From Microcystis aeruginosa NIES-843 (GTDB lineage Bacteria; Cyanobacteriota; Cyanobacteriia; Cyanobacteriales; Microcystaceae), in contig NC_010296.1 of assembly GCF_000010625.1 (NCBI RefSeq), forward strand, positions 3,300,001 through 3,332,000: a stretch of DNA of 32,000 nucleotides. Reading direction: 5' to 3'. Positions within the stretch are counted from its first letter, which is position 1, and every line of letters starts with the position of its first letter. The notes under the pieces are model-generated. The model was not told where the DNA came from. It made no database searches and saw nothing but the letters and a program-made list of their open reading frames with translations. The position numbers and the translations under genes were made by a program. Positions 1 through 32,000 of the stretch are shown here, in pieces.

Positions 1-1897
1 TTTCTGGTGGCAATCTCCCGATGGCAGTAAAATTCTTTCCCTCATGTCTCCTCCCAATGTTGCTGGAGTTATGGATACTAACCCAATTATTATGACCGAT
101 CATGCTCTCAATTGGGAACGGCAAACCGGCTTAAAAGAGATTTTTTGGTTGCCTGGTGTTGGCGATCATGGCGGCGGTCCGACTCGTGATATGTTAGAAG
201 TGGCCCAACGTTGGCAAACATCTCCTTTTTTCCCCCAGTTAAAATTTAGCCAAGCAACAACTTATCTGGACAGTCTGGAGACAAGTAATCTCCCTATCTG
301 GGATGATGAATTATATCTAGAATTCCATCGGGGTTGTTATACTACCCACGCCGACCAAAAGGCTTATAATCGTTACTGTGAAATCCTCTTGTATCAAGGA
401 GAATTATGGTCTTCTCTGGCTAATATTTTACTAGAGATTCCCTATCCGAAAGTCGAGATAGAATCCGCCTGGAAAAAGGTTTTATTAAATCAGTTTCATG
501 ATATACTGCCTGGTACTTCTATACCCGAAGTGTTTAGGGATGCCAATCAGTTATGGCAGCAAGTTATCAGCACAGGTGAAGCAATTTTAGATCAAGCTTT
601 ACAAGCAATTGCCACTCAAATTAATTTACCTAATCCCCCCCATCCTCAAGCAAAACCTTTTCTAGTTTTTAATTCTCTTAACTGGGAAAGATCCCAGGTT
701 ATCTCTTTAGCTGTAGAATCTGTAAATTGCTCGGTTTATGACTTAAATAATTGTCTCTGTCCTTCGCAATTATCCCACGACAATCACCTATTATTTCTCG
801 CTGAAAATATTCCTGCTGTGGGTTATAAGTTATTTTGGTTAGTTCCCAATCAGCAAGCAACCGAGAAAAATTTAACTAACTGCCAATTTATTTTAGATAA
901 TGGCTTGCTTAAAGTTACTATTAACTCGGAAACGGGGGATATAGATAGTATATTTGATATAATTAATCAAAAAGAAATCCTGCAAGCTGCGGGGAACCAA
1001 TTACAGGGATTTAAAGATCAAGGGCAATATTGGGACGCTTGGAATATCGATCCGAATTATCAACAATATCCCTTACCTAAAACAGTATTAAAATCGATCG
1101 AATGCTTAGAATGTGGTCCCTTGCGCTGGCAGATTCGCGTGATCAGAAGTTTAGCTGATTCGGAATTTTGTCAAGATTATATCTTAGAAAAAGATTCTCC
1201 TATTCTCCAGATTAAAACTATTGTTAATTGGCAGCAAGAACATACTTTAGTAAAAACCGCTTTTCCTCTTACCCTAAACAGCGATTTTACCACCTATGAA
1301 ATTGCCTGTGGTGCGATCGAGCGTTCCCACGAACCAGAATCACCAAAATGGGAAGTTTACGGTCATAAATGGGCGGATTTAACCGATACAGAGGCAAACT
1401 ACGGGGTTAGTCTTTTAAATAATAATAAATATGGCTATGATGCTACTAACCGGCAACTGCGATTAACTCTGTTGAGAAGTCCCCGATGGCCCGATCCCGA
1501 GGCGGATCTGGGGAAACAAGAATTTACCTATGCAATATATCCCCATCAAGGTAACTGGAAAACGGCGAAAACTGTCCATCACGCTTGGCAGTTAAACTCA
1601 CCTGTCACCGTTGTTTTTATTACTAATTCTTCTCAATCAAACCAGTTGCCACCCGTGGCACAATGGTTAAAATTCTCGGCCGATAACTTAATTTTAATGA
1701 GTTTAAAACAAAGTGAAACATCCTTTCGGGGTTGGGTAATGCGCGTTTATGAATGTCAGGGAGAAAACGCTGTTATTGATTGGCAAAATCAATTACAATT
1801 AACAATAAAAGAATCGATCGACGGTTTAGAAAGAGCGATCGATCCCGTCGAGCAACTTTTTCCTTGGCAGATAGCTACATGGTTATTAAAGAATTAA
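1..1897 (+). CDS. alpha-mannosidase, glycoside hydrolase family 38 (5' end outside window)
   Basis: The frame is open from base 2 ([14 protein letters not shown] precedes the track Met at 44). GH38-like segments are present: [34 protein letters not shown]. Stop TAA at 1895-1897. Confidence 0.85.
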
Positions 1898-2025
1898 TCT
1901 TCGTGATCTTCAAAAGGATCGCTTAATTCTGCAGCTGGCGGTCCAAAAGCGGTATAAAGAGCTAAAACGGTAATCCCCACCAAAGCGGCAGCGATCGAAA
2001 TACCCAAAATTGTTGCAGTTTCCAT
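1894..2025 (-). CDS. psbN: photosystem II protein PsbN (43 aa)
   Basis: Only the last 43 codons of the 84-aa track ORF are credible. [43 protein letters not shown] fits the conserved PsbN pattern (METAT, LYTAFG, DPFE-HE-D/E). ATG is the reverse complement of 2023-2025. The stop overlaps the mannosidase stop convergently. Confidence 0.85.
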
Positions 2026-2117
2026 AGAATAAAATTTGCTTAGATACAGTCTGTATCTTATCTTAACAAAATATAACCGATCTCGCCGCCGATAGCGATC
2101 GCTAATCGGGCTGGTTG

Positions 2118-2340
2118 AGGGTAAGTGCATCTTAACAATCCTTGACAAAATGAACTTTATGTGAGTTGCCTACCCACGATTCAGACATATTTGAGGAGAA
2201 TTTGCCATCTCAATTGTTAAGCAACAATCGACCAAATAGGTCGAGTTCGTAACTATTCTGATGGACTGGTATCACTGGAAATGCCCACGCGGATCACAAA
2301 ATTGGCCAATTGTCAATAGCGTTTGAGATGCTCTCACCCT
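2118..2340. mobile_element. MITE-like insertion (~220 bp) in the psbN-ccaA spacer of duplication copy 1
   Basis: Absent from the homologous spacer of copy 2 (around 3425). Imperfect terminal inverted repeats AGGGTAAGTGCATCT / AGGGTGAGAGCATCTC. Its right-hand ~47 bp recur in inverted orientation at 23199-23245. Boundaries are approximate. Confidence 0.5.
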
Positions 2341-2403
2341 GGCCCGACAATGTTCTCAAAGGATCAACTAGAATAGCGATCGAACTAAACTAGAAAAATT
2401 ATT

Positions 2404-3057
2404 ATGAAGAAACTCCTACAGGGACTAGAAAGGTTTCAGAGTGGTTATTTTGATGAACATCGGCAATTATTTGAGCAACTCTCCCACGGACAAAAACCGA
2501 GAATCCTGTTTATTACCTGTTCCGATTCCCGTATCGATCCTAACCTAATTACCCAAGCGGAGGTGGGGGAATTATTCGTAATTCGTAATGCGGGAAATAT
2601 AATTCCTGCCTACGGGGCAACCAATGGTGGTGAAGCTGCATCTATAGAATATGCTATCAACGCTCTCGGCATCGAGCAAGTGATTATCTGCGGTCACTCC
2701 CATTGTGGAGCGATGAAAGGTTTGTTAAAATTGCAAAGTCTGGCCGATGAAATGCCTTTAGTTTACAATTGGTTAAAGCAAGCAGAAGCTACTCGACGTT
2801 TAGTTAAGGATAATTATCAAGAACTAGAAGGAGAAGAACTAATCGAGGTGACAGTAGCAGAAAATGTTCTCAATCAGTTAAGTAATTTGCAAACCTATCC
2901 AATTATTCGTTCCCGATTACATCAAGGTAAATTGTCCCTACACGGTTGGATTTTTCGGATTGAAACCGGTGAAGTTTTGGCCTACGATCCCATCCTACAC
3001 GATTTTGTCCCTCCCCAGCGATCGATCCCGTTGAGCAACTTTTTCCTTGGCAGATAG
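2404..3057 (+). CDS. beta-carbonic anhydrase, truncated chimeric duplicate of ccaA (217 aa)
   Basis: Residues 1-204 are nearly identical to the full-length copy at 3502-4350 and keep the zinc-site motifs CSDSR and HSHCG. From base 3018 the ORF reads out of frame into a duplicated mannosidase 3' tail (RSIPLSNFFLGR*). The ~77-aa C-terminal extension is lost. Confidence 0.8.
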   Translation: MKKLLQGLERFQSGYFDEHRQLFEQLSHGQKPRILFITCSDSRIDPNLITQAEVGELFVIRNAGNIIPAYGATNGGEAASIEYAINALGIEQVIICGHSHCGAMKGLLKLQSLADEMPLVYNWLKQAEATRRLVKDNYQELEGEELIEVTVAENVLNQLSNLQTYPIIRSRLHQGKLSLHGWIFRIETGEVLAYDPILHDFVPPQRSIPLSNFFLGR

Positions 3058-3076
3058 CCCCATGGTTATTAAAGAA

Positions 3077-3208
3077 TTAATCTTCGTGATCTTCAAAAGG
3101 ATCGCTTAATTCTGCAGCTGGCGGTCCAAAAGCGGTATCAAGAGCTAAAACGGTAATCCCCACCACAGCGGCAGCGATCAAAATACCCAAAATTGTTGCA
3201 GTTTCCAT
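3077..3208 (-). CDS. second psbN copy with three substitutions (possibly degenerate)
   Basis: Hand translation gives [43 protein letters not shown]. It differs from copy 1 by S10L, L15V and Y24D; the last falls in the conserved LYTAFG. It is intact but below the track's length cutoff. A MITE sits 21 bp upstream of its ATG. Confidence 0.55.
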   Translation of the reverse strand: METATILGILIAAAVVGITVLALDTAFGPPAAELSDPFEDHED

Positions 3209-3229
3209 AGAATAAAATTTGCTTAGATA

Positions 3230-3352
3230 AGCTGTACTGAATTTAAACTGCGTATTGAAAATTTTAGTACAAATGCTAAAACTGCTTCTCCCTGCTCCGC
3301 AGCTCCAGCGCTCCCCTGCAATCTTAACGAGTAATTTAGATAGTCAACAGCT
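3230..3352. mobile_element. MITE (~123 bp) with TA target duplication
   Basis: Copy 1 shows the empty site GCTTAGATA|CAGTCTG. Copy 2 has GA[TA]AGCTGTACTGA...TCAACAGCT[TA]CAGT. Terminal inverted repeat AGCTGT/ACAGCT. A TA duplication is typical of Tc1/IS630-derived MITEs. Confidence 0.6.
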
Positions 3353-3501
3353 TACAGTCTGTATCCTATCTTAACAAGATATAACCGATCTCGCCGCCGA
3401 TAGCGATCGCTAATCTGGCCGGTTGCATTGCTGTTATCTCATGCCCGATAATGCTGAAAGGATCGACTCAATAGCGATCAAACTAAACCAGAAAAATTAT
3501 T

Positions 3502-4350
3502 ATGAAGAAACTCCTACAGGGACTAGAAAAGTTCCAGAGTGGTTATTTTGATGAACATCGGCAATTATTTGAGCAACTCTCCCACGGACAAAAACCGAGA
3601 ATCCTGTTTATCACCTGTTCCGATTCCAGGATCGATCCTAACCTAATTACCCAAGCGGAGGTGGGGGAATTATTCGTAATTCGTAATGCGGGGAATATAA
3701 TTCCTCCCTACGGAGCAACCAATGGTGGTGAAGCTGCATCTATAGAATATGCTATCAACGCTCTCGGCATCGAGCAAGTGATTATCTGCGGTCACTCCCA
3801 TTGTGGAGCGATGAAAGGTTTGTTAAAATTGCAAAGTCTGGCCGATGAAATGCCTTTAGTTTACGATTGGTTAAAGCAAGCAGAAGCTACTCGACGTTTA
3901 GTTAAGGATAATTACAAAGAACTAGAAGGAGAAGAACTAATCGAGGTGACAGTAGCAGAAAATGTTCTCAACCAGTTAAGTAATTTGCAAACCTATCCAA
4001 TTATTCGTTCCCGATTACATCAGGGTAAATTGTCCCTACACGGTTGGATTTTTCGGATTGAAACCGGCGAAATTTTAGCCTATGATCCCATCCTACACGA
4101 TTTTGTCGCTCCCCATAGTAAAATTACCCATCCCGAAGCAGAAGACAATTTACCCTCTAGTCGTCATCTTCCCAATAGTCATCCCTTCAAGATTTCTGAG
4201 GATTATATCCGGACTAATGCGGACGTAAAAAAAGCGACTCCTGCGGTTAATACTGTGGCGAAAAAGAATGGCTCCTCAACCCAAAAACCGGGCTATAATT
4301 ATTTAGATCCCTCCCAAGCTGATCGCATTTATCGCGGTTCGAGAAGTTAA
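3502..4350 (+). CDS. ccaA: carboxysomal beta-carbonic anhydrase CcaA/IcfA, full length (282 aa)
   Basis: Collinear with my recollection of Synechocystis CcaA: FEQLSHGQ-PRILFI-CSDSR-DPNLITQ, VIRNAGNIIPPYG, CGHSHCGAMKGLL, LHGWI-RIE-GE-LAYD. Long C-terminal extension ending QADRIYRGSRS. Confidence 0.9.
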   Translation: MKKLLQGLEKFQSGYFDEHRQLFEQLSHGQKPRILFITCSDSRIDPNLITQAEVGELFVIRNAGNIIPPYGATNGGEAASIEYAINALGIEQVIICGHSHCGAMKGLLKLQSLADEMPLVYDWLKQAEATRRLVKDNYKELEGEELIEVTVAENVLNQLSNLQTYPIIRSRLHQGKLSLHGWIFRIETGEILAYDPILHDFVAPHSKITHPEAEDNLPSSRHLPNSHPFKISEDYIRTNADVKKATPAVNTVAKKNGSSTQKPGYNYLDPSQADRIYRGSRS

Positions 4351-4578
4351 TTAGGGATTAGAGAAATTCTCTAGAGATGTGCTTATTACCGTCTCTAGAG
4401 TGGCAGTTAAGGGCAAGAGCCTTCCCGGTTGATAATGACCGTAATCCGGGACAATCACCCTAACATCTGGTGACAGCATCGGCAAGTCAGCAACGCTCAG
4501 TGTTAGGAAAGCTAATAGCTATTGCTTTTTACTCAAAAAATATGGTATGATGGAAAACTGTCAGTTTTACGAAAGCCG

Positions 4579-4941
4579 ATGAAAACGGAAGAGATTATCA
4601 AATCAATCGAAGCCGAGTATCTCAAGAGCGATCTGCCCATTATCCATGTCGGTGACACGATCCGGGTAGGGGTGCGAATCGTTGAAGGAGATAAAGAGCG
4701 GATTCAGCCCTACGAGGGCATTGTCATCGCCAAACGCCATGGCGGTATCAACGAAACGATTACAGTACGCAAAGTCTTCCAGGGTGTGGGAGTAGAAAGA
4801 GTCTTCCTGCTCCACTCGCCGCGGGTTGCCAGTATCAAGATCATCCGTCGTGGTAAAGTACGTCGGGCGAAACTCTACTATCTGCGCGATCGGGTTGGCA
4901 AAGCCACCAGGGTACAAGAACGTTTCGATCGCCCTCTCTAA
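4579..4941 (+). CDS. rplS: 50S ribosomal protein L19
   Basis: [51 protein letters not shown] is a typical L19. I place the start at ATG 4579; the track's upstream TTG at 4522 adds a non-conserved leader. Confidence 0.93.
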
Positions 4942-5042
4942 AAATTTTCCGGCGACAGCCTAACCAAGAAAGTTGCTCAATCGCCAACAACTACGCTATA
5001 ATAAATAAAGGCCTTAAAAAAGCCAAATAGTTTAGCGAATGG

Positions 5043-5115
5043 GCGCTCTTAGTTCAGTTGGTAGAACGCAGGTCTCCAAAACCTGATGTCGGGGGTTCAA
5101 GTCCTCCAGGGCGCG
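5043..5115 (+). tRNA. trnW: tRNA-Trp (anticodon CCA)
   Basis: Hand-folded cloverleaf. Acceptor GCGCTCT/AGGGCGC with one G-U pair, D arm GTTC/GAAC, anticodon stem CAGGT/ACCTG with loop CTCCAAA, T arm GGGGG/CCTCC with loop TTCAAGT. The 3' CCA is not encoded. It sits in the conserved position upstream of secE-nusG. Confidence 0.9.
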
Positions 5116-5239
5116 TTTGGTAATCACCAAGCCGATAACTGCAAAGGACATGATCTAAATGTCTGGGGGTTAGTGTGGGTTGTCCGGTGAAAATGATAAG
5201 TTAAGGATAGCTTGAGTATCATTTTAAGGAGTAGCGATC

Positions 5240-5476
5240 GTGGCCAAAAAAGAAACCCTAGAAAAAGACACGAGCGACAAGAAAGAGGGAAGCTCCTTTC
5301 AGGTCAAGGAATTCGTCAATGAAAGCAAAGAAGAACTCGCCAAAGTCGTCTGGCCTTCCCGTCAGCAACTTTTGAGTGAATCAGCGGCCGTGATGTTAAT
5401 GGTGACTTTGGTAGCCACTCTCATCTATCTGATCGATAAATTCTTTGCCTGGGGTGCGGGGAAGGTGTTCCCATGA
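5240..5476 (+). CDS. secE: preprotein translocase subunit SecE
   Basis: GTG start 8 nt after AAGGAG (5226-5231). A single C-terminal TM helix (AAVMLMVTLVATLIYLIDKFFAW) follows the conserved VVWPSRQQL. ATGA overlap with nusG. Confidence 0.85.
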   Translation: MAKKETLEKDTSDKKEGSSFQVKEFVNESKEELAKVVWPSRQQLLSESAAVMLMVTLVATLIYLIDKFFAWGAGKVFP

Positions 5477-6090
5477 ATCTAGAAGAAGAACAGTTTCCCG
5501 AAGAAGTCAATCTCAGCAACCTACCGAAAAAACCCCGTTGGTATGCCGTGCAGGTGGCTTCTGGTTGTGAGAAACGGGTCAAAGCTAATTTGGAACAGCG
5601 CATCCACACCCTCGATGTGGCCGATCGCATTCTGCAAGTCCAGATTCCCCAAGCGGCCACCGTCAAAGTCCGCAAGGATGGTTCACGGCAACATGGCGAG
5701 GAAAAAGTCTTCCCCGGTTATGTCCTGATCAAAATGATCATGGATGATGACGCTTGGCAGGTGGTAAAAAACACCCCCCACGTGATCAATTTTGTCGGGG
5801 CCGAACAAAAGCGCCACTACGGACGCGGCCGCGGTCACGTCACCCCGCTACCCTTGAGTATGTCAGAAGTCGATCGCATCTTCAAACAAGCTCAGATTCA
5901 AGAACCCGTCGTCAAAATCAATATGGAAGTTGGCGATCAAATCTTGGTTCTATCTGGTCCATTTAAGGACTTTGAAGGGGAAGTGATCGAAGTTAGTCCC
6001 GAGCGCGGCAAACTCAAGGCCCTGCTCTCCATTTTTGGTCGGGATACCCCGGTCGAATTGGAATTTAATCAAGTCGAAAAACAAAACTAA
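5473..6090 (+). CDS. nusG: transcription termination/antitermination factor NusG
   Basis: RWYAVQVASGCEKRVKANLEQR (NGN domain), FPGYVLIKM, and a C-terminal KOW segment (GDQILVLSGPFKDFEGEVIEV). Confidence 0.95.
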   Translation: MNLEEEQFPEEVNLSNLPKKPRWYAVQVASGCEKRVKANLEQRIHTLDVADRILQVQIPQAATVKVRKDGSRQHGEEKVFPGYVLIKMIMDDDAWQVVKNTPHVINFVGAEQKRHYGRGRGHVTPLPLSMSEVDRIFKQAQIQEPVVKINMEVGDQILVLSGPFKDFEGEVIEVSPERGKLKALLSIFGRDTPVELEFNQVEKQN

Positions 6091-6093
6091 ATC

Positions 6094-6519
6094 ATGGCTA
6101 AAAAAGTCGTCGCAATTATTAAACTAGCTTTACCTGCTGGTAAGGCTAACCCTGCTCCTCCCGTGGGTCCTGCTTTAGGTCAACACGGGGTGAATATTAT
6201 GGCGTTTTGTAAAGATTACAACGCTAAAACCGCCGATCAGGCTGGGATGATCATCCCTGTGGAAATCTCCGTTTTTGAGGATCGTAGTTTTACCTTTGTC
6301 CTCAAAACTCCCCCCGCTTCCGTTCTCATCCGCAAAGCGGCCGGTGTGGAAAGAGGTTCCAACGAACCCAACAAGAAATTTGTCGCCACCATTACCCGCG
6401 ACCAATTACGGGAAATCGCCCAAACTAAAATGCCCGATCTTAACGCTAACGACATCGAAGCGGCCATGAATATTGTGGCGGGAACGGCCAGAAATATGGG
6501 TGTCAAGATCTCAGACTAA
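6094..6519 (+). CDS. rplK: 50S ribosomal protein L11
   Basis: [44 protein letters not shown] is canonical L11. Confidence 0.95.
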
Positions 6520-6574
6520 ATCTTATTTCGGGGAGAAGTTAAGCTTCGTTATTACCCAAGGAGCAACAAATCAG

Positions 6575-7288
6575 ATGGTAAAAAAAGTTTCACGACGTTT
6601 GCGAGATGCCCAGGCTAAGGTAGAAAATAAAGCCTACGAGCCATTAGAGGCACTGACATTATTAAAGGAATTAGCGACGGCGAAATTCGACGAAACCGCC
6701 GAAGCTCATATTCGTTTAGGTATCGATCCTAAATATACCGACCAACAACTGCGGACAACGGTAAGTTTACCCAAAGGAACCGGACGCACGGTGCGAGTAG
6801 CGGTCATTACTCGCGGGGAAAAGGTACAGGAAGCGAACAACGCCGGGGCCGATATCGTTGGTTCGGAAGAATTAATCGAAGAAATCGCCAAGGGGATGAT
6901 GGATTTCGAGGTTTTGATCGCCACCCCCGATATGATGCCGAAAGTGGCTAAATTAGGTCGTCAACTCGGTCCGCGGGGTTTAATGCCTTCACCGAAAGGG
7001 GGAACCGTAACCACGGATTTAACCGGGGCAATCGCTGAGTTTAAAGCGGGTAAATTGGAATTCCGGGCCGATCGCACCGGTATCGTTCACGTTCAATTTG
7101 GTAAAGCTTCTTTTAGTGCCGAGGATCTGTTAGTCAATTTGAAAGCTTTACAGGAAACGGTGGACAGAAACCGGCCTTCCGGGGCCAAGGGGCGTTACTG
7201 GCGCACGGTTTACGTTTCTTCCTCCATGGGGCCATCGATTCAAGTGGATATTAGCGCCCTGCGGGATCTGAAATTAGCAGAAGGTTAA
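6575..7288 (+). CDS. rplA: 50S ribosomal protein L1
   Basis: ATG 6575 lies 11 nt after AAGGAG (6558-6563). [27 protein letters not shown]...[22 protein letters not shown] is canonical L1. The track's longer ORF from 6473 overlaps rplK and is rejected. Confidence 0.95.
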
Positions 7289-7312
7289 TAACAGTTATTT
7301 TTTCTGAAAAAG

Positions 7313-7339
7313 CCTCCAAGTGATTGGGGGTGTTTTTTT
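7313..7339 (+). terminator. rho-independent terminator after rplA
   Basis: Stem CCTCCAA / TTGGGGG (one G-U pair), loop GTGA, followed by TGTTTTTTT. A near copy occurs at 10565-10591. Confidence 0.6.
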
Positions 7340-7408
7340 GGGATTTTATCTATTCTAAGATCATTGATTTTCATTTTTGGGTTCTTCTATAATCAATACA
7401 GCCTGATA

Positions 7409-7590
7409 GGGAGCATCTCACTTACGCGATAAGTAATTATACTTAGCCTAAAAGCCACTCTTAATCGTGTCTTGGAACGAAATAGAGGCTTTTAAAGACT
7501 GCGTACATGGAGAATTAAAACAAGAATTACCCTCGAAAAGCCTATTTTTCCACTAAGTATTTATGCTCATTGCAAAGGTGAGATGCTCCC
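7409..7590. mobile_element. 182-bp MITE with 13-bp TIRs and 8-bp target-site duplication
   Basis: TIR GGGAGCATCTCAC at both ends. Flanked by the direct repeat GCCTGATA (7401-7408 and 7591-7598). By eye it is identical to the reverse complement of 26565-26746. Confidence 0.85.
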
Positions 7591-7667
7591 GCCTGATATT
7601 GTCCTTCTGTTAAATTTGAGGGAACTTGTACGGTTAATTGACCTTCATTGTTAACGAATGCTTCAAC

Positions 7668-7847
7668 TTAAATGGTTTTCATGTTAACATATCTCTCTTC
7701 ATTTTCTCCTATAATTTTAACGGTAGAAGCATCCTTATCGGCTAAAGATCGAGCATACTTTCCTCTGACTGCACTTTTTAAATGAGACTCCGTTAAAACC
7801 TGAGAATAATCATCTAACATTTCATCCTTTATCTTTGAGGGGATCAT
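7668..7847 (-). CDS. small antitoxin-like protein downstream of brnT (59 aa)
   Basis: Hand translation gives MIPSKIKDEMLDDYSQVLTESHLKSAVRGKYARSLADKDASTVKIIGENEERYVNMKTI*. Its ATG overlaps the reconstructed brnT stop (ATGA), as in toxin-antitoxin pairs. Family not recognised with confidence. Confidence 0.45.
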   Translation of the reverse strand: MIPSKIKDEMLDDYSQVLTESHLKSAVRGKYARSLADKDASTVKIIGENEERYVNMKTI

Positions 7848-7894
7848 TGATTACTTTGTTCGTAGATTTTTCTTTCATGTTTAGTTACTCTCCT
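7844..7894 (-). pseudogene. 3' fragment of the brnT-type toxin gene split by the IS
   Basis: Joined to 9885-10139 after removing the IS, it restores ...IRIISARRVTKHERKIYEQSNQ*, the usual BrnT/DUF497 C-terminus. Confidence 0.7.
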
Positions 7895-9884
7895 ACCCGC
7901 ATTTCTCACAAACTGAATTAAGAACCTAATTTGGAGGTTAAAAGTTGGTGTTTTTCAAAAATAAGAGAAACCCGCTTAGTTATCAAGGAATAATCTGACT
8001 AAACTAATCAAAAAATTCCTGAATTACTGGAAAAATTCCGTCAATTAGGGAAAATGTTCACGACAAAGTTAGCTGAATTTATAAGCAGCCATTTTTAAGA
8101 CTATTTAATGATCTTTGAAAACTCTTCAACTTATCCAGTTCCCGCTATCGCTTGAATTCTAGAGTAAGCTATCGCTAAAATATCTTGATAGGGACAAGAA
8201 CTGGCAATTGCGATTAAAATTCTTCTGACACTAACAGTAATTCTAGCTCCTAATTTAAGGAAATTAAGGCGAATTGTTCCCACTGTCGCTTTGGCAAAAG
8301 AAGTTTTAGCCAAACAATTTTGACGAAAAGCTTGCATTAAAACATAAGCCATTGATGACAACCAAAGTCTTAATTGATTACTCTCAAATGTCTGTGTCGA
8401 ATTCCGGTCAGCAAATAAGTCTAATTGTTGCTCTTTAATTCGATTTGACCTCTCACCTCTGGGGCAATATTTTTCAGTGTAAAGTTTAGATGGGGGAATC
8501 TTTGATGCAGGTAAAGAAGTCACAACGTGGCGAATTTTTACGCCCTCACTACCAGGACAAACTTTTGTCACCACTCTTCTTGAACGGCTCCAGGATTTTT
8601 GGGTTTGATAACATAGGGAACGATACCAAGTCGATTCTGGTACCAATTTCGCCAATTCTCCTAACTCTTCATCGGGAGAAAATAACGTCTCCATTAATTC
8701 AGTAACTGGCTGAAGTCTTTGCTCGTAATCTGCCTTAGCTTTCTCAATTACATCGGTCGCTCGTAATTTTAATTGACTATTCGTTGCCATTGCTAAAACA
8801 TAATCAACTCCTGCTTGACTTTCGCAAAATTTCATGATATCTTCACGGGAATAGGCACTATCTCCTCGTACTAATATCTGCGTATCTGACCATTTTTCTC
8901 GAATTATACCGATTATTCGCTGCAATTCTTCTAATGCTCCCCCAGCAGTATCTACATGAGAAGACCGGAGTTTAGCTACTAATAAATGATGCTCACAGAA
9001 AATATACAAAGGAGCATAACACACTCCTTTATAATAAGTATTGAAAAACGCTCCCTCTTGATTTCCATGCACTTGGTCATCGGTGACATCCATGTCTAAA
9101 ATAATTGGTTTCGGTGGCTTTTTGTAGGATTCTAGAAAGATGTCCACAAAAGCTTTTTCAATTTCTTTGGGGTTAGGCTCGATTTTATGGTAACGACTGT
9201 TCTCTTGATTGATGACTGTTTCCGGACAATATTCTAGTCGATTAATTGTACTTTTTCCCGCTAAATTTGCTTGGGCTGAGTCAATAAAATTTAGTTTTTT
9301 CAATGCTATTGCTAAAGCTGGAGCATGACGTAATTTATCATGATCATTGACATCCTCATATCCCAAAACTATCCCATAAACTCTTTGTGCGAGTAGTTCA
9401 TGAACTGAATAATCTAGATAGGATGAATTTCGATAATCTCGAAAACATTCGGCAAACCGAGCCGTTATTTTTAGCTTTTGGTCTAACTCTGCCATCAAAA
9501 TAATTCCTGCATCTGAGGTGATTTTTCCTCCCTCAAAATTAGCGATTACTTGTCTTCCATTGAGGTTTCCAAAATTTAATTGATTGAGTCGAGACTGGTC
9601 TGAACTAGGAGTCATAAACTTGACATACTTTAAATAGTTTTAATGATTAAATTATAGCAAGCTTTTGACTTCATTCTCTACTTAAAATTGAGACTTTATC
9701 AACTAATTAACCTAAAAATACGCATTTTAAATTTGTTCTTTTTTCAAGGTCTAATTGATGATGAGCTTAAGTTGAATCCTAACAACACACTGTCGTTTTT
9801 GCTACAAGGCGATCACCCAGTCAAAACCCAGATTTTGTAAGGCTTCGGGGGTTGGTGATCGTACTTTTTGTGAGAAATGCGGGT
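7895..9884 (-). mobile_element. IS1380-family insertion sequence (~1.99 kb)
   Basis: 18-bp perfect terminal inverted repeat: ACCCGCATTTCTCACAAA at 7895-7912 and its complement at 9867-9884. Flanking TCCT/CCT direct repeat (7891-7894 and 9884-9887). One transposase ORF. Confidence 0.8.
8131..9615 (-). CDS. IS1380-family DDE transposase (494 aa)
   Basis: N-terminal GRQVIANFEGGKITSDAGIILMAELDQKLKI, then ILDMDVTDDQVHGNQEGAFFNTYYKGVCYAPLYIF and ILVRGDSAYSRED. These match my recollection of IS1380-family signatures. Confidence 0.88.
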   Translation of the reverse strand: MTPSSDQSRLNQLNFGNLNGRQVIANFEGGKITSDAGIILMAELDQKLKITARFAECFRDYRNSSYLDYSVHELLAQRVYGIVLGYEDVNDHDKLRHAPALAIALKKLNFIDSAQANLAGKSTINRLEYCPETVINQENSRYHKIEPNPKEIEKAFVDIFLESYKKPPKPIILDMDVTDDQVHGNQEGAFFNTYYKGVCYAPLYIFCEHHLLVAKLRSSHVDTAGGALEELQRIIGIIREKWSDTQILVRGDSAYSREDIMKFCESQAGVDYVLAMATNSQLKLRATDVIEKAKADYEQRLQPVTELMETLFSPDEELGELAKLVPESTWYRSLCYQTQKSWSRSRRVVTKVCPGSEGVKIRHVVTSLPASKIPPSKLYTEKYCPRGERSNRIKEQQLDLFADRNSTQTFESNQLRLWLSSMAYVLMQAFRQNCLAKTSFAKATVGTIRLNFLKLGARITVSVRRILIAIASSCPYQDILAIAYSRIQAIAGTG

Positions 9885-10139
9885 CCTAGCACTAATGATT
9901 CTGATGTTTTCTTGTCTTTCAGCATGAACAAATAAAAGCAAGCGGTTTTGAATAGAATAACCAATTGTCAAAAAACGATCTTCTAAGATTGAATGAGTAG
10001 GATCATCTAAAGTCAAAGAATAGGTATCTTCAAAGACAGTTTTAGCCTCATTAAAAGAAATATCGTGTTTTCTCAGATTTATCTTAGCTTTATCTTCATC
10101 CCATTCAAAATTAGTCGTCACCATCTCAATTATACACAA
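9885..10139 (-). pseudogene. 5' part of the BrnT/DUF497 toxin gene interrupted by the IS
   Basis: FEWDEDKAKINLRKHDISFNEAKTVFEDTYSLTLDDPTHSILEDRFLTIGYS...IRIISAR is the DUF497 pattern. The track ORF (9813-10139) continues into the IS end (TRISHKKYDH...), which is not native sequence. The start is Met at 10139 or 10124. Confidence 0.75.
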
Positions 10140-10496
10140 TAAATAAAATAAGTGGTATAAAAATCGCCCACCCTACTATGGTAAACCTTTAGTTAACTAA
10201 AGTGCGCTCGCCTTTGGCTAGATACTTTCGGGAGCGCTCTATCTTGATCTTTATAGATGTTGGAAAAAAAACAATAAATTTGTGATACTGTTATCATTTT
10301 GACAAGTTATTGATGCTCTTTCTCAAGAAGATCGTCTATGATTAGCAACAAAATTAGAACAAAAGAAACAAAAACAAGAACCTTATGCTCGCTCAGATTG
10401 GGAAACCACAAAAGCACGAAGAACCACCACAGACGGCCAAGAGAAGAACGAACTGAACAATTAATGAATGCTTGTTTCCCTCATCTTTCTGGTGCA

Positions 10497-10591
10497 ATTA
10501 ATTGGGAATTCTGGGCCGATCGCACCGGGATCGTTCACGTTCAATTTGCTAAAGCTTCCAAAGGACTCCAAGTAATTGGGGGCGTTTTTTT
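10497..10591 (+). repeat. duplicated, internally deleted rplA 3' fragment plus terminator copy
   Basis: 10497-10558 matches rplA 7053-7110 (GGAATTC-GGGCCGATCGCACCGG-ATCGTTCACGTTCAATTTG-TAAAGCTTC). 10565-10591 matches the rplA terminator at 7313-7339. About 200 bp between the two matches is missing. Confidence 0.8.
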
Positions 10592-10681
10592 GGCTTGATC
10601 GCCCGATTGATATAGAATCAAAAGGCTACACTCAAGATTAATCGCTTGAACTATTCTCTTGTATCTGTTCTTAGAGCCAGC

Positions 10682-11605
10682 GTGTGGATTGTAGATTCCC
10701 CTAATACCCGTATTTTAGCCCCCAGTGCGATCGCTCTTGGTAACTTTGATGGTTTGCACCTAGGTCATCAAACCGTCCTACAGCCAATTTTTCAGGATGA
10801 ACCCGCTTATCCCACCGTTGTTAGTTTTACTCCCCACCCGCGGGAATTTTTTACGGGAGAAAAATGGCAATTATTAACTCCTCTAGGGGAAAAGGTGGAG
10901 GTTTTAGAGAATTTAGGCGTTAAACAATTAGTTTTACTGCCTTTTTCGGCTGAATTAGCTTCCCTGACTCCCTTGGCTTTTGTCGAACAGATTTTAGTAG
11001 AAAAATTACAGGCTAAATCGATCAGTGTTGGTCAAGATTTTCACTTCGGTTATCGTCGTCAAGGTACAGCCGAAGATTTATTACAGATCGCCTCTCAATT
11101 TAATATTAAAGTCGAGATTGTTGGTTTAAAAAACTGTGGGGCGGGTCGGATTAGTAGTTCCCTAATTCGTCAAGCTTTGGCAGCAGGAAACGTTGAGCAA
11201 GCTGGGCAAATGTTAGGTCGTCCCTACAGTTTAACCGGTCGCGTGGTCGTCGGGCAACAGCTGGGCAGAACATTAGGTTTTCATACCGCTAATCTACAGG
11301 TTCCCCCCGATAAATTATTGCCGCAATTCGGGGTTTATTGCGGTTGGGTGCCTCTTGATGGTTCTCGCTTACCGGCAGTTATGAATATCGGTTATCGTCC
11401 CACGATTGAGGGAAAAACTGTCAGTGTGGAAATCCATTTATTGGATTGGTCGGGCCATGTATATGATCGTATTTTAACGATGGATTTAGTGCAATTCCTG
11501 CGACCAGAACAGAAATTTAATTCTCTCGATCGATTAAAAAATCAGATCGAGATAGACTGCGATCGCTCTCGATTAATTCTAACTTCTGTAACTGACAATT
11601 CCTAA
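10682..11605 (+). CDS. ribF: bifunctional riboflavin kinase / FMN adenylyltransferase
   Basis: AIALGNFDGLHLGHQ (adenylyltransferase motif), SSSLIRQAL, and a C-terminal riboflavin kinase part (GFHTANL, PAVMNIGYRPT, EIHLLDW). GTG 10682 is preferred; the track's TTG 10646 is possible. Confidence 0.9.
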   Translation: MWIVDSPNTRILAPSAIALGNFDGLHLGHQTVLQPIFQDEPAYPTVVSFTPHPREFFTGEKWQLLTPLGEKVEVLENLGVKQLVLLPFSAELASLTPLAFVEQILVEKLQAKSISVGQDFHFGYRRQGTAEDLLQIASQFNIKVEIVGLKNCGAGRISSSLIRQALAAGNVEQAGQMLGRPYSLTGRVVVGQQLGRTLGFHTANLQVPPDKLLPQFGVYCGWVPLDGSRLPAVMNIGYRPTIEGKTVSVEIHLLDWSGHVYDRILTMDLVQFLRPEQKFNSLDRLKNQIEIDCDRSRLILTSVTDNS

Positions 11606-11874
11606 TATTTTTGGTATTCTCTTTCCACTTTACCCACCGCTTTCAATAAAGGAGAATCGAGGGAATCGATCCAATCAGCTACTTCTCGCGCTAATCCTAG
11701 GGTAACAATGCCTTGAGACGGTGGTAATTGACCAGCTAACGCCTGACTTTTGATGGTTTTCAGGACAGAAATTAAACCCTCAATCCGAGTCGATCTTTCT
11801 GTTTCCCGCATCTGTTCGGCCACGGTAATAGCTTGGTCAATTGATTGAACTAATTCCCTCATGTTCGTTTCCAT
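11602..11874 (-). CDS. hypothetical small helical protein (90 aa)
   Basis: ORF lies 6 nt downstream of the 11881-12405 gene on the same strand, which implies an operon. No signal peptide and no recognised family. Confidence 0.55.
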   Translation of the reverse strand: METNMRELVQSIDQAITVAEQMRETERSTRIEGLISVLKTIKSQALAGQLPPSQGIVTLGLAREVADWIDSLDSPLLKAVGKVEREYQKY

Positions 11875-11880
11875 AATATT

Positions 11881-12405
11881 CTAGCGACAGGAAAGAGATG
11901 TAACCGTTATTGCTCGCCCCTCTCCCCATTGTATATTGGCATCTCGCGAGTCTTTAATAAAAGTTTGCTGACCACCACCGGGATAACAATCAGCCGGATT
12001 CTGGGGGGCGACAATTCCTTGATAAACCGTTGTTCCCGCAGGTAAAGTCACCGATACCACTTTGGTCGCTTGATTGGGAGGATTCCACTTTTGATCGAGG
12101 GCTAAATTTCTGATCACCTCCACATTGGTGGTATATTGATCCGTTGTTAGAAAACGACCTTTTTTGTAATTTTCGTCACTATAATAACGGAAGAAAGTCT
12201 GGGGTTTTTCTAGGGTAATTGCCTGACATTCACTATTGCGAAAAGTGATGGCAAGATCTGGAGGAAGGGGACAGGAAGGAGCCTGATCTTGAGCCAATAT
12301 TTTCCGAGAATTGAAAGTCAAATTTTCGGGTAAACTATTGGTTAATGTACTGGCAGCGATTCCTAAAACAAGACTAAAAACGAGTGAACTGGCTTTCATC
12401 TTCAC
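11881..12405 (-). CDS. secreted protein, possibly a TNT/ART-fold toxin-like domain (174 aa)
   Basis: N-terminal signal peptide MKMKASSLVFSLVLGIAASTLTNS. Mature part has 4 Cys. The segment YQGIVAPQNPADCYPGGGQQTFI resembles the G-x-(I/V)-AP...PGG-x-x-Q signature I recall for TNT (DUF4237) NAD+ glycohydrolases. The domain call is tentative. Confidence 0.6.
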   Translation of the reverse strand: MKMKASSLVFSLVLGIAASTLTNSLPENLTFNSRKILAQDQAPSCPLPPDLAITFRNSECQAITLEKPQTFFRYYSDENYKKGRFLTTDQYTTNVEVIRNLALDQKWNPPNQATKVVSVTLPAGTTVYQGIVAPQNPADCYPGGGQQTFIKDSRDANIQWGEGRAITVTSLSCR

Positions 12406-12653
12406 TGATTAAGAGAAATTCTTCTCGATTTTACCGTACTGAACCGACTTAAAATCTTGATTTCGCCCACTGGCAACAATTCTTAACTAATTTTCTTCAT
12501 GCTCCCAACCCTAACCCCGATTAGCTCCCTAGCAGAAAATTTCCCGCCATTGTCTGTCAACTTTTCTCGCTAGTTTGGGCAAATTAGGAAAAGAATCGTT
12601 AAGATCAAAAAAACTTAACATTAATCTTCTTGACAAAATCCCCCATTTGTACT

Positions 12654-13577
12654 ATGAGAGACGCTATTGATATTTTGATGGAAAATTTGAGCCAGAGCAT
12701 CGTTGGCCAAACCGAATCGATTCGCATTGTGCTGGTGGCTTTACTCAGTGGTGGCCACGCTCTCCTGGAAGATGTACCCGGAGTCGGCAAAACCCTGTTA
12801 GCCAAATCCTTAGCGCGTTCAATTAACGGTCGTTTCCAACGGGTACAATGCACCCCTGACCTCCTGCCTAGTGATATCACGGGAACCACGATTTGGAACC
12901 CCAACAGTCGCGAATTTGAATTTATCCCCGGCCCCGCTTTTGCTAACGTCCTGTTGGCCGATGAAATCAACCGGGCCACCCCGCGCACTCAATCGGCACT
13001 TCTAGAAGTCATGGAAGAAAAACAAGTTACCGTCGATGGAGAAGCGCGGCCGGTCCCCCAACCCTTCTTTGTTATCGCCACCCAAAATCCGATCGAATAT
13101 CAAGGCACTTTTCCGCTTCCAGAAGCACAAATGGACCGTTTTGCCGTTTGCCTGAGTTTGGGTTATCCCAGCGCAGCAGAAGAATTAAAAATGTTACAAA
13201 GACAGCATTCTCAAGAGACGGTTAAATCCCTAGAAGCTTGTATTTCCCTAGAACAGGTGGGAGAATTGCAAAGATTAGTCAGTCTGGTTCGGGTCGCTCC
13301 CACTTTACAGCAATATATCGTCGATTTAGTCCGCGCTACCCGTGATCACGAAGATATTAGTTTAGGAGTCAGTCCCCGGGGTTGTGTGGTTTTGCAAAAA
13401 GCAGTTCAAGCTTACGCTTTCCTCGAAGGTCGTGATTATGCTATCCCCGATGATGTTAAGTTGATTACTCCCTACGTCTTCTGCCATCGTCTGATTCCTA
13501 GTCACGGTCGTCAAGCTAAAGCTATCGTGGAAAGACTTCTGCAATCGGTGGCGATCGAGGATCGCATCTATGCTTAA
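12654..13577 (+). CDS. MoxR-family AAA+ ATPase
   Basis: VGQTESIRIVLVALLSGGHALLEDVPGVGKT (Walker A), LLADEINRATPRTQSALLEVMEE (Walker B / sensor), FFVIATQNPIEYQGTFPLPEAQMDRF. ATG 12654 is preferred; the track's TTG at 12630 is possible. Confidence 0.9.
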   Translation: MRDAIDILMENLSQSIVGQTESIRIVLVALLSGGHALLEDVPGVGKTLLAKSLARSINGRFQRVQCTPDLLPSDITGTTIWNPNSREFEFIPGPAFANVLLADEINRATPRTQSALLEVMEEKQVTVDGEARPVPQPFFVIATQNPIEYQGTFPLPEAQMDRFAVCLSLGYPSAAEELKMLQRQHSQETVKSLEACISLEQVGELQRLVSLVRVAPTLQQYIVDLVRATRDHEDISLGVSPRGCVVLQKAVQAYAFLEGRDYAIPDDVKLITPYVFCHRLIPSHGRQAKAIVERLLQSVAIEDRIYA

Positions 13578-13970
13578 ATTTCAGTTATTGATGAACGGTA
13601 AGTTACAGGGTATTTCTAAATTCTGCCAAATTGGTAGAGCCGATCTATTAATTGCTAGTATTGCCTTAGCTAACTCAAGGCTGGGGTAAAAACATTTAGT
13701 GAGTCCACGGAAAATCTCCTCTCAGGAGAAAACAATGTTTTGTTCACAATGTGGAACCAAAAGTGGACATCTCTAAAAATTATCACCCGATCACAGCTTG
13801 CTTTTATGTTCTGTACTAATCAAGCAGTTCGATAACGGAAATGTATGTCTATCGTTGCTAATTCAATTTCAATGATCGTTCCCTTCCTCCTTGCTAGAAA
13901 AGCGATCGCCCGATCTTGTATAGGCTAGATTAAGTTTCTGTAAAATTACCTCTCTGAATGCGATCATCAA

Positions 13971-14885
13971 TCAATTTTGATACCACGGAAGTATGTAATT
14001 TTTAGAAGCTCTAACAAACCCTTTTTGGTTGTTATATTCAACCATCAGCCATAAACCACTATTGCCAAAACCAACATGAAAAACTTTCGGTCTTTGAGAA
14101 CTAGAGTCAACCAGACTTTTGATCACTGTATTTATAGGGATAGTGGTGATAGGCGGTGAGCCTGTACCAACAGAAGGACGTAAATTCAAATCAGTCAAGG
14201 TTTTAAAGTTTGGCGCATTGATAATCTCCCAAACCTCAACATCATTTTCACCGGCCTTTTCTTGCATTTCTTCCTGCGTCATGGAGTAGGTTACGTCACC
14301 AAAATATTCTCGAAAGACTTCTAGACCCACAGATTGAATTTCATCAAAAGAGGATGGGATAGGTCGTGTAGCAGTTGATTTTGGAAAAACCAGGTACTCA
14401 ACTCCAAATTCGATTCCACTAATAATCTCAGTTTTACCAGCATTCCAAGGGTTTTCTCCCAATGCTTCAACCAGTTTGATCGAGCCTTCACCAATTTTAT
14501 CGCTAGGTCCTTGATCAGCATAAATTGCCAAGATTTCCTGTCCTTGCCAACGGACAAGAGCTAAGTCTCCTAGTTTGCAAGTTACACCGGAGACTGAAGC
14601 AAAATTTCCGGGTAAAACATAATAGGGAATGGTTTCTGCATTGACATACTCAGCATCTCCTCGCCAACCTTTGCTCTTGCGGAGAGATGTTGGCAGTTGA
14701 CCATATTTGGGATCAATAGTCCGTGCGCGAGGTGAACCATCAGCATCCGTATCCATATCAGCTTTGATGTAAACAGCGCCGTTACTGAGTATCTTGATGC
14801 GTGATTGAGTTGGTTTATAGGAATGGGAAATGCTCCTTCCTGCTTGTATAGCAGAAACAATTTTATCTGACCATAACTGAGACAT
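13971..14885 (-). CDS. GH75-like (chitosanase-family) hydrolase with C-terminal SH3b-like domain (304 aa)
   Basis: KADMDTDADGSP, IPYYVLPGNF and GDLALVRWQGQEILAIYADQGPSDKIGEGSIKLVEALG match my recollection of Glyco_hydro_75 motifs (DMD-DCDG, IPY-V-P, GD-GP--IGE-S). The C-terminus (LNLRPSVGTGSP...GLWLMVEYNNQKGFVRASKNYILPW) looks like SH3b. No signal peptide. Confidence 0.7.
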   Translation of the reverse strand: MSQLWSDKIVSAIQAGRSISHSYKPTQSRIKILSNGAVYIKADMDTDADGSPRARTIDPKYGQLPTSLRKSKGWRGDAEYVNAETIPYYVLPGNFASVSGVTCKLGDLALVRWQGQEILAIYADQGPSDKIGEGSIKLVEALGENPWNAGKTEIISGIEFGVEYLVFPKSTATRPIPSSFDEIQSVGLEVFREYFGDVTYSMTQEEMQEKAGENDVEVWEIINAPNFKTLTDLNLRPSVGTGSPPITTIPINTVIKSLVDSSSQRPKVFHVGFGNSGLWLMVEYNNQKGFVRASKNYILPWYQN

Positions 14886-15255
14886 ATTGATTTCCTCCCA
14901 AGGATAAAAGATAATTTTAGTTTGACATTAAAAACCGACTAGATTTACTCGCATTTAAAATATCTACCTTCTTTATCTTCGGACTTTTGTTTACACCAAT
15001 CGTTAAAATCAATTAAGTAGGTGGGTGGAATTAAATATAAGATGAACGTAGGTTAAATTGAAGCATGAAACCCAACGCCCGCAAGGGTTACGCTACCGCC
15101 AACTCATCCTTTTTTCTCTTCATTATTATTCATAATTCATCCCCTCTATCTTACTACTTAATTTCAGAACACTTACGCCACCTTATAAGTTTGATGGCTC
15201 TCTTGATTACTGCGGACAAAATGTTCTACCATAATAAACAAGAGAGCCGCTTTGA

Positions 15256-16509
15256 TTATGCAGGTTGCAGTTCAGCAATAACCGTTGACGCAATCGCATA
15301 AGCCGCTTCGGTAGATAGTTTTTCGGCTTCTGCTCGTGTATCAATGGCATCTAAAAAGTAACTCTCACACAGAACACAAATCGGACAATTCGTGTCTTCA
15401 GACTCAGAGAGAACGGTTACACCATTTTCCATTACACCAAAATCCCTTTGTCCAATTGCATTAGCAACCGAAGTCGAAAGTTTTTTGGCAAAAGCGATCG
15501 ATTTTGGTTTAGCTTTGGTTGGGTGAACCATTACACAAGTGTAGTGAGGTTTTCTGTCCGTAGCATTGTGATGCAAACTGAGAAACATGGAATGATCTGC
15601 GGCTTTTTGTCCGATCAGATCGCGCGGATCGCTTGCTGGATCGAAAATCTCGGCTGAAATGCTTGCTTTATCTAGTTCCGCTTTCACGATCTTGGCTTGC
15701 AAAAGATTCATCTCATATTCAGGAGTCCCATCTTTTGCATCAGTACCTGAATGGATGGGGGAATGACCAGGATCAATTAAAACAGAAGCTGGACGAACAG
15801 AAGGATGGTCCATAATCTGATTCCAAGTCCGTTCATCTACTATCCCTGTTACTTCCGATTCCCCTAAATGATCCCGTTGGAAATTTTCAACAGCCTGTTT
15901 GGTTTTGGGTCCAAAAATCTTGTCAACCCGACCACAGTTAAAGCCAATTTCATTAAGTTTGGCTTGTAATTGTCCAACTTGTAACCCTTGACTGCCTACT
16001 TGTAATAACATAAACTTGTCTCCTCCAATCTCTCGTAAAAGTTTTTGTGCTTCTGGATAGCATCGATTCATGATGTAGTCTGCATAGCTAACATCATGAG
16101 AATCTTCAAAATAAGGACAATAAATCGGTCCGATATAGCTTAGAAAAGAACGAGCATCTTTTAAGATTTTAGGATCGCGTTCATACACCTTGGGGTAGGG
16201 AATCCAGTCTTCATCTTTACGGAAGTAGAACTTCTTCCAAACATCTATCCCTGTTTCATAGGTATCAAATTTGAAAAACCAATCACCGCCTGGTGGATCT
16301 GGTTCACTGTCAGTTTTATACCAGAATTTTTCAGCACCAGGAACTGCTATTGATTTCCGATATTTCATGCCGTTCATATTTTTATAACGGCTTAAATCTG
16401 TTGTCCCTCGACCACTTTCTAAAATGGATTGAGCAATAATTAATGGACGTTGCCATTCAAACTCAAAGTCAGCTCTTTCAACTGCTTTAATAAAGTCTTG
16501 CCAACTCAT
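15256..16509 (-). CDS. three-domain peptidoglycan hydrolase: glucosaminidase, PG-binding and MurNAc-L-Ala amidase (417 aa)
   Basis: N-terminus IIAQSILESGRGTTDLSRYKNMNGMKY (glucosaminidase/GH73-like). Middle GSQGLQVGQLQAKLNEIGFNCGRVDKIFGPKTKQAVENFQRDHL...TWNQI (PG_binding_1). C-terminus VLIDPGHS...EYEMNL...FLSLHHNA...RDFGV (Amidase_3-like). No signal peptide. Confidence 0.78.
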   Translation of the reverse strand: MSWQDFIKAVERADFEFEWQRPLIIAQSILESGRGTTDLSRYKNMNGMKYRKSIAVPGAEKFWYKTDSEPDPPGGDWFFKFDTYETGIDVWKKFYFRKDEDWIPYPKVYERDPKILKDARSFLSYIGPIYCPYFEDSHDVSYADYIMNRCYPEAQKLLREIGGDKFMLLQVGSQGLQVGQLQAKLNEIGFNCGRVDKIFGPKTKQAVENFQRDHLGESEVTGIVDERTWNQIMDHPSVRPASVLIDPGHSPIHSGTDAKDGTPEYEMNLLQAKIVKAELDKASISAEIFDPASDPRDLIGQKAADHSMFLSLHHNATDRKPHYTCVMVHPTKAKPKSIAFAKKLSTSVANAIGQRDFGVMENGVTVLSESEDTNCPICVLCESYFLDAIDTRAEAEKLSTEAAYAIASTVIAELQPA

Positions 16510-16568
16510 AAATACCTCCTTTAAAGTATCAATTCTTGCCCAATACGGCGGATTGATGTTTGTTCTGG

Positions 16569-16673
16569 TAAGTACCTAAGCAAAATTAATTACACATTTC
16601 GATAAAGCTTTTGCCTCTTGCCTATTGCCTCTTGCCTGTCTTCACTAGGAAATTTATTTTGCATGACTACTTA
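16569..16673. mobile_element. ~105-bp MITE-like repeat with internal GGCAAGA-type heptamer tract (copy A)
   Basis: Termini TAAGTAC... / ...CTACTTA. Reverse-complement match to 30573-30677, including AAGTACCTAAGCAAAATTAATTACACAT and the CTTGCC repeats. Confidence 0.6.
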
Positions 16674-16742
16674 CATTCTCCACGCCGAAAGGCTTATCCA
16701 ATCAGGATTTGTCTGTGCCAGATGGATAGAGGAACCGACGTA

Positions 16743-16838
16743 TATAGCGGTTTTCAGTCTAATGAGGTATAGTAAATCCCTTGATAGATAGGCGTTTCAG
16801 CGTTTCAATCGGGACTCACTTCTGTGAAAACCGCTATA
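16743..16838. mobile_element. 96-bp hairpin element / MITE with 14-bp perfect TIR
   Basis: TATAGCGGTTTTCA (16743-16756) pairs with TGAAAACCGCTATA (16825-16838). The ends can also be read as a TA-flanked TAGCGG...CCGCTA element. Confidence 0.45.
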
Positions 16839-17168
16839 GATGAAGCAGTTAGGAAATTCCGCCAAGCGCGGAAGAAACTGGGAAACGATCTAATTTAATT
16901 ATCTCTTGCTTTGGCCACCGAGAGATGGTAAGATGGAGGTTTTGTAATTTTTCTTGATAATCGCCCTCGCCCACACGCGCCTCAAATACCCTTCAAGCCC
17001 TATCCGTAATCTGAAATAACTCCTCAATGCTTCCCCATTTCGCCCTCTTAGAGGAGAGAATTGCCACGATTAAAGCCCCTAGCGGGGGAATAACAACGAC
17101 TGGCGTTGTCAGATCAGAATATGAAGAATGAATTGCGACACAACGAGAGCCTTACTCTTAAAGCGTTT

Positions 17169-18587
17169 TCAAGTCTGCTCTGATGCGCCATCATCTTCAA
17201 ACTTGACAACGCCACAACGACTAGCAATTAAACCCAAAACTAACCACCAGAGGGTACTAACCTGGGGACGATACCAAACTGTATCAAAAAAACCGTGGGC
17301 AAGAATTCCAGCCATAGCGGCAATTGCCCCGATTAACCAAAAGCCTTGACTATCCATTTTATCCCGTAAAAGTTTAATTTGATGGATGCCTTGGCCGATA
17401 GTTGTGACTAATAACCAGAGGAAACAGGTAAAACCAATAATTCCCGTTTCTACCATGATTTCTAATAGCACAGAATAGGCACTTAAAGCCGTGTATTTTG
17501 GCTTCATGAATAGGGGGTAAATTTTCTTAAAAGCATCATTACCCGGTCCGATGCCCAAAAGTGGATAGGTTTGAATCATGCGGATAACTGCATCCCAAAC
17601 ATTAATCCGAAAGTTATTACTACTATCTTCCCGTCCTGCAAAAATACTCATCACCCGAATTCGCAGCGGATCCACCAATAAAATCGCCCCTAAAATCATC
17701 ACGGCTAAACCCCCTAAAACTAAGGGTAAAAGCCATGTTTGCCAAAATAACGGTAGATAATTTTTGAACCAATAAAATAATAGCAATAAGAAGACGATTC
17801 CTAAGACCATCAAACCAATCCAACCGCCACGACTCTCGGTAAAAAATAAACAAGCGGCATTGGCTAAAGTTAGTAAAGCCGCTAAAATTTTCGGTAGCCA
17901 TCCCTGCCACACAAACAAGGCTGCAGCGCTAAAAGCAATACCAGGGAATAAATAACTAGCTAATAAATTAGGATTACCGAGATAACTATAAACCCTAGTA
18001 TCTCCCGCTAATTCGGAAGTGGGATCGTTCCAAGTTGCTAACTGTTCCGCACCAAAAATTTGCTGACGAATGCCGTAAACGCTCACTGCTAAGGCGGTTA
18101 AAACTAAAGTAGTCAGAATCCAATTTGTTAGGCGTGGTGATCGCATGATTCGGGCGGTAAAGGCAAAAAAGATGAGATTGAGAGTTAATTTAATTAATCC
18201 TTCCAAAGCTGCGGTTTTAACGGGAGAAAAAGCCGTGGAAACCGTGGCAATTCCCCAGTATAAAAGCACTAAAATGTGAATCGGTGTTACCCCGATTTTG
18301 CCTTCATCCACAAGGGTTAAGAGTAGCCAATAACCGGCTATTGCTAACAATAAAAAACCGATTTGACTGGTGGAGAAAAACGGCGCAGTGGCGATAAGGA
18401 GAGAGATTAACAGCGCACCCATCAGTTCTGTCCACTGCACAAACTGGCTACCCTGTCGCCATTGACTAAAAAGGCCGACGAAACGATGCAGATAGCTATA
18501 TTTTGACCAAGAAGCGGGGGAAAAGTTCAATAGAGTGATTTGTTTCCATAAAGCATTCATAGGGTTTTTAGTTGCGGTTGTCACCAT
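17169..18587 (-). CDS. ictB: IctB-family membrane protein (O-antigen-ligase-like; putative inorganic carbon uptake related)
   Basis: Polytopic membrane protein. The N-terminus (LWKQITLLNFSPASWSKYSYLHRFVGLFSQWRQGSQFVQW) is collinear with my recollection of Synechococcus IctB. A Wzy_C-like central region is present. The start is ATG 18587 or 18560; the track's TTG at 18641 is less likely. Confidence 0.8.
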   Translation of the reverse strand: MVTTATKNPMNALWKQITLLNFSPASWSKYSYLHRFVGLFSQWRQGSQFVQWTELMGALLISLLIATAPFFSTSQIGFLLLAIAGYWLLLTLVDEGKIGVTPIHILVLLYWGIATVSTAFSPVKTAALEGLIKLTLNLIFFAFTARIMRSPRLTNWILTTLVLTALAVSVYGIRQQIFGAEQLATWNDPTSELAGDTRVYSYLGNPNLLASYLFPGIAFSAAALFVWQGWLPKILAALLTLANAACLFFTESRGGWIGLMVLGIVFLLLLFYWFKNYLPLFWQTWLLPLVLGGLAVMILGAILLVDPLRIRVMSIFAGREDSSNNFRINVWDAVIRMIQTYPLLGIGPGNDAFKKIYPLFMKPKYTALSAYSVLLEIMVETGIIGFTCFLWLLVTTIGQGIHQIKLLRDKMDSQGFWLIGAIAAMAGILAHGFFDTVWYRPQVSTLWWLVLGLIASRCGVVKFEDDGASEQT

Positions 18588-18704
18588 CACACTTTGATTA
18601 AGATACCGATTGTATCTTAATTGTTGACTCTTGGGAGCCAAAAGAGTTTCAGTCTGGTGTCTTAGGACAGCTTCACACAGTCAAAACCTAATAGCATAAC
18701 CAGT

Positions 18705-20348
18705 CTAAGCATGGGGTGAACGTAAAGCTTGACCTAAACGAGTTAAGCCTTGGGAACAGTCAAAACGATCGAGATGTACTTCAATAAATGATAGGCGATC
18801 GATGTTACCCTGGGCAATCGATAAAGCCTTTTCTAATTCCCCTTCTGTCCCGACTTGACAACTCCAACTTTCCCCGTTAAATACTGCTGGTAATTGGTGA
18901 TATTTCCACGGTTGTAGATCATTATAAATATTATCCTGAATTACCCGCTCGATCGTGTAACCGTCGTTATTAATTAAAAAGATAATTGGATTGAGATGGT
19001 GACGGATAATTGTCGAAAGTTCTTGGGCGGTCATTTGAAAAGCACCATCACCCACAAAGACGATAGGACGAGTATTGGGTGCGGCAAAAGCTACTCCTAA
19101 ACAGGCGGGAATTGAATAACCAATAGAGAGATAAAATGCTTGACCGATAAAGTCGGTTTTTTGGGGCATTAATAAATCAATTGTGGCAATAATTGCGTCC
19201 CCTGTATCAGAAATAACAAAAGATTCTTGAGCAATAAAATGATTCATTCGCTCATAAAAACGAGCATTAGTTAATTTTTGCTCTGGCACGGGGATGAATT
19301 CTAAATTCTTCAATTCGACCGCGGGTTTAATCTCTAGTGTAGCCGCTTCTTTGTGACTTAGCTTATTAATTAAACCCTCGATAAAATCCCCTAGGAATAC
19401 TGGTTGATAGAAGTGATGTTTAATTTTTATCTTCTCGGAATTGGCATTAATCAAATTATTGGGATTTAAATTAGCCGTAAATCCGCCTAAATTCATATCG
19501 GACATAATCGCCCCTAAACAGAGGACACAATCGGCATTTTCCACCCGTTGACTAACGTATTCGCGACTTAATGCCCCCACATAAGTGCCGATAAATTGCG
19601 GCTGCATTTCCGAAATTGACGACTTACCTAAAATAGTGGTGGCTAAGGGATAACCCGTTACCTCTAAAAGTTTCAGCAACTTATCCTGGAGTTTAAACCG
19701 ATGGAATTCTACCCCTGCTAAAATAATTGGTTTTTCCGCTTTTTCTAATAAAAAAGCCGCTTCTTCAATGGCTTCTTCTAAAGCGGCGGCATCCGTGAGA
19801 TTATCGGTTAAATAAATTGGCTTTTCTGAGGGGATACAGGGACGATAGACTAGATCCCGGGGAATTTCGATATACACGGGACGTTTGTGATGCAAACAAG
19901 CGGCTAAAGTTTGATCGATTTGACTGGCTGCTTGGGCGGAATTAGTGAGAATAACCGAGGCAACCGTGACTTTTTCCATGATGGACAATTGCAGATTATA
20001 ATCGCCCGTGGTGTGGTGTAATAATAAATTATCCCGGCGAATCGAGCGATCGGAAGCCCCACTAATTACCACCAAGGGAACTCTTTCAGCGTAAGCACCG
20101 ACCACAGCATTAACCAGGCTAAATCCCCCGACTCCGTAGGTGACACAGACAGCACCCATCCCTTTGACTCGCGCGTAGGCATCGGCGGCATAACCCGCGT
20201 TAAGCTCATTACAGGTACAAACTAATTCGATCGGACTTTCCACCAAAACATCCATCAAATCGAGGACATAATCCCCCGGCACCCCGAAAACATGATTAAC
20301 CCCTAAATTATGGAGACGCTGGCATAAATATTCGCCGATCGTGATCAT
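18705..20348 (-). CDS. thiamine-diphosphate-dependent 2-keto-acid decarboxylase (indolepyruvate/pyruvate decarboxylase family)
   Basis: MITIGEYLCQRLHNLGVNHVFGVPGDYVLDLMD at the N-terminus, plus the ThDP-binding motif GDGAFQMTAQELSTIIRH...IIFLINNDGYTIE. Confidence 0.85.
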   Translation of the reverse strand: MITIGEYLCQRLHNLGVNHVFGVPGDYVLDLMDVLVESPIELVCTCNELNAGYAADAYARVKGMGAVCVTYGVGGFSLVNAVVGAYAERVPLVVISGASDRSIRRDNLLLHHTTGDYNLQLSIMEKVTVASVILTNSAQAASQIDQTLAACLHHKRPVYIEIPRDLVYRPCIPSEKPIYLTDNLTDAAALEEAIEEAAFLLEKAEKPIILAGVEFHRFKLQDKLLKLLEVTGYPLATTILGKSSISEMQPQFIGTYVGALSREYVSQRVENADCVLCLGAIMSDMNLGGFTANLNPNNLINANSEKIKIKHHFYQPVFLGDFIEGLINKLSHKEAATLEIKPAVELKNLEFIPVPEQKLTNARFYERMNHFIAQESFVISDTGDAIIATIDLLMPQKTDFIGQAFYLSIGYSIPACLGVAFAAPNTRPIVFVGDGAFQMTAQELSTIIRHHLNPIIFLINNDGYTIERVIQDNIYNDLQPWKYHQLPAVFNGESWSCQVGTEGELEKALSIAQGNIDRLSFIEVHLDRFDCSQGLTRLGQALRSPHA

Positions 20349-20602
20349 AGCAATTTTCTCCCCTGTGTTGGCACTTTCACGCCGATCATAACGATTTTTT
20401 CAAAAAATAGGCTCATGCCCAGTAATAAACTGGAAAGTAAAAATCAGGAAACCTTGATTATATCTAGGCGATGGTGATCAATGCTATAGTATAAAGTCTG
20501 GGGTTTTTTCTTGGGTGTAAAAAAATATCTGCGGCACTTTTTCAGGTATAATTTTTACAGGAGATTTCCTAAAACTTTCGACTTAAATAAGGCTGACTGT
20601 TA

Positions 20603-22588
20603 ATGATTTTTACTGAATTAGTTTTGCAAAATTTCGGTCCCTACGCCGGTCGTCAAGTGATTAATTTACGTCCCGAAAAAGACAACAATCCCTGTCCGAT
20701 TATCCTTTTGGGAGGCATGAATGGCGGCGGTAAAACTACTTTAATGGATGCGATTCGTTTGGCTTTGTACGGTGCGCGGGCAAAGTGTTCTACTCGCAAT
20801 AATTTAAGTTATGCCGAGTTTCTCAGTCAAGCAGTTAATAATCAAGCTTCCCTCATCGATCAAGCTAGAATTGAACTGGCTTTTGAACATCTAGTTAATG
20901 AACAATGGCGACAATATCGTATCGTTAGATACTGGACAAAACAGCCCAAAGATGGTAGGGATACCCTCGGTATTTTAGATGAAGATTGGCCCGATCCCGC
21001 CTTAGCTAATACTTGGGATGAATATATTGAAACTTTATTACCTTTGGGTATTTCTAACCTCTTTTTATTTGATGGGGAACAGGTAAAAGAATTGGCAGAA
21101 CAGGATGTACCTCCTGACAGCGTTAAGGATTCGATGCAGACTTTATTAGGGTTAGAATTAGCGGAAAGATTAGCAGTTGATCTCGATATCTTAGCTAGTC
21201 GCAAGCGCCGGTTATTAGCAGCAGAAAATGAACTGGCAACTATTGAAGCTATCGAGAAAAAATTAGCTCAGTACCAAGAAGATTTAGAATTGGCTAGACA
21301 AGAGATGGAAACTCAACAAAAAAATTTAGATTTGGTTAGAAATGATTTTGATGCAGTCTCGGATAAATTTCGCATTGATGGCGGAAAAATTGCCGCCGAA
21401 AGAAGTCAATTAGAGAGCAGAAAAAAGGATTTAGATAAAAAGTTAGATAAACAGAGAGAGTATTTAGGTCAATTGGCGGGGGAATTTTTACCATTAAAGT
21501 TAATTTTTCCTCTCCTAGAAGCGGCTAAAATTCAGGGAGAAAAAGAGCTAAAATTTCAATCGTCTCAAGTCGCTCAATCGGTTTTAGAATCCAGAGATAA
21601 AAAGTTACTTGCTTATTTAGAACAACTGAATTTAACTTTAGAACAATTAGACAATATTAGAGAATTTTTACAGCAAGAAAATCAGTTTTTAGCTGAGGAT
21701 AGCGATTCTTTGATTACTCCTTACTTAGATTTAGACGAGGAGGCGATCAAGTTATTAAATCGAGTCTTAACCCATCAACTACCGGCACAAATTAACCTCG
21801 CTCATCAAGCAATAGAACAATTAAGAAATCTGGAAGCTGACTTAGATAATTTAGAGCGAGAATTAGCAGTAGCAGCCTCTCCCGAAGAATACGAAACCCT
21901 GAGTAATAACTTAAAAACCGCTCAGAAAAAGTATCTAAATGCTCAAGCGGAATACGAGCAAAGCCACAAAAATTATGAGGAAATCAAAAAGAAAATTGAG
22001 AAAACTAAAAAAGAATTATTTGCCTATAGTGAGAAAGCTTTAGAATCGCAAAGTAACGAACATATCGTCAATGCTATTGTCAAAGCACAGCAAACTTTAA
22101 AATTATTTAAAGAACGCTTAACTTTAAAAAAATTAAATAGATTAGAGGGAGAAGTGGCGGAATGTTTTCGTTATTTATTGCATAAGTCCGATCTGGTGCA
22201 GAAAATAGCGATCGATGCTGATACTTTTGGTCTATCTCTCTTTGGTCCCGATGGACAAAATGTGCCTAAACACCGTCTTTCTGCCGGAGAAAAACAACTA
22301 TTAGCGATCGCTTTTTTGTGGGGATTAGCGCGAGTCTCCGGACGAGATTTACCCATCGCTATCGATACACCCCTCGGACGTTTAGATTCTTCCCATCGCC
22401 ATAATTTAGTTGAACGTTATTTTCCCGCCGCTTCCTCTCAAGTCATCCTCCTTTCTACCGATACAGAAATTGGACAAAATGAGCTACTCTTATTAGAAGA
22501 ACAGGAAGTAATCGCCAGAAAATACCTGCTAGAATATAATTCCCAACAACGTCAAACTACTATTCACCCCGATCGCTACTTTTGGTAA
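20603..22588 (+). CDS. dndD: DNA phosphorothioation-system SMC-like ATPase DndD
   Basis: MIFTELVLQNFGPYAGRQVINLRP...PIILLGGMNGGGKTTLMDAIRLALYG (Walker A), a long central coiled coil, and C-terminal LSAGEKQLLAIAFLWGLARVSGRDLPIAIDTPLGRLDSSHRHNLVERYFP...VILLSTDTEI. This matches the DndD pattern I recall. Confidence 0.85.
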   Translation: MIFTELVLQNFGPYAGRQVINLRPEKDNNPCPIILLGGMNGGGKTTLMDAIRLALYGARAKCSTRNNLSYAEFLSQAVNNQASLIDQARIELAFEHLVNEQWRQYRIVRYWTKQPKDGRDTLGILDEDWPDPALANTWDEYIETLLPLGISNLFLFDGEQVKELAEQDVPPDSVKDSMQTLLGLELAERLAVDLDILASRKRRLLAAENELATIEAIEKKLAQYQEDLELARQEMETQQKNLDLVRNDFDAVSDKFRIDGGKIAAERSQLESRKKDLDKKLDKQREYLGQLAGEFLPLKLIFPLLEAAKIQGEKELKFQSSQVAQSVLESRDKKLLAYLEQLNLTLEQLDNIREFLQQENQFLAEDSDSLITPYLDLDEEAIKLLNRVLTHQLPAQINLAHQAIEQLRNLEADLDNLERELAVAASPEEYETLSNNLKTAQKKYLNAQAEYEQSHKNYEEIKKKIEKTKKELFAYSEKALESQSNEHIVNAIVKAQQTLKLFKERLTLKKLNRLEGEVAECFRYLLHKSDLVQKIAIDADTFGLSLFGPDGQNVPKHRLSAGEKQLLAIAFLWGLARVSGRDLPIAIDTPLGRLDSSHRHNLVERYFPAASSQVILLSTDTEIGQNELLLLEEQEVIARKYLLEYNSQQRQTTIHPDRYFW

Positions 22589-22646
22589 GATTATGACCGA
22601 GATAAATTCCCAAAAAATTCTCGCCCAATTAACTTGAGACATTGAA

Positions 22647-22666
22647 TCAGTTATCAGTTATCAGTT
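22647..22666. repeat. TCAGTTA heptamer tract (2.9 units) in the dndD-dndE spacer
   Basis: TCAGTTA TCAGTTA TCAGTT. It is the reverse complement of the TAACTGA x5 tract at 29507-29541. Confidence 0.6.
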
Positions 22667-22779
22667 CACTGTTTACCGATCACTGAAAAAAAGCTCCCCA
22701 CTTCCCACTCTCCTATTAAACAGGATTGAGAATGACTAACTATTTTCTCATCAGTCAGAGCGAGGTAAAATTATAGATT

Positions 22780-23178
22780 ATGGAATCACCGATCGAACGT
22801 TTTCGACTATCTCAAACCGCCAAAGATAGCCTAATAAAATTAAAACGCTACACCAAAATTGACCAATGGAATATCCTCTGTCGTTGGGCTTTTTGTCGTT
22901 CCCTTGCTGAACCGAGTCTCCCCTCTCCCGTTCCCATTCCTGCCGATAGCAATGTAGAATTATCCTGGAAAGTATTCGGGGGAGAAATGGCCGATATTTT
23001 CTTAATTGCCCTCAAACAACGTTGTCATCAAGACGGATTAGGAACCGATAAAGAAACTCTAACTCAACAATTTCGCTTACATTTACATCGCGGGATCGGT
23101 TATCTTGCTGGGGATACCAAGCTAAAAAAAATCGATAATTTAATCGAATTAGAGAGAGAAAGTCTCAGAGAATCTTAA
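22780..23178 (+). CDS. dndE: DNA sulfur modification protein DndE
   Basis: RFRLSQTAKDSLIKLKRYTKIDQWNILCRWAFCRSL...NVELSWKVFGGEMADIFLIALKQRCHQDGL...FRLHLHRGIGYL follows the DndE pattern I recall. Located downstream of dndD. Confidence 0.75.
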   Translation: MESPIERFRLSQTAKDSLIKLKRYTKIDQWNILCRWAFCRSLAEPSLPSPVPIPADSNVELSWKVFGGEMADIFLIALKQRCHQDGLGTDKETLTQQFRLHLHRGIGYLAGDTKLKKIDNLIELERESLRES

Positions 23179-23198
23179 TCAAGAATGATCTGTTTTCA

Positions 23199-23245
23199 GG
23201 GGGAGCGCATCTCAAACGCTATTGACAATTGGCCAATTTTGTGAT
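23199..23245. mobile_element. solo MITE end (truncated)
   Basis: GGGGGAGCGCATCTCAAACGCTATTGACAATTGGCCAATTTTGTGAT matches the reverse complement of 2294-2340, the right end of the 2118-2340 element. Similarity stops at 23245, 39 bp before the cassette start codon. Confidence 0.65.
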
Positions 23246-23284
23246 GGTATTTAAAAGAGGGCGGCTATCGGGGGATGAGAAAAA

Positions 23285-24796
23285 ATGGAAAATTTAATCA
23301 AGGAAGCACTAAGCCATCGAGCGATTAATCATCCGTATTTACTGGCTTTAGAAAAAGGAGAATTTCAACATATTGATGAAGTTCTGACAGACTTTGCCAG
23401 TCAATACGGAGCTTATAGTGACTGGTTTTCCCGTTATTTAACAGCAGTAATATCAAAGCTAGAAAATCCCACTCATCGAAATCACCTGCTGAAGAACTTA
23501 GCTGAAGAAAACGGACATCTACACCATGAAGATCTCGAAGCAATCCGTAAATTAAGTATTAAGGACGAGTGGGTACAGGAAATTCCTCACCCACAGTTAT
23601 TCAAGCGTTTTCAAGAAGCGATGGGAGTAGATAGCACGCAAACGCCTTGTGTTGAAGTGGAAATCTGGCGTGAATCATTCTTATCGCTGCTCCAGAATGG
23701 AAGTTCACTCCAAGCTATTGGAGCGATAGGTTTAGGGACTGAATCTGTTGTTAAATTTATCTACAAACACATTATTGAAGCGATCAAAAAACATACATCA
23801 TTATCCTTGCAGCAATATGTATTTTTTCCTTTACATACAGAAGTGGAGGATGAACACAGCTTAACTTTAGTTGAGATTGCTAAAGAATTAGCCAGTGAAA
23901 GCGAACAGGCTGTTCTGGAATTACGGAAAGGAATGTTAAAAGCCTTAAATCTACGTGCTGCTTACTGGGACAATATGTATGAACGTGCGTTGGCACTAGA
24001 TAAATCTTTGACCTCATCAGACCAACTCAAGATTGTTACGCTTTTCACTAAAATGATTAAAGGCAAAAAGCTGTCTAATCAGGAACAGGAACTTTTATTG
24101 CATCAAATCAATGACGTGCGTATTGGATTGACGGAAGACTTATCTACTGTTCCAGTGGAAAAACTACTACTCGGATTGAGTTCACTTTTGCTATACGGGA
24201 TGCAAACGGAAAAGCACAAGGAAGAAGTTCTGAACTTGTTAAATTGGCTTGAAAATCCATCTGGTGAATGCCAATGCTCTCAAACAATATTAAGGCTTGC
24301 TTCACAACTTTACCATGATTTTCAAACGATGCGTCTCGGAGGCTTGACCGAAAAAATTAATGAACAAAAAAGCTTGACTCATGTGCAAGAAGGTAAAGAG
24401 CTTATTTCAACAATCAGCGCCAGCAACTTAGAAGCCTTATACAACAATAAGGTTGATAAACTCAATATTGATTTTAACGTATTTCGCCTGCCATTTGATC
24501 TAGAAGTTTTAGATGCACGCCTAGTTATAGTCAAGCCAGGAAAGGCGAATGAAATGCACAGACACGCACATGAAACCGTATTTGTATTTCTTCAGGGTCA
24601 AGGAAAAGTTATTGTTGATCAATACGAAAACGAGGTCGAACCAGGTACTTTTGCTGTTATTCCCCGTTGGTGTGTGCATCAATCTGTGAACTTAGGAGAA
24701 GAAGAGCTAATTTTTCTGGCGATAGCTGATTTTGGATTAACTGGTAAAAGTTTTATGGGTAATTACTTACACAGTGCTAGACTAAAACAAAATTAG
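23285..24796 (+). CDS. fusion protein: heme-oxygenase-like di-iron oxidase (HDO) domain plus C-terminal cupin (503 aa)
   Basis: aa 1-240: AINHPYLLALEKGEF...DFASQYGAYSDWFSRYL, E75-x-x-H78 (AEENGH), E153 (GTES), and H184-x3-E188-x2-H191 (HTEVEDEH). This is a four-helix di-iron ligand pattern of the 'iron-containing redox enzyme' family. aa ~400-485: cupin motifs G419-x5-H-x-H-x-HE and G454-x5-P-x-W-x2-H465-x3-N. Confidence 0.7.
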   Translation: MENLIKEALSHRAINHPYLLALEKGEFQHIDEVLTDFASQYGAYSDWFSRYLTAVISKLENPTHRNHLLKNLAEENGHLHHEDLEAIRKLSIKDEWVQEIPHPQLFKRFQEAMGVDSTQTPCVEVEIWRESFLSLLQNGSSLQAIGAIGLGTESVVKFIYKHIIEAIKKHTSLSLQQYVFFPLHTEVEDEHSLTLVEIAKELASESEQAVLELRKGMLKALNLRAAYWDNMYERALALDKSLTSSDQLKIVTLFTKMIKGKKLSNQEQELLLHQINDVRIGLTEDLSTVPVEKLLLGLSSLLLYGMQTEKHKEEVLNLLNWLENPSGECQCSQTILRLASQLYHDFQTMRLGGLTEKINEQKSLTHVQEGKELISTISASNLEALYNNKVDKLNIDFNVFRLPFDLEVLDARLVIVKPGKANEMHRHAHETVFVFLQGQGKVIVDQYENEVEPGTFAVIPRWCVHQSVNLGEEELIFLAIADFGLTGKSFMGNYLHSARLKQN

Positions 24797-24816
24797 TGCA
24801 AATTTTATCACGTTAG

Positions 24817-25584
24817 ATGGGTATGAAAGCAACACAAGAAACCAAAAAACTTTACGACGAAAGCGCAGGAGACTGGAAACGAGTAGAACCGATTTTGCTT
24901 TCTGATTACTCCGCACGTCCCTTTGTCATTGATTTATGTGAACCGATTGTCAACAAGAATATATTAGATCTAGGCTGTGGGGAAGGTTATGTAGGAAGAG
25001 AGTTAATTAACCGAGGCGCTCAATCTGTTCATGGGATTGATATTTCATCGCAAATGATCGAGCAGGCCTTGATTCAAAAAAACGAGCATCAGATTATTAA
25101 TGCTTCCTATGAAGCTGGTGATATTCGTGATTTTGCGGTCACTGAGTCCGAACAATACGATTTAGTTCTGGCTATGTTTCTGTTCAACTACTTAAATGTT
25201 TCAGAAACTATTAGCACGATGCAGAAAGCCTACCAACTTTTGAAATTCGGTGGCTATTTCCTGTTCGCCGTCCCCCATCCCTCTTTACCTTTTCTGAAAA
25301 AAGATAAGTTTCCCTTTTATTTTAAACCGAAAGCTGGCTATTTTTCCGGACGCAATCAATTATTCCCCGGTGAGATTTGGCGCCGAGATAGAAAAGCCGT
25401 CGCCGTGCAATGTGTTCATAAAACTATGGAAGATTACTTCACATCTCTTCGTTTAGCAGCCTTCACAAAAATGCCAGAAGTTTATGAACTAAAAATTAAT
25501 CAGGAACATTTAGAACTAGACCCAGAATTTTTTACTCCGCTCATTGACCTTCCCCTTCACGTTGCTTTCAAAATTCAAAAATGA
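24817..25584 (+). CDS. class I SAM-dependent methyltransferase (255 aa)
   Basis: Motif I ILDLGCGEGYVG, post-I HGIDIS, and motif II/III YDLVLAMFLFNYL...LKFGGYFLFAVP. Starts 20 nt after the upstream gene. Confidence 0.85.
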   Translation: MGMKATQETKKLYDESAGDWKRVEPILLSDYSARPFVIDLCEPIVNKNILDLGCGEGYVGRELINRGAQSVHGIDISSQMIEQALIQKNEHQIINASYEAGDIRDFAVTESEQYDLVLAMFLFNYLNVSETISTMQKAYQLLKFGGYFLFAVPHPSLPFLKKDKFPFYFKPKAGYFSGRNQLFPGEIWRRDRKAVAVQCVHKTMEDYFTSLRLAAFTKMPEVYELKINQEHLELDPEFFTPLIDLPLHVAFKIQK

Positions 25585-26498
25585 TTAGACCAATTTTTGA
25601 TCCTAATATTTCATTACTGACTTGGAAAAAATTGCCTGATCCTTCTCAACTATTTTTTCATGTACCAGAATCATTAGTCTCAGATTTACTAAAAAGAAGC
25701 AATCACAAATGGCTTGAAAAACCCAACGAAATAGGACAGGAAACAGTCAATGAAAATCTTGATTTTTTCCTACCATTTCGTGAGAAATTGCTCCAGAAAC
25801 CAGGCATAATTATTTTCCGATTAGAACCGGAATTAACAGAAATAGAAATGCGGTTAATTTATGCTTTTATTTCTCGCATTTTTGGACTGCTAAACCACCG
25901 CTATGGCTATTTTTTTGATGTAATCGATCGAGGAATGGATTACACTAAAAAAGCTATACCCGTTTCGATGACGAATGCAGAAACTGGCTATCATACCGAT
26001 AGTACAGCCAAAAACTACTTCCCTGATTTTGTTGGCTTACTGTGTCTTGCTGCCGCGGATGAGGGAGGAGATTCCCTGGTAGTAAACGCCGCCAATTTGT
26101 ATCAATATTTCTGGCAACACCATACAGACCTAGTTCCCTATCTTTACGAACCTTTGGCGCGCGATGTGATTACACCTGGAGAGATTAATTCTCAAGAAGC
26201 TATTCAAAAGAATAATTTCCCCTTATTCTCAGCCGATTCTCAGGGTCTGGTTTTTCGTTATATGCGGTACTGGATTGAAGTCGCTTACTCCAAACTGGAA
26301 ATAGCGCAACCGGAAGCTATCACAAAAACACTCGACATCATCGACGACTTTTTTTCAAAACCAGAAAATACAGTCCGCTTCAAAATGAAAAAAGGTGATG
26401 TATTTTACATTAATAATCGCTTTTTATGCCACAATAGAACCGCTTTTAAAAATTCAGGAAAACCCCGACAGATGGTCCGTAGTTGGATTAACCTTTAA
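25581..26498 (+). CDS. TauD/TfdA (clavaminate-synthase-like) Fe(II)/2-oxoglutarate oxygenase (305 aa)
   Basis: H-x-D facial-triad motif in GYHTDST, a distal His in FLCHNRTAF, and an Arg near the C-terminus (RQMVRSW). ATGA overlap with the methyltransferase gene. Confidence 0.78.
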   Translation: MIRPIFDPNISLLTWKKLPDPSQLFFHVPESLVSDLLKRSNHKWLEKPNEIGQETVNENLDFFLPFREKLLQKPGIIIFRLEPELTEIEMRLIYAFISRIFGLLNHRYGYFFDVIDRGMDYTKKAIPVSMTNAETGYHTDSTAKNYFPDFVGLLCLAAADEGGDSLVVNAANLYQYFWQHHTDLVPYLYEPLARDVITPGEINSQEAIQKNNFPLFSADSQGLVFRYMRYWIEVAYSKLEIAQPEAITKTLDIIDDFFSKPENTVRFKMKKGDVFYINNRFLCHNRTAFKNSGKPRQMVRSWINL

Positions 26499-26564
26499 AC
26501 AAAATATGTCCAAGGGAGAAAGTAAACCGGTCAAGGTACCGAGTACAATGACCTCAGCTTCCTT

Positions 26565-26746
26565 GGGAGCATCTCACCTTTGCAATGAGCATAAATACTT
26601 AGTGGAAAAATAGGCTTTTCGAGGGTAATTCTTGTTTTAATTCTCCATGTACGCAGTCTTTAAAAGCCTCTATTTCGTTCCAAGACACGATTAAGAGTGG
26701 CTTTTAGGCTAAGTATAATTACTTATCGCGTAAGTGAGATGCTCCC
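26565..26746. mobile_element. 182-bp MITE, second copy (inverted relative to 7409-7590), 8-bp TSD
   Basis: TIR GGGAGCATCTCAC at both ends. Flanked by the direct repeat GCTTCCTT (26557-26564 and 26747-26754). Confidence 0.85.
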
Positions 26747-26782
26747 GCTTCCTTGTCATCCCTTCAGGGGTTCAAACTCACC

Positions 26783-28297
26783 TTAAAAAACTTTCGGTCG
26801 GCCTAAAGTAGTGATATAGATAACTGCTTCATCGGAGGGAATTCCTAACACTTCATTAACTTGATCATCAAAAAAACCACCGATACCACTAACCCCTAAC
26901 CCCAGATGAATAGCCGCTAAATTTAATCTCTGTCCCAAATGTCCCGCATCTGCATGAAGATAACGATAAACTCGATCGCCATATTTAGCCACTGCTTTTG
27001 ACAGATCCGCCGTATGAAAAACCACAGCGGCCGCATCCCGTCCCAAATCCTGACCTAAACAGAGATAATGTAACTCTTGCCGGAAATTTTTAAAGCGAAT
27101 TTGCCGCAATTCTTGGGCTTTAGGAGCATAATAATAACAGCCTTCCTCTAATCCAGTTACTGCCGAAACAGCGATAAAAGTTTCCAATAAATCTAGATCG
27201 AAATAATCGGGATTGGGATCGAGATTTTGGCCGGCATAATCTTGGGGTTGATAGGTGAAATGCAGCAGCGCTCGCAATTCGTCTAAACTGAGACTAGCAC
27301 CACTATAAGCGCGGGTAGATCTGCGTTTAAGAATCGTACTTTCGAGAGCGATTAAATCTTCCCCCCAATTGACGGGACGGGATGTCACGGAAACTTTTAG
27401 ACAAAAAGGAAAATTATATTTATCTTCCCAATTAGAGGGGGTAACAGTTGCTTCTATCTTCTCATCTGTAGCTATGATAGTGGCTCGGTGTAGGGAGTTT
27501 AATAATTCTCCCTCGGGAATTTCGGGATAAAGAGTCGTGGTTGCCGAAGGGAGTGCCGTGGTACTATGGGGGAGATTTTGCCGGATATTGAGCAGATCTG
27601 CCAAAGGAATCACCGTCATGACACTTTCCTTCTCGGAATCGAGATAAAGCAATTCATTCATCTGGATATCGTTAAAACCACCGATTAAATGGGCGCGATA
27701 GTCATTAATCGAGGCTGATAACTCAATATTGCCTAATAAATGCCCTGTATCGAGGAAAATACGCCGATAAGCTCGATCTTCGTAGCGCCAAGCGGACCGA
27801 TAAAAAATGGCACTGGTAACTACAGCGATATCGGTATTTTCTAAAACAGGATTCCAGAAACAAGCAGATTGTAGGTTGGTCCAGACATCACTTTCCCAGA
27901 ATAAAAGCAGCGAGTGACTTTGACCTTGGTAACTGTAGAGACCGGCGGGTAAAAATTCCGTGCCACGGGAGATCAGATAGACCTCGGCGGGGTATAATCC
28001 ACCAGCAGAGGGTGCGGAACGTAGGTACAAGGGACTCCCCATAGTGGCGATTTTGGCAGTTAACCCATAGCTACAGCCCAAAATTCGCGATATACGTCGC
28101 CAAAAGTCTCCTTTTTGGGGAACTGTTTGACGGGAGAGGTAGGGTTTGAGATCGAAAGTCTGACCGATTTTGTATTCTTTGAAGGGATGGGGTTGTTGAC
28201 TCCAATCAAGACCTTTACTTTTTGAGGCGATCGTCTGGGGGTCGTATTTGGTCCGCTCGTGGTAGTATTGGGCGATCGAGATTGGCTGATCTGGCAT
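26783..28297 (-). CDS. SagB/ThcOx-type dehydrogenase with tandem nitroreductase-like domains (504 aa)
   Basis: N-terminal YYHERTKYDP...QPHPFKEY, RSAPSAGGLYPAEVY in domain 1, and RRSTRAY...LHADAGHLGQRLNLAA...GVSGIGGFFDD in domain 2. Confidence 0.8.
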   Translation of the reverse strand: MPDQPISIAQYYHERTKYDPQTIASKSKGLDWSQQPHPFKEYKIGQTFDLKPYLSRQTVPQKGDFWRRISRILGCSYGLTAKIATMGSPLYLRSAPSAGGLYPAEVYLISRGTEFLPAGLYSYQGQSHSLLLFWESDVWTNLQSACFWNPVLENTDIAVVTSAIFYRSAWRYEDRAYRRIFLDTGHLLGNIELSASINDYRAHLIGGFNDIQMNELLYLDSEKESVMTVIPLADLLNIRQNLPHSTTALPSATTTLYPEIPEGELLNSLHRATIIATDEKIEATVTPSNWEDKYNFPFCLKVSVTSRPVNWGEDLIALESTILKRRSTRAYSGASLSLDELRALLHFTYQPQDYAGQNLDPNPDYFDLDLLETFIAVSAVTGLEEGCYYYAPKAQELRQIRFKNFRQELHYLCLGQDLGRDAAAVVFHTADLSKAVAKYGDRVYRYLHADAGHLGQRLNLAAIHLGLGVSGIGGFFDDQVNEVLGIPSDEAVIYITTLGRPKVF

Positions 28298-28351
28298 GAT
28301 AAAGATAGGCTGTCTAAGCTTTACTTTTTAGTTTGACATACTCCCACCCCT

Positions 28352-28384
28352 AGAAAACGGGTTTCTGAAAGAAACCCGTTTTCT
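28352..28384. repeat. perfect 14-bp-stem hairpin (copy 1)
   Basis: AGAAAACGGGTTTC TGAAA GAAACCCGTTTTCT. A sister copy at 29296-29328 differs by one compensated base pair. Confidence 0.75.
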
Positions 28385-28391
28385 AAATACT

Positions 28392-28489
28392 CCCCTCTCC
28401 CACCCCCCCCTGCTCTACGATGTCGGGTAGGGTTGATTTATGAATCAACCCTACCCTTGATAAGGGGGGTGGGGGGTTGGGGGTGAGGG
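28392..28489. repeat. nested C-rich / G-rich palindrome with G-quadruplex-type tract
   Basis: The outer arms are CCCCTCTCCCACCCCCCCC and GGGGGGTGGGGGGTTGGGGGTGAGGG. The inner part is a perfect hairpin, GGGTAGGGTTGATT TATG AATCAACCCTACCC (28425-28456). The CGATGTCGGG core recurs near 30943. Confidence 0.7.
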
Positions 28490-28546
28490 TAATTAACCAT
28501 ATCTGCCATTACTTTAGAAAAATAGTATAACTGCTATAATTATTCC

Positions 28547-28892
28547 ATGGCGGCTCAACCCAGAGAAATTCGACGTTATGTTACCAGTGACGGCAAAGTT
28601 CCCTTTGCCCAATGGCTCGATTCTTTGCGGGATATTAAGGCTAAAACTAAAATTGCTCAACGCCTAAACCGGGTTAATTTAGGTAACTTAGGGGATTATA
28701 AATCAGCTTTGAGCAGGAGTTTATGAACTACGAATAGACTATGGTTCTGGTTATCGCGTTTACTTTGGACAAATCGGAACAACGATTATCTTACTCCTGT
28801 GTGGAGGAGATAAAAAAACGCAAGCTAAAGACATTGAAATAGCTCAAAAATATTGGCAAGACTATAGGAGCCGAGAAAATGCCAGTCAGTGA
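28547..28892 (+). pseudogene. HigB/RelE-type 'addiction module killer' toxin gene with a +1 frameshift
   Basis: Frame 1 gives MAAQPREIRRYVTSDGKVPFAQWLDSLRDIKAKTKIAQRLNRVNLGNLGDYKS..., stopping near 28726. Frame 2 continues GVYELRIDYGSGYRVYFGQIGTTIILLLCGGDKKTQAKDIEIAQKYWQDY. The total span is 346 nt, one more than a multiple of three. Confidence 0.75.
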
Positions 28893-29241
28893 TAGTTATC
28901 ATGATTCCCTGATCGAATCTCTTAAAGATTCCCATTATGCAGCAGTTTATCTGGAAACTCATCTCGAGGGAGATGAATATGAATTTGAATCAGAATTACT
29001 CAGACTTGCGTTCAATCACGTCCTAGAAGCCCTTGGCCCTCAAAATCTAACACCAGAACAAATCAAAATTCAGGCGAAGCAATTGGAAGAACTAATGCAA
29101 AAACCTGCACCTGAAGCCATGAATCAACTAACCTCTTGGCTTCAAGCTTTAGGATTGAAATTAACGATAACGGTCGCTTCAAAAATGCCAGAAATAAATC
29201 ATGAAAATGACGCTGTTAGTTCAATCAAGATTACAGTGTAG
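28879..29241 (+). CDS. cognate HTH antitoxin ('addiction module antidote' type, 120 aa)
   Basis: Overlaps the toxin 3' end by 14 nt. LKDSHYAAVYLETHLEGDE...LLRLAFNHVLEA...WLQALGLKLTI resembles the antidote family partnered with this toxin type. Confidence 0.7.
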   Translation: MPVSDSYHDSLIESLKDSHYAAVYLETHLEGDEYEFESELLRLAFNHVLEALGPQNLTPEQIKIQAKQLEELMQKPAPEAMNQLTSWLQALGLKLTITVASKMPEINHENDAVSSIKITV

Positions 29242-29295
29242 TTTGTAGTTTGGTTTTTTTGATGACAAATTGATAGCCGCTTAACGCACCCTACA

Positions 29296-29328
29296 CAGAA
29301 AAGGGGTTTCTGAAAGAAACCCCTTTTC
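29296..29328. repeat. perfect 14-bp-stem hairpin (copy 2)
   Basis: AGAAAAGGGGTTTC TGAAA GAAACCCCTTTTCT. It has the same loop and following AAATA as copy 1. The C-G pair of copy 1 is replaced here by G-C, with both arms changed. Confidence 0.75.
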
Positions 29329-29366
29329 TAAATAATACCGTTACAATGTTTGAGAGGTCTGAGTGG

Positions 29367-29498
29367 GGCTCTTCTGGTTTCTGTGTGGAAACTAGGTCTA
29401 TACTGATAGTTTCTTCAGCAAAATAGTCCTAAAAGTCTTTCCCAGTAAACATTTCACGATTCTATAAGCAAAAATTATCACACAAAGTCGAGAAGAGC
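29367..29498. mobile_element. ~130-bp MITE-like element with 8-bp flanking direct repeat
   Basis: GCTCTTCT... at the left end and ...AGAAGAGC at the right end are inverted. CTGAGTGG is present on both flanks (29359-29366 and 29499-29506). Confidence 0.5.
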
Positions 29499-29506
29499 CT
29501 GAGTGG

Positions 29507-29541
29507 TAACTGATAACTGATAACTGATAACTGATAACTGA
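29507..29541. repeat. TAACTGA heptamer x5, abutting the Uma2 start codon
   Basis: Five perfect tandem units end 1 nt before ATG 29543. Confidence 0.85.
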
Positions 29542-29542
29542 A

Positions 29543-30337
29543 ATGACTACACCTAGCTTCACCATTCCCCAATCTGACCCTCCCCTTTCCCCCCGGCAAT
29601 CCTTGCCGACGATGTACGATTTACCTAGTGACAATCCACTGGAACCCGGTTTGCCTGACGAATTTCACCTATTACAACCTCAGTTATTACTGCTGACTTT
29701 CCAGCCTCCCAACTGGGAACCAGACCTAGTTTTTAGTGCCGCTGACCTCAACCTTTACTACAATGTCAGACACCCCCAATGGTACAAGCGTCCCGATTGG
29801 TTTGGGGTGGTTGGTGTTCCTCGCCTCTACGATGGCCATGACCTGCGCTTAAGCTATGTGATTTGGCAGGAAGGGGTTTCTCCGACGATTGTGGTGGAAT
29901 TATTGTCTCCAGGTACGGAAAATCAAGATTTAGGCGAAGAACTACGCCAACCCGGGGAACCGCCAACTAAGTGGACAGTTTATGAACAGATTCTGCGGAT
30001 TCCCTACTATGTGGTTTTCAGTCGCTATACTAACCAACTTCAGGCGTTTGAACTGATAGGTGGTTATTACCAACCCGTGACTTTAGTGGAGGGACGCTTA
30101 CCGATTCCTCAACTAGAATTGAGCTTAGGTTTGTGGCAAGGTTCCTATCGGGGAATTGAGCGGCTATGGTTACGCTGGTTGACGCTGGGGGGAGAGTTGA
30201 TTCCCCTGGCCGATGAGGAGTTAATTGCGGCCAAACAAGAGGCTTTTGCGGCTAAACAAGAGGCTTCTGCGGCTAAACAACGAGCAGAACAACTAGCGGC
30301 ACGATTGCGGGAATTAGGGATAGATCCTCAAACCTGA
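29543..30337 (+). CDS. Uma2-family (DUF820) endonuclease with C-terminal coiled-coil repeats
   Basis: LPTMYDLPSDNPLEPGLPDEFH..QP.LL, RPDWFGVVGV, VVELLSPGTENQDLGE, KWTVYEQILRIPYYVVF and AAKQEA repeats are typical of the abundant cyanobacterial Uma2 family. Confidence 0.85.
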   Translation: MTTPSFTIPQSDPPLSPRQSLPTMYDLPSDNPLEPGLPDEFHLLQPQLLLLTFQPPNWEPDLVFSAADLNLYYNVRHPQWYKRPDWFGVVGVPRLYDGHDLRLSYVIWQEGVSPTIVVELLSPGTENQDLGEELRQPGEPPTKWTVYEQILRIPYYVVFSRYTNQLQAFELIGGYYQPVTLVEGRLPIPQLELSLGLWQGSYRGIERLWLRWLTLGGELIPLADEELIAAKQEAFAAKQEASAAKQRAEQLAARLRELGIDPQT

Positions 30338-30360
30338 AGGCTCAAAAACCCCCCAAAAAA

Positions 30361-30390
30361 AGAGAGAGGAAACCCGCGCCTCCTCTCTCT
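30361..30390. terminator. hairpin between convergent genes (possible bidirectional terminator)
   Basis: Perfect 10-bp stem AGAGAGAGGA / TCCTCTCTCT with a 10-nt loop. An A-run lies upstream on the plus strand, which is a U-run for the minus strand. Confidence 0.45.
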
Positions 30391-30396
30391 GGGACA

Positions 30397-30542
30397 TTAT
30401 TTTCTCGCTTTGCGGACAGTACCCCCTAGTAGCATTAAACCGCCCAGTGTGATATAACCAAGAACACCCGTAGGTTCGGGGACACCCACAGCAGCAGAAG
30501 CGACGGTCAACAAATGCCGAGAGATTTTTTGAGATTATTCAT
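30397..30542 (-). pseudogene. frameshifted minimal PEP-CTERM protein remnant
   Basis: The minus strand gives MNNLKKSLGIC* in one frame. The next frame gives LTVASAAVGVPEPTGVLGYITLGGLMLLGGTVRKARK*, which has a PEP motif, a TM segment and a basic tail. The span is 146 nt, not a multiple of three. Confidence 0.45.
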
Positions 30543-30572
30543 ACATTGAATAATTGGCTCTACGAATAAAGT

Positions 30573-30677
30573 TAAGTAGTCGTGCAAAATTAATTTCCTA
30601 GTGAAGATAGGCAAGAGGCAAGAGGCAAGAGGCAAGAGGTGGTTAGATATGTGTAATTAATTTTGCTTAGGTACTTA
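30573..30677. mobile_element. ~105-bp MITE-like repeat, copy B, with (GGCAAGA)x4
   Basis: Reverse-complement match to 16569-16673. The heptamer tract at 30610-30637 is perfect here and degenerate in copy A. Confidence 0.6.
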
Positions 30678-30936
30678 TGTGTAGATTTTAGAAGCAATTT
30701 GATTGAAGTCAACATAAAACTAGAGGATTTTACTCTATCATTAACTTATTTTAATTTTCGATGTACCTAGGATTTGCTGAATAAATCTAACAACCTTGTT
30801 GGATAAGGTTTTTAGACTTTTTTTCCCTCAAAAAGTGCCGACCATTGGAGTGATTGGGGGGAAAATTCCGGGACTTTTTCCCTGAAAATTAGGTAATTGA
30901 CCACCTGAAAATCGGTAAAACCCCACACCCCACCTG

Positions 30937-30956
30937 CCCCCCCGATGTCGGGGGGG
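30937..30956. repeat. C7-GATGTC-G7 palindrome within a C/G-run-rich spacer
   Basis: CCCCCCCGATGTCGGGGGGG, flanked by further C-runs (30921-30936) and G-runs (30957-30966). Same core as in 28392-28489. Confidence 0.6.
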
Positions 30957-31100
30957 TTGGGGGGGCCACACCCTACCCCCACGAAAAACTTTTTGCCGCA
31001 AACCCTACCTACACCCTACTAGACTACTGGTCTGTCAAAGTTGGAAATTGATGGATACAATTTAGTTAATTTGATCCGAGCATCGACCGTAATAAAATCT

Positions 31101-32000
31101 ATGGAATTTATCGCTGTTTTACTGGGAGTTTTCGGTTTAGGCACAGGTGCGGGTTTATTAGTCATCCGTAACTATTACCATATCTGTCAACCGAGCGAAG
31201 TCTTAATTTTTGCCGGCAGTCGTCGTCCCACGGCCACGGGCAAAACCATCGGTTATCGTTTGGTAAAAGGGGGCAGCAGTATTCGTTTACCTATGCTAGA
31301 ACAAGTGTATCGAATGGACCTGACCAACATGATCATCGATCTCAGGGTGGTTAATGCCTATTCTAAGGGCGGTGTGCCGTTGATCGTCACCGGGGTGGCG
31401 AATATTAAAATTGCCGGGGAAGAACCGATTATTTATAATGCGATCGAGCGTTTATTGGGCAAGAAACGCAAGGAAATCGAACAATTGGCTAAAGAAACCC
31501 TAGAGGGCAATTTGCGCGGTGTCTTGGCCAATTTAACCCCAGAACAAGCGAACTCCGATCAGATCGCTTTCGCTAAAAGTCTCCTGGAAGAAGCGGAACA
31601 GGATCTAGAAAAATTGGGTTTAGTTTTGGATAGTTTGCAGATCCAGAATATCTCCGATGAGGTGCGTTATCTCGATTCGATCGGACGGAAGCAAAAAGCC
31701 GAATTACAGAGAGATGCCCGGATAGCAGAAGCAAAAGCCCGAAAAACATCGATTATCAAGGATTCCGAGAATCTACGCCTAACCGCTTTGCGTCGTATCC
31801 AAAAAGATTTAGAAATAGCCAAAGCTGACGCAGAAAAACGGGTGCGCGACACTCAAACTAAGCGTGGCGCCATGATTGCTGAGGTAGAATCGGTGGTTAT
31901 GTCGGATTTAGCTAAAGTACAGGCCGAAGTGGCGGTACAAAACGCCCGAATTAAGCAGGTGAAACAGCAATTACAAGCAGATGTGATCGCCCCTGCGGCA
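31101..32000 (+). CDS. flotillin-like SPFH/band-7 domain protein (3' end outside window)
   Basis: Hand translation from ATG 31101 is open to the window end. N-terminal TM helix MEFIAVLLGVFGLGTGAGLLVI, an SPFH core (VLIFAGS...YRLVKGGSSIRLPMLEQVYRMDLTNM...VANIKI), then an A/E/K/Q-rich flotillin-type coiled coil. It is absent from the ORF track because it has no stop in the window. Confidence 0.85.
   Translation, partial: MEFIAVLLGVFGLGTGAGLLVIRNYYHICQPSEVLIFAGSRRPTATGKTIGYRLVKGGSSIRLPMLEQVYRMDLTNMIIDLRVVNAYSKGGVPLIVTGVANIKIAGEEPIIYNAIERLLGKKRKEIEQLAKETLEGNLRGVLANLTPEQANSDQIAFAKSLLEEAEQDLEKLGLVLDSLQIQNISDEVRYLDSIGRKQKAELQRDARIAEAKARKTSIIKDSENLRLTALRRIQKDLEIAKADAEKRVRDTQTKRGAMIAEVESVVMSDLAKVQAEVAVQNARIKQVKQQLQADVIAPAA

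Follow-up and report, generated by a model that had tools for sequence, protein, structure and literature searches.

In the Bes pathway, an Fe/2OG enzyme and then a heme-oxygenase-like di-iron oxidase (HDO), BesC (4-chloro-allylglycine synthase), act in sequence on lysine. CADD is, like NePabS, a self-sacrificial p-aminobenzoate (pABA) synthase, in which Tyr27 is the sacrificed residue and Lys152 the amine donor. GrbD and GrbE, the pair linked to the graminine diazeniumdiolate, are SznF homologs within NRPS siderophore clusters. Among characterised HDOs, SznF alone has a cupin domain, and it acts after a methyltransferase; HDO function follows phylogeny poorly (PMC13108848). MboB is a dedicated HDO redox partner (PMC13185094), and members of the DfmD clade of oxygenases are found in operons with SAM N-methyltransferases and use N-methylated substrates (PMC9296572). 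Here, we compare these systems with a three-gene locus in a 32,000-nt stretch of the Microcystis aeruginosa NIES-843 genome, hereafter the window.

The operon and its three proteins

The three ORFs lie on the forward strand of the window and are NIES-843 BAG03500-03502: gene 1 (23285-24796; 503 aa, an exact match to BAG03500.1), gene 2 (24817-25584; 255 aa, class I SAM methyltransferase) and gene 3 (25581-26498; 305 aa, BAG03502.1, TauD-superfamily Fe(II)/2OG oxygenase). Direct reading of the sequence gave a 20-nt space between genes 1 and 2 and an ATGA overlap between genes 2 and 3; a second in-frame ATG of gene 2 at 24823, the start used by most strains, yields 253 aa. The sequence-only reading had taken the trio as one operon with no NRPS/PKS, transporter or regulator, and this was upheld. 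It had also assigned no described metabolite to the operon; in agreement, the public names of the three proteins are all generic and indicate no product, a literature search for the UniProt ID, the RefSeq ID and the probable NIES-843 locus tags, which were estimated from the numbering of the protein accessions, returned no paper, and a March 2026 HDO review contains no enzyme that matches the operon. The domain calls were right as well, and the expected Pfam families were all recovered.

The HDO domain of gene 1 (aa 1-240; 23285-24004, forward strand) matched Pfam Haem_oxygenas_2 at aa 36-224, and its predicted di-metal ligands are E74, H102, E153, H184, E188 and H191. In an alignment of 34 HDO sequences (A1), E74, E153, H184 and H191 were invariant and H102 was at least 90% conserved, while a further alignment (A2) had E74, H102, E153, H184 and H191 invariant; position 188 was D or E with at least 90% conservation. 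All six ligands are thus conserved, and they aligned with E81/H88/E142/H174/D178/H181 of CADD in a profile comparison, which excludes a TenA/PqqC-type protein lacking the ligands. The AF2 model of the domain had pLDDT >90, and Foldseek placed it close to BesC (TM 0.78-0.82) and CADD (TM 0.77-0.81). The HDO-family profile likewise gave CADD as the top match (5.5e-12), together with BesC (E=7e-10), suggesting that these two are the nearest relatives.

The HDO is followed by a helical domain (aa ~245-378; 24017-24418, forward strand) that had no Pfam match and corresponds to the N-terminal half of a standalone cupin partner of ~253 aa. When modelled from a deeper alignment, it reached pLDDT 90-98, and the top 50 Foldseek matches were all cupin-type, with ~90-155 columns aligned and no evident solved homolog of the helical domain among them. 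The Cupin_2 domain (aa ~380-485; 24422-24739, forward strand; Pfam match at aa 413-480, E=3.5e-14) has a predicted mononuclear metal site. Its invariant motif in alignments A3/A5 was N-E-x-H-x-H-A-H-E-T ... I-P-R-W-x-x-H-x-x-x-N; in at least 90% of the sequences the last His is followed by Q. Foldseek matched the domain to TM1459-type metal cupins (TM ~0.8). Microcystis gene 1 is an HDO fused to the 'helical domain plus cupin' protein, because in Bacteroidota, as in Undibacterium loci, the cupin is encoded by its own, adjacent gene; the standalone partner formed at least 185 clusters. The role of the cupin could be regulatory instead of catalytic.

Gene 2 matched Methyltransf_25/31/11/12, carries LDLGCGEG as motif I in its translation, and had the ToxA N-methyltransferase as its best PDB match (1.4e-14). 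Its best matches are generic, and O-, S- or C-directed methylation could also be its activity. Gene 3 matched TauD (1.6e-24) and has an intact HxD...H triad, with H138-x-D140, H284, R296 and R300 invariant. Comparison of its family profile with the PDB retrieved FrbJ, aligned full length (1.8e-25), 7n7v (4e-25), BBOX (1.8e-14) and TmpA (3.5e-9), suggesting that it belongs to an FrbJ/BBOX-like clade of TauD-superfamily oxygenases; it also weakly resembles TMLH, BBOX and hydroxylases of Lys/Arg.

Recurrence of the module across phyla

Operons with an HDO, a methyltransferase (MT) and a TauD-family gene were found in Bacteroidota, Planctomycetes, Verrucomicrobia and Lentisphaerae, and the order HDO-MT-TauD was kept in loci L002, L003, L006, L085, L087 and L091-94 and in many Bacteroidota loci. 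Neither the MT nor the TauD gene occurred without the other (75 loci). HDO-MT fusions were seen in P0004 and L071, and the filamentous cyanobacteria Microseira and Brasilonema encode single [EF-hand]-HDO-MT-TauD polypeptides of 800-1250 aa that are orthologs of all three proteins of the window and whose genes stand alone in their genomes. Aquatic heterotrophs also carry the module without biosynthetic neighbours. The genes therefore travel jointly across phyla and are fused into one polypeptide in some lineages, and HDO-MT-TauD is a conserved module; this repeated occurrence of one set of enzymes, encoded in operons or as a fused protein, points to a real self-contained pathway. The operon is a good genome-mining lead.

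The cupin is a more variable component. In a locus sample biased to the sequences most like gene 1, 13 of 30 well-flanked loci had the HDO with a cupin and no MT/TauD nearby, and another 10 of the 30 had HDO-MT-TauD with no cupin; therefore, the roles of the cupin and of MT/TauD may be alternative, not sequential. Some HDO relatives have an N-terminal domain with the canonical cNMP phosphate-binding cassette (GE...RSA), and because a cNMP-binding domain or EF-hands fill the position of the cupin in other lineages, gating of the output by second messengers is suggested. A gene for a PaaE-like FAD/NAD/Fe2S2 reductase was present in seven loci, all from Bacteroidota, and a PabC-like class IV aminotransferase was close to some loci.

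A probable old rather than recent transfer

The sequence-only reading had treated the flanking MITEs, a low GC content and the lack of GCGATCGC as signs of horizontal acquisition. The right MITE is indeed complete (26565-26746, 182 nt, with 45-nt imperfect terminal inverted repeats, in the intergenic region between gene 3 and the sagB-like gene), and with its 8-bp target-site duplications GCTTCCTT (26557-26564 and 26747-26754) it spans 26557-26754. A second, inverted copy at 7409-7590 is 100% identical and adjoins an IS4-type transposase gene (8131-9615). However, the MITE was missing, leaving an empty site, in L007, a strain otherwise collinear with the window at 95.7-97.7%, and had no match in L007-L014 or L015; it is a strain-specific insertion, and in another strain the same family was inserted within gene 1. 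The left element, a MITE-like fragment of 49 nt that lies between gene 1 and dndE (23197-23245, a 96% inverted match to 2293-2341), was present in every Microcystis locus examined (L007-L014 and L020), so it was not recently inserted and is fixed among these loci. The flanking MITEs are incidental to the operon.

The supposed AT-rich contrast with the flanks did not hold. The trio has 38.0-39.8% GC and GC3 of 0.33-0.36, compared with 38.1% for DndD, 41.1% for DndE, 45.0% for the SagB-like gene and a window mean of 41.7%, and its codon-usage likelihood fell inside the range seen for the other genes of the window. The cassette does lack GCGATCGC, but there are only six HIP1 sites in 32 kb, and by our own estimate none would be expected in 3.2 kb about half the time. 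Moreover, the dndE-trio-sagB-like context was common to 9/9 Microcystis loci examined, and clusters at 90% identity had similar sizes for the trio (434/453/553) and for neighbouring chromosomal genes (461/534). Because of the empty site, the native composition, the shared context and these cluster sizes, the argument for recent acquisition fails, and the trio is largely a conserved Microcystis operon of native composition.

An older horizontal origin is supported. By blastn, the window shared exactly 23235-26494 (3.26 kb, forward strand) at 93.5% nucleotide identity with L015, a 'Dolichospermum' MAG contig whose flanking genes are unrelated, which marks this segment as the unit that has moved, and a neighbour-joining tree of the HDO, drawn without support values, nested Microcystis within Bacteroidota. 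Based on this nesting and on the foreign context of the unit in L015, the operon lineage would have reached Microcystis long ago from freshwater Bacteroidota-type donors. Within Microcystis it is chromosomal, with native composition and vertical inheritance at one locus.

Proposed pathway and alternatives

We lean, with moderate confidence, towards the view that the trio encodes a conserved oxidative pathway, complete in itself, for the tailoring of a small polar metabolite of common occurrence. This metabolite would most likely be an amine or amino acid. As judged from sequences and models, the components are catalytically intact: the HDO has its 3-His/3-carboxylate site and the cupin its metal-binding motif, and they are joined by a SAM methyltransferase and an FrbJ/BBOX-like oxygenase. 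No other dedicated pathway genes are needed. We infer which step follows which, and what reactions the HDO and the cupin carry out, solely from family resemblance. The methyltransferase would first act on a heteroatom, probably a nitrogen of the substrate, as gene 3 neighbours FrbJ/BBOX/TmpA/DfmD and the DfmD clade acts on N-methylated substrates; the Fe/2OG enzyme would then hydroxylate or desaturate a carbon close by, and the HDO would perform the key O2-dependent step, either N-oxygenation or C-C/C-N scission, using cellular reductants or, in some Bacteroidota, the dedicated PaaE/MboB-like flavin-Fe2S2 reductase. Finally, the cupin, separate in Bacteroidota and fused in Microcystis, would complete or edit the oxidation at its mononuclear metal site.

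Two more specific schemes are unlikely. In the first, as in SznE/SznF, the MT would N-methylate Arg, a guanidine or an amine, the HDO would N-hydroxylate it, the cupin would rearrange the result into an N-nitroso, N-N or diazeniumdiolate-type product able to release NO, and the 2OG enzyme would add a hydroxyl. The precedent of a cupin-bearing HDO that follows a methyltransferase is found in SznF alone (PMC13108848), and the identical HDO-to-cupin order, the repeated pairing of both, split or fused, and the HDO-MT fusions are in line with it. The relationship to SznF/SznE proposed earlier was nevertheless not borne out for either domain: SznF was absent from the phmmer (E<=10) and HDO-family profile matches (E<=10), from the cupin-profile matches listed (60 of 67) and from the top 50 Foldseek matches of either model. 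Furthermore, CADD and BesC are C-C cleavage enzymes, the helical insert of gene 1 is unrelated to SznF, and many modules have no cupin at all. The second scheme, which we hold to be just as improbable, has the HDO cut a C-C/C-N bond of a methylated, hydroxylated lysine-like amino acid, giving formaldehyde, an amine or CO2 plus an alkene or shortened acid, with the cupin processing the fragment or product. In structure and in sequence, BesC shares the place of best neighbour, the Bes order of Fe/2OG enzyme and HDO fits, and gene 3 has the weak resemblance to TMLH, BBOX and hydroxylases of Lys/Arg; against this, the NCBIfam BesC equivalog scored 26.7 with a cut-off of 500, and, unlike the Bes cluster, the operon has no PLP enzyme, no halogenase and no partner of the ATP-grasp type.

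A catabolic or scavenging route for an onium compound or phosphonate seems very improbable. Here, as in TmpA/TmpB or PhnY*/PhnZ, the 2OG enzyme would hydroxylate the heteroatom-adjacent carbon, and the di-iron HDO would replace the HD-domain oxygenase in cleavage. Gene 3 has its best characterised relatives in FrbJ, TmpA, BBOX and DfmD, which use phosphonates or trimethylammonium substrates, its further invariant R194, R226, R229 and R286 suggest, in our own interpretation, an anionic substrate, and the heterotrophs carrying the module without biosynthetic neighbours would agree. On the other hand, a SAM methyltransferase would be unusual in such a route, no transporter, pho-type regulator or pepM/phn gene is linked, and gene 3 departs from BBOX/TmpA in its architecture and aromatic cage. 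We give little credence to a folate-related CADD/PabS-type pABA synthase with accessory enzymes: CADD is the top profile match, fol_rel_CADD (NCBIfam) scored 60 bits and the PabC-like aminotransferase lies near some loci, but this score is far under the family cut-off of 200, CADD Tyr27 and Lys152 align with the invariant Leu19 and with Ile163 of gene 1, and pABA synthesis offers no role for the MT, TauD and cupin partners. Least credible is an action on DNA, together with the dnd genes next door (DNA phosphorothioation) or a defence system, since, although in every Microcystis locus the operon begins 107 bp after dndD-dndE, on the same strand, and PADLOC matched gene 2 to the MTase-domain protein mad2 (7.8e-21), the module never adjoins dnd genes outside Microcystis, genes 1 and 3 had no PADLOC match, and the mad2 match is limited to the generic SAM-binding domain.

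Comparison with known systems

The tailoring pathway that we favour thus resembles several systems in part. Gene 3 has the HxD...H triad and the Arg that binds 2OG in common with FrbJ (the FR-900098 hydroxylase), the 'predicted hydroxylase' 7n7v and BBOX/TmpA/DfmD, and like DfmD-clade genes it adjoins a SAM methyltransferase gene (PMC9296572). Identity to this group is low, however, and gene 3 has neither the phosphonate-biosynthesis context of FrbJ nor the N-terminal domain of BBOX/TmpA, with the BBOX aromatic cage only partly kept (Y177->Y108, W181->F112, Y194->S129). The HDO shares with BesC and CADD/NePabS the seven-helix fold (TM 0.77-0.82) and the ligand positions, but differs in its 18-19% identity, scores far below the NCBIfam cut-offs, other partners, a stretch of ~22 extra residues that separates the first Glu ligand from the first His and, for CADD, the absence of both reactive residues. 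MboA/MboB, the mangotoxin acetylenase and its reductase, likewise pair an HDO with its own reductase of the NAD(P)H/flavin/Fe2S2 type, as the seven Bacteroidota loci appear to do; in Microcystis there is no reductase, ATP-grasp ligases and peptide substrate logic are lacking, and MboA was absent from the sequence and fold matches. GrbD/GrbE presumably place cupin and HDO in separate adjacent genes, like the Bacteroidota form of the module, which differs in having no SznF homology and no NRPS. Lastly, SznF, the N-nitrosourea synthase of streptozotocin biosynthesis, offers with SznE an HDO and then a metal cupin in one chain working with a SAM methyltransferase, yet gene 1 shows no detectable sequence or top-ranked fold homology to it, lacks its N-terminal domain and carries an extra ~135-aa helical domain between HDO and cupin, and the MT here has an obligatory Fe/2OG oxygenase partner. 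The link to SznF is therefore analogy only, not kinship. The gene 1 fusion is lineage-specific, and because its halves are separate in Bacteroidota and joined via the additional helical domain in Microcystis, the HDO-cupin fusion arose independently of SznF.

Organization of the Operon and Its Neighbors

The three genes make up a real and conserved oxidative tailoring pathway, centered on a heme-oxygenase-like di-metal oxidase/oxygenase (HDO) and amenable to experiment. The three open reading frames were confirmed on the plus strand at 23285-24796 (gene 1, 503 aa), 24817-25584 (gene 2, 255 aa), and 25581-26498 (gene 3, 305 aa), and the 20-nt gap between genes 1 and 2 and the ATGA overlap of genes 2 and 3 were seen directly in the sequence. 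The domains predicted by the sequence-only reading were recovered by both Pfam and NCBIfam: an HDO and a cupin in gene 1 (Haem_oxygenas_2 at aa 36-224 and Cupin_2 at aa 413-480 in Pfam), a class I SAM methyltransferase in gene 2, and a TauD-type oxygenase in gene 3. The products of genes 1 and 3 were exact matches to BAG03500.1 (B0JNS0) and BAG03502.1, respectively. No function for the trio was found in papers, database names, or curated families, and literature searches with DUF3050, the estimated NIES-843 locus tags, the UniProt identifier, and PDB 7N7V found nothing.

Pfam and NCBIfam identified dndD and dndE upstream of the trio and a SagB-type double nitroreductase downstream, on the opposite strand. 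The latter, a tandem SagB/ThcOx-type nitroreductase-fold dehydrogenase of 504 aa (26783-28297, minus strand), was the invariant downstream neighbor of the trio in Microcystis, and no RiPP precursor or cyclodehydratase adjoined it in the window. DNA modification was among the alternatives considered for the trio; any involvement with the dnd genes or a defense system was rejected because no dnd linkage was found outside Microcystis, and PADLOC returned no match for genes 1 and 3. No riboswitch or other RNA that might point to the ligand was found in the window (E ≤ 0.1) or in nine diverse loci, and scans for promoters and terminators were uninformative, with fewer matches than in shuffled sequence. 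As for the upstream genes themselves, dndD and dndE (20603-23178) had no adjacent dndA, dndB, or dndC, the 'DndD' protein was matched in PADLOC best by PbeC (929 bits) and second by DndD (762 bits), and a TPP-dependent 2-oxoacid decarboxylase was encoded upstream of dndD on the other strand (18705-20348).

Predicted Catalytic Sites of the Three Proteins

The HDO half of gene 1 showed the seven-helix heme-oxygenase-like fold, modeled by AF2 with a pLDDT above 90 over aa 1-240, and scored 48.6 bits against the Haem_oxygenas_2 cut-off of 28.9. Its best Foldseek matches were BesC (TM 0.78-0.82) and CADD (TM 0.77-0.81), and the HDO family profile searched against the PDB recovered CADD (5.5e-12), BesC (7e-10), and NePabS (1.5e-5). 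The predicted 3-His/3-carboxylate set was present as E74, H102, E153, H184, E/D188, and H191, and these six positions mapped one-to-one onto CADD E81/H88/E142/H174/D178/H181 in the family profile. In an alignment of 23 HDO sequences, E74, H102, E153, H184, and H191 were invariant and D/E188 nearly so; in another of 34 sequences, four predicted ligands were invariant, with H102 kept in at least 90%. Synthesis of pABA was considered in light of the match to CADD. However, the CADD/PabS enzymes depend on an amine-donor Lys152 and a sacrificial Tyr27, and gene 1 has neither: Tyr27 is replaced by Leu19, itself invariant, and Lys152 by Ile163; therefore, this is not a self-sacrificial pABA synthase of that kind. 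The dedicated models also scored low, with 60.3 against a cut-off of 200 for TIGR04305 (CADD/PabS) and 26.7 bits against a cut-off of 500 for the BesC equivalog NF042919 (NCBIfam).

The cupin half (aa 380-485) was modeled confidently by AlphaFold, scored 52.7 against the Cupin_2 cut-off of 27.2, and was closest in Foldseek to TM1459-type small metal cupins. It contained two Cupin_2 motifs with predicted His/Glu metal ligands, PGKANEMHRHAHET and GTFAVIPRWCVHQSVN. The H, H, H/E, H ligand set was kept without exception across the family, within the invariant motif N-E-x-H-x-H-A-H-E-T ... P-R-W-x-x-H. Between the HDO and the cupin lay a well-folded helical domain, remodeled with 38 homologs, for which no solved relative was evident among the top 50 Foldseek matches.

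Gene 2 encoded a generic class I methyltransferase (Methyltransf_25, 69.4 bits; Rossmann-like, with the GxGxG SAM motif as LDLGCGEG at aa 51-58), with the N-methyltransferase ToxA as its best solved relative. In gene 3, an Fe(II)/2OG oxygenase of the TauD/CSL group, the HxD...H facial triad and two Arg residues for 2OG binding (H138, D140, H284, R296, and R300) were invariant among 20 sequences, and the triad Asp indicates an enzyme of the hydroxylase type and not a halogenase. The gene 3 family was closest to FrbJ and PDB 7n7v (about 1e-25), followed by BBOX, TmpA, and DfmD. Phosphonate or onium catabolism was also considered as an alternative, and the comparison with the BBOX, TMLH, and TmpA enzymes bears on it. 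These enzymes have an N-terminal Zn-binding (DUF971-type) domain, whereas gene 3 matched their catalytic domain only, and Pfam found only TauD and CsiD in it. The equivalog models of this clade gave scores of 49 against cut-offs of 400-415, and the aromatic cage with which BBOX holds trimethylammonium was incomplete in gene 3 (Y177 to Y108, W181 to F112, and Y194 to S129).

Conservation of the Module across Bacteria

The HDO clade was small: a search of 1.84 billion proteins at E ≤ 1e-30 gave 85 representatives, and the same partners were almost always linked to it. The order HDO-methyltransferase-TauD was kept in Planctomycetes (Fuerstiella), Verrucomicrobiales, Lentisphaeria, and Phycisphaerae, as well as on marine metagenome contigs and in many Bacteroidota, and the methyltransferase and TauD genes were apart in none of the 75 non-Microcystis loci. 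In the homologous protein P0004 and at locus L071, the HDO and the methyltransferase were fused. Moreover, in the filamentous cyanobacteria Microseira and Brasilonema, proteins of 800-1250 aa joined HDO, methyltransferase, and TauD in one chain, and those of 960-1254 aa had 2-4 EF-hands ahead of the three domains (at loci L088, 10001-13138, and L089, 10001-13123; proteins P0306, P0310, P0331, and others). These tri-domain fusions were orthologous to all three window proteins, and their genes stood alone amid housekeeping and ion-channel genes. A eukaryotic origin of the EF-hand fusions was rejected, as their sources were Microseira, Brasilonema, and related cyanobacteria. The conserved operon and the fusions constitute strong Rosetta-stone evidence that the three proteins form a single self-sufficient pathway whose substrate is a common metabolite, and in the EF-hand fusions the whole pathway appears to exist in a calcium-sensing form.

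Other N-terminal additions to the HDO were cNMP-binding domains with the canonical phosphate-binding cassette GEIAFVDQRPRSATV, found in Planctomycete and Verrucomicrobial loci (L003, 4125-5351; L006, 10001-11248; and L091-L093). In L091-L093, the trio was preceded, at about 0.6 kb and in the same direction, by a PhyH-family oxygenase gene; in L003, this gene lay on the opposite strand, 2.5 kb upstream and separated from the trio by another gene. This neighbor recurred in one marine lineage only. Freshwater Bacteroidota and Undibacterium carried two neighboring genes instead, one for the HDO alone (~245 aa) and the other for a 'helical + cupin' protein (~253 aa); therefore, gene 1 of Microcystis is a lineage-specific fusion. 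The ~253-aa protein formed at least 185 clusters, none of them annotated. The cupin is thus a partner protein of the HDO, and gene 1 is a second, independent invention of the HDO-cupin fusion. A PaaE-like FAD/NAD/2Fe-2S reductase was encoded within or beside the HDO-cupin-methyltransferase-TauD cluster in seven Bacteroidota loci (L037, 10244-11308; L039-L041; L043; L044; and L045), and 21 loci had a GNAT (Acetyltransf_3) akin to the one in IleRS-GNAT fusions. The RidA, amidohydrolase, and creatininase neighbors in Fuerstiella did not recur at other loci, and synteny with glutathione peroxidase and BrxC was limited to one Flavobacteriales group.

Stable Chromosomal Setting of the Operon in Microcystis

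The MITEs (miniature inverted-repeat elements) described at both ends of the cassette were confirmed. The right one (26565-26746, 182 nt) had 45-nt terminal inverted repeats and an 8-bp TSD (GCTTCCTT), an identical inverted copy within the window (7409-7590), and a third copy in L020, the chromosome of Microcystis sp. BLCC-F210. The left fragment (23197-23245, 49 nt) matched 2293-2341 and was fixed in all strains examined. The acquisition built on these elements and on a low GC content did not hold, however, being ruled against by an empty site, native composition, and a fixed locus. From dndD to past the SagB-like gene, a second Microcystis genome (L007) was collinear with the window, at 95.7-97.7% identity, and had an empty site in place of the right-hand MITE. 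The trio had 38-40% GC and a GC3 of 0.33-0.36, values that the other genes in the window also span, and its codon usage was ordinary. Only six HIP1 sites occurred in the 32 kb, so that their absence from the 3.2-kb trio, taken earlier as a foreign mark, carries no information. The order dndE-trio-sagB-like was found in nine of nine Microcystis loci examined, and the trio proteins fell in 90%-identity clusters of 434-553 members, similar in size to those of neighboring chromosomal genes (461 and 534). Composition, location, and cluster size thus all differed from what marks a recent genomic island. In BLCC-F210, a 182-nt MITE of 97% identity (L020, 7127-7308; TSD AATACGGAG) had entered gene 1 after about codon 42, giving a premature stop, and the HDO-cupin gene is thereby knocked out naturally in this strain. 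Collectively, the empty site, the fixed locus, and the BLCC-F210 insertion indicate that the MITEs are incidental and that the operon is stably established on the Microcystis chromosome.

An older horizontal origin of the operon is nevertheless likely from sequence comparison, because the Microcystis clade was nested within Bacteroidota in a neighbor-joining tree of the HDO domain, drawn without support values, and because the segment 23235-26494 was exactly that shared, by blastn, with a Dolichospermum sp. MAG contig (L015, JBJUHT010000110.1) at 93.5% nucleotide identity with unrelated flanks. This contig carried the trio with the Microcystis-type fused gene 1, between prfC/RidA/Uma2 genes on one side and a DNA methyltransferase on the other, and its HDO branched within the Microcystis clade. 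Trio proteins were present in several Dolichospermum MAG accessions. The L015 copy reflects either a recent Microcystis-to-Dolichospermum transfer or mis-binning.

Other repeats were observed in the window. Within 7051-10602, direct repeats of 60 nt (7051-7110 and 10499-10558, 92%) and 32 nt (7319-7350 and 10571-10602) enclosed a low-GC stretch that held the second MITE copy and an IS4-type DDE transposase gene (8131-9615); the arrangement resembles a ~3.4-kb mobile-element insertion in which a flank has been duplicated. A segmental duplication at 1834-3769 comprised families of 300, 213, and 73 nt, spaced ~1.1-1.3 kb and 95-97% identical, in which every 73-nt copy bore a HIP1 site. Mutually inverted (ATCAGTT)n heptamer tracts flanked the region at 22646-22673 and 29508-29541, and a 43-nt palindromic hairpin repeat (AGAAAACGGGTTTCTGAAAGAAACCCGTTTTCT...) occurred at 28352-28394 and 29297-29339.

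Proposed Pathway

The comparisons showed four intact catalytic units that are inherited together and fused in some lineages. Methylation would come first, probably on nitrogen, by analogy with the DfmD clade, which is linked to a methyltransferase (PMC9296572), and with the ToxA/PMT-like matches. The Fe/2OG enzyme would then hydroxylate, the di-iron HDO would carry out an oxidation, either N-oxygenation or C-C/C-N scission, and the cupin may finish or edit it. For the HDO step, the nearest HDO relatives favor scission by analogy; HDO function, however, tracks sequence poorly (PMC13108848). The combination of HDO, cupin, and methyltransferase would in turn favor an SznF-like N-oxygenation. Synthesis of DMSP, which in filamentous cyanobacteria involves a DsyGD-like methyltransferase-decarboxylase fusion, was rejected, as DsyD is a PF04115 domain (PMC11306096) unrelated to the trio proteins.

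The fusions to Ca2+- and cNMP-sensing domains hint that production is regulated, a rare trait among tailoring oxygenases. It is improbable, on our reading, that HDO-methyltransferase-TauD is a previously unrecognized second-messenger-gated module that makes a small reactive or signaling molecule from a primary metabolite on demand. Filamentous cyanobacteria would then gate it through EF-hands, and Planctomycetes and Verrucomicrobia through a cNMP-binding domain, whereas Bacteroidota and Microcystis have the metal cupin instead. Candidate products would be an N-oxygenated or N-nitroso compound from which NO is released, an alkene or amine that is volatile, and an antimetabolite, with the co-encoded GNAT giving protection from it. 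The module would have been exchanged between Microcystis and Bacteroidota of the same freshwater habitat.

For the tailoring pathway itself, the comparative case for completeness is unusually strong, given the conserved operon, the HDO-methyltransferase and HDO-methyltransferase-TauD fusions, and the dedicated cupin and reductase partners. The module was found throughout the bloom-forming genus Microcystis and was common in freshwater Bacteroidota from lake metagenomes; therefore, its product could matter for bloom chemistry or alga-bacterium interactions. For genome mining, the trio is a strong lead from a genus of ecological importance; the single tri-domain gene of Microseira or Brasilonema offers a defined construct, and BLCC-F210 a natural knockout.

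Comparison with Known Systems

In SznF, an auxiliary helix contributes a further Glu to give a 3-His/4-carboxylate site, and the substrate of the enzyme, N-omega-methyl-L-arginine, is supplied by an SznE-type N-methyltransferase. Homology of gene 1 to this enzyme, suggested by the sequence-only reading, was not borne out by phmmer, family profiles, or Foldseek on two models. No SznF chain was found by phmmer or by the HDO family profile at E ≤ 10, by the cupin profile in the 60 of 67 matches listed, or by Foldseek in the top 50 matches of either gene 1 model; SznF structures exist in the PDB (6VZY and 6XCV, cited by a 2026 HDO review). SznF is laid out as an N-terminal domain, an HDO, and a C-terminal cupin, whereas gene 1 begins with the HDO at residue 1 and places the helical domain before the cupin. 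The likeness is in domain composition only, and SznF-type chemistry should not be assumed for the trio. The anatomy first described was right, and the SznF homology and the MITE- and GC-based acquisition were wrong.

The 2026 review describes about a dozen validated HDOs, none with the architecture of the trio. The more than 10,000 HDOs include only about a dozen with a known reaction, and nearly each of these has brought new chemistry. MboB was the first dedicated HDO redox partner (PMC13185094), and the PaaE-like reductase of the module parallels it.

What the first reader, a model, noticed from the sequence alone, without database searches (positions are those of the whole stretch)
23285..24796. 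HDO-cupin fusion with a domain order different from SznF
Motifs read directly from the translation are as follows.
- E75-N-G-H78, E153 and H184-TEV-E188-DE-H191 form a carboxylate/His pattern spaced as in four-helix-bundle di-iron HDO enzymes.
- The region around aa 419-469 carries both cupin motifs: GKANEMHRHAHE...G and GTFAVIPRWCVHQSVN, a 3-His/1-Glu-type metal site.

The HDO domain is N-terminal. A ~160-aa helical region (aa 241-400, Leu/Lys/Glu-rich) separates it from the cupin. As I recall, SznF instead has a helical dimerisation domain first, then the HDO, then the cupin.

This would therefore be an independent or rearranged fusion of the same two catalytic modules. That argues for two-step chemistry on a single substrate passed between two metal sites.
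Basis: partly seen in the sequence, partly recalled or inferred. Interest (0 to 1): 0.7.

Follow-up and report, generated by a model that had tools for sequence, protein, structure and literature searches.

The report
Fused di-iron oxidase and cupin enzyme
A Microcystis gene joins two neighbouring metal-enzyme genes, a di-iron oxidase and a cupin, into one protein inside a conserved enzyme cassette of unknown product that is shared with lake bacteria and protists and is unrelated to the streptozotocin enzyme SznF.

Summary
The ORF at 23285-24796 (+) is real and encodes a 503-aa protein. It has an N-terminal heme-oxygenase-like di-metal oxidase (HDO), a helical region, and a C-terminal cupin.

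H78 is not conserved; the conserved helix-1 histidine is H102.

The "linker" is a folded helical domain. It belongs to a roughly 253-aa helical+cupin protein that all 47 non-Microcystis genomes carrying this partner encode as a separate gene directly after the HDO gene. Microcystis fused the two genes by losing the stop codon.

The pair sits in a cassette with a SAM methyltransferase and a TauD-type Fe/2OG oxygenase, both present in the window. Other organisms fuse these parts in several ways: HDO-cupin, cupin-HDO, HDO-MT, and EF-hand-HDO-MT-TauD in protists.

No sequence relation to SznF was found. The HDO is closest to CADD and BesC and lacks the extra Glu ligand of the N-oxygenases SznF and RohS.

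So this is an independent fusion and a likely two-site enzyme, but SznF-like chemistry is not supported. The substrate is unknown. I rate it a new variant of a known kind, of moderate-to-high interest.

The parts
23285..24796 (+). Whole fused ORF, 503 aa: HDO, helical domain and cupin
   Evidence: ORF list and translation. Pfam PF14518 and PF07883. 93-99% identical 503-aa ORFs (511 aa in L015; cut to 468 aa by an insertion in L016) in 8 other Microcystis genome loci and one MAG labelled Dolichospermum. The 90%-identity cluster P0001 has 434 member sequences.
23285..24019 (+). Heme-oxygenase-like di-metal oxidase (HDO) domain, aa 1-245. Proposed ligands are E75, H102, E153, H184, E188 and H191. 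The seventh-ligand position is F48/S49.
   Evidence: AlphaFold2 pLDDT >90. Foldseek best matches are CtCADD and BesC, TM 0.78-0.82. Profile versus PDB gives CADD 1.9e-13 and BesC 2.6e-13, with ligand-by-ligand alignment. Conservation. The seventh-ligand rule comes from PMC13133933.
24020..24031 (+). Fusion junction, aa 246-249. It sits where the closest unfused relatives have the HDO stop codon, one spacer codon and the cupin-gene start.
   Evidence: Translations of L019 and L053 read '...LDAQLQNT*AMSALFKKSVKGKK' in one frame. The window reads '...LDKSLTSSDQLKIVTLFTKMIKGKK'.
24020..24424 (+). Helical domain, aa 246-380, about five helices. It is the N-terminal domain of the ancestral stand-alone cupin protein, not a flexible linker.
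   Evidence: Stand-alone proteins of about 253 aa align to aa 253-502 (P0070 and others). Separate helical+cupin ORFs occur in 47 loci. AlphaFold2 with a dedicated alignment gives pLDDT 86-96 for this part. There is no Pfam hit. No PDB fold match spans it among the 50 matches listed. It is not related to the HDO profile.
24425..24793 (+). Cupin_2 domain, aa 381-503. Invariant residues are N422, E423, H425, H427, H429, E430, P460-R461-W462, H465, Q466, N469 and D482.
   Evidence: Pfam. Alignments A4 and A5. AlphaFold2 beta-barrel. Closest solved relatives are gentisate 1,2-dioxygenases by sequence and TM1459 and Rru_A2000 by fold.
24817..25584 (+). Class I SAM-dependent methyltransferase, 255 aa; cassette partner.
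   Evidence: Pfam. 50% identical to the MT next to the HDO in a Fuerstiella MAG. Adjacent to the HDO in 23 non-Microcystis loci. Fused to the HDO in P0004 and P0067 and in protist proteins. Nearest solved structures are ToxA and phosphoethanolamine N-methyltransferases.
25581..26498 (+). TauD/TfdA-family Fe(II)/2-oxoglutarate oxygenase, 305 aa; overlaps the MT stop by 4 nt; cassette partner.
   Evidence: Pfam TauD 1.6e-24. 39% identical to the Fuerstiella orthologue. Co-located in 22 non-Microcystis loci. Fused with HDO and MT in P0103, P0138, P0195, P0164 and P0111. Nearest curated or solved relatives are TmpA, gamma-butyrobetaine dioxygenase, FrbJ and 7n7v.

Best explanation
The ORF is a Microcystis-lineage in-frame fusion of two ancestrally separate, adjacent and translationally coupled genes. 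The fusion arose by loss of a stop codon.

The two ancestral genes are:
1. A roughly 245-aa heme-oxygenase-like di-metal oxidase of the CADD/BesC-like, six-ligand, substrate-triggered kind.
2. A roughly 253-aa protein with an N-terminal five-helix domain and a C-terminal mononuclear His-rich cupin.

The pair belongs to a mobile cassette found in aquatic bacteria and protists. The cassette also holds a SAM methyltransferase and a TauD-type Fe/2OG oxygenase. In some Bacteroidota it also holds a GNAT acetyltransferase and an FNR-type FAD/2Fe-2S reductase.

Proposed mechanism (inferred, not shown):
- A small carboxylate-bearing, probably amino-acid-like substrate binds Fe1 of the HDO through its carboxylate.
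- That binding triggers O2 activation at the di-iron site, giving C-H or C-C oxidation, or possibly heteroatom oxidation.
- The product passes to the cupin iron site for a second O2-dependent or rearrangement step.
- The methyltransferase and the Fe/2OG enzyme tailor the same scaffold by methylation and hydroxylation.
- Electrons come from a ferredoxin-type reductase.

Shown: the gene, the domains, ligand conservation, the fusion history, cassette conservation and the lack of relation to SznF. Inferred: metal content, substrate class, order of steps and any channelling.
For: Fusion history:
- In the 47 non-Microcystis loci where the partner is present, it is a separate helical+cupin ORF directly after the HDO, typically with a -4 to +3 nt gap. 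No non-Microcystis locus has the two fused. All Microcystis loci have one 503-aa ORF.
- The junction lies exactly at the ancestral stop codon.

Domains:
- Identity and fold.
- Six HDO ligands mapped onto CADD.
- Invariant F48 sits at the seventh-ligand position, aligned to the BesC Leu. This fits the subgroup-2 rule in PMC13133933 and PMC7848743.
- The cupin His cluster is invariant across 20 diverse sequences.

Functional linkage:
- HDO-cupin fusions at 30-46% identity, cupin-HDO fusions, HDO-MT fusions and EF-hand-HDO-MT-TauD fusions exist.
- Orthologous HDO-MT-TauD cassettes occur in Planctomycetota and Bacteroidota.
- A GNAT is adjacent in 21 loci in two different arrangements. An FNR-type reductase is adjacent in 7 loci.
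Against: - No substrate, product or metal content is known for any member.
- The seventh-ligand rule is an empirical correlation from a handful of enzymes.
- Many cassettes lack the cupin (12 loci with room for it) and many lack MT and TauD (37 loci). The four enzymes therefore need not act on one substrate in every organism.
- pTM of the full model is only 0.52, so no inter-domain geometry or channel can be claimed.
Confidence: 0.6

Rival explanations
1. SznF-like logic. The adjacent methyltransferase N-methylates a guanidino or amino group. The HDO N-hydroxylates it. The cupin performs an oxidative rearrangement or N-N bond formation, giving an N-nitroso or diazeniumdiolate-type product.
For: The triad of MT, HDO and cupin matches SznE plus SznF (PMC7848743). 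The cupin has a probable 3-His site like that of SznF. HDO-like plus cupin gene pairs also occur in the fragin (ham) diazeniumdiolate cluster (PMC11659414).
Against: No SznF match in four PDB sequence searches. The seventh Glu ligand essential in SznF and RohS is replaced by the invariant F48. The HDO is closest to CADD and BesC. Many cassettes have HDO, MT and TauD without a cupin, or HDO and cupin without an MT. Homology of the MT to SznE was not tested. The 426 SznF homologues mined in PMC10849742 are described only in Streptomyces and Lentzea strains and NRPS/PKS contexts in the passages read.
Confidence: 0.15
2. The cupin with its helical domain is a non-catalytic ligand-sensing or regulatory module that controls the HDO. 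It would be analogous to the cNMP-binding, EF-hand or globin domains fused to HDOs in sister lineages.
For: Related HDOs carry an N-terminal cNMP-binding domain (PF00027) in place of a cupin partner. Others carry EF-hands or a globin. Some relatives' cupins also score on the AraC ligand-binding model.
Against: The residues H425, H427, H429, E430 and H465, plus PRW and HQxxN, are invariant across diverse members, which is typical of a metal centre. The closest solved relatives are metal-dependent dioxygenases and Mn/Fe cupins. No DNA-binding domain is fused.
Confidence: 0.12
3. An oxidative catabolic route for a methylated amine, sulfonate or phosphonate nutrient, similar to TmpA/TmpB or PhnY/PhnZ. 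The TauD-type enzyme hydroxylates next to the heteroatom. The di-iron HDO replaces the HD-domain oxygenase for C-P or C-X cleavage.
For: The nearest curated or solved relatives of the TauD-type enzyme are TmpA, gamma-butyrobetaine dioxygenase, FrbJ and 7n7v. The MT resembles phosphoethanolamine N-methyltransferases. The family is widespread in freshwater and marine bacteria. One HDO-cupin locus lies near phoX and a phosphate-binding protein gene.
Against: These similarities are weak (E 1e-12 to 1e-5). A methyltransferase is unusual in catabolism. No transporter is consistently linked. No HDO is known to act on phosphonates (my knowledge). EF-hand fusions in protists do not suggest nutrient scavenging.
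Confidence: 0.08

Closest known systems
SznF (streptozotocin N-nitrosourea synthase, Streptomyces achromogenes)
   Same: One polypeptide that combines a heme-oxygenase-like di-iron domain with a C-terminal mononuclear cupin. The HDO precedes the cupin. A SAM methyltransferase is encoded nearby. According to a 2026 review it is the only characterised HDO with a cupin domain (PMC13108848).
   Different: No SznF match in four PDB sequence searches. SznF has its helical dimerisation domain at the N-terminus, whereas here the helical domain lies between the two and derives from the cupin partner. SznF has a seventh ligand Glu189, whereas here the position is Phe48. The cassette context is different, with a TauD-type oxygenase.
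CADD (Chlamydia 4-aminobenzoate synthase) and BesC (4-chloro-allylglycine synthase), stand-alone HDOs
   Same: Best sequence matches (1.9e-13 and 2.6e-13) and best fold matches (TM 0.78-0.82) for aa 1-245. The same six-ligand set, and Phe or Leu at the seventh-ligand position.
   Different: Scores are far below the family cutoffs: TIGR04305 gives 60 bits against 200, and NF042919 gives 27 against 500. There is an insertion of about 20 aa between E75 and H102. The protein is partnered with or fused to a cupin, an MT and a TauD enzyme.
HamA (HDO-like, DUF3050) and HamB (cupin) of the fragin/valdiazen cluster
   Same: An HDO-like gene and a cupin gene lie side by side in one operon (PMC11659414).
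   Different: The window HDO scores only weakly on DUF3050 (25 bits; 9vwb E 0.006). The ham cluster is NRPS-based with an AurF-like N-oxygenase, and none of that is present here. The roles of HamA and HamB are themselves unresolved.
Gentisate/salicylate 1,2-dioxygenases and TM1459-type small cupins
   Same: Closest solved relatives of the cupin domain. The HxH...H metal motif aligns.
   Different: Those are bicupin ring-cleaving enzymes or minimal single cupins. Here the domain has extra invariant H429-E430 and PRW/HQxxN/DFGxT motifs and an N-terminal helical domain.

Membership tests
HDO superfamily (heme-oxygenase-like di-metal oxidases, PF14518) | Heme-oxygenase-like helical bundle fold | tested here: met
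   Pfam PF14518 scores 48.6 bits against a cutoff of 28.9. AlphaFold2 gives pLDDT >90 for aa 1-240. Foldseek gives TM 0.78-0.82 to CADD and BesC.
HDO superfamily (heme-oxygenase-like di-metal oxidases, PF14518) | Six conserved ligands: core a1 Glu and His, core a2 Glu, core a3 HxxxD/ExxH | tested here: met
E75, H102, E153, H184, E188 and H191 align to CADD E81, H88, E142, H174, D178 and H181 (CADD ligand numbering from memory). They are conserved in the family.
HDO superfamily (heme-oxygenase-like di-metal oxidases, PF14518) | Binds two metal ions and activates O2 | not testable with these tools
   Needs metal analysis and spectroscopy.
SznF family (tridomain N-nitrosating enzymes) | Detectable sequence homology to the SznF HDO and cupin domains | tested here: not met
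   SznF was absent from PDB searches with the protein (E<=1), the HDO profile (E<=10) and relative P0122 (E<=1), and from the 60 of 88 cupin-profile matches listed. It was not in the top 50 Foldseek hits.
SznF family (tridomain N-nitrosating enzymes) | N-terminal dimerisation domain, then central HDO, then C-terminal cupin | tested here: not met
   Here the HDO starts at residue 1 and the helical domain lies between the HDO and the cupin. SznF architecture is taken from PMC7848743.
SznF family (tridomain N-nitrosating enzymes) | Seventh ligand Glu on aux helix a2, about 26 residues before the core a1 Glu (SznF E189, RohS E98) | tested here: not met
   The positions 26 and 27 residues before E75 are S49 and F48. 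F48 is invariant and aligns with the BesC Leu. The AlphaFold2 model shows an uninterrupted helix at aa 30-58.
SznF family (tridomain N-nitrosating enzymes) | 3-His mononuclear cupin site | tested here: inconclusive
   H425, H427 and H465 are in motif positions and invariant, with T431 at the canonical Glu position. H429 and E430 are also invariant and could be ligands.
SznF family (tridomain N-nitrosating enzymes) | Partner N-methyltransferase homologous to SznE | not tested
   An MT is adjacent, but no SznE sequence was available for comparison.
Cupin superfamily (PF07883 Cupin_2) | Two cupin motifs on a double-stranded beta-helix | tested here: met
   Pfam scores 52.7 bits against a cutoff of 27.2. 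Motif 1 is G-x5-HxH and motif 2 is G-x5-PxW-x2-H-x3-N. The beta-barrel appears in the AlphaFold2 models.
CADD family (TIGR04305) | Score at or above the curated cutoff | tested here: not met
   60.3 bits against a cutoff of 200.
BesC (NF042919) | Score at or above the curated cutoff | tested here: not met
   26.7 bits against a cutoff of 500.

The most novel reading that the evidence does not exclude
The HDO, cupin, methyltransferase and Fe/2OG oxygenase (with a GNAT and a reductase in Bacteroidota) form a previously unrecognised, horizontally mobile pathway. It would make an unknown small oxidised and methylated metabolite in bloom-forming Microcystis, its freshwater Bacteroidota neighbours, marine Planctomycetota and Verrucomicrobiota, and protists. 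In those other lineages the same enzymes are welded into one giant protein regulated by Ca2+ or cNMP. The HDO-cupin pair would then be a second, independently evolved two-metallocentre enzyme whose chemistry differs from that of SznF.
Probability: 0.35. Interest if true: 0.8.

Novelty: new variant of a known kind. Interest (0 to 1): 0.6.

Why it matters
SznF is so far the only characterised HDO carrying a cupin domain. This family shows that the same pairing of folds evolved again, independently. It occurs as separate genes, in both fusion orders, and with an intervening helical domain. That gives a natural split-versus-fused series for studying how two metallocentres cooperate.

The cassette is common in aquatic bacteria: 711 representative clusters at E<=1e-3. 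It is carried by the main freshwater bloom cyanobacterium. It is 64-78% identical between Microcystis, Bacteroidota and Betaproteobacteria of the same lakes. It also recurs as multi-domain proteins in protists. Its product could therefore be an ecologically relevant metabolite that nobody has assigned.

Tried and rejected
- Defence-system role because of the dndD/dndE neighbours. PADLOC has no hit for the HDO-cupin or the TauD-type protein. The MT hit to mad2 is of generic MT-domain strength. No non-Microcystis locus carries dnd next to the cassette. Rejected.
- Helical region as a degenerate second HDO. hhalign probability is 4.5%. Rejected.
- Helical region as a disordered linker. Rejected after AlphaFold2 with a dedicated alignment gave pLDDT 86-96.
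- DMSP-pathway link to DsyGD. DsyD is an ureidoglycolate-lyase-like PF04115 domain, not this cupin (PMC11306096). No support.
- Pinning down 7n7v by literature search returned nothing.
- The search for related loci with the broad HDO alignment failed because no stretch was conserved enough. It was repeated with a tighter alignment.
- Promoter and terminator scans around the cassette were no better than shuffled sequence.
- GC content of the dnd-plus-cassette region (about 38-39%) is only slightly below its flanks. This is weak evidence for an island.
- A direct alignment to SznF was not possible because its sequence never surfaced in any search.
Full report
**Observation.** The window contains a 503-codon ORF at 23285..24796 on the + strand. 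Pfam assigns aa 36-224 to Haem_oxygenas_2 (PF14518, E 1.1e-12) and aa 413-480 to Cupin_2 (PF07883, E 3.5e-14). Both scores are above the curated cutoffs. An AlphaFold2 model built on 24 homologues gives pLDDT >90 for aa 1-240 (all helical), 80-90 for a beta-barrel at aa 385-481, and only about 50 in between.

**Metal ligands of the HDO.**
- A profile of 24 HDO-only homologues hits CADD (1rcw, 8va9) at 1.9e-13 and BesC (7twa) at 2.6e-13.
- In that alignment the CADD ligands E81, H88, E142, H174, D178 and H181 (numbering from memory) pair with window E75, H102, E153, H184, E188 and H191.
- H102 (motif IPHP), E74/E75, E153, H184 and H191 are invariant or nearly so. Position 188 is always Asp or Glu.
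The family has an insertion of about 20 residues between E75 and H102 relative to CADD.
- Foldseek ranks CtCADD and BesC first, with TM 0.78-0.82 over the target.

**Metal ligands of the cupin.**
- N422, E423, H425, H427, H429, E430, P460-R461-W462, H465, Q466, N469 and D482 are invariant in 20 diverse sequences.
- Spacing places T431 at the canonical Glu position of motif 1. The alignment to gentisate dioxygenase pairs H425 and H427 with its two motif-1 histidines.
- A 3-His site (H425/H427/H465) is therefore the most likely. H429 and E430 may be extra ligands or second-sphere residues. This is inference.
- I could not measure distances because model coordinates are not exposed.

**What the 'linker' is.**
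- An exhaustive HMMER search of 1.84 billion representative proteins found 711 relatives at E<=1e-3. Among them are stand-alone proteins of about 253 aa that align to aa 253-502 of the query, for example P0070 at 47% identity.
- A scan of one genome per species returned 80 loci. I called ORFs in all of them and mapped the window's pieces by BLAST.
- In nine loci the HDO, helical region and cupin are one ORF: eight Microcystis loci and one contig binned as Dolichospermum.
- The other 71 loci come from freshwater Flavobacteriales, Saprospiraceae, Crocinitomicaceae, Chitinophagaceae, Undibacterium, Curvibacter and a planctomycete. In all of them the HDO is a separate gene of about 245 aa.
- In 47 of those 71 loci a separate gene of about 253 aa for the helical+cupin protein follows directly. 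The gap is most often a 4-nt overlap and otherwise usually -1 to +3 nt.
- In the closest relatives (Saprospira-like L019 and L053; HDO 71-72% and cupin 77% identical) the two genes are in the same frame, separated by a stop codon and one codon: '...LDAQLQNT*AMSALFKKSVKGKK'. The window reads '...LDKSLTSSDQLKIVTLFTKMIKGKK'.
- The Microcystis protein is therefore a stop-codon-loss fusion, with the junction at aa 246-249.
- Re-modelling aa 246-503 with an alignment that covers the helical part raises its pLDDT to 86-96 and shows five helices packed before the barrel. It is a folded domain.
- The domain has no Pfam match. No PDB fold match spans it among the 50 matches listed. It has no relation to the HDO profile.

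**The cassette.**
- Downstream in the window lie a class I SAM methyltransferase (24817..25584) and a TauD/TfdA-family Fe/2OG oxygenase (25581..26498, 4-nt overlap).
- The same HDO-MT-TauD order occurs in a Fuerstiella MAG (MT 50% and TauD 39% identical) and in a JGI metagenome contig.
- Among the 71 non-Microcystis loci, 10 have cupin, MT and TauD. Twelve have MT and TauD without a cupin. Thirty-seven have the cupin only. Ten of the eleven loci with nothing further end within 600 nt of the HDO.
- Two more genes recur. A GNAT acetyltransferase lies next to the HDO in 21 loci in two different arrangements. An FNR-type FAD/NAD/2Fe-2S reductase lies directly after the cupin or the TauD gene in 7 loci. 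The reductase is a plausible electron donor for the di-iron site.

**Fusions in other organisms link the parts.**
- HDO-cupin with a short linker, 370-450 aa and 30-46% identical (P0009, P0115, P0122 and many others).
- Cupin-HDO (P0007, P0010).
- HDO-MT (P0004, P0067).
- (EF-hand-)HDO-MT-TauD in proteins of 960-1254 aa (EF-hand domains detected in P0103, P0138 and P0111), two of them from a eukaryotic transcriptome collection.
- HDO-cupin-globin (P0130) and cupin-P450 (P0157).
- cNMP-binding-HDO in Planctomycetota and Verrucomicrobiota.

**Relation to SznF.**
- SznF has an N-terminal dimerisation domain, a central HDO and a C-terminal cupin (PMC7848743). The two catalytic domains are thus in the same order as here, and only the helical domain differs in position and origin.
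- SznF structures are in the PDB, as the SznF papers describe. They were absent from the phmmer search with the whole protein (E<=1), the HDO profile (E<=10) and the shorter fusion P0122 (E<=1). They were also absent from the best 60 of 88 cupin-profile matches (E<=10) and from the top 50 Foldseek matches.
- The N-oxygenating HDOs SznF and RohS carry a seventh ligand, Glu189 or Glu98, on auxiliary helix 2, 26 residues before the core-helix-1 Glu. UndA and AetD have Phe there and BesC has Leu. Those enzymes use the substrate carboxylate as the seventh ligand and are 'substrate-triggered' (PMC13133933; PMC7848743).
- In the window the corresponding residues are F48 and S49. F48 is invariant in the full-length family alignment, nearly so among HDO-only relatives, and aligns with the BesC Leu. 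The model shows an uninterrupted helix at aa 30-58.
- By this rule the HDO belongs with the substrate-triggered group. That argues for a carboxylate-bearing substrate and against SznF-type guanidine N-hydroxylation. The rule rests on few enzymes, so this is a moderate argument, not a proof.

**Mechanism.** My best reading has four steps.
1. A small amino-acid-like carboxylate binds the HDO di-iron site and triggers O2 activation.
2. The oxidised product is processed at the cupin iron.
3. The methyltransferase and the Fe/2OG oxygenase modify the same scaffold.
4. A ferredoxin-type reductase supplies electrons.

The recurrent, independent fusions make functional coupling of the HDO with the cupin, and of the HDO with MT and TauD, very likely. 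The substrate, the product and the order of steps are inferred. The nearest relatives of the TauD-type enzyme are TmpA, gamma-butyrobetaine dioxygenase, FrbJ and 7n7v. The nearest relatives of the MT are ToxA and phosphoethanolamine N-methyltransferases. These hint at an N-methylated amine, betaine or phosphonate-like substrate, but at E values (1e-14 to 1e-5) too weak to build on. The rivals are SznF-like N-N chemistry, a regulatory cupin, and a catabolic C-X cleavage route. They are listed with their evidence in the rival explanations.

[quoted passage not shown] The 2021 survey of about 9,600 HDOs noted only the SznF cluster, among the predicted N-oxygenases, as long enough for a fusion. 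Searches combining heme-oxygenase-like and cupin with Microcystis, methyltransferase or TauD returned only SznF-related or unrelated papers. The library covers open-access papers only, so an unseen report cannot be excluded.

**Verdict.** The feature is real and non-random. 'Independent fusion' is supported, 'rearranged' is not, and SznF-like chemistry is disfavoured. It is a new variant of a known kind: an uncharacterised, widely distributed HDO/cupin system captured here at the moment of gene fusion. Interest is 0.6.

Noticed in passing
window 20603-23178 (+): dndD-like (661 aa; best PADLOC model PbeC at 929 bits, DndD at 762 bits) and dndE (132 aa) lie directly upstream of the cassette. No dndA or dndC is in the immediate neighbourhood; the next gene upstream, on the - strand, is a TPP enzyme. 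dndE is a conserved left neighbour of the cassette in 8 Microcystis genomes but in no other lineage.
   Followed up: partly
window 26783-28297 (-): A 504-aa protein with two nitroreductase-family stretches, convergent with the cassette. It is a conserved right neighbour in Microcystis only (97-98% identical in 8 loci).
   Followed up: partly
L017-L070 versus window 23285-26498: The cassette proteins are unusually similar across phyla that share lakes. Between Microcystis and Bacteroidota, Undibacterium or Curvibacter, the HDO is 62-73% identical, the cupin 60-78% and the MT 54-72%. The helical domain is only 24-41% identical. This suggests horizontal transfer within freshwater bloom communities. 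GC content of the window's dnd-plus-cassette stretch is about 38-39%, against 42-47% in the flanks.
   Followed up: partly
P0103, P0138, P0195, P0164, P0110/P0111: Giant proteins of 960-1254 aa fuse HDO, methyltransferase and TauD domains in the operon order, with N-terminal EF-hands detected in P0103, P0138 and P0110/P0111. P0110 is a shorter isoform in which Pfam finds no TauD domain. P0110 and P0111 come from a eukaryotic transcriptome collection (EukProt). The species is not known.
   Followed up: partly
P0130 and P0157; P0013, P0018 and others: Other accessory fusions occur in the family: HDO-cupin-globin (528 aa), helical+cupin-cytochrome P450 (798 aa), and an N-terminal cNMP-binding domain on the HDO in Planctomycetota and Verrucomicrobiota. 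These hint at regulated or redox-coupled activity.
   Followed up: no
L016:6001-6925 (Microcystis sp. BLCC-F210 chromosome): The HDO coding region is interrupted by about 170 nt after codon 43. The longest ORF is left at 468 aa with a later start. This is possibly a small insertion element.
   Followed up: no
L014 (MAG labelled Dolichospermum, 8.1-kb contig): It carries the fused Microcystis-type cassette at 86-95% identity (HDO 94%, helical 86%, cupin 93%, MT 95%, TauD 88%). This is either a binning error or a recent transfer between bloom cyanobacteria.
   Followed up: no
window 8131-9615 (-): An intact DDE transposase (DDE_Tnp_1_4, E 1e-152), typical of insertion-sequence-rich Microcystis genomes.
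   Followed up: no
window 24817-25584 (+): The cassette methyltransferase scores 72 bits on the PADLOC mad2 model of the methylation-associated defence system. This is about the same as its generic Pfam MT-domain scores, so it is probably only fold-level similarity.
   Followed up: partly
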